The notes beneath the pieces were generated by a model, which searched no databases, was not told the origin of the DNA, and worked only from the letters and a program-made list of their open reading frames with translations. Below, piece by piece: positions 1-41,104 of a DNA stretch of 41,104 nucleotides. Within the stretch, counting starts at the first letter, position 1, and every line of letters begins with the position of its first letter. A program made the position numbers and the translations under genes. Origin of the DNA: Patescibacteria group bacterium (lineage in GTDB: Bacteria; Patescibacteriota; Minisyncoccia; Phycocordibacterales; UBA9973); the NCBI GenBank assembly GCA_038064635.1, contig JBBTSS010000029.1, positions 1 to 41,104 of the forward strand, read 5' to 3'.

Positions 1-54
1 CCAAGGACCCCAGAGGTATAAGCTCTGTGCTCTAACCAACTGAGCTAAGGGCGG
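1..54 (-). tRNA. tRNA-Ile with anticodon UAU (3' end truncated by the window edge)
   Basis: Reverse complement reads CCGCCCT-TA-GCTC-AGTTGGTTA-GAGC-A-CAGAG-CTTATAC-CTCTG-GGGTC-CTTGG...: 5' acceptor strand, D arm, 5-bp anticodon stem, anticodon TAT at 18-20, start of T arm. Confidence 0.9.
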
Positions 55-58
55 AATG

Positions 59-77
59 ACTATCCTTGCGGATAGTA
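59..77 (-). other. GNRA-tetraloop hairpin just upstream of the tRNA
   Basis: Minus strand ACTATCC-GCAA-GGATAGT, a perfect 7-bp stem. Confidence 0.5.
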
Positions 78-173
78 TTGGTTATATACAAACTACTTTT
101 CGCCTAACGAACACAGCTAAGGGTGGAAACGCTACAAAAATAATATATTCTTTTTGTAGTAAAAACACAACTT

Positions 174-2090
174 TTAAACAATCTTTTCCTCGAGTTTCTT
201 CGGCATTATTCCATGAGCGATGATTATCTTTTCATACTCTTCTTGCTCCAAAGTCTCCACTTCTATCAGCTTCGCTGCGATAGCGTCCAGTGCTTTCTTG
301 TGTTCAGTTAATACTTTCTCAGCTGATTTCAAACCATCTTGAACAATTCTTAATACTTCAGCATCTACTTTAGATGCAGTCGCTTCAGAATGTGTCTCAG
401 GAGCTGCATCCCATTTATTTCTTGAACCACTACCGATGACGACAGGACCTACGAGGTCAGACATTCCCCAACGAGTCACCATCGCTTTTGCAATATTTGT
501 CGCACCTTCAAGGTCGCTTGATGGACCAGTCGTAATATCTCCAAAAATCATTTTCTCTGCAACGTACCCTCCGAGAGACATTGCAATGTCATCAATAAAC
601 TCTTTCTTTGATTGAAGTTTTCTATCTTCAAGAGGAAGCTTGAGTGTATAACCTCCTGCACTACCACGAGCGACTATTGAGACTTTGTGTACTGGGTCTG
701 CATAAGGAAGAACTGAAGCTACAAGCGCATGACCTGCTTCATGATAAGAAGTAATTTCTTTTTCTTTTGTAGTAAGTAAATGACTTTTTCTCTCGGGTCC
801 AAGCATCACTTTTTCTATCGCACGAATAAGGTCAAATTGAAAAACTTTTTTTCTATTTTCTCTCGCTGCAAGGATCGCCCCTTCGTTCATCACAGAATGA
901 AGATCAGCACCAGAGAATCCCGGAGTACGTTCTGCAATAACTTTTAGGTTTATGTCCTCTGCAAGAGGTTTCTTTAATGAATGAATTTTCAATATTTCTT
1001 CACGGTCAGCACGGTCCGGTAAATCAAGTATTACCTTTCTATCAAAACGTCCTGGTCGTACAAGTGCTGGGTCAAGCACATCTGCTCTGTTTGTTGCAGC
1101 CATGACTATGACTTTATCGTTTGGTTCAAAGCCGTCCATCTCGACAAGTATCTGGTTTAAAGTTTGTTCTCTTTCATCATTTCCTCCTCCATATCCTCCC
1201 CCACGAGTTCGTCCGATAGCATCTATCTCATCTACGAATATTATCGCTGGTGCTGCTTTCTTTGCCATTTTAAAAAGATCACGAACACGAGACGCTCCAA
1301 CTCCGACGAACATCTCTACGAATTCAGAACCAGACAAATGGAAAAATGGAACTCCTGCTTCCCCTGCTACGGCTCTTGCAAGTAAGGTCTTTCCTGTTCC
1401 AGGTGCACCAGTCAATATGACTCCTTTTGGTATTTTTGCTCCAATATCTAAAAATTTCTTTGGGCTCTTAAGAAAATCTACAATTTCTTTTAACTCTTCT
1501 TTTGCTTCTTTTGCCCCAGCGACATCTTTGAATGTTACTTTTGTATTTTTATCATTCGGATCTGTAATACGTGCTTTTGATTGTCCAAAAGTAAAAGCCT
1601 GCATCCCTGCACCTTTTACGGAACGAGATAAATACCAGAATATAAATACAAAAAATAAAATAGGAATTAAAAACGGCAAGATATTCATAAGCCAATACCC
1701 AAAACCACTTTCATTTTTTATCTCAAGTTCCACAGTAGACAAAGCTTCTTTATTTACACCGTAGTTAAATAAAGTCTGAGACAAAGAAGATTCTACTTCT
1801 TTTTTCGATTCTTTGACTTCATCATTCACATAAGTAACCGTCAATTTCTCTCCTTCAACTAAGATCTTCTTTACTTCCCCTCCGTTTACACTTTTAGCAA
1901 GTTCAGAAACAGGTATAGCCACCTTCTCTTTTGAAGGGTCAGAGATGACTAGGTACAAAGCTGTAAGTAGCATAAAAATAAGAACAGTAGAAGAAATGCT
2001 ACCTAAAAACTTAGGGTTCTCTTTCCCTTTTTTACCCTTATTGCTGCTGTCGTTTTTATCCTCTTTTTGATTAAGAAAATTTAAATCCAT
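174..2090 (-). CDS. ftsH: ATP-dependent zinc metalloprotease FtsH
   Basis: Two N-terminal TM segments, Walker A GAPGTGKT, Walker B IIFVDEID, second region of homology, HEAGH zinc motif. Confidence 0.98.
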
Positions 2091-2107
2091 AAGTCACATG
2101 ATAACAC

Positions 2108-2142
2108 AAAAAACAGACAAAATAAAATTTTGTCTGTTTTTT
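2108..2142 (-). terminator. Intrinsic terminator downstream of ssrA
   Basis: AAAAAACAGACAAAAT-aaa-ATTTTGTCTGTTTTTT inverted repeat with U tracts. Confidence 0.75.
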
Positions 2143-2149
2143 CAAATTG

Positions 2150-2547
2150 TGGAGATGACGAGAATTGAACTCGTGTGCAAAAGGTAGTTACCAAGAAGTC
2201 TACATGTGTAGTACGCTTTTTGTTTTAAATTAGAAAATTCTTAAGCGAACCAAATATTTTCTAATCGAGCTCTAAGTTTTAATGAAATACACGAGCAATT
2301 TATTTCCTTATCCCGATAATATTATACCTTTATTCGTATATCGGAAGTCTACGATAAAGACACCAGATTACGCTAGGCGTAAAGCTGGAACAAAAGCGAA
2401 GTCCCCCTGTCCGAAGAAAGGAGAAACGATTGCTTTTGCCTTAGCAGTCAATTTTGCAATTAACATTTAGACAAATTTTTAAGAGATTATGTCCATGCTC
2501 TACATGCATCAAGAGTAAATGGCCTCTTGTCTATGCCTTGCATCCCC
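2150..2547 (-). ncRNA. ssrA: tmRNA (10Sa RNA)
   Basis: 5' GGGGATG pairs with 3' CATCTCC-A (G3.U70 Ala identity). T arm is ACGAG-TTCAATT-CTCGT. Tag frame 2457..2368 has UA at -5/-4 of the GCA resume codon. Lies directly downstream of smpB. CCA is not encoded. Confidence 0.95.
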
Positions 2548-2556
2548 ATTATGTGA

Positions 2557-2568
2557 TTTTCAAAGATT
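2557..2568 (-). promoter_or_regulatory. boxA-like antitermination motif before ssrA
   Basis: Minus strand AATCTTTGAAAA between the smpB stop and the tmRNA 5' end; resembles the rrn boxA consensus. Confidence 0.55.
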
Positions 2569-3015
2569 CTACTTTCCTTTGTACTCTCTACGTATTTCTC
2601 TGTCTGTCTCTCTTTTTTTAATAGTCTCACGTTTATCGTGCTTCTTTTTTCCTTTGACTATTGCTATTTCTATCTTTATCTTACGGCCTTTATTATACAT
2701 TGAAATAGGCACTATCGTCAACCCTCGCTCCCCTTCACTATCAGCAAGTTCGATGATTTCTTTTTTAGTTAAAAGAAGTTTTCTATTACGAAGTGGGTCA
2801 TAGTCAGAAGGAGTGTTTTTTACTTGATATGGTTGAATATTCGCATTAATTAAAAAAACTTCCCCACCACGAACAATAACAAAAGCGCCCTCAAGGGAGG
2901 CTTTTCCTTCTCGGACAGACTTTACCTCTGTACCCAAAAGCTCAATACCACACTCGTATTTCTCAACGATTTCGTAATTGAAAGTATTTTTTCTATTGTA
3001 TACATAAGAGCACAT
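2569..3015 (-). CDS. smpB: SsrA-binding protein SmpB
   Basis: ECGIELLGTEVKSVR, RKLLL and KGKKKHDKRETIK motifs. Start moved from 3072 to ATG 3015, which sits 6 nt below a TATATT -10 box and avoids overlap with the divergent gene. Confidence 0.96.
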   Translation of the reverse strand: MCSYVYNRKNTFNYEIVEKYECGIELLGTEVKSVREGKASLEGAFVIVRGGEVFLINANIQPYQVKNTPSDYDPLRNRKLLLTKKEIIELADSEGERGLTIVPISMYNKGRKIKIEIAIVKGKKKHDKRETIKKRETDREIRREYKGK

Positions 3016-3065
3016 ACTTAAAATATAGCATTTGACGCGATTAATAAAAAGAATACAATTATTAA

Positions 3066-4433
3066 ATGCCATTAAAACCTATGTTTACAGTCTCTGGATA
3101 CAGAGGCATTTGGGGAGAAAGTTTAACAGAAGAAATAGCAATACAATACGCAAAAGCTTTTGCTAGATTTCTAAAAGAAGATCAAAAAAATGAAAATCCT
3201 ACCGTTTTAGTAGGAAGAGACGGCAGAGAAAGTGGCCCGATTATCAAAAAAGCTATAATACCAGAACTCATTCGCATGGGAGTAAATGTCGTCGATGGAG
3301 ACATCCTTCCAACTCCGACAATGCTCTTCTCTGTCCGAAAACACGGCTATGACGGAGGTATTATTATCACAGCAAGTCATAATCCAATAGAATACAACGG
3401 TTTAAAATTCATAAATAACCAAGCACTCTTCTTGGAAGGAAATGAGGCAGAGAAAATAAATATTTATTCAAAAGAAGAAAATCAAAACACCGAAAATACT
3501 AATGAAGGAAAAGTAATTACTAATATACCAAACTTTCCAAAAGAACATGCAGATAAGATTTTAGAAAACGTAGATGTAGAATTAATAAAAAATAAAAAAT
3601 TCAAAGTAGCAGTAGACATGATAAATGCCTCTGCTTGTGTCATAGACCCTTATTTATTTGAAAAATTAGGAGTAGAATTAATCCCTTTCAACAATATTCC
3701 AGACGGAAAATTCAAACACAAGCCAGAACCAAATACAGAAAATTTAAAAGATATTGCTGACTTTGTAAGAGAAAATCACGTAGACCTTGGTTTTGCTCAC
3801 GACCCAGACGCAGACAGACTTGTAACCATAAACGAACACGGTATTGTAGTCTCAGAGGAATACACCATCACTATGTGTGTCGAAAATATTCTATCAAAAA
3901 ATCCCGGACGAACTTGCGTCATAAACCTTTCAACATCACAAATGAGTAGAGACGTAGCAAAGAGTCACGGAAGTGAATGCGTCATGACAGAAGTTGGTGA
4001 ACCAAATGTAGTCAAAGGTATTTTAGCGCACGACGCCATCATCGGAGGTGAAGGAAACGGTGGAGTCATCTACCCTACTGTAAACTTAGTTCGAGATAGC
4101 TTTATCGGAGTAGCTCTCATTCTTGAACTCTTAGCTCAAAGAGATCAAAAACTAAGTGAATGTGTAGACACGTTTCCTAAATATTTCATAAAAAAAGACA
4201 AATGGCCAATAAAAGAAGGACTAGAGAAAGTATACATAAAACTAAAAGAACATTTTAAAGACGCCAAAACAATAGAAATAGACGGTATTCGTCTTGATTT
4301 CCCTGATAAATCTTGGCTTCACTTACATCCTTCTAATACAGAGCCTATATTTAGGCTTTTTGGAGAGGCAGAAACAGAAGAACGTATCAACTCTCTATTC
4401 GAAGAAGCAAAGTTGACTTTTGAATCAAATTAA
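3066..4433 (+). CDS. Alpha-D-phosphohexomutase (phosphoglucosamine/phosphomannomutase family)
   Basis: TASHNP catalytic Ser, DPDADR metal loop, GGEGNGG sugar loop, SNTEP C-terminal motif. Substrate not resolvable. Confidence 0.9.
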   Translation: MPLKPMFTVSGYRGIWGESLTEEIAIQYAKAFARFLKEDQKNENPTVLVGRDGRESGPIIKKAIIPELIRMGVNVVDGDILPTPTMLFSVRKHGYDGGIIITASHNPIEYNGLKFINNQALFLEGNEAEKINIYSKEENQNTENTNEGKVITNIPNFPKEHADKILENVDVELIKNKKFKVAVDMINASACVIDPYLFEKLGVELIPFNNIPDGKFKHKPEPNTENLKDIADFVRENHVDLGFAHDPDADRLVTINEHGIVVSEEYTITMCVENILSKNPGRTCVINLSTSQMSRDVAKSHGSECVMTEVGEPNVVKGILAHDAIIGGEGNGGVIYPTVNLVRDSFIGVALILELLAQRDQKLSECVDTFPKYFIKKDKWPIKEGLEKVYIKLKEHFKDAKTIEIDGIRLDFPDKSWLHLHPSNTEPIFRLFGEAETEERINSLFEEAKLTFESN

Positions 4434-4441
4434 GCTATATT
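4413..4441 (+). promoter_or_regulatory. Sigma70-type promoter of infC-rpmI-rplT
   Basis: TTGACT-N17-TATATT. Confidence 0.6.
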
Positions 4442-4472
4442 TTACGTAGCTAAAGAAATTATTTAGACAAAC

Positions 4473-4979
4473 TTGAGAGAAAGAATAAACAACCAAATAC
4501 GAGCAAAAGAACTTCGAGTCATCGACTATGAAAACCAAAATCTTGGTGTCTTAAGCTTCCAAGAAGCTTTAAAGATAGCCACAGAAAGAGGTTTAGACTT
4601 AATCGAGATATCACCAAATGCAAACCCACCAGTTGCGAAAATAATGGAGTTTGGTAAATATCAATATGAAGCAAGTAAGAAACTCAAGAAAGCCAAAGCT
4701 TCTGCAACCCTTACCGAAACAAAATCTATTCAGATCAAAATCGGAACCGGTGACCATGACTTAGCATTGAAAGCAAAAACTGCTTCAAAATGGCTTAAGG
4801 AAGGACACAGAATCAAGATTGAACTTTTCTTAACAGGACGCTCTAAGTATATGGATGAAAATTTCTTAAAAGAACGTTTAGACAGAGTATTGCATTTAAT
4901 CACCGAAGAGTATAAAGTATCTGAACCGCACAAAAAAGGACCTAAAGGATTAACGTTAACAATAGAGAAAGCAAAATAA
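4473..4979 (+). CDS. infC: Translation initiation factor IF-3
   Basis: RINNQIR, PPVAKIMEFGKYQYE motifs. TTG start with an in-frame TAG just upstream; a non-AUG start is typical of infC. Confidence 0.96.
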   Translation: MRERINNQIRAKELRVIDYENQNLGVLSFQEALKIATERGLDLIEISPNANPPVAKIMEFGKYQYEASKKLKKAKASATLTETKSIQIKIGTGDHDLALKAKTASKWLKEGHRIKIELFLTGRSKYMDENFLKERLDRVLHLITEEYKVSEPHKKGPKGLTLTIEKAK

Positions 4980-4989
4980 ATTAAAATTT

Positions 4990-5175
4990 ATGAAAACAAA
5001 TAAATCATTTACAAAAAGGTTGAAACTTACAAAAAACGGTAAGATTATTTCTAGAAAGCCAGGGACTAACCACTTCAATGCGAAGGAATCACGTTCTTCT
5101 CAACTTTCAGGAAGAAAAGGCAAGAGTTTTGTTATAAAAAACAAACCAAAGAGTCATCTAATGCCATTTGCATAA
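4990..5175 (+). CDS. rpmI: 50S ribosomal protein L35
   Basis: MKTNKSFTKRLKLTKNGKI; position between infC and rplT. Confidence 0.93.
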   Translation: MKTNKSFTKRLKLTKNGKIISRKPGTNHFNAKESRSSQLSGRKGKSFVIKNKPKSHLMPFA

Positions 5176-5198
5176 TTAATTAGTAATTTTTAAAATAT

Positions 5199-5546
5199 AT
5201 GACAAGAGTAAAAAAGGGAGTACATGCGTTAAAAAGAAGAAGAAGTGTTCTGAAACAAACTAAAGGTTTCCGTCACGGACGAAGCACTAAAGAGAGACAA
5301 GCAAAAGATGCACTCTTACACGCTGGAGCATACGCTTTTGCACACAGAAGAGACAAGAAATCACACAATCGAAAACTTTGGAATATCAAAATCAATGCTG
5401 GAAGTAGAGAAGCGACAGGTATGTCTTACTCTAAACTCATAGGTGCTCTAAAGAAAGGAAAAATAGAAGTAGACCGAAAGATTCTTGCGGACTTAGCAGA
5501 AAACAATCCTGAAACTTTCAAAAGAATTCTCGCAAAAGTACAATAA
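5199..5546 (+). CDS. rplT: 50S ribosomal protein L20
   Basis: MTRVKKG, RKLWNIKINAG, DRKILADLA motifs. Confidence 0.97.
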   Translation: MTRVKKGVHALKRRRSVLKQTKGFRHGRSTKERQAKDALLHAGAYAFAHRRDKKSHNRKLWNIKINAGSREATGMSYSKLIGALKKGKIEVDRKILADLAENNPETFKRILAKVQ

Positions 5547-5552
5547 TAAACT

Positions 5553-5594
5553 TAAATAAAAAACCATCCTTTATAAAGGATGGTTTTTTATTTA
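5553..5594. terminator. Bidirectional terminator (perfect 42-bp palindrome)
   Basis: TAAATAAAAAACCATCCTTTA|TAAAGGATGGTTTTTTATTTA between convergent rplT and 5604..6611. Confidence 0.85.
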
Positions 5595-5603
5595 TATGTT
5601 ACA

Positions 5604-6611
5604 TTAACTCCATCGACTATTTGGATCTTCAGGTATAGATACGTCAGCGAAGTTATTCATCATTTCTAATAACTTTTCATTTGGTATCTCTTTATCAGTA
5701 AAAGCATCCCCAAAAAGAACATTAACTGAAACTACACTTTTTGGAAAAAGATCTTTTGCGTATTTTTTTAAATATAAAATATGCTTTTCTGTAAATTTAT
5801 CATTAAAACTGTCCATCTTCCCTAAATCATGTAACATTTTTCTGACTTCAATTATCGCAGCCATGTTTTCTTTAGGTTTCAATAATTCTTTAGTATCTAG
5901 CGCATATTTAGTAATTACTTCTTCCTTAAAATCAGCTTCGGAGAGATTTGTTTTAAATAGATTATCTGTATATTTAAAGTAACCACCCTTGAGTGATATA
6001 TGGTGAAGTTCGTGAGCGAATAATGTATTGTTCCAATATGGATTTTTAGGGTCTAAATTATACTTTGTCTTGTTAAATACAATTGCGTGATACTTCTTAC
6101 CAGCTTCACTAGACTGTATATCTCCATCAACCAAAGCTAATGACTCTTTTGTCATCTCATCAAACGTCTTTGTTGCGGCATAAATCAACTGACTACTATC
6201 CGGATCCTCCTTTGACAGAAATACAGCATTCTCAATTAAGGACTTCCTTTTTTTTATTTCCTGACTAATCATTTCTTCAATCACGCTGTGACTAGGTGCC
6301 TCTGTGCCCTTCGAGCCATTCATAACTTCTGTAATTAGAAGCTTTCTGTAAACCTCAGAGTCCAGATACTCCAAAAACCATTTCTTCTGTTCTTTCATTT
6401 TTTCTTCTAAACTTGGATATTTTTCATTATATCCATTCAAAAATTCTTTTATGCGTTCTTCCTCTGGGTCATTCTCGTGCTGTTCTAGCGATGCTACCGC
6501 AAAATCTTTTACTGATTTTGGCACAGCAGATAAAGCGGCACCTCCCGCAAACATAGTAAAGCTTTTCTTTAAAAAATTTCTTCTTGAGTTAAAATCTGGG
6601 CCCTCTTTCAT
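5604..6611 (-). CDS. Hypothetical protein with twin-arginine-like signal and HExxH motif (putative zinc metallopeptidase)
   Basis: N-terminal SRRNFLK followed by a hydrophobic stretch; internal AHELHH with a downstream E (PKENMA). Confidence 0.65.
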   Translation of the reverse strand: MKEGPDFNSRRNFLKKSFTMFAGGAALSAVPKSVKDFAVASLEQHENDPEEERIKEFLNGYNEKYPSLEEKMKEQKKWFLEYLDSEVYRKLLITEVMNGSKGTEAPSHSVIEEMISQEIKKRKSLIENAVFLSKEDPDSSQLIYAATKTFDEMTKESLALVDGDIQSSEAGKKYHAIVFNKTKYNLDPKNPYWNNTLFAHELHHISLKGGYFKYTDNLFKTNLSEADFKEEVITKYALDTKELLKPKENMAAIIEVRKMLHDLGKMDSFNDKFTEKHILYLKKYAKDLFPKSVVSVNVLFGDAFTDKEIPNEKLLEMMNNFADVSIPEDPNSRWS

Positions 6612-6617
6612 ATTTTA

Positions 6618-7238
6618 TTATATTTCTTTTTTCTCTTTTACCATATTAAACTCAGGAACTTTGTCTTTTTTTATCAAGGCCATTATCTCCTCTACTAATT
6701 TCTTTGGATTGTCCCCTTTCACTATTTTATTATTTATCCGATGACTCTTTTCTACTATCTCTTCTAATTCTTCTCCCATCTCCCAAGGACCTTTATATAT
6801 ACCTAGAGGTTTATTATCTTCAAAAGCAATGGCAAATTCGTGAATAGTACCTATACGTCCACAACCACAAATCACAGCATCAGCAGAACGAGTAAGGAGT
6901 AGGTCTCTCCCAGGAAATCCAAAACCTGTGTAAATAATCATATCCATATAGTCTAGTGGAAGTTTATATACTTCGACATGCTCTTTTTCATTTGCAGCAG
7001 GAGAAAGCCCCACAGAAAGCCCTCCGACTTCTTTCACACCCATTGCAGCCCACATAGGGAAGCCCGTAGTAGCACCTGTGACGAGTATTGCCCCCTGTCG
7101 AGCTATTTCCCTACCGAGTTCTTTAGCTTTATCTAATGCATCAATACCGCAGTGCCCAGTCTCAGCTGCACCAGAAACACAAATTTTATATTGTTGATGT
7201 CCGTGTTTTTGATAAGGGTTTGATTTAAAAATATCCAT
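6618..7238 (-). CDS. LOG/SLOG family Rossmann-fold nucleotide-binding protein
   Basis: ICVSGA, ELGREIARQGAILVTG, GRDLLLTRSADAVI, GRIGTIHEF pattern. Confidence 0.85.
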   Translation of the reverse strand: MDIFKSNPYQKHGHQQYKICVSGAAETGHCGIDALDKAKELGREIARQGAILVTGATTGFPMWAAMGVKEVGGLSVGLSPAANEKEHVEVYKLPLDYMDMIIYTGFGFPGRDLLLTRSADAVICGCGRIGTIHEFAIAFEDNKPLGIYKGPWEMGEELEEIVEKSHRINNKIVKGDNPKKLVEEIMALIKKDKVPEFNMVKEKKEI

Positions 7239-7256
7239 ATATTGAATTATAACAAA

Positions 7257-8621
7257 TTAACACTCTAAGGTAATAACATCTCCCCTGTCTGGTGCATAAG
7301 CATCGAGAGCAAGATTGTCTCTAATTTTTTGAACCAGGAATAAAGCACTCTTTGGTTCTCCCATAACAACAAAAATTTTCTTTACAGTATCCTGAGTATC
7401 TTCCACAAAATTCAAAAGCCCATCAGAATCTTTATGTCCTGAATATCCAAAAATGGTTTTCACATGAGCTCTGACTACAACATCTTCGCCTCCTATACGC
7501 ACAGTCTTCAAGCCTTCTTGGATAAAACGTCCGAGTGTTCCCACTGATTGATACCCAGTTAATAAAATTGTATTTTTAGGGTCTGGTAAATAATGCTTCT
7601 CGTGGTGAATTATTCTTCCTCCTGAAGACATACCACTACCTGCTATTATGACTTTTGGTGGCGCTACTGTGCTTATCATTTTTGACTCTTCTGTGCGGAG
7701 AGTTGTATGAAGCCCAGGAAAATCAAAAATGTATTTATCATGCACCATTGCGTTTTGTGCATACTCATTGAAATACTCTTTATTCTCTTTAAAAATTTCT
7801 GTTAAATGTATCGCAAGTGGTGAATCAAAAAATATAGGCATCACTGGTATACGTTTATTGCTGACTAATTCATTTAGTTCAAAAAGAAGTTCTTGGGAAC
7901 GCTCCAGAGAAAAAGTAGGTATGATAAGCGTCCCTCCTCTTTTATAATTATCTTCTATCGTTTCTTCAAGCAACCGACGTCGGTCATCACGTGATTCGTG
8001 ATTTCTATCTCCGTATACTGACTCCATTATCAGATAATCAATATCAGTTATTTTTTCTGTATCAGGTAAAAGTGGTGAAGGACTATTCCCTAAGTCACCA
8101 GTAAAAAGAATTTTCTTACCATTGTATATAAAAAGTATCATTGCTGAACCAAGGATATGTCCTGCATTTAAAAAGAAAACTTCTAAATTATCTGTGAGTT
8201 TTATGGATTCATGATATTTAAAACCTTGCCATAAAGACAAAGCTAATTTTACATTTTCTTCAGTATATATTTTATCCAAATCAAAATGCATACTTTTTGA
8301 AAGTATAAAACGTGTATCGTCAAGCATTGGCCCTGCTAAAGCTTTTGTAGGAGAGGTAGAATAAATCTTTCCTCGAAAACCTTCATTGATAAGTTTTGGA
8401 ACTCTCCCTAAATGGTCTACATGAGCATGAGTAATAAATAAAATATCAACACTGGCTACGTCATATACGAAAGGGTCCCAGTTTATATCATCTGCTAACT
8501 TCATTCCTTGAGTCAGACCACAATCAATTAAAATTTTCTTTCCATCTATTTCTAATAAAAAATTAGCTCCTGTTACTGAGCCTGTTCCTCCACAAAATGT
8601 TATTTTAGCTACTCCTGCCAT
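7257..8621 (-). CDS. MBL-fold beta-CASP ribonuclease (YSH1/CPSF-like)
   Basis: LIDCG, THAHVDH, AGHILGS, FTGDLG, ESVYG, SGHKD motifs. Start moved to ATG 8621. Confidence 0.92.
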   Translation of the reverse strand: MAGVAKITFCGGTGSVTGANFLLEIDGKKILIDCGLTQGMKLADDINWDPFVYDVASVDILFITHAHVDHLGRVPKLINEGFRGKIYSTSPTKALAGPMLDDTRFILSKSMHFDLDKIYTEENVKLALSLWQGFKYHESIKLTDNLEVFFLNAGHILGSAMILFIYNGKKILFTGDLGNSPSPLLPDTEKITDIDYLIMESVYGDRNHESRDDRRRLLEETIEDNYKRGGTLIIPTFSLERSQELLFELNELVSNKRIPVMPIFFDSPLAIHLTEIFKENKEYFNEYAQNAMVHDKYIFDFPGLHTTLRTEESKMISTVAPPKVIIAGSGMSSGGRIIHHEKHYLPDPKNTILLTGYQSVGTLGRFIQEGLKTVRIGGEDVVVRAHVKTIFGYSGHKDSDGLLNFVEDTQDTVKKIFVVMGEPKSALFLVQKIRDNLALDAYAPDRGDVITLEC

Positions 8622-8628
8622 AAAAGAA

Positions 8629-9024
8629 TTATAACGTATTTGGCACAATTCGCATAATTCTAGTAAAGAAATAAATCATTGAAGCAAATCCACCAGATAT
8701 ATCGAAAAAAAGATCAGAGACGGTGTCTACCATATCAAAAGGACTTTTTGCTAAGATGTCATTTACTCCTATCTCAAATAGCTCCCAAAAAATACCAATG
8801 ATTAAAACACCAATAATTATTTTAAAAACTTTAGATAAAGATGGTTCATCTATGGGTATAAGCCATAAGAATGCTAATCCTAACCAAAAACCACCTAGAA
8901 AATGCATTGGCATATCAAACCACCAGAGGGATGAGTACCAATAAAGCTTTGAAGCAATAAAATTCAATATGAAAATAAAGATTACAAGGAGGGTCAATCG
9001 TATGAAAAGTTTCTTCTTATCCAT
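8629..9024 (-). CDS. Small integral membrane protein (DUF2238/VanZ-like)
   Basis: Four hydrophobic helices with FDMPMHFLGG, WELFE and DTVSDL motifs. Confidence 0.7.
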   Translation of the reverse strand: MDKKKLFIRLTLLVIFIFILNFIASKLYWYSSLWWFDMPMHFLGGFWLGLAFLWLIPIDEPSLSKVFKIIIGVLIIGIFWELFEIGVNDILAKSPFDMVDTVSDLFFDISGGFASMIYFFTRIMRIVPNTL

Positions 9025-9072
9025 ACAAGTATTATAACGCCCTAAAATAATTAAACAACATAAAAATAAAAG

Positions 9073-9104
9073 AAAAATCCGCCAAACTTTTTCAAGTGGC
9101 GGAT
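9073..9104 (-). terminator. Intrinsic terminator closing the putative 6S RNA unit
   Basis: Minus strand ATCCGCCA...TGGCGGAT followed by a U run. Confidence 0.7.
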
Positions 9105-9110
9105 ACTTCT

Positions 9111-9237
9111 TAGGGCTATCTTCAATGTATTACCGTAGCAATTAAGCTAGGTGGGTGATAGATGCATGAGACCAAGGTCTTATTCAATCGAATCTCCCAA
9201 AAGATAGTGTTCTAGGTAATAATTAAAAATAACCCTA
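9111..9237 (-). ncRNA. ssrS: Putative compact 6S RNA
   Basis: ORF-free unit between a promoter and a terminator. It folds by eye into a 26-bp closing stem (3 G.U pairs, 2 bulges), a 12x13-nt central bubble and an apical stem. Confidence 0.65.
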
Positions 9238-9242
9238 CTTTC

Positions 9243-9270
9243 ATATTACCTTTCTAAAAATAATTTGCAA
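9243..9270 (-). promoter_or_regulatory. Promoter of the putative 6S RNA
   Basis: TTGCAA-N16-TAATAT ending 5 nt before the RNA stem. Confidence 0.55.
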
Positions 9271-9319
9271 GATTTTTTTCAAAAAACCATGAAATAATTT
9301 TTAAAACAAGTTGCAAAAA

Positions 9320-9796
9320 TTATTCTTTGTGCTCTGCGTAAATGAAATCTGCATCAATTTTTTGATAATCAAAGATCTCTTCATTGACAAAAAATCTTTT
9401 TACTTCAAGAACTCCATTCTCAACAGAGTCAGATGCGTGAACTATGTTTGATTGAGTTGAAAGAGAGAAATCTCCTCTTATTGTTCCTGCTGTCGCTTCC
9501 CATGCTTTTGTTGGTCCGACTAAAAGTCTAATAGCAGAAATTGCATTTATACCCGCAACAGCCATCACTACTACTGGACAAGCTTTCATAAAGTCACGAA
9601 TACCTGGAAAGAAAGGCTTATCAGCTATGTGGGCATAGTGTTCTTCTAATATAGCGTCCTCAATACTCATCATTTTAAGTCCTACTACTTTCAAACCTTT
9701 TTTCTCAAAACGGGTTATGATATCCCCTATTAAGTTACGCTGTACAGCGTCTGGTTTGATTATGATTAAAGAAATCTCGTCATTTGGTCTTGGCAT
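9320..9796 (-). CDS. ndk: Nucleoside diphosphate kinase
   Basis: IIKPDAVQR, GTIRGDF, NIVHASDS catalytic His. Confidence 0.97.
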   Translation of the reverse strand: MPRPNDEISLIIIKPDAVQRNLIGDIITRFEKKGLKVVGLKMMSIEDAILEEHYAHIADKPFFPGIRDFMKACPVVVMAVAGINAISAIRLLVGPTKAWEATAGTIRGDFSLSTQSNIVHASDSVENGVLEVKRFFVNEEIFDYQKIDADFIYAEHKE

Positions 9797-9882
9797 AGAT
9801 AAATTCTAAGTTAATATTATAATGCTCCAATACTAGCAAATTTGAGGCTTTTATTCAAATAAAAACATGCTACTATTTAAAT

Positions 9883-10401
9883 ATGAAAAAGTTCAAGATA
9901 GCAGTCGGTACTACTTCAAAACAAAAGATAAGTTATCTAGAAGAAATATTGAATGAATTAAAACTTACCTACAAATTATTACCAATCCAAGCCAACAGTG
10001 GGGTTTCCGACCAACCCATAAGCATAATAGAAACTAAAAAAGGCTCAGCAAATAGAGCTAAAGATGCTTTAAGAAAATCTAATACTGATCTAGCTATTGG
10101 AATAGAAATTGGATATCATAAAGAAAAAAATATTGGATACCAGATATTTTGTGCAGTAACAATTCTTGATAAGAATAACAATCAAATAACAACTGAATCT
10201 CACAGGTTTTTACTACCAAAATATCATCAAAATATACTAAATAAAAAATTAAGTTTAGGGGAAAATTTAGAAGGATATACAAAAGGTACTAAAACAAAAA
10301 TAAAACAACAACTCCACGAAATAATTCGTTTCAGAAAACCCTTCATTGAAAATGCTCTCCGAACAGCACTTATCCTTTATTTAAACAGAGAGGATTTTTA
10401 A
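9883..10401 (+). CDS. Non-canonical purine NTP phosphatase-like protein (YjjX/DUF84 family)
   Basis: VGTTSKQK, SGVSDQP, ETKKGSANRA, AIGIEIG motifs. Confidence 0.85.
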   Translation: MKKFKIAVGTTSKQKISYLEEILNELKLTYKLLPIQANSGVSDQPISIIETKKGSANRAKDALRKSNTDLAIGIEIGYHKEKNIGYQIFCAVTILDKNNNQITTESHRFLLPKYHQNILNKKLSLGENLEGYTKGTKTKIKQQLHEIIRFRKPFIENALRTALILYLNREDF

Positions 10402-10426
10402 AAAACTTTTCGAATATAAATAAACC

Positions 10427-13198
10427 CTATTGAGTTGAAGAATTAAAGCGAGTCATTATCTCTGCTTCTACCTCAGCACGATCACGGCCGTACTTCATAT
10501 ATGAAAGTTCTTTTAGTGACTCAACAATTTCTTTATTGCCTTGAGGCATTAAACTCCAATGAGAAGTCATACTAAAAGGTTTTGTAGGTTGACCACCCAC
10601 AAGCATATTTACATAAGAATTAAAGTTATCTAACTTTGTGATGTCATTTGCTGAAAATGTCGGCTTGAATTTCGGTTCTATAAAAGCAGCATCTTCCGGT
10701 GAAATACGGTATATAGCCATAGAACCTACGTTTCCGAAAACTGCATTTTTAATACTATCTTGCAACTGAGATATATACTGATGGGCAACAGTCAAAGACA
10801 AACGATACTTACGCGCTTCAGAGAGAATAGAGGCGATAGAGTCAGTAGTAACGTTCTGGAACTCATCTATGTACAAATAGAAATCATTCATTTGTTTACC
10901 AAACATATCCACACGAGAAAGTGCCGCCATTTGAATCTTGCCTACGAGCACAAGACCAATAAGATTTGCATTTATATCTCCTAAGCGTCCCTTTGAAAGA
11001 TTTACTAAAAGAATTTTCTTTTCATCCATTATTTTTCTAAAATCAAAAACAGAATTCTGCTGAAGTACTACTGGACGCATAATGTCGTTTGATATGAAGT
11101 TATCAAATTTTGAAGAAATGTACGGCACAAAGTTTGCAAGTGATTGGTCCCCTGTCGTTTCTTCTGCTGAAATCCAGAATTGTTTAATAATAGGATTTTT
11201 ACATTTAGCGAGTTTCATATCACGGAATTTTTTGTCAGCAAGAACTCTAGTAATTTCTAAAAGAGTAGAACCAGACTCTGGGTCTTCCATCACAAGAAAC
11301 GCACTGTTTCTAAAGTATTGTTCAAACATAGCACCACCACCGGCTTTCATATCAAAAAGTTTATTGAAAATTCCCATGAGTTCATTTACAACAAAAGTCT
11401 TTTGTTCTGGATAACGTGGATCATATTCAAGCATATTGAGCCCCATAGGTCGTGCTGTATAAGCTGGATCAAAATAAATAACATCATCCATTCTCTCTTT
11501 TGGTACATAAGAAAGTATGTCTTGTATGTCTGTGCCGTGAGGATCAATAAAACAACAACCGTCTCCATTTTGAATATCTTGGTAAATCATGTTTTTCAAA
11601 ATAGTAGTCTTACCTGTTCCTGTCTGACCTATAACATACATGTGTCGCATTCTATCTTCTTTGCTCATGCGGATAGTAGTATCTTTACCTCTATAACTAT
11701 TTACTCCCAATATAATACCCTTATCTCCTAATGCTATCATTTCAACAGGAGCAGGTCCTGCACCAGCTTTTGCTTCTTTTAATTGAGACTGACCAACTAT
11801 ACCCACAGGGAAATGAAAGACAGAAGCTAATTCTTTCAGATTCATAGGTAAAATATCTTCTGGGGAAAAAGTACGAAAAGAAAAATCATGAAATAATTTT
11901 TTTAAATCACTTCCATGCATTCTATGAAAAACAAAAGAATTACTTGCCGTCTCAGCAAACTGATTGAAAGAAGATTCTATCTCTTTTAATATTGACTCTG
12001 CTCTGTCTTTTGAATCAGCTGAAGCAATTACACGAATATTCGCTTTCATAATTGAACTCTTTACTTTGTTTCCTATCTTCTCTGCTGCTCCTTCGTCTAC
12101 TGCTCGACGTCCTGCCATTTTTTTATCAGTCTTTTCTTCTTCTTTCTTAGCTCCAAAAATTAATTCTTTAGAAGCACTCCATAGAGCACTTTTGAATTTG
12201 TAATAATTATCTGCTGCGTACTTCACAGACTTTCCTTCTTTCACATCATCTAGAATCATGTGAAATTCGTTTATAAACTTGTCTCCTGCTGGAGCAATGA
12301 CAAGCTGTATTGCAGCTCCTTCACCTTTTGTTTTTAACTTTGAAAATACATTCAAAATAGTATTCATTGGGTCGTGATCTATCTGGTCATAAGTCTTAAT
12401 AGGTAATACAGGTCTTTGAGCAAAAGCAGCGTAAGCACCTACTGAACCACCCTCTTCGTTAAAGATGTTGTAGTCATCTTCTACTTCATGGATTTTTGCA
12501 TCATGGTAAAAAGACAAAACTTGTTTTTCAAATAAAGACAAATATTTATTTGGTACTGACGCAAAGATGACTACATGGTCAGTATCATTTGCTAAAGCTA
12601 CTTCGAGAGTAAAATAATTTTCTTTTTTATTATACTGATCTTCCCCGATGGACTGCATTCCAGCATAAAATTGTTCCATCGCACCAATAAATTCTTTAAA
12701 ACCTTTTGAACTATCATCACTAGGAGGAAGAGTTATTTCAAACAAAGTCATATTCAATGCCTTATACAAAGGAGTCCCTTCTTTAAAATCTTTTACGTAT
12801 TGACCACTCTTTATGTATTGGATAAGTAGTCTATGAAAATCATCGTCTACATGCGGGTTCCCCATTGATTCAGCTACTTCTAAAGCGTTACGGACACCTT
12901 TTGTAATAACAAGACCCAAAAGTTCTTCCATGACAACATCGTGCGTTTCTGGTTTTAATTTAAGTACAATACCTTCAGCTTCTTTTTTCGATAGTGCCAA
13001 GTCCTGATGTATAGCTTCTGGTACAGAAACTTGTTTGTATTCTACAATTGTATTTGTAATTGCATTTTCTTTGGCATGTTCAAAGTGTCCTTGATCTATG
13101 AGGGCCTGTTCCCTCTTTGCCACATGCTCACGCAAATAAGCCAACTCCTCATCAGGAGTTTTAAATTTAGGCATTTCATTTAGAAATGATTTTTCCAT
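10427..13198 (-). CDS. VirD4/TraD/HerA-like (FtsK-HerA superfamily) ATPase with long N-terminal extension
   Basis: Walker A GQTGTGKT, IDPHG, Walker B LYIDEFQN, EARKYRLSLTVAHQ. Confidence 0.85.
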   Translation of the reverse strand: MEKSFLNEMPKFKTPDEELAYLREHVAKREQALIDQGHFEHAKENAITNTIVEYKQVSVPEAIHQDLALSKKEAEGIVLKLKPETHDVVMEELLGLVITKGVRNALEVAESMGNPHVDDDFHRLLIQYIKSGQYVKDFKEGTPLYKALNMTLFEITLPPSDDSSKGFKEFIGAMEQFYAGMQSIGEDQYNKKENYFTLEVALANDTDHVVIFASVPNKYLSLFEKQVLSFYHDAKIHEVEDDYNIFNEEGGSVGAYAAFAQRPVLPIKTYDQIDHDPMNTILNVFSKLKTKGEGAAIQLVIAPAGDKFINEFHMILDDVKEGKSVKYAADNYYKFKSALWSASKELIFGAKKEEEKTDKKMAGRRAVDEGAAEKIGNKVKSSIMKANIRVIASADSKDRAESILKEIESSFNQFAETASNSFVFHRMHGSDLKKLFHDFSFRTFSPEDILPMNLKELASVFHFPVGIVGQSQLKEAKAGAGPAPVEMIALGDKGIILGVNSYRGKDTTIRMSKEDRMRHMYVIGQTGTGKTTILKNMIYQDIQNGDGCCFIDPHGTDIQDILSYVPKERMDDVIYFDPAYTARPMGLNMLEYDPRYPEQKTFVVNELMGIFNKLFDMKAGGGAMFEQYFRNSAFLVMEDPESGSTLLEITRVLADKKFRDMKLAKCKNPIIKQFWISAEETTGDQSLANFVPYISSKFDNFISNDIMRPVVLQQNSVFDFRKIMDEKKILLVNLSKGRLGDINANLIGLVLVGKIQMAALSRVDMFGKQMNDFYLYIDEFQNVTTDSIASILSEARKYRLSLTVAHQYISQLQDSIKNAVFGNVGSMAIYRISPEDAAFIEPKFKPTFSANDITKLDNFNSYVNMLVGGQPTKPFSMTSHWSLMPQGNKEIVESLKELSYMKYGRDRAEVEAEIMTRFNSSTQ

Positions 13199-13218
13199 GT
13201 ATTTAATTATATACTAAA

Positions 13219-13989
13219 CTATCTTTTAGTTAAAATTTCTGGGTCGCCTTCTGTAATGAGTATGGTAAGTTCGAAGTGAGCACTTCTTTTTCCGTCAACA
13301 GTTTTAAATGTCCAATTATCTTTATCGATAAAAACTTTCTTAGTTCCCATGTTTAACATCGGTTCAATAGCGACTACCATTCCAGGAACAAGTTTTTCAC
13401 CAGTTCCCTTTCTACCAAAATTTGGTATATATGGATCTTCGTGGATATATTTTCCTACACCATGTCCAGACAGCACATCTACGATGCCATACTTATGGGG
13501 CTTCACAAAACTCTCAATAGCATCTCCTATGTCCCCAACTCGGTATCCTCCAACTGCAGCAGAGATACCAACATGAAGTGATTCTTCTGTAATCTTCATT
13601 AATTGTTCTAATGCCGGTGCTACCTTGCCCACAGGGACAGTGAGCGCCATATCAGTAAACAAACCTTTATGCTTCAAACCTAGATCAATAGAAACGATAT
13701 CTCCTTCTTTTAAGATTCTTCCTTCTTTTGGTATGCCGTGTACTACTTCGTCATTTATAGAGACACATAAAGATGCAGGGAAAGGAGTACGTGCTCCAAC
13801 AGGTCTATAATTCAAAAAAGCAGGTTCGTCACCATATTCTCTTATCAACTTTTCAGCATAAATATCAAGTTCTTTTGTAGAAATACCTGGAGCGACTTTA
13901 TCTTTTACTTTATACAAAACAGTTGCGAGTCTTTTACCTCCTTCGCGGATTATTTCTATTTCTTCTTTTGTTTTTATTATTATTGCCAT
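13219..13989 (-). CDS. map: Type I methionine aminopeptidase
   Basis: SINDEVVHGIP, SIDLG, GHGVG, HEDP, IEPM motifs. Start moved to ATG 13989 to remove the overlap with pyrH. Confidence 0.96.
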   Translation of the reverse strand: MAIIIKTKEEIEIIREGGKRLATVLYKVKDKVAPGISTKELDIYAEKLIREYGDEPAFLNYRPVGARTPFPASLCVSINDEVVHGIPKEGRILKEGDIVSIDLGLKHKGLFTDMALTVPVGKVAPALEQLMKITEESLHVGISAAVGGYRVGDIGDAIESFVKPHKYGIVDVLSGHGVGKYIHEDPYIPNFGRKGTGEKLVPGMVVAIEPMLNMGTKKVFIDKDNWTFKTVDGKRSAHFELTILITEGDPEILTKR

Positions 13990-14024
13990 AAAACTAGAAA
14001 TTACATCGGGTAATCTGTGTAATT

Positions 14025-14708
14025 TTAATAAATTGTTGTTCCTAAAAAATCTTTTCCTTCCAAACAATTTGCAAGGTTGTCCATCATTCTACCATTCATG
14101 GTTACTACTGTTATCCCCTCTTTTTCTGCCACGACAGACGCAATAGGGTCAAATGGTGAATTAAGTCCAGGGTTCCATTCAGCAGGAATTAACTTTCTAT
14201 ATTCAGCCCAAGAAATTTTCTCTATCTTTTTTGCTTCTGGATTTGTCCTTGGATCAGAGTCATAAACATAATCAGTATTAGATAAATTTATTATCTTTTT
14301 TGCTCCAATATTTTGAGCAATAGATACAGCCACAAAGTCTGTACTATTCCCCGGTTTCCATCCACCTCCCAATACTAATGGCCGGACAAATGATATTGGA
14401 AGCATTGGGTCTACTATAATATCTTGATTCGCATATTCTCCAAAAAGTAAACGTATAAACTCAGCATTAAAACGAGTTGAATAAATACCAAGCCAATCGA
14501 GTTCATCATCATTTATAGTAGCGACTTGTTTTGTAGCTTCTTGGTATTTTCTACAAATCTTTCCACCTCCAGTAATAATTACAAATTGTTTACCAGAAGC
14601 AACGTTCTTTAAAATCAAATCCTTAAAATCCTTTAAAAAATTAACGTCTATCTCATCTGGAACAATGAGCGAACCACCTAAAGATATAATTATTTTTTCA
14701 GGATTCAT
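14025..14708 (-). CDS. pyrH: Uridylate kinase (archaeal-like subfamily)
   Basis: SLGGS, TGGGKICR, PGNSTD, VYDSDPR, FDPIA, GTTI motifs. Confidence 0.92.
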   Translation of the reverse strand: MNPEKIIISLGGSLIVPDEIDVNFLKDFKDLILKNVASGKQFVIITGGGKICRKYQEATKQVATINDDELDWLGIYSTRFNAEFIRLLFGEYANQDIIVDPMLPISFVRPLVLGGGWKPGNSTDFVAVSIAQNIGAKKIINLSNTDYVYDSDPRTNPEAKKIEKISWAEYRKLIPAEWNPGLNSPFDPIASVVAEKEGITVVTMNGRMMDNLANCLEGKDFLGTTIY

Positions 14709-14714
14709 GAAGAT

Positions 14715-15305
14715 TTAAAATTTTAGTGACTTAATAATATCCCTATGAACGTGTTCTATTGTTTGTTCACCGTTTATGGTATGTAAGGTATAACCTTCTT
14801 TTTCTTTAAAATAATTCATGGCAGGAATTACATTATCTACATATTCATCAAATCTTTTTGCAATACCTTCTCTGGTGTCATCTCCTCTGCCTCGAGCTAA
14901 GTTACGAGTCATCGCTTCTTCTTTACTTACTTCAATATAAATAACATCTATGGCACGACGTTTATAAAATTTCATCATTGACTCAAAGTCACGTGATTGA
15001 ACAAGAGTACGAGGATAACCATCAGCTATCAAATGTTTGTCTGCGGTCAATGAAGCAGTTAAAATATTTGTAACGATTGAAGTCGTCAAAAAGTCAGGTT
15101 GAAGTTCCCCTCTTCCGAGAGAGTCTCGTATCATATTAGCGGTATAACTATCCGACTCTATAATCTTTCGGTATTCCGCTCCAGGATAAGCATAAACGGA
15201 CTCTTTACTGTCTTTCTTTTGAAGAAAGCTTCTTAAAAGCTCCATTTGAGTGCCTTTTCCAGAACCAGCTATACCAAAAAACACGAATGTATGTGTAGGA
15301 TGCAT
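14715..15305 (-). CDS. adk: Adenylate kinase family protein (short LID)
   Basis: GIAGSGKGTQ P-loop, DGYPR, RGRGDD; near secY/map. Start moved to ATG 15305 (AGGAG upstream). Confidence 0.85.
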   Translation of the reverse strand: MHPTHTFVFFGIAGSGKGTQMELLRSFLQKKDSKESVYAYPGAEYRKIIESDSYTANMIRDSLGRGELQPDFLTTSIVTNILTASLTADKHLIADGYPRTLVQSRDFESMMKFYKRRAIDVIYIEVSKEEAMTRNLARGRGDDTREGIAKRFDEYVDNVIPAMNYFKEKEGYTLHTINGEQTIEHVHRDIIKSLKF

Positions 15306-15388
15306 ATCTCCTACAATACAGAAAAAACGTATAAAAATCAACCCCGGAATGTATTGTCTTTTTGACTTAAAATATGCTTTAATGAAGC

Positions 15389-15955
15389 ATGAAAAAAGAA
15401 ATCATCACGATAAATGGTTTTCCTGGTAGTGGTAAATCGAGCACCGCAAATATGGTTGCAAAAACTCTTGAATATGAAAGATTTTCCTCAGGTGACTTCA
15501 TGCGAAAAATCGCCGTAGATATGGGTATGTCAATCAATGAATTAAATATAAAAGCAGAGACCGATAAAAGCATCGATACTGAGATAGACAACGAAGTGAA
15601 GAAAGCGGGTGAGCTTACAAAGATCGTGATTGATTCACGCATGGCATTCCACTGGATACCAGAATCTTTCAAAGTATACTTAGACTTACCTCAAGAAATA
15701 GCAAAAGAAAGAATTTTAAATAATCTAAAGACAAATAAATTAAGACAAGATAGTGAGAACGCTACTACTGAAGAAGAAGTCTACCAAAGAATAATAGAAA
15801 GATTAGAGAGTGAAAATAAGAGATATATGTCTCTCTACGGTGTAGATAATACAAAAAAAGAAGAATACGATCTTGTTGTAGACACAAACCAAAACAACCT
15901 TGAAGAAGTTGTGTCCAAAATAATCACTGAATATAAAAAGTGGCTAACTGAATAA
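15389..15955 (+). CDS. cmk: Cytidylate kinase (short archaeal-type)
   Basis: ITINGFPGSGKSS, SSGDFMR, VIDSR, RYMSLYGVD, YDLVVDT motifs. Confidence 0.88.
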   Translation: MKKEIITINGFPGSGKSSTANMVAKTLEYERFSSGDFMRKIAVDMGMSINELNIKAETDKSIDTEIDNEVKKAGELTKIVIDSRMAFHWIPESFKVYLDLPQEIAKERILNNLKTNKLRQDSENATTEEEVYQRIIERLESENKRYMSLYGVDNTKKEEYDLVVDTNQNNLEEVVSKIITEYKKWLTE

Positions 15956-15977
15956 TCTAAAAAACCCTACCTAAAAC

Positions 15978-16009
15978 AAAAACACTCCGACGCATGTCGG
16001 AGTGTTTTT
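15978..16009. terminator. Bidirectional terminator between cmk and secY
   Basis: AAAAACACTCCGAC-gcat-GTCGGAGTGTTTTT. Confidence 0.85.
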
Positions 16010-16024
16010 TAATTAAATATTATT

Positions 16025-17296
16025 TTAGTATTCTCTCATTGACACCTGTGCGTCAACTTTCTTTATCAAATCTAGAACAACAGAAACTACGATAAGCAAT
16101 GCTGTACCACCGAGAGCAAGAGAAGTAATACCTGTCGCTTTTTGCATAAGTATTGGCAAAACTGCGATAAATCCTAAGAATACTGCACCTAACAAAGTGA
16201 TACGACTTAATACTTTTGAAATATATGCAGCAGTAGAAGCTCCTGGTCGTACTCCTGGGATAAATGCTCCGTTCTTTTGAAGGTTTTCTGATAATGATTC
16301 AGGGTCAAAAGTAACAGCAGTATAGAAATAAGTAAATAGAAATACAAGGATAAAGTAAAGTACCGCATAAAGAGTAGAGGTTTGAGAGAAAGATACGAGC
16401 GCTTGCGCTATCTTCATAGTAGTCGGGTTTGTTGAAGCAGAAAGAAAGTTTCCGATCATCTGAGGGAAAAGTAATATTGAAAGTGCGAAGATTATCGGTA
16501 TTACTCCAGCTTGGTTCACACGAAGTGGCAAATAAGTATTCCCTCCTCCGTAAGTCTTCATACCTCTTACACGTTTTGCATAAGTTACAGGTATTGGACG
16601 TTCTGCTTCAGTCACTACTACAACTCCAGCTATTACAAGTACTCCAACAACAACAAAAAGAATATAAAGAGGTATTTGTGAAGGGTCAAAAGTAAAGATA
16701 AGCTGACTTACTTCGGTAGGTAATGCAGAAACGATACCAGCAAAAATGATCAAAGACACACCATTACCTATACCAAATTCAGACATGAGCTCACCGATCC
16801 ACATTATAAGCAATGCTCCAGCGACAACAATAACGAGATTCACAATTCTATCAAAAGCAGTTAAGTCCACAAGAATAGCTTGTCTTTCGAGTATTGCCAA
16901 AAGACTAAATCCTTGAATAGCTGCTAGAGGAACAGTAAGAAGTCTTGAGTATTGAGTAAACTTACGGCGTCCAGCTTCTCCTTCTTCATGGTAAATTCTC
17001 TTTAAAGCTGGAACCATGATAGTTAAAAGTTGCATGATAATAGAACCTGTAATATACGGTCCTACTCCAAGCATCACGATTGAAAGATTTGAAAGTCCTC
17101 CACCAGAAAAAATATTTAATATTCCGAAAAATTGATTATTTGAAAGAAATCTGTTTAAAGCAAGAGTATCTATACCAGGTATAGGAATAGCTGCAAGAAG
17201 TCTGAAAACTATCAAAGCACCTAACACGAACAACACTCTCTTCCTTAGAGATGAGTCATTCCAAACTAATTTTATTTTACTCCAAAAATTTCCCAT
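16025..17296 (-). CDS. secY: Preprotein translocase subunit SecY
   Basis: LGVGPYITGSIIMQLL, GIGNGVSLIIFAGIV, FIPGVRPG, GGTALLIVV. Confidence 0.99.
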   Translation of the reverse strand: MGNFWSKIKLVWNDSSLRKRVLFVLGALIVFRLLAAIPIPGIDTLALNRFLSNNQFFGILNIFSGGGLSNLSIVMLGVGPYITGSIIMQLLTIMVPALKRIYHEEGEAGRRKFTQYSRLLTVPLAAIQGFSLLAILERQAILVDLTAFDRIVNLVIVVAGALLIMWIGELMSEFGIGNGVSLIIFAGIVSALPTEVSQLIFTFDPSQIPLYILFVVVGVLVIAGVVVVTEAERPIPVTYAKRVRGMKTYGGGNTYLPLRVNQAGVIPIIFALSILLFPQMIGNFLSASTNPTTMKIAQALVSFSQTSTLYAVLYFILVFLFTYFYTAVTFDPESLSENLQKNGAFIPGVRPGASTAAYISKVLSRITLLGAVFLGFIAVLPILMQKATGITSLALGGTALLIVVSVVLDLIKKVDAQVSMREY

Positions 17297-17315
17297 TTCT
17301 TTTTTTTATTTACTT

Positions 17316-17768
17316 TTATTTCTTAGGTTCTATTACCTTTACTTCTCCTCCTGCTTTTAGAATTTGTTCTAAAGCTCTCGCTGATACTGTACAACCAGAA
17401 ACCATAACCTTAACTCCAAATACTTCTTTAGAATTTAGTATTTTTACTTGTGGCAAAATACCTTTTTTGTTTTTTATCACCTTAAGCTCAAGTAATGACT
17501 TTGGGCTCACTTCTCCCCCTTTAGGGTAAACCTTTGCTATCTTTTCCAAAGAAATACTTACAGGTTTTAAAGCATAAGAGTTGAATCTGTAACCTCGTAG
17601 TTTTGGTAACTTCTTGATGATATCACGAAGTTCTGGGCGACGCTTGTTACCAGCACGAGCTGTCTGACCTTTTCCTCCACGTCCTGAAGTCTTCGCGTGT
17701 TTACCGCCACGACCTATGAGTCTGTCTTTCTTGTTTTTAAATTTTCTTTTTAAGTTATGTATCTGCAT
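17316..17768 (-). CDS. rplO: 50S ribosomal protein L15
   Basis: GRGGKHAKTSGRGGKGQTARAG; immediately upstream of secY. Confidence 0.95.
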   Translation of the reverse strand: MQIHNLKRKFKNKKDRLIGRGGKHAKTSGRGGKGQTARAGNKRRPELRDIIKKLPKLRGYRFNSYALKPVSISLEKIAKVYPKGGEVSPKSLLELKVIKNKKGILPQVKILNSKEVFGVKVMVSGCTVSARALEQILKAGGEVKVIEPKK

Positions 17769-17791
17769 AATATTATCTAAAATTACTAAAC

Positions 17792-18340
17792 TTATTTTTT
17801 CTCTGCAAGTGTAGTAGGATTTGCTACTTCAGCTTCTATTTTTACATATTTAATTGCTACTTGTGAGAGCGCATCCATAACAGCTTTTGAGTTATTCAAT
17901 TTATTCTTTGTACCTCCGTGAACTTTTGCTGTTATATCTTTGATACCAGCTAATTTCAAAATATCACGAACCACAGTACCCGCTACAAGTCCACGTCCTT
18001 TATTTGGCATGATGGTTACTTTTGAACTTGAAAATTTTGCAGAAACTTCATGAGGGATAGACATTGTTTTGGTCATTTGAACTCGAACCATGTTTTTCTT
18101 TGCGTTTCTGAGAGCTTTGTTTATAGCTAAAGCTGTGTCTCCGGCCTTTCCAAGACCAAGTCCAATACCACCTTTTTTATCACCTGCAACTAATGCAACT
18201 GAGAAAGAGAATCTACGTCCTCCAGCTACCACACGAGTAACACGTCGGATACTAACTATCTTTTGATCAAATTCTGGCTTTGGACGCACAAAAGATCCAC
18301 TTCTTCTATTACTATTTCTTTTTTCGTTTCCTTTTTCCAT
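17792..18340 (-). CDS. rpsE: 30S ribosomal protein S5
   Basis: IRRVTRVVAGGRRFSF motif. Confidence 0.97.
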   Translation of the reverse strand: MEKGNEKRNSNRRSGSFVRPKPEFDQKIVSIRRVTRVVAGGRRFSFSVALVAGDKKGGIGLGLGKAGDTALAINKALRNAKKNMVRVQMTKTMSIPHEVSAKFSSSKVTIMPNKGRGLVAGTVVRDILKLAGIKDITAKVHGGTKNKLNNSKAVMDALSQVAIKYVKIEAEVANPTTLAEKK

Positions 18341-18351
18341 ATATTTAAAAA

Positions 18352-18693
18352 TTAAAATACAAGCCCGTTCTCTCTTGCAGAATCTGCTAATAATTTAATA
18401 CGGCCTGTGTATTTAAAACCATTTCTATCAAAAACAACTTTAGTTATTTTTAAAGCTTTACATGCATCTGCGATCATCTTTCCTACTTCTTTTGCTCTTT
18501 CGATCTTAGTTCCCTTTTTTACACTTACATCACTAGCTTGTGCTACTGTGTGGCCTTTCGTGTCATTTATGACTTGAGCATAAATGAATTTATTTGATCG
18601 ATAAACAGAAAGTCTTGGGCGTGATTCTACACCAGATACTTTTGCTCGAATCTTTTTCTTTAAACGTATTCTTTTGTCAGTAGTCTTTTTCAT
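18352..18693 (-). CDS. rplR: 50S ribosomal protein L18
   Basis: RPRLSVYRSNKFIYAQVI, VVFDRNGFKYTGRI. Confidence 0.97.
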   Translation of the reverse strand: MKKTTDKRIRLKKKIRAKVSGVESRPRLSVYRSNKFIYAQVINDTKGHTVAQASDVSVKKGTKIERAKEVGKMIADACKALKITKVVFDRNGFKYTGRIKLLADSARENGLVF

Positions 18694-18710
18694 AATATTT
18701 AAATAAATTT

Positions 18711-19244
18711 TTATGCAGTCTTCTTACCTTGTTTTCTTCTGATAACTTCATCAGAGTAACGCATACCTTTACCTTTGTAAGGTTCAGGCTTCTTTAATGC
18801 TCGTACAGAAGCAGAGAAACTTCCAACTAATTCTTTGTCGATACCAGTGATTGTGATGTTGTTCTTTTCTGCAGTAGCGGTAATACCTTCTGGTATAGCG
18901 ACTACAACAGGATGAGAAAATCCTAAAGCAAAATGAAATTCCTTTCCTTTTACTTCTGATTTGAATCCAACTCCTTCTAAGATAAGTTTCTTTTCGAAAG
19001 GTGTTTCTACTCCCTTTATCATATTCATGATATGTGAAGCATAAGTTCCCCAAAGAGATTTTGAAAACTTATCATTTCTTTTTATATCTAAAGATACGAT
19101 ACCGTCCTTGATAGTGATTGTGATATCATCACGAAAATCTTTCGTTAATGTTCCTTTTGGTCCCTTCACAGTAAAAGTCGCTCCGTTTTGAGAAACTTCA
19201 ACTCCTTTTGGTATAGCTATTTGTTTTTTTCCAATTCTTGACAT
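18711..19244 (-). CDS. rplF: 50S ribosomal protein L6
   Basis: MSRIGKK, LGFSHPV, PEPYKGKG. Confidence 0.98.
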   Translation of the reverse strand: MSRIGKKQIAIPKGVEVSQNGATFTVKGPKGTLTKDFRDDITITIKDGIVSLDIKRNDKFSKSLWGTYASHIMNMIKGVETPFEKKLILEGVGFKSEVKGKEFHFALGFSHPVVVAIPEGITATAEKNNITITGIDKELVGSFSASVRALKKPEPYKGKGMRYSDEVIRRKQGKKTA

Positions 19245-19276
19245 AAATTTTTATTATTTATAGTGAGTTTATCGAA

Positions 19277-19663
19277 CTACCACATTTTAAACAACGCTTC
19301 GCCTCCGACCTGTTCACGTCTCGCATCTTTTCCAGATAAAATTCCTTTTGGTGTTGAAAGCACTAGAAGTCCTGAGCCGTTTCGTACTGTGTGTAAATCT
19401 TTCATAGCAAAATATACTCGTCTTGAAGACTTTGAAACTCTTTCTACTTCAGAGATTTTTGGTTTGTTGTCTACATAGACAAGTCCTATTTCAAGGACTG
19501 GATGTCCTTTCTTTACTTTCTTTGTTACTTCTCCTGCATAACCTTCTTTTTGTAAGCAAAGTGCAATAGCATTTTTAAGCTTTGAATACGGTACTGTGAT
19601 AGAAGAGTGCCCCATAGCACTTGCATTCTTCATCATTATTATCATGTTTGAAATGTGATCCAT
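19277..19663 (-). CDS. rpsH: 30S ribosomal protein S8
   Basis: DHISNM, RVSKSSRRVY, STPKGI, VGGE. Confidence 0.97.
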   Translation of the reverse strand: MDHISNMIIMMKNASAMGHSSITVPYSKLKNAIALCLQKEGYAGEVTKKVKKGHPVLEIGLVYVDNKPKISEVERVSKSSRRVYFAMKDLHTVRNGSGLLVLSTPKGILSGKDARREQVGGEALFKMW

Positions 19664-19674
19664 ATATTTTTATC

Positions 19675-19860
19675 TTACCAAGAAGATTTTCTGATACCTG
19701 GTAAATTACCTTCATTTGCTAATTCTCGGAAACAAATACGACAAAGGTTGAAATCACGCATAAATCCGTGACCTCTTCCACATCGAAAACATCGATTTTT
19801 TTGTCGAGTTGAAAACTTTGGTTTTTTGAGCGATCGCGCTACTACTGATGTTTTTGCCAT
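19675..19860 (-). CDS. rpsZ: 30S ribosomal protein S14, zinc-binding type Z
   Basis: 61 aa, RCFRCGR...[10 protein letters not shown]...KSSW. Confidence 0.97.
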
Positions 19861-19869
19861 AAAATATTT

Positions 19870-19973
19870 TTGTAGGGTAGTTTCGCAATATCTTGTTTTA
19901 TTTCTTTAAACCTCAGAGCGAGGGCTAAAGGAGAAAAACAGATTGACTAAAACTAAACTCCCCTTACCTACAA
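19870..19973 (-). promoter_or_regulatory. Long stem-loop 5' leader of the S14-S8-L6...secY unit
   Basis: Nested complementary blocks TTGTAGG/CCTACAA, TAGTTT/AAACTA, TGTTTT/AAAACA, CCTC/GAGG. Confidence 0.55.
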
Positions 19974-19974
19974 G

Positions 19975-20003
19975 ATACTAGCAGATACTGAAAAAATAGT
20001 CAA
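19975..20003 (-). promoter_or_regulatory. Internal promoter restarting the spc genes at S14
   Basis: TTGACT-N17-TAGTAT with extended -10 TG. Confidence 0.7.
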
Positions 20004-20015
20004 ATACAAATGAAA

Positions 20016-20055
20016 AGACCCCAAGCAAAAGCTCGGAGCTTTTCACTTGGGGTCT
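20016..20055 (-). terminator. Terminator of the inserted secreted-protein gene
   Basis: AGACCCCAAG..AAAAGCTC/GAGCTTTT..CTTGGGGTCT hairpin. Confidence 0.7.
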
Positions 20056-20078
20056 AAGATACTTTTCTCAAAAAGAGA

Positions 20079-20816
20079 CTACTTTTTTTTCTTTTTATCC
20101 AACAAAACTTTTGGTGTTTTTTCATTGAATTCATCAAAAATATAGAAGCCGTCATTTTCTTCTTTCACTGCAATGAAAGCATCAGTTAGATCCAGTTTTC
20201 CGTAAAATTCTGTGAAAGGACGAAAGCGTAATCCTGTTCCAGTAGGACAATCCCATACACCTTTATCGCTGAGGACGTATCCACCTGGATATGATCCATT
20301 CCATTCAATGGAATCAAGTTGTGTAAGATTTTTGTCAAACACACACCAGGTTCCCTTACTATGTCCAGAGTATTCTTCTTCAAACCTTTCGGCCGTCAAA
20401 AAAATAAAACCGATACAGATATTTCCTGTAATATGATTAAAAGAAATCTCACTTACGCTCATTGTTCTGTTACCATTTCGAGCAATCAGAAACTGACCAA
20501 AAGTATCTTTTTGAACTTGATACTCAGGATCATAGCTTTCGTGGAAATACTCACCAAAAAATTCATCGAGTTCTTCCTTGGGAACACCGGTAAACTGAAG
20601 GCCAATACTGGGTACAGTGTACCAGCCAGTACTGTCTTGTTTCATTTCTTTTTTCCAAAGGGTCACGGCAGTTTTTTCATGAAGTTTAGGTCTCGCTTGT
20701 CCACTAAAAAAAGTTTTACGAAAATCTGTAACTTTTTGTGTCTGAGCCAAAGCGTGGAATGGAAAAGAAAGAGCAAAAAACAAAATGGTGGTAAGCAGAA
20801 AATTTGAATTTTTCAT
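20079..20816 (-). CDS. Hypothetical secreted protein inserted between rplE and S14
   Basis: Sec signal MKNSNFLLTTILFFALSFPFHALA|Q; aromatic, beta-rich mature part; Lys-rich C-terminus; has its own promoter and terminator. Confidence 0.75.
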   Translation of the reverse strand: MKNSNFLLTTILFFALSFPFHALAQTQKVTDFRKTFFSGQARPKLHEKTAVTLWKKEMKQDSTGWYTVPSIGLQFTGVPKEELDEFFGEYFHESYDPEYQVQKDTFGQFLIARNGNRTMSVSEISFNHITGNICIGFIFLTAERFEEEYSGHSKGTWCVFDKNLTQLDSIEWNGSYPGGYVLSDKGVWDCPTGTGLRFRPFTEFYGKLDLTDAFIAVKEENDGFYIFDEFNEKTPKVLLDKKKKK

Positions 20817-20898
20817 TGTTGTTTAACAATTTTAAGTGTGCGTTAATTAGCCCACCAAGCACAAAACCTTTATGCTCAAAGGGCTAATACGCAGACTA

Positions 20899-20954
20899 TT
20901 TTTAAAGAGCTTAATATATCTGTACATAATACCATATTTAACTGAAAAAGTCAA
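20899..20954 (-). promoter_or_regulatory. Promoter plus boxA-like motif for 20079..20816
   Basis: TTGACT-N17-TATTAT (20954..20926) then GCTCTTTAAAAA (20910..20899). Confidence 0.65.
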
Positions 20955-20963
20955 TATAAGAAC

Positions 20964-20999
20964 AAAAATACCCTCATCTTGCTAGATAAGGGTATTTTT
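20964..20999 (-). terminator. Terminator after rplE
   Basis: AAAAATACCCT...AGGGTATTTTT hairpin. Confidence 0.75.
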
Positions 21000-21018
21000 A
21001 ATGTTTATGTATTTAAAA

Positions 21019-21588
21019 TTATTTTTTCTTTGCTATCTCTTCTTCTTTCTTGAAAGGAACACCTACTAGTTCAAAGAATGTTAGACCTTCTTCTTTTGTT
21101 TTAGCAGTAGAAACGATAGTAACAGAAAGTCCAAAAACATCTCTTATGTCTTCATCAGCAGTTTCAGGGAAGATAGTGTGTTCTTTGATACCGATAGTGA
21201 TGTTTCCGATATTGTCTACTATTTTCTTTGAAAGTCCTCTCCAGTCTTTTGTTCGAGGAAGAGCGATGTTAAAGAATTTCTCAAGGAAGCCATACATTCT
21301 CTTCCCGCGAAGTGTCACCACTACACCGATAGGGTCTCCTTGTCTGATTTTGAAAGTTGAGATAGATTGCTTTGCACCTTTTTTAACAGGAGCTTGTCCA
21401 GTGATCTTTGCAAGACGAGCTGCGATATCATCGTTCTTATTCTTGTCCTTTTTGATCAAAGTTCCAGTACCGACGTTTATCACAACCTTGACTAGCTTTG
21501 GAGCAGCCATGACGTTTTTATAATGAAACACAGGTTTCATTGTTTTAAACGCCTCTATTTCTTTTTCTTTTACAGTTAAATGTTTCAT
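21019..21588 (-). CDS. rplE: 50S ribosomal protein L5
   Basis: PKLVKVVINVG, ITGQAP, FKIRQG, VTLRG, IFPE. Confidence 0.98.
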   Translation of the reverse strand: MKHLTVKEKEIEAFKTMKPVFHYKNVMAAPKLVKVVINVGTGTLIKKDKNKNDDIAARLAKITGQAPVKKGAKQSISTFKIRQGDPIGVVVTLRGKRMYGFLEKFFNIALPRTKDWRGLSKKIVDNIGNITIGIKEHTIFPETADEDIRDVFGLSVTIVSTAKTKEEGLTFFELVGVPFKKEEEIAKKK

Positions 21589-21605
21589 ACAATTAAAATT
21601 CTTTA

Positions 21606-21911
21606 TTACACTTCTTGATTACTCTTTCTTGCAATACGTACAAATTTGTCTCCAACTTTCTTCTTTCCGAGTCTTGTCCCCTTTCCTGTCTTTGGATCTA
21701 CAAGCATTACGTTTGAAGCATTAAGTGGCATTGAAAGACTAATAGTAGTTCCTTTTTCATTACTCTTTCTTGGACGTTGATGTTTCTTTACCATATTCAA
21801 GCCTTCAACTACTACTTTGTTGTCAGTAGGTAAAACACGCATGATCTTGCCTTTTTTGCCTTTGTCCTTTCCTGCTATTATTATTACATTGTCTCCTTTT
21901 TTTAATTTCAT
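21606..21911 (-). CDS. rplX: 50S ribosomal protein L24
   Basis: KKGDNVIIIAGKDKGKKG KOW motif. Confidence 0.97.
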   Translation of the reverse strand: MKLKKGDNVIIIAGKDKGKKGKIMRVLPTDNKVVVEGLNMVKKHQRPRKSNEKGTTISLSMPLNASNVMLVDPKTGKGTRLGKKKVGDKFVRIARKSNQEV

Positions 21912-21937
21912 TTTTTTATTTAAATATTTATATAAGC

Positions 21938-22309
21938 TTAAATAACTTCGGGCGCAAGAGAAATAATCTTTTGGAAACCTTTCTCAGCAAGTTCTCTCGG
22001 TATTGGTCCGAATACACGTCCAGCTTTTGGATCCATCTTTCCTTTTTCAAGTATCACAACGGCGTTATCGTCAAAACGAATATATGATCCATCTTTTCTT
22101 CTGTATGCAGCACGAGTTCGTACTACTACTGCCTGATGAACGTCTTTCTTCTTTACAGCCTTACGAGGTGAAGCTACTTTAACTGTGATAACCACAAGCT
22201 CTCCAATACTAGCGTATCTTTTCTTTGAACTACCAAGAACCTTGAACACTTGTCCTACGGTACCTCCTGCATTGTCTGTTATTTTAACTATTGTTTGTGG
22301 TTGAATCAT
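21938..22309 (-). CDS. rplN: 50S ribosomal protein L14
   Basis: IRFDDNAVV, RVFGPIPREL, KIISLAPEVI. Confidence 0.98.
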   Translation of the reverse strand: MIQPQTIVKITDNAGGTVGQVFKVLGSSKKRYASIGELVVITVKVASPRKAVKKKDVHQAVVVRTRAAYRRKDGSYIRFDDNAVVILEKGKMDPKAGRVFGPIPRELAEKGFQKIISLAPEVI

Positions 22310-22313
22310 AAAA

Positions 22314-22592
22314 TTATTTTACTACTTTAAATCTTTTATCTTTTGAGATTGGTCGTACTTCTACTATGTCTACCTTATCTCCTGTCTTTACAGTATTATC
22401 TTCGTCGTGCGCCTTGTATTTTTTGTTGATTTGGTAGAACTTACCGTATTTTGGATGTTTTACGAAACGAGACACAGATACTACGACAGTCTTGTCCATC
22501 TTGTCAGAAACAACAACACCACTTAAAACCTTTCCGGTCTTCGCCTTTACTTCTGCTTTAACTTCTTTTGTTTTTTTTGCTTTAAGTGCCAT
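22314..22592 (-). CDS. rpsQ: 30S ribosomal protein S17
   Basis: [27 protein letters not shown]. Confidence 0.97.
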
Positions 22593-22597
22593 ATATG

Positions 22598-22795
22598 TTA
22601 TTTATTTTTATTATTTTTATTGATTGCTGTCAATACTCGTGCAATTTCTTTTTTGATTGAAAAAATTTCTTTTACGTTCTTTGTTTTTGAACCTTGCATA
22701 CTAAACTTGATAGCACGTACGTTTTCACGCAAAGCTACAAGCTTTTCTTTTAAATCCTCCATTTTTAAATTGTTCAAAACTTCTTTTTTCTTCAT
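22598..22795 (-). CDS. rpmC: 50S ribosomal protein L29
   Basis: [10 protein letters not shown]; position between rplP and rpsQ. Confidence 0.93.
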
Positions 22796-22799
22796 AAAA

Positions 22800-23225
22800 T
22801 TATTTATTTACTCTTGCTACGATTCTTGTCTTTACTGGCAATTTTGCTCCTGCTTTTCTCAAAGCTTCACGAGCAACAGCTTCTTCTACTCCGTCAACTT
22901 CAAATAGAATTCTTCCAGGTAATACTTCACAGCAATATCCTTGTGGGTCTCCTTTACCCTTTCCCATACCTACTTGAGCAGCTTTTTGTGTAAAAGGTCG
23001 ATCAGGGAAAACTCTTATCCAGTATTTACCAGTCTTAGTAAGTGTACGAGAGATAACCTTTCTACTTGATTCTAATTGGTTAGATTTTACTCTTCCTTCA
23101 CTTTCAGCTTTTAAACCGAAAGAACCGAAAGATAACTTTGTACCTCTAGTTTCAGGCGTAATCTTCTTTGGATTGGTACGCTTACTCTGCCACTTTCTAA
23201 ATTTTACTTTTTTAGGGATTAACAT
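22800..23225 (-). CDS. rplP: 50S ribosomal protein L16
   Basis: WIRVFPDRP, MGKGKG, KLPVKT. Confidence 0.98.
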   Translation of the reverse strand: MLIPKKVKFRKWQSKRTNPKKITPETRGTKLSFGSFGLKAESEGRVKSNQLESSRKVISRTLTKTGKYWIRVFPDRPFTQKAAQVGMGKGKGDPQGYCCEVLPGRILFEVDGVEEAVAREALRKAGAKLPVKTRIVARVNK

Positions 23226-23234
23226 AAATTTAAA

Positions 23235-23912
23235 TTAACTATTTTTACTATTTTTCTTTTCAGCAAAGATTTTACCACGGTATATCCATACCTTTATTCC
23301 GATAACACCGTATGCTAAGTTTGCACGTTCTCGCTTAAAATCAATGTCCGCGCGGAAAGTCTGAAGTGGGATAGACCCTCTCTTAAGCTCTTCCGTACGA
23401 GCAATTTCAGCTCCACCAAGTCTTCCTCCTAGAACAAATCTTGCTCCTTGTACTCCTGGTGCTTGCATAACCTTATCAAGTAATTGCTTCATCACTCTTC
23501 TGTATGTCATTCTTTTCTCAAGTCCTTCAGCTATCATATATGCAACAATAGCGGCATCAGCTTCTGGATTTGTAACTTCAACTATTTCAAGCTTAAAATC
23601 TTCTTGTTTTGGAAGTTTTAGTTTATCCATCTTCTTTAAGATGTCATCTTTAAGACGAGTAACTCCTTCACCATTTCTTCCAATGATAAGACCTGGACGT
23701 GAAGTACGAATTATGAAACGAGTGGTCTTTTGATTTCTTTCAATTTCAATAGAAGAAACATACATACCACGAAGTTTCTTTTCTAGGTATTCACGAATAA
23801 GCACATCCCCTTTCAAGAATGCAGTATATTTTTTGGTATCAGCAAACCAACGAGATTTCCAATCTCGAAGTATTACTAATCTATGTGCGTATGGGTGAAC
23901 TATTTTTGACAT
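23235..23912 (-). CDS. rpsC: 30S ribosomal protein S3
   Basis: SRPGLIIGRNG KH domain, GRLGGAEIARTE, GVIGIKVWI. Confidence 0.98.
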   Translation of the reverse strand: MSKIVHPYAHRLVILRDWKSRWFADTKKYTAFLKGDVLIREYLEKKLRGMYVSSIEIERNQKTTRFIIRTSRPGLIIGRNGEGVTRLKDDILKKMDKLKLPKQEDFKLEIVEVTNPEADAAIVAYMIAEGLEKRMTYRRVMKQLLDKVMQAPGVQGARFVLGGRLGGAEIARTEELKRGSIPLQTFRADIDFKRERANLAYGVIGIKVWIYRGKIFAEKKNSKNS

Positions 23913-23913
23913 A

Positions 23914-24348
23914 TTATTGTTTCTTGGTTGTTTTCTTTTTTGTAATTACTTTTTTAACTTTCTTTTCTACTGGTTCAGCAATTTTTGTTGTTTTTGAAAT
24001 TTTTCCACCCTTAACTTTCTTTTCTGAAATATCAGCCAAAAGTATGTTCAAGTGGCTTGTTCTCTTGTTTATCCGGTACCCTCTTCCCATAGCTCGAGGC
24101 ATCATTCTTTTCATTACGATACCTTTGTCTACGGTAAGTTCTTTTACAAAAAGATCTGCTTGTTCTTTACCCATATTCTTTGCATTAGCAACAGCAGAAA
24201 GCAAAAGCTTCTTTATAGGTAGCCCTGCTCTCTTTGCTAAAAAGTCTAAAGAAACAACCGCTTGGTCTACACTTTTTCCTTTTATAAGATCCGCAACAAG
24301 ACGAACTTTTCTAGGTGATTGTCTGTAATTTTTTAAAAATGCTTTCAT
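23914..24348 (-). CDS. rplV: 50S ribosomal protein L22 (Lys-rich C-terminal extension)
   Basis: SPRKVRLVADLI, SAVANA, PRAMGR, KRTSH. Confidence 0.97.
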   Translation of the reverse strand: MKAFLKNYRQSPRKVRLVADLIKGKSVDQAVVSLDFLAKRAGLPIKKLLLSAVANAKNMGKEQADLFVKELTVDKGIVMKRMMPRAMGRGYRINKRTSHLNILLADISEKKVKGGKISKTTKIAEPVEKKVKKVITKKKTTKKQ

Positions 24349-24432
24349 GTTTGTTTTATAAATTCTGTTCTTCTATATTTCTAACTTGTGATTATAACTA
24401 ATTTATTAAAAGTGCTTTTATGATGGTAGTAA

Positions 24433-24789
24433 TTATTTCTTCTTAGCAGTAGAAGCACTTGATGCTGCAGCAGTAGCTGCTTTTGCTTGAGTGATTTCAG
24501 CTTCTTTCTTCTTTTGTTCAAGCTCTTTCTGCATCTTTCCTCCGTGTTTGATAAATTTCTTTGTTGGGGAAAATTCACCAAGTCTGTGACCTACCATGTC
24601 TTCTGTAACAATGACTTCTATGTGAACCTTTCCGTTATAAACACCAAAAGTAAAACCAACCATTTCTGGGGCTATTGTTGCTGCTCTATTCCATGTCTTT
24701 ATCATGGGTGTTTGCATTGGACTTTTACCTACTATTTTCTTTAGCAGTCTCTCGTCTAGATATATTCCTTTTTTAAGTGATCGTGTCAT
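24433..24789 (-). CDS. rpsS: 30S ribosomal protein S19 (Lys/Ala-rich C-terminal extension)
   Basis: MTRSLKKG, MVGHRLGEFSPT. Confidence 0.98.
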   Translation of the reverse strand: MTRSLKKGIYLDERLLKKIVGKSPMQTPMIKTWNRAATIAPEMVGFTFGVYNGKVHIEVIVTEDMVGHRLGEFSPTKKFIKHGGKMQKELEQKKKEAEITQAKAATAAASSASTAKKK

Positions 24790-24830
24790 AAAATTAAGTA
24801 AACAAAAAGCTCTGAATTGAGCTACGACTT

Positions 24831-24858
24831 ATAGTAGCAAAATATAAATAAAAGTCAA
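24831..24858 (-). promoter_or_regulatory. Internal promoter restarting the S10 genes at rpsS
   Basis: TTGACT-N16-TACTAT with extended -10 TG. Confidence 0.7.
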
Positions 24859-24869
24859 ATATAAAGAAG

Positions 24870-24902
24870 AATTGCCCTAACCTTTGAAAGCTTAGGGCAA
24901 TT
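24870..24902 (-). terminator. Terminator of the two-small-ORF cassette
   Basis: AATTGCCCTAA...TTAGGGCAATT hairpin. Confidence 0.65.
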
Positions 24903-24936
24903 TTATTAGATGAACAAAACACTTTTTCTTATTAAA

Positions 24937-25149
24937 TCAAAGTTCAGTTATTGTATAACCTAAAGGCGTACTACCAGTAAAAATAATAACCTCTATTTTT
25001 CGTAATACTCCACCAGAACTTTTTTCTCCTATTTTCTCCCCTGTCTTAAGATGTTTAGCTCTTTCTTTAATCTCAAGAAGAGTGTTCCGGTCTGTATTAG
25101 AAAGCGGACCACCACTTTCATTAACTAAGAAAGAAAAGTAATTTTTCAT
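24937..25149 (-). CDS. Small hypothetical protein (70 aa)
   Basis: ATG preceded by the cassette-type spacer TTCACTTTAAAAATTTTTAATC; fills the gap before a terminator. Confidence 0.6.
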   Translation of the reverse strand: MKNYFSFLVNESGGPLSNTDRNTLLEIKERAKHLKTGEKIGEKSSGGVLRKIEVIIFTGSTPLGYTITEL

Positions 25150-25173
25150 GATTAAAAATTTTTAAAGTGAAAG

Positions 25174-25362
25174 TTATTTTTTCTTTTTCTTTTTCTTTCC
25201 AGGAAGTTCTTTTGAAAGAAGTTCGATCACCTTTGTAATGTTCAACTTTTCTTTTCTATGTATAAAAGAAAAACATTCTCGTGACTGCTTCTTTGTACAA
25301 GTACCTCCCATCTGCCATCTACGACAGTATGTGCAATATTGCGGGTCTGCTATTCCACTCAT
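25174..25362 (-). CDS. Small Cys4 putative zinc-binding protein (62 aa) with poly-Lys tail
   Basis: CTYC...C...C; first ORF after a boxA-like GATCTTTTAACA (25391..25380). Confidence 0.6.
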   Translation of the reverse strand: MSGIADPQYCTYCRRWQMGGTCTKKQSRECFSFIHRKEKLNITKVIELLSKELPGKKKKKKK

Positions 25363-25480
25363 ATTTTTAAAGTTTAGATTGTTAAAAGATCTATTTTCAA
25401 TAAAAATCTATACCTAGAAAATAATATGTACAGTTAATTACAATAAAAATGCAATAAATAGCCGGTATGTTAAATAACAC

Positions 25481-25508
25481 TTGCAAATAAAGAGTTTTAT
25501 GGTATAGT
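25481..25508 (+). promoter_or_regulatory. Promoter of the TrmB-family gene
   Basis: TTGCAA-N16-TATAGT with extended -10 TG. Confidence 0.65.
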
Positions 25509-25520
25509 AAATAAATTATT

Positions 25521-25541
25521 GTTGTACAAAATATGTACAAC
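25521..25541. promoter_or_regulatory. Putative operator (inverted repeat)
   Basis: GTTGTACA-aaata-TGTACAAC between the -10 box and the TrmB start. Confidence 0.6.
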
Positions 25542-25551
25542 TTTTAAATTT

Positions 25552-26295
25552 ATGACTGATATAAAGAAAATATTAAATAACTTTGGATTTTCAGATAATG
25601 AAATCCGTGTATATACTGCAATGCTAAAGTCTGGCGAGGCTCCTGTGAGTCGTATCGCTACCTTAGCGAAGCTTAACCGTATAACGGTACATCATATAGT
25701 AGAGCGTCTTGAAGCTCGTGGTTTTGCTACACGATTCAATAAAGGTAATACAAAAGTAGTACGTCCTGCACATCCTATACATTTACAGAAAAGAATCCAC
25801 GAATCCTCTGCCCTATTTGATAAAGTAGTACCCGAACTCGTCGCCACCATGCGTGATGACTCAAATAAATCTAAACCTATCGTGCGTATGTATTACGGAG
25901 TAAAAGGTTTCGAAGACGCAGCAGAGGAGCTCTTAGAAAAACCAAACATAACAATAAGACATATCGGATCTTTAAAAGAAGCTCACAAATTCATCGGGGT
26001 AGCCTACGATCGTGATTATTTTGTTCCAACTCGAGTATCAAAAAATATTCATTACAAAACGATTCATTACGAAGGTGAGACAAAACCAGTACTCCGAACA
26101 ACTGACAAAGACGATTTACGAGAGGCTCGTTATATACCTAAAGGATACGATATACCTACAAATGTCTTTATCGTACCAGGCAAAACAATCATCGTCACCA
26201 CAGACCAAGAACTCATGACAGTTGTCATAGAAAGTGAAGATATAAGCAATTCAGAAATAAATAAATTTGAACTCATGTGGTCTTTACTCAAATAA
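25552..26295 (+). CDS. TrmB-family transcriptional regulator
   Basis: N-terminal wHTH (FGFSDNEIRVYTAML...RITVHHIVERLEARG), P-x-VRMYYGVKG linker, C-terminal effector domain ending FELMW. Start moved to ATG 25552. Confidence 0.85.
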   Translation: MTDIKKILNNFGFSDNEIRVYTAMLKSGEAPVSRIATLAKLNRITVHHIVERLEARGFATRFNKGNTKVVRPAHPIHLQKRIHESSALFDKVVPELVATMRDDSNKSKPIVRMYYGVKGFEDAAEELLEKPNITIRHIGSLKEAHKFIGVAYDRDYFVPTRVSKNIHYKTIHYEGETKPVLRTTDKDDLREARYIPKGYDIPTNVFIVPGKTIIVTTDQELMTVVIESEDISNSEINKFELMWSLLK

Positions 26296-26342
26296 AGACT
26301 TAATTTTGCTATTTAATATCTAAATTGATAAAATCACCATAT

Positions 26343-27389
26343 ATGAAAGAAAGTAGAACCTACCTACAAAACATAAAAAATACTCAAGAATACCCACCTA
26401 AAACAGTACTAGAGCAAGAACTTGCGATGGAGCTTCAAACATTATTGGATGATAAAAACTTTAAGGGACCTAAATTAGATATAACTTTATATTTTGGAAT
26501 TCATGCTACAGAAAATTCAGCAAAAGAATTAGCTACATATTGCAAAGAACAAAATATAGATGTATTAGCGGATGAATATGTTTATACCGGGGATATTCTT
26601 GATCCAGATTTACTAGAAAAGAAAAAAAGTTTAGCTGAAGAATCTTCAATATACGGTGAAACACTAAAAAAAGAATTAAATATCCCAACTTTTAGTCACG
26701 ACTTAACACCTGGAGACTTCTTAAGAAAAGATCTAATTCGTGGATTAATAGAAACGAGCCCCTTGGAAGATGAAATGTATCAAGACATAAGAGAAAATGA
26801 TTTCAACGAATTTTGCGAAAAGACTACTGATAAATATGAGAAATTTCGAAATATGCAAAGGACAAGAGAAGGTGTAGTTCTGCAAACTTTTGCTGAAAAA
26901 ACAGCTAAAAATATAATTTCTAACAAAGTACAAGACAAAGAAGAGTTAAAAACTCTAGTCTTTTTTGGCATAGATCACTATCAATTCTATAGAAATTTTT
27001 CTCATATACATCCTAATTTTAAAATCCATTTTCAAGACACTTATTTAAATGAATTCATTAAAAATAACCCTGGAAAGACCCCACCTTTTGCTTTAGGAAT
27101 GGCAGCTTATAATTCAATAAAAAACGAAGAAGAACAATTTATAGAACATACAGAATCTGAAAAAGATCCTTACAGGTACATAGCCCAAGAGTTAAGATTA
27201 CGACTAAACAATGAAGAGTTTCATAATTGGAAACAATCTCTTTTTGATAAAAGTCAGCCTGGAAAAGTATATGAACATATAGCAAAAGATATAGACAAAA
27301 TGGCACAAAAATACTCAGAAAAAGAAAGCTCTTATTACAAAGTAGCTAAAGAACTCTTTGATGAATTTAAAGAAGCATTGAATGGATAA
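26343..27389 (+). CDS. Hypothetical protein, possible TraB/Tiki/EreA/ChaN-like metallohydrolase
   Basis: Long ORF; ordered motifs FGIH, DVLADE, SHD, RTRE, VFFGIDH. Start moved to ATG 26343. Family call is a by-eye inference. Confidence 0.6.
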   Translation: MKESRTYLQNIKNTQEYPPKTVLEQELAMELQTLLDDKNFKGPKLDITLYFGIHATENSAKELATYCKEQNIDVLADEYVYTGDILDPDLLEKKKSLAEESSIYGETLKKELNIPTFSHDLTPGDFLRKDLIRGLIETSPLEDEMYQDIRENDFNEFCEKTTDKYEKFRNMQRTREGVVLQTFAEKTAKNIISNKVQDKEELKTLVFFGIDHYQFYRNFSHIHPNFKIHFQDTYLNEFIKNNPGKTPPFALGMAAYNSIKNEEEQFIEHTESEKDPYRYIAQELRLRLNNEEFHNWKQSLFDKSQPGKVYEHIAKDIDKMAQKYSEKESSYYKVAKELFDEFKEALNG

Positions 27390-27435
27390 AAACAAAAAAA
27401 CGACTAGGTAATACCTAGTCGTTTTTTTGTTTTTA
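27387..27435. terminator. Bidirectional terminator after rplB (24-bp perfect arms)
   Basis: TAAAAACAAAAAAACGACTAGGTA-a-TACCTAGTCGTTTTTTTGTTTTTA. Confidence 0.85.
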
Positions 27436-27437
27436 GA

Positions 27438-28283
27438 TTATTTGTTCTTCTTTCCAACTTTTCTGCGAGATACAAGGAATACATTTGAGTATTTCTTTGG
27501 ACTTCGTGTCTTTCGTCCTCCTGTAACTTTACCCCATAGAGTCTTTGGTCGCTTTGTACCACGTCCTTGTCGTCCTTCACCTCCACCGTATGGGTGATCT
27601 ACTGGGTTCATGGCAGTACCACGAACTCTTGGACGAATACCCATCCAGCGACTCTTTCCAGCCTTTCCGTAGTTTTCTAAGTGATGTTCTTCATTTGATA
27701 CGTTACCAATAGAAGCAAAACACTTTTCATTAATCTTTCGAACTTCTGTTGAAGGCATTTTGATATTTGTGTATCCATCAGCATTTGCTACTACTTGAGC
27801 AGCTATTCCTGCAGATCGAGCGATCTTCGCTCCTCCCATAGGCTTGATCTCAATGTTATACACGAATGTTCCAACTGGAATATTCTTCAAAGGCAGTCTG
27901 TTTCCTGGAGTAAGAGGTGCATTTTCTGAAACCACAAAACTGTCTCCAGTTTTAATACTCTTTGGGATAAGCACATATCTCTTTTCTCCGTCTTTATATA
28001 CTGCAAGACCTATGAATGATGTTCGGTTTGGGTCGTATTCGATAGTAGTGATCTTTGCAGGAATATCTTTTTTATCATATAGAAAATCAACTTCACGGAA
28101 AAGTCTCTTATGTCCTCCTCCTTTGTGACGCATAGTGATACGTCCAGCACTATTTCTTCCAGCGTGACGCTTAAATCCATGAGTCAAAGACTTTAGTGGA
28201 GTAGCACCTTTTGTAAGTACACCTTTGTAGGTGACTGTCGCCATTTGTCTTCTTGATTTACTTGTAGGTTTGTATTTTTTCAT
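27438..28283 (-). CDS. rplB: 50S ribosomal protein L2
   Basis: EYDPNRT, ARSAG, RGTAMNPVDHPYGGGEG. Confidence 0.99.
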   Translation of the reverse strand: MKKYKPTSKSRRQMATVTYKGVLTKGATPLKSLTHGFKRHAGRNSAGRITMRHKGGGHKRLFREVDFLYDKKDIPAKITTIEYDPNRTSFIGLAVYKDGEKRYVLIPKSIKTGDSFVVSENAPLTPGNRLPLKNIPVGTFVYNIEIKPMGGAKIARSAGIAAQVVANADGYTNIKMPSTEVRKINEKCFASIGNVSNEEHHLENYGKAGKSRWMGIRPRVRGTAMNPVDHPYGGGEGRQGRGTKRPKTLWGKVTGGRKTRSPKKYSNVFLVSRRKVGKKNK

Positions 28284-28297
28284 CGTATTTATTTATA

Positions 28298-28582
28298 TTA
28301 AACAAGTTCTATCTTGTCTCCTTTTTTCAAATATACAATAGCCTTTTTACCACCTGACTTTGTACCTTTAATACCTTTTCTTGAACGAACTTGTTTTTCT
28401 TTTACAGTAACTACGTTCACTTTTGTAGGTTTTACTTTGTATAATGCAAATACAGCTTTTTTAATTTCTGTTTTATTTGCATTATCTACAACATCAAAAG
28501 TGTAGATATTTTGTTCAGCTACCATTGAAGACTTTTCAGTCACTCTAGGATTTTTTATTAAGATTGTTGTTGCTTTTACCAT
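28298..28582 (-). CDS. rplW: 50S ribosomal protein L23
   Basis: PRVTEKS, ANKTEIKKAV, KKAIVYL. Confidence 0.97.
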   Translation of the reverse strand: MVKATTILIKNPRVTEKSSMVAEQNIYTFDVVDNANKTEIKKAVFALYKVKPTKVNVVTVKEKQVRSRKGIKGTKSGGKKAIVYLKKGDKIELV

Positions 28583-28589
28583 ATATTTA

Positions 28590-29252
28590 TTACATTCCTC
28601 GAGATTCTAAAAATTTTATACTCTCAACAGGACTTTCTATTAAAAGGTATTTGTGGTTTAGGATATCAAGTGGATTTAAATTCTTTAAGAAAACTATGTC
28701 TAATGAAGGGATATTTCTAAAAGACTTTTCTGCGTTTTCATTACGTCCAAAGAGTGCAGTAAGAACACGAGGTTTCTTTGAAGTAGACATTTCTTTGTAG
28801 CCAGTAGCTTTTGCTAAATTCTTCATTACTTCTACTCCTTCTTTTGTATTTATCTTTGAAACTGTAAGTGAATCAACAAAAACAATTTCTCCATCTTTGA
28901 GTTTCTTTGAAAGTACTGAGAAAAGAGCTTGAGCACGCATTTTCTTTGAGATTTTTCTCTTATAGTTCTTGTCTGAAAGAGGACCGTGTGTAACACCTCC
29001 ACCTACCCAGATAGGACTTCGTGAAGATCCATGACGAGCACGTCCTGTTCCTTTTTGTTTCCAAGGTTTTTTACCACCTCCAGAAACTTCACCACGATCT
29101 TTTGTATCAGCAGTACCAGCTCGTTTGTTTGAGCGCATACTTTCTACTACTTGGTGAACTAAGTCACTACGCCATTTTGCAGCAAATACTCGTGCTGGTA
29201 ACTTTATAGCTTCTACTTCTTTACCTTTTTGATTGTATATTTTTGCTTCCAT
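28590..29252 (-). CDS. rplD: 50S ribosomal protein L4
   Basis: EVSGGGKKPWKQKGTGRARHGS. Confidence 0.98.
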   Translation of the reverse strand: MEAKIYNQKGKEVEAIKLPARVFAAKWRSDLVHQVVESMRSNKRAGTADTKDRGEVSGGGKKPWKQKGTGRARHGSSRSPIWVGGGVTHGPLSDKNYKRKISKKMRAQALFSVLSKKLKDGEIVFVDSLTVSKINTKEGVEVMKNLAKATGYKEMSTSKKPRVLTALFGRNENAEKSFRNIPSLDIVFLKNLNPLDILNHKYLLIESPVESIKFLESRGM

Positions 29253-29263
29253 ATTATTTCAAA

Positions 29264-29878
29264 TTATTTGCTGACTATTTCAACTAAAGAACCTCGCACA
29301 CCAGGAATTGCACCTTTTATAAGCATAGTATTATTTTCTTGATCTAAGAAAACAACCTTCAAATTCTTTTGAGTTATTCGATCAGATCCCATTCTACCTG
29401 CCATACGCATACCTTTTGGTACGTGTGTTCGAAGACCTCCTCCGATAGAACCAGCCTCGCGCTCTGAGTGTTTCTGACCGTGTGAACGAGGACCTCCATG
29501 GAAACCATGACGTTTTACAACACCTTGGAAACCTTTACCTTTTGAAGTAGAAGAAACTTGAAGTTTATCTCCAACTGCAAAGACATCAGCTACGTTCATA
29601 GTGTCCCCTACTTTATAAGTAGGCTCTTCTTTAAGTCTAAATTCTTTTATGAATCTAAAGTTTCCTAAATCTTTTAAATGTCCTTTTACAGCTTTACTGA
29701 TGTTTTTTGCACCTTTTGTACCAAATCCAACTTGTACAGCATTGTAGCCATCTGTTGCTTTAGTCTTGACCTGAGTTACTACAGTAGGACCAGCGTTTAT
29801 TATTGTAACAGGAGTCACAACACCGTCTTCAGTAAAATACTCCATCATATTCTGTTTTACTCCAAGAATGAATTTCAT
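29264..29878 (-). CDS. rplC: 50S ribosomal protein L3
   Basis: DGYNAVQVG, SKGKGFQGVVKRH, MAGRMG. Confidence 0.98.
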   Translation of the reverse strand: MKFILGVKQNMMEYFTEDGVVTPVTIINAGPTVVTQVKTKATDGYNAVQVGFGTKGAKNISKAVKGHLKDLGNFRFIKEFRLKEEPTYKVGDTMNVADVFAVGDKLQVSSTSKGKGFQGVVKRHGFHGGPRSHGQKHSEREAGSIGGGLRTHVPKGMRMAGRMGSDRITQKNLKVVFLDQENNTMLIKGAIPGVRGSLVEIVSK

Positions 29879-29893
29879 AAATATTTTATATTC

Positions 29894-30271
29894 TTACATC
29901 ATCTTCACGTCGATATCAACTCCAGAAGGTAAAGATAGGTTAGTAAGGGCTTCTACTGTTTTTGCATTTGGGTTTACAATATCAATCAATCTTTTGTGCA
30001 CTCTCATTTCAAATTGCTCACGAGCGTTTTTGTAGATGAAAGAAGCACGGTTTACTGTGTATTTCTTGATCTCAGTAGGCAAAGGAACAGGACCTACAAC
30101 TTGTGCATCGTAACGCATAGCTGTGTCAATGATTTGTTTTACTGACGCATCCAAGATCTTGCTTTCGTAAGCTCGTACTCGAATACGTAATACAACTGTA
30201 CCATCTTCCTTCTTTGGAGCTTTTGGAGCTCCCTTCACTTTAGTCTTCTTTTTTGTTTCTGTACTTTCCAT
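29894..30271 (-). CDS. rpsJ: 30S ribosomal protein S10 / NusE (Lys-rich N-terminal extension)
   Basis: GPVPLPT, REQFEMRVHKRLIDI. Confidence 0.98.
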   Translation of the reverse strand: MESTETKKKTKVKGAPKAPKKEDGTVVLRIRVRAYESKILDASVKQIIDTAMRYDAQVVGPVPLPTEIKKYTVNRASFIYKNAREQFEMRVHKRLIDIVNPNAKTVEALTNLSLPSGVDIDVKMM

Positions 30272-30289
30272 GAAAATTAATTAAGTAAA

Positions 30290-31483
30290 TTAAGCGAGAA
30301 TTTTTGTAACAACACCTGCACCTACTGTCTTGCCTCCTTCACGAATAGCGAATTTCTGTGATTCTTCAAGAGCAACTGGAGTAACTAGTTTAACTGTGAT
30401 CTTTACGTTGTCTCCAGGCATAACCATTTCCTTGCCTTCTTCTAATACAACTTCACCGGTAACGTCAGTAGTACGGATGTAGAATTGTGGCTTGTATCCT
30501 TTGAAGAATGGAGTATGACGTCCACCTTCTTCTTTCTTTAATACGTATATTTCAGCTGTGAAATTATCGTGTGGAGTAGTAGTACCTGGCTTACATAGAA
30601 CCTGTCCACGTGTAATATCTTCTTTCTTTAGACCACGGAGAAGGATTCCAGCGTTATCTCCAGCCATACCTTCTTGAAGGTTTTTGTTAAACATTTCAAT
30701 ACCAGTAACAACTGATTTTTGAGTTGCTCTAATTCCAACAACTTCGATTTCTTCACCCACCTTTACTACTCCTCTTTCGATCTTACCTGTAACAACAGTT
30801 CCACGTCCTTCGATTGAGAAGATATCTTCAACAGGCATAAGGAAAGGCTTTGTAATATCTCTTTCGGGTACAGGGATATATGTATCAAGAGCGTTTGTAA
30901 GTTCAAGAACTTTTTGAGCCCAAGGATCGTTGACATCAGTAGCTTCAAGAGCTTTCAAAGCAGAACCACGGATAACTGGAGCACCTGCACCATCAAAACC
31001 TTGTTTTGTAAGGAGTTCACGGATTTCTTCTTCAACCATATCAATCATGTCGTTATCATCAACCATATCGCACTTGTTTAAGAATACGATAATCTTTGGC
31101 ACACCAACTTGTTTTGCTAAAAGGATGTGTTCACGAGTCTGAGGCATAGCACCGTCAGTAGCAGCAACCACAAGAATAGAACCGTCCATTTGAGCGGCAC
31201 CTGTGATCATGTTTTTGATGTAGTCAGCGTGACCAGGAGCATCGATGTGTGCGTAGTGACGAGCATCAGTAGCGTACTCGTTGTGAGAAATGTTAATAGT
31301 TATTCCACGAGCTTTTTCTTCAGGAGCGTTGTCGATTTGACTAACGTCTTTCATTCTTACAGTCTTACCTGCAAGGTTAAGAACGTTCAAAATAGCTGCT
31401 GTTAAAGTAGTCTTTCCATGGTCAACGTGACCAATTGTACCCACGTTTACGTGTGGCTTGTCTCTTTTAAATTCTTCTGCCAT
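30290..31483 (-). CDS. tuf: Elongation factor Tu
   Basis: [37 protein letters not shown]. Confidence 0.99.
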
Positions 31484-31611
31484 ATATTTATGTGTTTACC
31501 AACTAGGACTCAATATACGATCGTGTTACTAAGGCCTAATTACTAAATAAATTAAACTAATAATATTTTAAAATTACCAACTAAAAAACTGCGAAAGTGC
31601 AGTTACAGACC

Positions 31612-31639
31612 ATAATAGCAGATTAAAAAACAAAGTCAA
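31612..31639 (-). promoter_or_regulatory. Promoter of the tuf-rpsJ-...-rplB unit
   Basis: TTGACT-N16-TATTAT with extended -10 TG. Confidence 0.7.
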
Positions 31640-31643
31640 ATAA

Positions 31644-31680
31644 AAAAGCGACGGGTATCATGGAGACACCTATCGCTTTT
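31644..31680 (-). terminator. Terminator of small-ORF cassette 33082..31700
   Basis: AAAAGCGA...TCGCTTTT imperfect hairpin with U tract. Confidence 0.65.
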
Positions 31681-31699
31681 GTTTTGAATAAAAATCCTA

Positions 31700-31936
31700 C
31701 TAAGTCTGTTTCTTTAGAATGTTACCTAAAAAATCGGTTTTCGTCTTTTGGTGACAAAAATCGCAAACCCTATAATGATGCGCTCCGAGGAAACGCATAT
31801 TGGAATTTGAGCAGAATTTTTTAGCCAACCTACTTTTACATTGACATGTTGGAAGATCGCAAACGCGAACCTTCCCTCCTTGATGCCACAAAACGCTACC
31901 TAGCGTTCCTTGGCAAAATGGTCGCGGACATTCCAT
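31700..31936 (-). CDS. Small Cys-rich putative zinc-ribbon protein (78 aa)
   Basis: CPRPFC, CDLPTCQC, C, CDFC (8 Cys); cassette-type spacer upstream. Confidence 0.65.
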   Translation of the reverse strand: MECPRPFCQGTLGSVLWHQGGKVRVCDLPTCQCKSRLAKKFCSNSNMRFLGAHHYRVCDFCHQKTKTDFLGNILKKQT

Positions 31937-31962
31937 AATCTAGTTTTTTAAAAGTGAAAATT

Positions 31963-32478
31963 TTATTTCCTTCCTTTGTAAACCCAAATATTGATTTCCG
32001 TAATTCCAGTTCTTTTTTCGTTGTTTCTGTACTGATTGACCTTGTGGACAAAAAAGTTTTCTTTACTGACACGAGGGGTATAACCTTTAAGAATTAAAAA
32101 TCCCACAACCCTTGTACCAAGAGCCAAGTCTTCATCCCCTGAAGAAAAAGGTTCTGTAAATACAGATTCCGCGATAAGTTCATAACCAGCTCTTGGTGAA
32201 TAACGACTGTAAATAACATTAAACTGTCGTAAGTTACCTTCACTTACAGTCTTCTTTAGCAACAAAAGACAGGAATGTCCTACTTTCTCAATAAGCTTTT
32301 TTTCCTGGAATTTCCAGGAGCTAAACCTTCCCAAAATAAGAGTCTGCCTAGAGGTATGAATAGCCGCGTAATTTCCTGCAATGATTTTTGCGACAAAATT
32401 TACCTGGTCAGCGATAGTGTTTGTTTTTTGAACCTTACCTTTTAGTAAATATTTCAAAAAAAATGCTCGAACGCTCAT
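31963..32478 (-). CDS. Hypothetical protein (171 aa)
   Basis: Tiles head-to-tail with neighbours; cassette-type spacer TTCACCCATTAAAATTTTTAACACC upstream. Confidence 0.65.
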   Translation of the reverse strand: MSVRAFFLKYLLKGKVQKTNTIADQVNFVAKIIAGNYAAIHTSRQTLILGRFSSWKFQEKKLIEKVGHSCLLLLKKTVSEGNLRQFNVIYSRYSPRAGYELIAESVFTEPFSSGDEDLALGTRVVGFLILKGYTPRVSKENFFVHKVNQYRNNEKRTGITEINIWVYKGRK

Positions 32479-32506
32479 GGTGTTAAAAATTTTAATGGGT
32501 GAAATT

Positions 32507-32818
32507 TTATTTTTTTGTGTATTCGGTACTATTCAACTTCCATTGTCTTTTGCACAAAACTTTCGCCTTGTACATAAGTACATTTCGATGAAAAGAAAAA
32601 ATACCCGCCCCTATAAATACAGTAAGGACTTCTGTATCACCCCACTTCCAAGGAATTGGAACCATGTACCTTGTAATCATAATATCGTACTTCTTAGCAA
32701 AATCGTCCACAATCCTTAAACCACTTATCGGAAAGTACGTTGGGGTATTCAATTTAACAAGAATCATTTTGGCGTATTCTGCGGCAAGTTCGTTTATTAT
32801 CTCTTCTTTCTTTTTCAT
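32507..32818 (-). CDS. Small hypothetical protein (103 aa), paralog family member A
   Basis: Aligns by eye with 34753..35058 and 35085..35357. Confidence 0.75.
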   Translation of the reverse strand: MKKKEEIINELAAEYAKMILVKLNTPTYFPISGLRIVDDFAKKYDIMITRYMVPIPWKWGDTEVLTVFIGAGIFSFHRNVLMYKAKVLCKRQWKLNSTEYTKK

Positions 32819-32881
32819 GGAGAAAAATTTTTTACAAATAACACTCCTTTTTAGGTATGTGCCTTTGTATGGTGAGAAGTT

Positions 32882-33082
32882 TTATTTTTTCTTAAAGAAT
32901 GGTAACACAACCGTAAATTTCTTTGGAGCAAGGTCAGGAAATTGAACATTCCTGGAATCAAGACTCCAACCCTTTTTCTGCATTTTAGTAGTAACGTTCA
33001 CAGCAACTCTAGAAACTCTACCAGAGAAGCCTTTTCTTTTATCCGCAATAATTATTTTTGTTGTCTTTTCTTCCTTTGCCAT
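32882..33082 (-). CDS. Small basic hypothetical protein (66 aa)
   Basis: First ORF after the promoter/boxA leader at 33175..33125. Confidence 0.6.
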   Translation of the reverse strand: MAKEEKTTKIIIADKRKGFSGRVSRVAVNVTTKMQKKGWSLDSRNVQFPDLAPKKFTVVLPFFKKK

Positions 33083-33124
33083 AGCGAGATTATTTTGTGG
33101 ACATAATGTCCGGGTTAGAAGGAT

Positions 33125-33175
33125 GTTTTCAAAGAGGTATTTTGCTCACTATACAATACATGAATATAAATGCAA
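33125..33175 (-). promoter_or_regulatory. Cassette promoter plus boxA-like leader
   Basis: TTGCAT-N16-TATAGT-GAGCAAAATACCTCTTTGAAAAC. Confidence 0.65.
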
Positions 33176-33221
33176 TAGACCCCAATTTGCAGAATGAACA
33201 TTCTATTGTAGAATTGTACCA

Positions 33222-34028
33222 ATGCCTAAAAAACTAAAACTCATATCTCTAAACATAGAAAAACATCACCACCTCCCTATTGTTCTAGATTTTATAAAAA
33301 AAGAAAAACCAGACATAATATGTCTCCAAGAAATATATATAGAAACTTTTGAATCATTTAAAAAAGAGTTAGAAATGAATGGGGTTTTTTGTCATCAAGT
33401 GATGTATCAAACAGAAGACGGAATATCTCATTCTGAAGGCCTGGCAATACTCACTCCCTTGTCAATAAATTCTTCACAAGCCATACCATATACCACAAAT
33501 GACGAAAATGAATCTAAAGAAATCTCAACAAAAAACTTACCAGAAAAAAATCAAGACAAAAATTACATAAACAAACAACACCATAGAAAACTTCTGGTAG
33601 CAGAGATATCAAATGAAGATCAGAAATTCAACATATCAACGACTCACTTTACTTGGGCTTTTTATGGACATTTTGATAAAGAAAAAAAAGAATTCGTCTG
33701 GGATACAGATGAAAATACCGTAGAAGAGCAATTAAAAGATATGAGAAAGATATTTGATATATTTGATACTTTTACAGATATTGTCTTTTGTGCGGACCTA
33801 AATGCTCCACGAGGTAAAAAAGTTTTCGACATGGTTGCAAATAAACTCAAAGACAATATTCCTCTAGAATATAAAACAAGCATAGATGAAAATCTTCATA
33901 GGCTGGGTGCCCCACTTCCCTTGATGGTAGACGGTGTGTTTACAACACAAGAATACAAAGTAACAAACGTAATATTAAAAAGTGGTATCAGCGACCACTT
34001 GGCAGTTATCTGTGAAATAAGTAAATAA
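33222..34028 (+). CDS. Endonuclease/exonuclease/phosphatase (EEP) family protein
   Basis: SLNI, DIICLQEI, TTHF, ADLN, VDG, ISDHLAV motifs. Confidence 0.9.
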   Translation: MPKKLKLISLNIEKHHHLPIVLDFIKKEKPDIICLQEIYIETFESFKKELEMNGVFCHQVMYQTEDGISHSEGLAILTPLSINSSQAIPYTTNDENESKEISTKNLPEKNQDKNYINKQHHRKLLVAEISNEDQKFNISTTHFTWAFYGHFDKEKKEFVWDTDENTVEEQLKDMRKIFDIFDTFTDIVFCADLNAPRGKKVFDMVANKLKDNIPLEYKTSIDENLHRLGAPLPLMVDGVFTTQEYKVTNVILKSGISDHLAVICEISK

Positions 34029-34030
34029 AA

Positions 34031-34057
34031 AGCCCGGCCGTTTTACACGACAGGGCT
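34031..34057. terminator. Terminator between convergent EEP gene and small-ORF cassette
   Basis: AGCCC...GGGCT hairpin preceded by an A run. Confidence 0.5.
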
Positions 34058-34082
34058 AGGTGAATAAATGTTTCATTTTTTG

Positions 34083-34262
34083 TTAACGGTTGTAAAAACC
34101 TCTGCGCTGCATCCATTTATGCAAATCCTCCCCGGGCTGAAGCCTTAGTGCGGCCTGCTCATCCCTCTCTGCTTTAGAGAGTTTGTTTTTAACTGGTTTA
34201 ACAACTTGAATTTTTACATTTTTAGAATTTTTTAATGGCGAGGCACTTTGTTTCTTTGCCAT
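34083..34262 (-). CDS. Small basic hypothetical protein (59 aa)
   Basis: MAKKQSASP...; ATG 34262 preceded by CTCACCTTCAAATTTTTTGATT. Confidence 0.6.
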   Translation of the reverse strand: MAKKQSASPLKNSKNVKIQVVKPVKNKLSKAERDEQAALRLQPGEDLHKWMQRRGFYNR

Positions 34263-34289
34263 AATCAAAAAATTTGAAGGTGAGTAAAA

Positions 34290-34397
34290 TTAGATATGAA
34301 ACAACAAACTGAAGACCAGACTCATGGTCTTTTTTTCTTTTAGTTTTCTTAAAGTCTCTTCGGAGACTACTACTTTTTTAACTACTTTCTTTGCCAT
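34290..34397 (-). CDS. 35-aa ORF not in the track: MAKKVVKKVVVSEETLRKLKEKKTMSLVFSLLFHI
   Basis: Translated by hand; first ORF after promoter 34504..34477; basic N-terminus and hydrophobic C-terminus. Confidence 0.5.
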   Translation of the reverse strand: MAKKVVKKVVVSEETLRKLKEKKTMSLVFSLLFHI

Positions 34398-34476
34398 AAT
34401 AAATATAGAGTTTTTACTTTTTTAAAAGTATATAAATGAAAAATATATTTTCGAAGAAATGAAGTATTTTTTAGAT

Positions 34477-34504
34477 ACTATACAACAGTTCTAAATATAT
34501 GCAA
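34477..34504 (-). promoter_or_regulatory. Cassette promoter
   Basis: TTGCAT-N16-TATAGT followed by AAAAAATAC and a degenerate boxA TTCTTCGAAAA. Confidence 0.6.
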
Positions 34505-34512
34505 ATAAAAAA

Positions 34513-34533
34513 GGCCTTTCATTACAAAAGGCC
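34513..34533 (-). terminator. Terminator of cassette 35357..34561
   Basis: GGCCTTT...AAAGGCC hairpin followed by a U run on the minus strand. Confidence 0.65.
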
Positions 34534-34560
34534 CTGTTTGTTTGTGATTGAATAAAGAAT

Positions 34561-34731
34561 TCACGACTGAAGAGATTTTAAGGTTGCGTTAATTGCCTTT
34601 ACCCTCTTCAACATGTCATTTCTTTGATTTTTTAGCTTAGTGCTATTCGTGATTTGTCGAATTTTTCCTAACAACTTGCCTTTTTCATCAACAAGCTGGA
34701 AGAATAGAGTTCTTTTTTCAGTCTCTCTCAT
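34561..34731 (-). CDS. 56-aa ORF not in the track: MRETEKRTLFFQLVDEKGKLLGKIRQITNSTKLKNQRNDMLKRVKAINATLKSLQS
   Basis: Translated by hand; fills the gap between 34753 and the terminator; helical and basic. Confidence 0.55.
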   Translation of the reverse strand: MRETEKRTLFFQLVDEKGKLLGKIRQITNSTKLKNQRNDMLKRVKAINATLKSLQS

Positions 34732-34752
34732 GATGTTAGTAGTTTTAAAAAT

Positions 34753-35058
34753 TTAAGTTTTTACTTTTGTAGTTTGACCTGCAATCCATTGTCCTTTAGT
34801 TGGACCATAGCCACGCATGATTGAATAACTTTTTTTGAAAGAATAGGAATACTCCCCTATACGTACAACAAGTTTTTCGTTCTTCGCAAAGAGCTTCGTT
34901 GTCGAGACAAACTCAATGTCTGTCGAAAAGTTTTGACCTTTAGCAAAGTTTCTAGCGATAGTTGCAGGACTTTGGTCAGCAAGTTGCTTCATGTTAAGTC
35001 GAGTAAGCAACATTGCGGCTTTAGCGTCTGAGCTGTGCTGATTCATGAAAGTGTTCAT
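34753..35058 (-). CDS. Small hypothetical protein (101 aa), paralog family member B
   Basis: Aligns with A and C; cassette-type spacer TTCACCCTTTAAATTTTAAAATC. Confidence 0.75.
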   Translation of the reverse strand: MNTFMNQHSSDAKAAMLLTRLNMKQLADQSPATIARNFAKGQNFSTDIEFVSTTKLFAKNEKLVVRIGEYSYSFKKSYSIMRGYGPTKGQWIAGQTTKVKT

Positions 35059-35084
35059 GATTTTAAAATTTAAAGGGTGAACTA

Positions 35085-35357
35085 TTATGAATTTACTTTT
35101 TTCCAGGAAGTTACATGGATGGAAAAAATTAAATTTCTTATTTCGCGTTGAAATATTTGTCGAACTGATCCCATTTTTACAAAAAGTCTTTCTTTTCTTG
35201 AGTTGCCAAATTTACAAGTCACAAATTGCACATCGATAAGAAGTGCATATTTTTTACCAAATTCAACTATAAATCTTTTTCCACACTCTTCATTTTGAGG
35301 CAAGTTTAAGTCCATTAAAATGACCCCAAACCAGTAATTTAAACTTTTAATGTCCAT
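35085..35357 (-). CDS. Small hypothetical protein (90 aa), paralog family member C
   Basis: Aligns with A and B; first ORF after the promoter/boxA leader. Confidence 0.75.
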   Translation of the reverse strand: MDIKSLNYWFGVILMDLNLPQNEECGKRFIVEFGKKYALLIDVQFVTCKFGNSRKERLFVKMGSVRQIFQREIRNLIFSIHVTSWKKVNS

Positions 35358-35412
35358 AAGAATACAGAAGTTTATACCAACAAATAAGATTTGTGGCGTT
35401 GTTATTGTTTTA

Positions 35413-35461
35413 TTTCAAAGATGTATTTGCCTCACTATACAATATTTTCAATAAAAAACAA
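35413..35461 (-). promoter_or_regulatory. Cassette promoter plus boxA-like leader
   Basis: TTGTTT-N16-TATAGT-GAGGCAAATACATCTTTGAAA; 29/32 identical to 33127..33158. Confidence 0.65.
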
Positions 35462-35491
35462 GCCTATCTTAGGTATTGCCTAAAACAGGCT
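35461..35491 (-). terminator. Terminator after the ABC ATPase
   Basis: AGCCT..TTAGG/CCTAA..AGGCT imperfect hairpin followed by T-rich sequence. Confidence 0.5.
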
Positions 35492-35499
35492 ATTCCTAT

Positions 35500-36180
35500 C
35501 TATTTTTTGTTCATTATATCGCTAACTATATTCCCGTCTGCCATGGTGATAGTACGGTGGGCCATCTTTGCATACTCTTCTTCATGGGTAACCATAATAA
35601 TGGTCTGTCCTTCTTGGTTTAATTTTACAAAAGCTTCGATAACATGGGCTGAAGTCTCAGAGTCTAAGTTCGCAGTAGGCTCATCAGCGAATATTATCTT
35701 TGGATCATGTGATATAGCACGAGCGATCGACACACGCTGTTGTTGACCTCCAGAGAGTGCAGAAGGCAAGTTATTCATACGGTCGAGAAGCCCAACTTTA
35801 TCTAGGGCTTTTTTAGCTTTTTCATTTGCCTCTTTTTTATCATAACCTTGCATGAGAAGTGGAAGCATTGTGTTTTCAAGCGCAGTAAGAGATGGAAGTA
35901 TCGCATAGTCTTGGAAGATATACCCCAAATCATTTAATCTTGAAAGAGTTCTATCCTTTTCGTTTTGTCTTGTTGCCTCAGTTCCATCGATATATACTTC
36001 CCCGCTCGTAGGAATGTCTAGTAGACCAAGTTGGTATAAAAGTGTAGACTTTCCACTTCCTGACTTACCGGTAACAGTTAGAAATTGTCCTTGAGGTACA
36101 GAAAAAGAAAGATCATTCAAGGCAATGATTTCTTGGTCTCCACTTTGGAATATTTTTTTAAGATTTTTTACTTCAATCAT
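35500..36180 (-). CDS. ABC transporter ATP-binding protein (MacB/LolD-like)
   Basis: GKSGSGKS, LSGGQQQRV, ADEPTANLD, VTH. Confidence 0.95.
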   Translation of the reverse strand: MIEVKNLKKIFQSGDQEIIALNDLSFSVPQGQFLTVTGKSGSGKSTLLYQLGLLDIPTSGEVYIDGTEATRQNEKDRTLSRLNDLGYIFQDYAILPSLTALENTMLPLLMQGYDKKEANEKAKKALDKVGLLDRMNNLPSALSGGQQQRVSIARAISHDPKIIFADEPTANLDSETSAHVIEAFVKLNQEGQTIIMVTHEEEYAKMAHRTITMADGNIVSDIMNKK

Positions 36181-36194
36181 TTTATTATTTAAAT

Positions 36195-37469
36195 TTATCT
36201 TCCTAAGATTGCACTCAATGTATTTTGTTTAATAACAATATTTGCAGGTATATATCCAGCTATCATTGTGGTTATCAACAATATAAAAGCTTGAGACATT
36301 GCTCCAGGCACAGTAGCGACAAGAATACCGTCAGAGAATGGAAAGTTTATAGGGTTTGCCGCAAAGTATGGCTTGATCAAACCAAAAACTAAAACCATAC
36401 CAAAAATAATACCTAGAGAAGCATAGATAGTAGCCTGATACATATAAGAATACAAAATAGCTTTTTTATTTATTCCAATACCTTTCAAAATTCCAATAAA
36501 TCTTCTGCGAGTAATAGCGTTTACGAATATAACAATAAATATCGTGATAGAAGCAACCACAAGTCCAATACCTGAAATAACCGTACCTAATATTCTAAAG
36601 GTTTCTTTTATATCTTTTAAAAATTTAGGGAAAGCTTCATCTGCTGTCTGTACACGAGCATAGTCTCCTACTCCACTATCCAATAAAAACTTCTGTGCTT
36701 GAAAAGGATCTGTGCCAGGAAGTATCTGTATGGCGATAGTATTTGCATCTAGATCTGTACGGTTTAAAAGATGCCGTGCTTCACTTTCTATCATAACGAG
36801 AGACGTATCAAATTCATCTACTTTAGATGAGATAATTCCTTTCACGAAATATTCTTTTTCTGTTTCTCCGGCAGTAACCTTCACACGTGAACCCACTTCA
36901 ACATTTTTCAAAGTCTGAAAACCAGGTGCTTCAATAGGAGTAAATTCATAAAGTAAATTCTTTCCTATTAAAATACTATCACCGTCATTTGGACTCAAAT
37001 AGCTACCTCGTATTACAAATTTTGAAATACCAGAAAATCTCTCTTCAGCAATAGGGTCTATCCCTAACACAGAGGCTCCTGCTCCATCACGTTTTTCACC
37101 TGGAGCGATAGTCTCTCGATAATTAGACTCAACTCTTGCACCACCCGTATATCTAACAGCATGGTTTTTATATCCTGGAATTGTTTTAACTATTTTTACA
37201 ACTTCTGGAGTTTGAAGTATTGATGCACGATTTAAAAAAGGTGAAATGACGATATCTCCTATTGCATACTTCTTCTGAGCATCTTCTGAACCTTGAATAA
37301 GGCCTACCAAAATTCCAGAAACAACAATAAGGTTTAAAAAAGTTAACGTCATCACTAAAACTATAAGAGACGTCGTCCACACATTTGCACGGCGAAGTTC
37401 ACGACGGGCTAGAAACCAGCCGACGGATACATTTTTCGAAAAAGAATTTTGAGCTTTTTTTTCTATCAT
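36195..37469 (-). CDS. ABC transporter permease (MacB/FtsX/LolE-like)
   Basis: One TM, a large extracytoplasmic domain, then three TMs; RRRFIGILKGIG motif. Confidence 0.9.
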   Translation of the reverse strand: MIEKKAQNSFSKNVSVGWFLARRELRRANVWTTSLIVLVMTLTFLNLIVVSGILVGLIQGSEDAQKKYAIGDIVISPFLNRASILQTPEVVKIVKTIPGYKNHAVRYTGGARVESNYRETIAPGEKRDGAGASVLGIDPIAEERFSGISKFVIRGSYLSPNDGDSILIGKNLLYEFTPIEAPGFQTLKNVEVGSRVKVTAGETEKEYFVKGIISSKVDEFDTSLVMIESEARHLLNRTDLDANTIAIQILPGTDPFQAQKFLLDSGVGDYARVQTADEAFPKFLKDIKETFRILGTVISGIGLVVASITIFIVIFVNAITRRRFIGILKGIGINKKAILYSYMYQATIYASLGIIFGMVLVFGLIKPYFAANPINFPFSDGILVATVPGAMSQAFILLITTMIAGYIPANIVIKQNTLSAILGR

Positions 37470-39010
37470 TAGTTCTTTGTAACTATCGCTATATAGTCTA
37501 TGCTTGTCACTCCAGAAAGTACTTCTACCATATTCCCATCCCCTACTAGACCAGTCACTACTTCAACTTCTTTATATTTTTTACTTTTTTCGTTAGTAAC
37601 AACAGAAACATAAGACTTGCCTTCTTTATCAAAGATAGCGGCTTTAGGAATAGAAAAAACATTTTCTTTGTTCAAAGTTACAATACTAACTTCAGAATTC
37701 ATTCCGGGACGAATGTTTGGATCTTTTTCATTTATAGATACTTTGATTTTGTAATTCACAATACCATCAGTAGTTACTGAAGAAGGGTCTATCTGCACCA
37801 CTACTCCAGTAAATTTCGCCAAGTCACCCAAAGCATCAAAAGTTACGTCTACTGGTTGATTGAGTGTTATATTTGCAATATTTGATTCATTTATCAATAC
37901 TTCCACGTATAGATTTTCAACGTCTTGGATATCGATAACTCCAGTTTTTGCATCAGCGATCTCCCCGTCTTTTATATCAATCTTCGTTACTGTTCCAGCT
38001 TTTGGTGCACGTATAATATTATTTTCATAATTTGCTTGAGCTTGTTCGAGACCTCCTTCTGCTGATACTACATCAGCACGAGCAAGATCAATGTCAGAAT
38101 TTCTTGCTTTAGCAAGTTTCAAATCTAACTCTGCGTTCTTTTGATCAATCAAAGCAGTAGCGGAAGAAAGTGCTACTTCGCGTGTCTCAATAGCTGACTT
38201 GTATGCATTTTCATTTGCTAGATAATCAGATGCATTTTTATTTGGAATACTGATAGTGAAATTTGTACCACTTAAATTAGAGCTTGTAGGAAAAACAAGA
38301 TACAGACCGGTACTGCCTACCATTTGAGGAGTTGTAGTGCTCACAGAACCAAACTCTGTCGCCAAACCACTAGTCGAGAACTTTAAACCGTCACCTGTAC
38401 TATATACAGATAAGTTTATCGTGCCCTCTTTACCGAGTTTATAAACACCACTTATAGTAGGAGCACTCGTAGAAACACCAGAACCGACAGGAGTAGCTTC
38501 AAAAACTGAATTTAATACTTTATTATATGCATTTGCTACTAATGTGTCTTGCTGACTTTTAGTACTTTGATAATCTCGCTTTGCATTCGTTAAAGCAACT
38601 TGCGCTAAATTAATCTCTTCATTTGTCGCACCTTCGATAACCTTTTGAAGTCTCGCTTTTGCTGCAAGTAAAGACCCACGTGCTTCTGTGACTTTCGCAT
38701 ACTCGCTCTTTGAGTCAAGCATAGCTAAAACCTGGCCGACAGACACCTTGTCTCCTACTTTTACAGAAACTTTTTTGACTACTCCTTGTTTATTGAAAAA
38801 CAAAGAAAGATCCGTCTCGGAAGTGACTTGTCCTGTCGCTCGTACTGTTTGTATTAAATTACCAGTTTTTGATTCAACTTTTGCAAAAGTAATATTGTCT
38901 CCATTTTTCAAAAATAGAACAACCAAAACTACTACAAGCAAAAAAGCTGGTACAAGAAAATTTTTCCGAAGAAAAAATAACTTAGTTTTTTCTAATGTGT
39001 TAGGGTTCAT
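37469..39010 (-). CDS. Efflux adaptor / membrane fusion protein (MacA/HlyD-like)
   Basis: N-terminal anchor, GVVKKVSVKVGDKVSVGQVL and IRAPKAGTV lipoyl halves, coiled coils, IRPGMNSEV. Confidence 0.9.
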   Translation of the reverse strand: MNPNTLEKTKLFFLRKNFLVPAFLLVVVLVVLFLKNGDNITFAKVESKTGNLIQTVRATGQVTSETDLSLFFNKQGVVKKVSVKVGDKVSVGQVLAMLDSKSEYAKVTEARGSLLAAKARLQKVIEGATNEEINLAQVALTNAKRDYQSTKSQQDTLVANAYNKVLNSVFEATPVGSGVSTSAPTISGVYKLGKEGTINLSVYSTGDGLKFSTSGLATEFGSVSTTTPQMVGSTGLYLVFPTSSNLSGTNFTISIPNKNASDYLANENAYKSAIETREVALSSATALIDQKNAELDLKLAKARNSDIDLARADVVSAEGGLEQAQANYENNIIRAPKAGTVTKIDIKDGEIADAKTGVIDIQDVENLYVEVLINESNIANITLNQPVDVTFDALGDLAKFTGVVVQIDPSSVTTDGIVNYKIKVSINEKDPNIRPGMNSEVSIVTLNKENVFSIPKAAIFDKEGKSYVSVVTNEKSKKYKEVEVVTGLVGDGNMVEVLSGVTSIDYIAIVTKN

Positions 39011-39037
39011 ATATTTAATTATACACTAAAATAGTAA

Positions 39038-41104
39038 TTATTTTCTTCCTGCAATGATGGTCTCAGCTACGTTATTTGGAACAGAATCATAACGTAAGAA
39101 TTCCATAGTGAATGATGCACGGCCTTCAGTCATAGAGCGTAAGCCTGTCATGTATCCAAACATTTCAGACAAAGGAACGATAGCTTTCACTACTTTGTTC
39201 ATTCCAACATCTTCCATACCTTCAATAATTCCACGTTTTGAAGAAAGATTTCCTGTAACGTCTCCCATGAATTTATCTGGTGTAACTACTTCAACTTTCA
39301 TCATAGGTTCAAGGATTACAGGACGAGCACTTTTACATGCATCTTGGATAGCCATAGAAGCTGCAATCTTGAAAGCCATTTCGTTTGAGTCAACTTCGTG
39401 GAATGATCCATCCCAAAGTTCGACAGAAACATTCACCATCTTAAATCCAGCAAGAATACCACGGTCAAGACCTTCTTTAAATCCTTTTTCACAAGGAGCA
39501 ATATATTCTTGAGGAATAGCACCTCCTTTGATGCTATTAATAAATTCAAAAGCATCACCTCTCTTTGTATTTTTTGGTAAGTCTTCTATTTCTTCTTTTG
39601 TAAGAGCAACCATAGGTTTTACCTTGATCTTCACGTGACCATAGTTACCACGGCCTCCAGACTGTTTGATGTATTTACCTTCTGCTTCTGCTGGTCCATT
39701 GATAGTCTCACGGTAAGCAACTTGTGGCTTACCAACATTTGCTTCAACAGCAAACTCTCTTTTCATACGATCAACAATGATTTCAAGATGAAGCTCTCCC
39801 ATACCTGCGATAATAGTCTCCCCTGTCTCTTGGTCAGTTACAACTTTAAAAGTAGGATCTTCTTGAGCAAGTCTGTTTAGAGCCATACCCATTTTTTCTT
39901 GATCAGCTTTTGTCTTTGGTTCGATACGAAGGTTTATAACTGGTTCTGGGAAAACAATTCTGTTTAATTCTACTGGTGCTTCTTCATCACAAATTGTGTC
40001 TGAAGTAATAGTGTCCTTAAGTCCAACAGCTGCTGCGATTTCTCCAGCGTAAACTTTTTTAACTTCTTCACGATCGTTTGCATGCATTCGAAGTATTCGT
40101 CCAATTCTTTCTTTATTTCTTGTTCGAGGGTTATATACATAACTTCCAGCAGCAAGAGAACCTGAGTAAACACGGAAGAAAATAATTTGTCCTACGAATG
40201 GATCAGTAGCAACCTTGAAAGCAAGAGCTGAAAAAGGCTCAGAGTCTGAAGCTTTACGAACCATAGGTTCATCAGTATCAGGGTTCACTCCAGGAATAGG
40301 TGGGATATCAGTAGGAGCTGGAAGGTAGTCAACAACGGCGTCAAGTACTAATTGAACTCCTTTGTTCTTTAAAGCAGATCCAGCATAAACTGGGAAAATA
40401 GCGTTTGCAATAACAGCCTTACGTAAAACTTTCTTCAAAGTTTCATAACTTGGTACCATTCCTTCTAAATATTCAGTCATTAAAGCTTCGTCGTTTTCAA
40501 CTATTTTTTCAACAAGTTCATTATGATATCCAAGAGCTTCTTTCATGTATTCTTCTGGAATATCTTTTTCAATAACTTGGTTGCCCATCTCTCCTTCAAA
40601 ATAATATGCCTTCATTTTCAAAAGGTCTATAACTCCTTCATGTTTTTCTTCAAGTCCAATAGGTATTTGTACACGAACAGCCTTTTTTGTAAGTCTGTCT
40701 AAGATAGTTTTGTATGAGTGCTCAAATGAAGCACCAGTACGATCGAGTTTGTTGATAAAACAAATACGAGGAACATTTGCTTCATCAGCATAACGCCAGT
40801 TTGTTTCTGATTGAGGTTCTACTCCAGCAACACCGTCGAAAACAACGACAGCACCGTCGAGAACACGAAGAGATCTCTTTACTTCCACTGTAAAGTCTAT
40901 GTGACCAGGAGTATCGATGATATTGAATCTGTGTTTTAAGTTTTTGTTTTTTGGATCGTATGTAGGTGTCCAGAAACAAGTAACAGCAGCAGAGGTAATA
41001 GTAATACCTCTTTCTCTTTCTTGTTCCATCCAGTCAGTTGTAGTCTCTCCATCGTGAACTTCACCGATCTTATGTGACACACCTGTATAAAAAAGCACAC
41101 GCTC
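39038..41104 (-). CDS. fusA: Elongation factor G (5' end outside the window)
   Basis: [36 protein letters not shown]. The G1 motif lies beyond the window edge. Confidence 0.99.

Follow-up and report, generated by a model that had tools for sequence, protein, structure and literature searches.

Tandem units of small, mostly orphan ORFs between an ABC exporter operon and tuf in a groundwater Patescibacteria genome: a probable replaceable accessory slot

What kind of locus is made by short runs of small ORFs, each with a promoter and a terminator of its own, lying among translation genes in a genome of 765 kb? The question is raised by positions 31640-35491 of a 41,104-nt stretch of DNA (the window), one entire contig from a tiny uncultured groundwater bacterium of the CPR/Patescibacteria, Parcubacteria-type. 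A sequence-only reading had described three such units between fusA and tuf as a candidate system under shared control.

The region holds three co-oriented minus-strand units, for which the ORF coordinates and orientation first given were exact. The fusA-tuf interval was also right and can be refined, as the units are flanked by an HlyD-FtsX-ABC exporter operon, their immediate upstream neighbour, and by tuf, with fusA 3.5 kb farther upstream. Unit 1 comprises u1a (35357-35085; 90 aa, pI 9.8), u1b (35058-34753; 101 aa) and u1c (34731-34561; 56 aa), a basic orphan with a weak coding signal. Unit 2 comprises u2a (34397-34290; 35 aa), which contains a hairpin (34331-34312), and u2b (34262-34083; 59 aa), and these two ORFs are the least certain as genes. 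Unit 3 comprises u3a (33082-32882; 66 aa), u3b (32818-32507; 103 aa), the orphan u3c (32478-31963; 171 aa) and u3d (31936-31700; 78 aa), with eight Cys and the weakest coding signal. On the opposite (plus) strand, inside the variable slot, lies a gene of the endonuclease/exonuclease/phosphatase (EEP) family (33222..34028; 268 aa), assigned by a match to Pfam PF03372 with an E value of 4.9e-5, barely below the cut-off.

Promoters read as TTG(TTT/CAT)-N16-TATAGT with leader boxes are present at all three units. P1 with its leader (35413..35461) has TTGTTT at 35461-35456, N16, TATAGT at 35439-35434 and the box TCTTTGAAA at 35421-35413; P2 (34440..34504) has TTGCAT at 34504-34499, N16, TATAGT at 34482-34477 and a leader with AAAATAC and TTCTTCGAAAA; P3 (33127..33175) has TTGCAT at 33175-33170, N16, TATAGT at 33153-33148 and again TCTTTGAAA, at 33135-33127. 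Hairpins with U-runs end all three units, as had been proposed: T1 (34500..34545; -15.5 kcal/mol, z -3.2), with its tail over the -35 box of P2, T2 (34022..34078; -17 kcal/mol, z -3.4), back to back with the end of the EEP gene, and T3 (31636..31692; -21.9 kcal/mol, z -6.7), with a tail extending over the -35 box of tuf's conserved promoter (31639-31612). The exporter operon ends in T0 (35450..35496; -19.2 kcal/mol, z -4.8), the U-tail of which reaches the -35 box of P1. All these elements are on the minus strand, and by folding the five U-run hairpins, that of unit 4 (see below) included, ranged from -15.5 to -21.9 kcal/mol and from z -3.2 to -6.7. The description as modular, insulated units, each with its own promoter, leader and terminator, was borne out. 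Each unit would be transcribed from its own sigma-70-type promoter, and the abutting of a unit's terminator on the next promoter's -35 box would shield the ABC and tuf operons on either side.

ATG-initiated ORFs of at least 50 aa cover 0.64 of the minus strand in units 1 and 2, 0.81 in unit 3 and 0.77 in unit 4, compared with means of 0.06, 0.08 and 0.02 in 1000 dinucleotide-type shuffles, none of which reached the observed value. The annotated frame was the best of six for all 11 ORFs of the four units, and u1a, u1b and u3c were called as proteins in independent assemblies. The units are real coding DNA. Because hexamer coding scores were intermediate (0.01-0.24 per codon, against a median of 0.26 for held-out true genes), with negative values for u1c, u2a and u3d, some of the ORFs, above all u2a and u3d, may not be genes. 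It is improbable that most of them are not, the slot being non-coding or decaying DNA with chance frames, or RNA genes. Such a reading would accommodate the three negative scores, the equally high scores of one-quarter to one-half of spurious ORFs, the hairpin inside u2a, the lack of u3d among the called proteins of a 5.8-billion set and the orphan status, shown or likely, of seven of the 11 ORFs (u1c, u2a, u2b, u3a, u3c, u3d and u4b), but it has to contend with a cover on one strand far above that of the shuffles, a 171-aa frame in 35% GC DNA that arose in 0 of 1000 shuffles, the conservation and confident predicted fold of the u1a family, the calls in independent assemblies and an Rfam search with nothing relevant at E<=1.

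The closest relative sampled, G262, was compared next to this genome as one species to another, at about 84% nucleotide identity. Its fusA and tuf are 97% and 94% identical to those described here, and it is alignable to window position 35500 and then from 31640; the interval between these points is 370 bp long and contains a different ORF, of 54 aa, so that the entire 3.85 kb, EEP gene included, is absent. Among 20 genus relatives the fusA-tuf gap has very different content, from nothing (G007) to four to five unrelated genes. A 50% identical EEP gene occupies the same slot in the more distant G002, and five of the 60 genus genomes searched carry EEP; the slot of G002 also has a 49% identical orthologue of u1a, the only orthologue found. 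A comparison of cassette content, put forward by the sequence-only reading as a check and made here with relatives, showed that the content differs between G262, G002 and this genome, and the units are species-specific. Nothing in the data points to units working together as a system, as first suggested; with one ORF, an unrelated one, at this place in G262, the locus is better interpreted as a replaceable accessory slot than as a defined new system. We consider it probable (about 0.6) that the 3.85 kb from the exporter operon to the tuf promoter form a fast-changing slot of this kind, with self-contained units; in this species it contains the EEP-family nuclease/phosphatase gene and three units of promoter, leader, two to four small ORFs and intrinsic terminator. 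As EEP and u1a are common to G002 and missing from G262, either loss in G262 or transfer is needed, and the direction of the event, insertion here or deletion in G262, would be a matter of parsimony over few genomes. Recombination in the conserved flanks is the probable means by which the slot changes its content.

The position directly downstream of a tripartite MacB-type exporter, and co-oriented with it, could mean that the units encode exported peptides or immunity partners of this transporter, as MacB-type pumps move peptides. This is highly unlikely, given that G262 keeps the transporter at 85-96% identity without any of the units, that a -19 kcal/mol terminator separates it from unit 1 and that the products show neither a leader-peptide motif nor a hydrophobic segment.

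The slot has counterparts elsewhere: small-gene units of the same kind appear to have entered further sites of the genome, each time between conserved genes (L2 and S19, yebC and ruvC, argS and ileS, and one more). Inserts lacking in G262, other than the one beside tuf, measure 555, 804 and 760 bp here vs. 2, 34 and 61 bp there. The unit in the L2-S19 slot (unit 4; 24858..25420, minus strand) consists of u4a (25362-25174; 62 aa), u4b (25149-24937; 70 aa) and the terminator T4 (24912-24858), and two different small ORFs occupy its place in G262. It had been noted at 25362-24937 as similar to the other three, and the two ORFs, the TCAC junction and the terminator agree with this, but the TTG-N16-TATAGT promoter is absent and the leader has TATAGA followed by TCTTTTAACAA. 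Likewise, when the genome was scanned for the whole architecture, the TCAC junction and inserted small orphan ORFs recurred but the promoter-leader did not.

The TCAC spacer had been reported for most ORF junctions, and lies 17-20 nt 5' of the ATG at five of the seven internal junctions of units 1-4, with TCAC-N18-ATG in front of u1b, TCAC-N17-ATG in front of u2b and u4b, and the unit 3 junctions at 32502 and 31957. At the sixth (u3a/u3b) it is displaced to right behind the stop codon, 49 nt from the ATG, and the seventh (u1b/u1c) is without it. As a mark of this locus it fails, being also found before 14 of 590 large ORFs, some of them housekeeping genes; outside this contig the context is statistically weak, with 28 of 847 candidate ORFs and an odds ratio of 2.4 for small vs. 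large (P = 0.03). TCAC is a start context used at low frequency throughout the genome and is not special to the locus; a stricter form of it is the mark of small orphan-gene inserts at three further loci, and G262 has none of these inserts. A GGAG/AGGA (Shine-Dalgarno) peak was absent upstream of 675 ORFs, 105 of 673 ORFs had TATAAT no more than 22 nt from the ATG, as opposed to 17 in a distal control, and the 16S tails of the five relatives examined are all without CCUCC. The host lineage thereby looks to have lost the anti-Shine-Dalgarno tail, a loss known for a Parcubacteria subgroup (PMC9297842), and many first genes look leaderless. Since this is so, downstream cistrons seem to start via an A/T-rich context, often with TCAC 17-20 nt before the ATG, and TCAC directly after a preceding stop codon might act as a coupling or re-initiation context.

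Shared control of the units was not supported beyond P1 and P3. The promoter-leader of P3 is, to judge from 29 of 32 identical nucleotides, a duplicate of that of P1, and P2 is a weaker likeness, but no further copy of the P1/P3 type was detected in the genome or in the slots of 20 relatives. In the 765 kb there are 11 sites where AAATAC follows TATAGT within 12 nt, three of them at the locus, and 11 copies of the 9-mer TTGTATAGT, both strands counted. A generic promoter scan of 24000-36500 gave no excess (35 vs. 40.2 ± 6.3 in shuffles) and flagged P2 alone among P1-P3. The leader TATAGTGAG..AAATA..TTGAAATAAAA of P1 also precedes the u1a orthologue of G002.

The leaders also carry a T/C-rich box (TCTTTGAAA, or TCTTTTAACAA in unit 4) 12-22 nt past the -10 box that is akin to that of the boxA/Nus-factor leaders of rRNA operons, the consensus of which is familiar from E. 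coli and B. subtilis. TCTTTGAAA resembles (A/T)CTTTGA(C/T)AA, a box that three relatives have in their rRNA leaders, and a NusB gene is present in the genome. The box may recruit NusB/S10. Unlike in rRNA leaders, this candidate box, identified by a short match with a 6-9 nt core, fronts protein-coding mini-operons. It is one of the grounds on which the products could be factors associated with the ribosome or with translation and regulated together with the tuf/S10 cluster, an option (translation-modulating) already raised for them, together with the place of the units within the str/S10 supercluster, co-oriented with tuf, the basic nature of every product (pI 9.1-10.8 in all 11 ORFs, as had been stated) and the Cys pairs of u3d and u4a, as in zinc-ribbon ribosomal proteins. 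We regard this as quite unlikely: proteins limited to a single species or to few genomes are not what core translation factors would be, strong terminators stand between the units and tuf, any frame in A/T-rich DNA is expected to give a high pI and the leader match is short.

Three of the products had been taken as paralogs, and u1a (type A, the founding member), u1b (a distant type B paralogue) and u3b (type B) do form one tiny family with four relatives elsewhere. They align in a single register, with a BLASTP E value of 9e-6 between u1b and u3b and u1a profile matches to u3b (5.6e-4) and u1b (0.02). Searched against 1.84 billion representatives, the family profile gave seven matches at E<=0.001, namely the three themselves, P0004 (6e-18) and P0005 (8e-10), both relatives of u1a, P0007 (6e-5), which is u3b-like and from elsewhere, and one 759-aa repeat protein. 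Part of what had been called an expanding repertoire did grow by local duplication, as the P1/P3 promoter-leader and the three paralogs indicate.

An AlphaFold2 model of the family from seven sequences (pLDDT 92.7, pTM 0.81) has two helices and five strands (alpha2-beta5) and gave no clear known fold. The best, weak matches were gp25/TssE baseplate proteins (Z 6.0, rmsd 3.0, 75 aligned; then Z 5.4 and 5.1), and further weak ones were GraT (Z 4.9, rmsd 2.4, 60 aligned) and an archaeal RelE (Z 4.5). The latter two, the two N-terminal helices followed by an antiparallel sheet, and the small, basic, paired genes are what toxin-antitoxin or similar two-gene addiction modules on a RelE/ParE-like domain would lead one to expect. 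Such modules are very unlikely here, as these Z values are inside the noise band, Pfam, NCBIfam and PADLOC were blank even at E 1-10, the neighbours are paralogous to each other instead of a toxin with an unrelated antidote, and the type A gene stands alone in G002.

Pfam detected no integrase, transposase or phage hallmark among the region's ORFs, in agreement with the sequence-only reading for the first two, and the unit proteins had no matches in PADLOC, PHROGs, Pfam or NCBIfam, with no PHROG family at E<0.03; phage, plasmid, integrase, defence and toxin signatures were not found. The products are predicted to be small, basic and cytoplasmic, with no evident signal peptide or membrane segment. 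That the units are what is left of an integrated prophage, plasmid or other mobile element, with surviving small early-gene-like ORFs, would explain why these small orphans are closely spaced, share an orientation and, like phage morons, come with a promoter and terminator at a locus that varies between species; the baseplate proteins are also the top, weak fold matches. No prophage or plasmid match was found, however, when this was checked; 2.9 million viral contigs contained no relative of the u1a family or u3c, the GC of 0.33-0.38 is like that of the remaining contig, flanking repeats were not found, the window is without tRNA and has one tmRNA 29 kb away, and the fold Z values are under the level expected for unrelated models. 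This origin is thus unlikely. Our best guess, a tentative one drawn from sequence features, is that the accessory slot encodes fast-evolving intracellular proteins for phage or mobile-element conflict or for regulation and not for housekeeping.

Phage morons, according to Juhala, Hendrix and colleagues, are reportedly autonomous promoter-gene-terminator units between genes otherwise adjacent in related genomes. The units described here are like them in lying between conserved neighbours and encoding mostly small proteins without assigned function, but they are chromosomal, without phage genes around, native in base composition and in several cases have two to four cistrons. The minimal mobile elements of Neisseria and the flexible genomic islets of streamlined bacteria share with this slot the different genes per species between one pair of conserved flanks, and here too no mobility gene or terminal repeats were found; unlike in those cases, the comparison here is between species (about 84% nucleotide identity) and not strains, and exchange by transformation or flank recombination would be presumed. 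Integron cassette arrays are also tandem, co-oriented and mostly of small orphan ORFs, whereas the junctions here are about 25 nt without attC-like inverted repeats, each unit has a promoter and a terminator, and the region is without an integrase. Species-specific orphan genes of prokaryotes (PMC11293555) are reportedly small and taxonomically restricted, with external vs. native origin debated; the unit genes are similar in both respects and differ in forming insulated tandem units, with local duplication, in a putatively recombination-prone slot.

No RNA run contained the stretch, but the locus was recovered from independent assemblies. A 4.6-kb metagenome contig is 99.6% identical across units 1 and 2, in which the near-identical strain shows 0 differences, and three groundwater runs of one study (X1, X2 and X4) gave contigs that span parts of the units and show 0-2 differences. 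From another study, one run (X5) gave short pieces alone: contigs of 151 nt within unit 3 and fragments of the EEP gene.

The stretch under study (31640-35491, minus strand) lies on the complete contig C29 of a 765-kb genome (53 contigs, 35% GC, 93.6% completeness) that we place, by its gene content and rRNA features, with the Parcubacteria-type CPR bacteria. It is preceded, on the minus strand, by fusA (41098-39038) and the genes for an HlyD-family adaptor (39010-37469), an FtsX/MacB-type permease (37469-36195) and an ABC ATPase (36180-35500), together an ABC exporter, and it is followed on the same strand by tuf (31483-30290) and then by the ribosomal protein genes of the S10 operon. Three units of small ORFs are found in it, unit 1 (u1a, u1b and u1c), unit 2 (u2a and u2b) and unit 3 (u3a to u3d), and a fourth one (u4a and u4b) lies at 25362-24937.

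The nine ORFs of units 1-3 were found at the positions assigned to them by the sequence-only reading. On one strand, ORFs cover 0.64, 0.81 and 0.77 of units 1+2, 3 and 4, respectively, compared to 0.06, 0.08 and 0.02 in 1000 shuffles, none of which (0/1000) reached the observed values, and the annotated frame was the best of the six for all the ORFs (11/11) under a periodic Markov model trained on the long ORFs of the genome. The coding scores were intermediate relative to the controls, with eight ORFs at 0.01-0.24 per codon and negative values for u1c, u2a and u3d (compare medians of 0.26 for held-out true genes and -0.23 for embedded spurious ORFs). As the scores are intermediate and u1a, which is certainly a gene, also reaches only 0.09, most of the ORFs are taken to be genes with atypical usage; u2a_35 and u3d_78 are unproven as genes, and no called protein corresponding to u3d_78 was detected in a collection of 5.8 billion. 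The TCAC motifs at the ORF junctions could also be read in reverse, as GGTGA-like Shine-Dalgarno sequences in front of short plus-strand frames, but this reading was dropped because such frames score poorly and the anti-Shine-Dalgarno tail is missing in the lineage. An Rfam search of 24500-36000 gave chance-level rows only.

Each of the units 1-3 has a predicted promoter, of the form already read from the sequence (TTGTTT in P1 and TTGCAT in P2 and P3, each followed by N16 and TATAGT). TATAGT with AAATAC at most 12 nt downstream occurs at 11 sites in the whole genome, three of them here, and P1 and P3 are identical at 29 of 32 nt over the -10 box and leader, P2 being a looser copy. According to a generic promoter scan, promoter-like sites are not enriched in the region (35 vs. 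40.2 ± 6.3), and P2 alone was flagged; therefore, the case for these promoters stands on their mutual similarity and their position. The leader of the units, TATAGTGAG..AAATA..TTGAAATAAAA, is also found upstream of the sole u1a orthologue, located in the relative G002, and in the slots of 20 relatives the arrangement of promoter and box was absent save for one unrelated site. Folding predicted five hairpin plus U terminators (T0 to T4, T0 being that of the upstream ABC operon), with -15.5 to -21.9 kcal/mol and z values of -3.2 to -6.7. In three cases (T0/P1, T1/P2 and T3/tuf promoter) the U-tail enters the -35 box of the following promoter, so that the earlier description of the units as insulated is a fair one.

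The leader box takes the form TCTTTGAAA in P1 and P3, TTCTTCGAAAA in P2 and TCTTTTAACAA in unit 4. It is thus present, in varying form, in 4/4 unit leaders, and also in the leader of the G002 orthologue, and it resembles an (A/T)CTTTGA(C/T)AA box that three relatives have in their rRNA leaders. NusB is encoded in this genome, and a Nus-type role of the box, as in boxA antitermination leaders, is possible.

When the nearest relative sampled, G262 (fusA 97%, tuf 94%, flanks ~84% nucleotide identity), was compared with the window, homology broke at 35500 and restarted at 31640. The 370 bp between the breakpoints carry an unrelated 54-aa ORF along with a promoter and a terminator. Therefore, the limits drawn by the sequence-only reading are those of an indel between species. 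In G002, whose fusA is 93% identical, the genes run fusA, HlyD, FtsX, ABC, EEP (an endonuclease/exonuclease/phosphatase-family gene, at 33222-34028 on the plus strand of the window), a gene for a 416-aa CHU_C-domain protein, small ORFs, the u1a orthologue, a 46-aa ORF and tuf. The CHU_C type IX secretion sorting domain of the 416-aa protein (L013:10774-12024; Pfam E 9.5e-9) is unexpected for CPR. In 20 genomes of the genus, the content of the fusA-tuf gap varies between none (G007) and several unrelated genes.

Over 33368-37975 the window is matched at 99.6% identity by a 4.6-kb metagenome contig, with 19 differences, none of which falls in units 1-2. The differences bunch, 10 in the EEP gene and 6 within 43 bp of the ABC gene, and this clustering hints at a possible exchange by homologous recombination in the flanks. 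In three groundwater runs from one study, contigs cover the units to a depth of 5-9 and show 0-2 differences, too few for a selection test, and a run from a second study provided short pieces only. Among the runs listed for the stretch none is of RNA. A low-depth strain variant carries small indels across the u1a stop codon and TCAC junction (35060-35085), and a variant protein of u3c (31963-32478), P0009, departs after residue 118; the variants at the u1a/u1b junction and in u3c hint at ongoing change within the units.

The fusA-tuf slot is one of several small-orphan-gene inserts in this genome. Between rplB and rpsS (24863-27437), the S10 operon is broken by a TrmB-like regulator gene (25519-26295), a 354-aa orphan gene (26325-27389) and unit 4, whereas G002 has 130 bp in this L2-S19 slot. 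In G262 the regulator is kept (74% nucleotide identity), the 354-aa gene is missing and two other small ORFs replace unit 4. One of these (L062:1020-1240) has a start of the form TCAC-N15-ATG, and its first five codons are those of u4b (MKNYF; compare window 25149-25175), with nothing further in common, and it looks as if the gene body had been swapped behind a retained 5' end. One sequencing run has a variant with 29 nt in place of 25600-26545. A perfect palindrome, GTTGTACAAAATATGTACAAC (25521-25541), lies just upstream of the likely ATG of the TrmB-like regulator; as a shared operator it was discarded, being unique in the genome bar a 24-nt match in one other cassette.

Small-ORF inserts with TCAC junctions were also found at yebC/ruvC (555 bp vs. 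2 bp in G262), at argS/ileS (804 bp vs. 34 bp) and at a third locus (760 bp vs. 61 bp), and Pfam was blank for ten out of ten proteins scanned from these three inserts. More tandem small orphan ORFs lie at C1:40982-42201, C11:11347-11979 and C10:1993-2559 of the same genome. Among them are a 68-/69-aa pair with C-termini that are alike by eye (...KKVFAKLP and ...KKVFKKLP) and a run of 41, 69, 92 and 80 aa, with one junction there identical at 23/25 positions to the u1a/u1b junction.

Three of the proteins encoded in the slot belong to one family. u1b and u3b match each other by BLASTP (E 9e-6), and a profile of u1a and its G002 orthologue detected u3b at E 5.6e-4 and u1b at 0.02, in a single register throughout. 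The four-sequence profile retrieved 7 proteins at E<=0.001 from 1.84 billion representatives, these being the three window proteins, P0004 (89 aa, E 6e-18), P0005 (84 aa, E 8e-10), the u3b-like P0007 (102 aa, E 6e-5) and a 759-aa repeat protein that was discounted as a relative. P0004 and P0007 are singletons from a common source, the longest contig of which measures 3,115 bp, and they are probably encoded on one contig. AlphaFold2, supplied with a 7-sequence alignment, produced a model with pLDDT 92.7 and pTM 0.81, in which two helices are followed by a five-strand meander. With the u1a model as query, Foldseek reported no row at E<=0.001 from PDB or BFVD; in VIA-align the best Z was 6.0 and all rows were below the level reached by unrelated models. 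A profile search found nothing below E 0.5 among PDB sequences, and Pfam matched 0/7 members at E<=10.

The top fold rows were gp25/TssE baseplate proteins, at Z 6.0, 5.4, 5.1 and 5.1, all of them weak (below 8), with no GPW_gp25 match in Pfam and no tail genes nearby. A likeness to RelE/ParE toxins is drawn from GraT (Z 4.9) and RelE (Z 4.5), which fall within the noise band, none of the seven members having a Pfam match; other weak rows were pseudopilins and cystatin- or NTF2-like designs. According to the model, the u1a family would be a small, confidently folding domain without a clear fold match, and an inexpensive candidate for structural and binding work. Modelling type A (u1a alignment) in complex with type B (u1b alignment) gave a score of 0.00 (mark 0.32), which is evidence neither way.

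In Pfam, PHROGs, PADLOC and NCBIfam no match of the small proteins lay below E 0.001. In the collection of 5.8 billion proteins u3b matched only itself, and u3c has near-identical copies only; the best of its matches in 100 relatives (E 0.0024, 16.7 bits) is not a credible one. As the family profile gives E 0.24 for u3c, this protein was considered unrelated to the u1a family; its AF2 model from the single sequence was uninformative (pLDDT 35.5). No credible match of u1a was detected in 300 genomes of the taxonomic family, a draw without G002, and the ESM Atlas held no usable match of u1a or u3c. u4b and u3a matched in 0/75 genomes of the genus, and the remaining small ORFs gave no match in the slots of 21 relatives; the 75-genome tallies and one tally of the G262 comparison take in genome G060, flagged as unpublished, on which no specific claim rests.

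TCAC is located 17-20 nt upstream of the ATG at 5/7 internal junctions of units 1-4, and at a sixth one farther off. Genome-wide, 28 out of 847 candidate ORFs have TCAC(C/T) and an A/T-rich spacer in front of the ATG, at a distance of 14-21 nt; 14 of these are among the 257 ORFs below 130 aa and 14, rplF included, among the 590 larger ones (odds ratio 2.4, p 0.03). The preceding stop codon usually lies 3-12 nt before it. In this genome the strict form TTCACYTTWAAA-N8-16-ATG was counted nine times (once for the reversed-pattern control), against two times in G262 and none in G002, G007 and G019. We infer that TCAC is a coupling or re-initiation context heavily used by the cassettes.

No Shine-Dalgarno signal was detected in the window genome. 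In 5/5 relatives the 16S ends in GGA(T/A)TAATTCAA(A/T)TTGAAA (L021, L022, L023, L044 and L045) in place of the CCUCC anti-Shine-Dalgarno tail; the 16S and 23S of the window genome itself are unassembled. A published study describes loss of the motif in a Parcubacteria subgroup (PMC9297842). TATAAT lies at -12 to -7 of many start codons, and within 22 nt in 105/673 ORFs vs. 17 in a distal control, and such closeness suggests that leaderless mRNAs may be widespread in this genome; a limited literature search found no papers on their use in this group. The recurrent TCAC start is a specific, testable candidate for the translation of internal cistrons where the anti-Shine-Dalgarno tail is missing. 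Pairing of TCAC with the 16S 3' tail is unconvincing, the tails of the five relatives giving a 5-nt match only (UUUCA with UGAAA), and the match between AUUUCACC and GGUGAAAU, a conserved part of helix 23, is kept as an idea only, because GGUGAAAU is universal.

The slot had been proposed as a candidate undescribed system. It reads instead as a genuine and well-built accessory slot, filled with small orphan genes, that grew in part through local duplication. By none of the tests run is it a remnant of a prophage or plasmid, the alternative named at the time. The slot appears akin to phage morons and to replaceable islets, while being compositionally native and Shine-Dalgarno-free. Like morons, the units have their own predicted promoter, one or several ORFs and a factor-independent terminator, and are inserted between genes that are adjacent in relatives (compare G262, G027 and G002). 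In contrast to morons, they lie in the chromosome without phage genes, neither PHROGs nor viral contigs hold a relative (the latter searched for the u1a family and u3c), and their base composition does not deviate from that of the surrounding genome (GC 0.33-0.38 in the slot vs. 0.31-0.40 along the contig). With minimal mobile elements or replaceable islets they share conserved flanks with a gene content that differs between genomes (20 relatives, with G262 and G002 in detail), no mobility genes among the slot ORFs by Pfam and no flanking repeats by blastn-short against the genome. An integron cassette array differs from this slot, where the junctions are 20-30 nt without inverted repeats and no integrase is found among the ORFs of the region.

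A more ambitious joint reading would make the units lineage-specific, still-spreading, self-contained small-gene cassettes with a 5' module substituting for Shine-Dalgarno, inside which a new fold-level u1a/u1b/u3b family is expanding; we consider it unlikely as a whole, with a probability of about 0.15. The shared module would be TTCAC(Y)TTWAAA with the ATG 8-16 nt on, usually right after the preceding stop codon, and by this signal ribosomes without an anti-Shine-Dalgarno tail would be tethered or would re-initiate.

CPR genomes are tiny, yet this one maintains well-built expression units for near-unique proteins, and some of these units sit within the best-conserved gene cluster of bacteria. 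Should the cassettes be expressed, they would offer a tractable case of streamlined symbiont-like genomes gaining and testing new small genes, and a concrete slot to track over time in aquifer metagenomes.

Two further RNA features were observed in the window. The tuf leader (31484-31640, minus strand), conserved in G002 and G262 and without an Rfam match, carries a TTGACT-N16-TATTAT promoter, directly followed by a hairpin and U-run (31604-31587) and by ~100 nt up to the ATG; it may be an attenuator or regulatory leader. The sole tRNA-like gene of the window is that of a tmRNA (2149-2547, minus strand), with a tag peptide ending in ...ALRLA.
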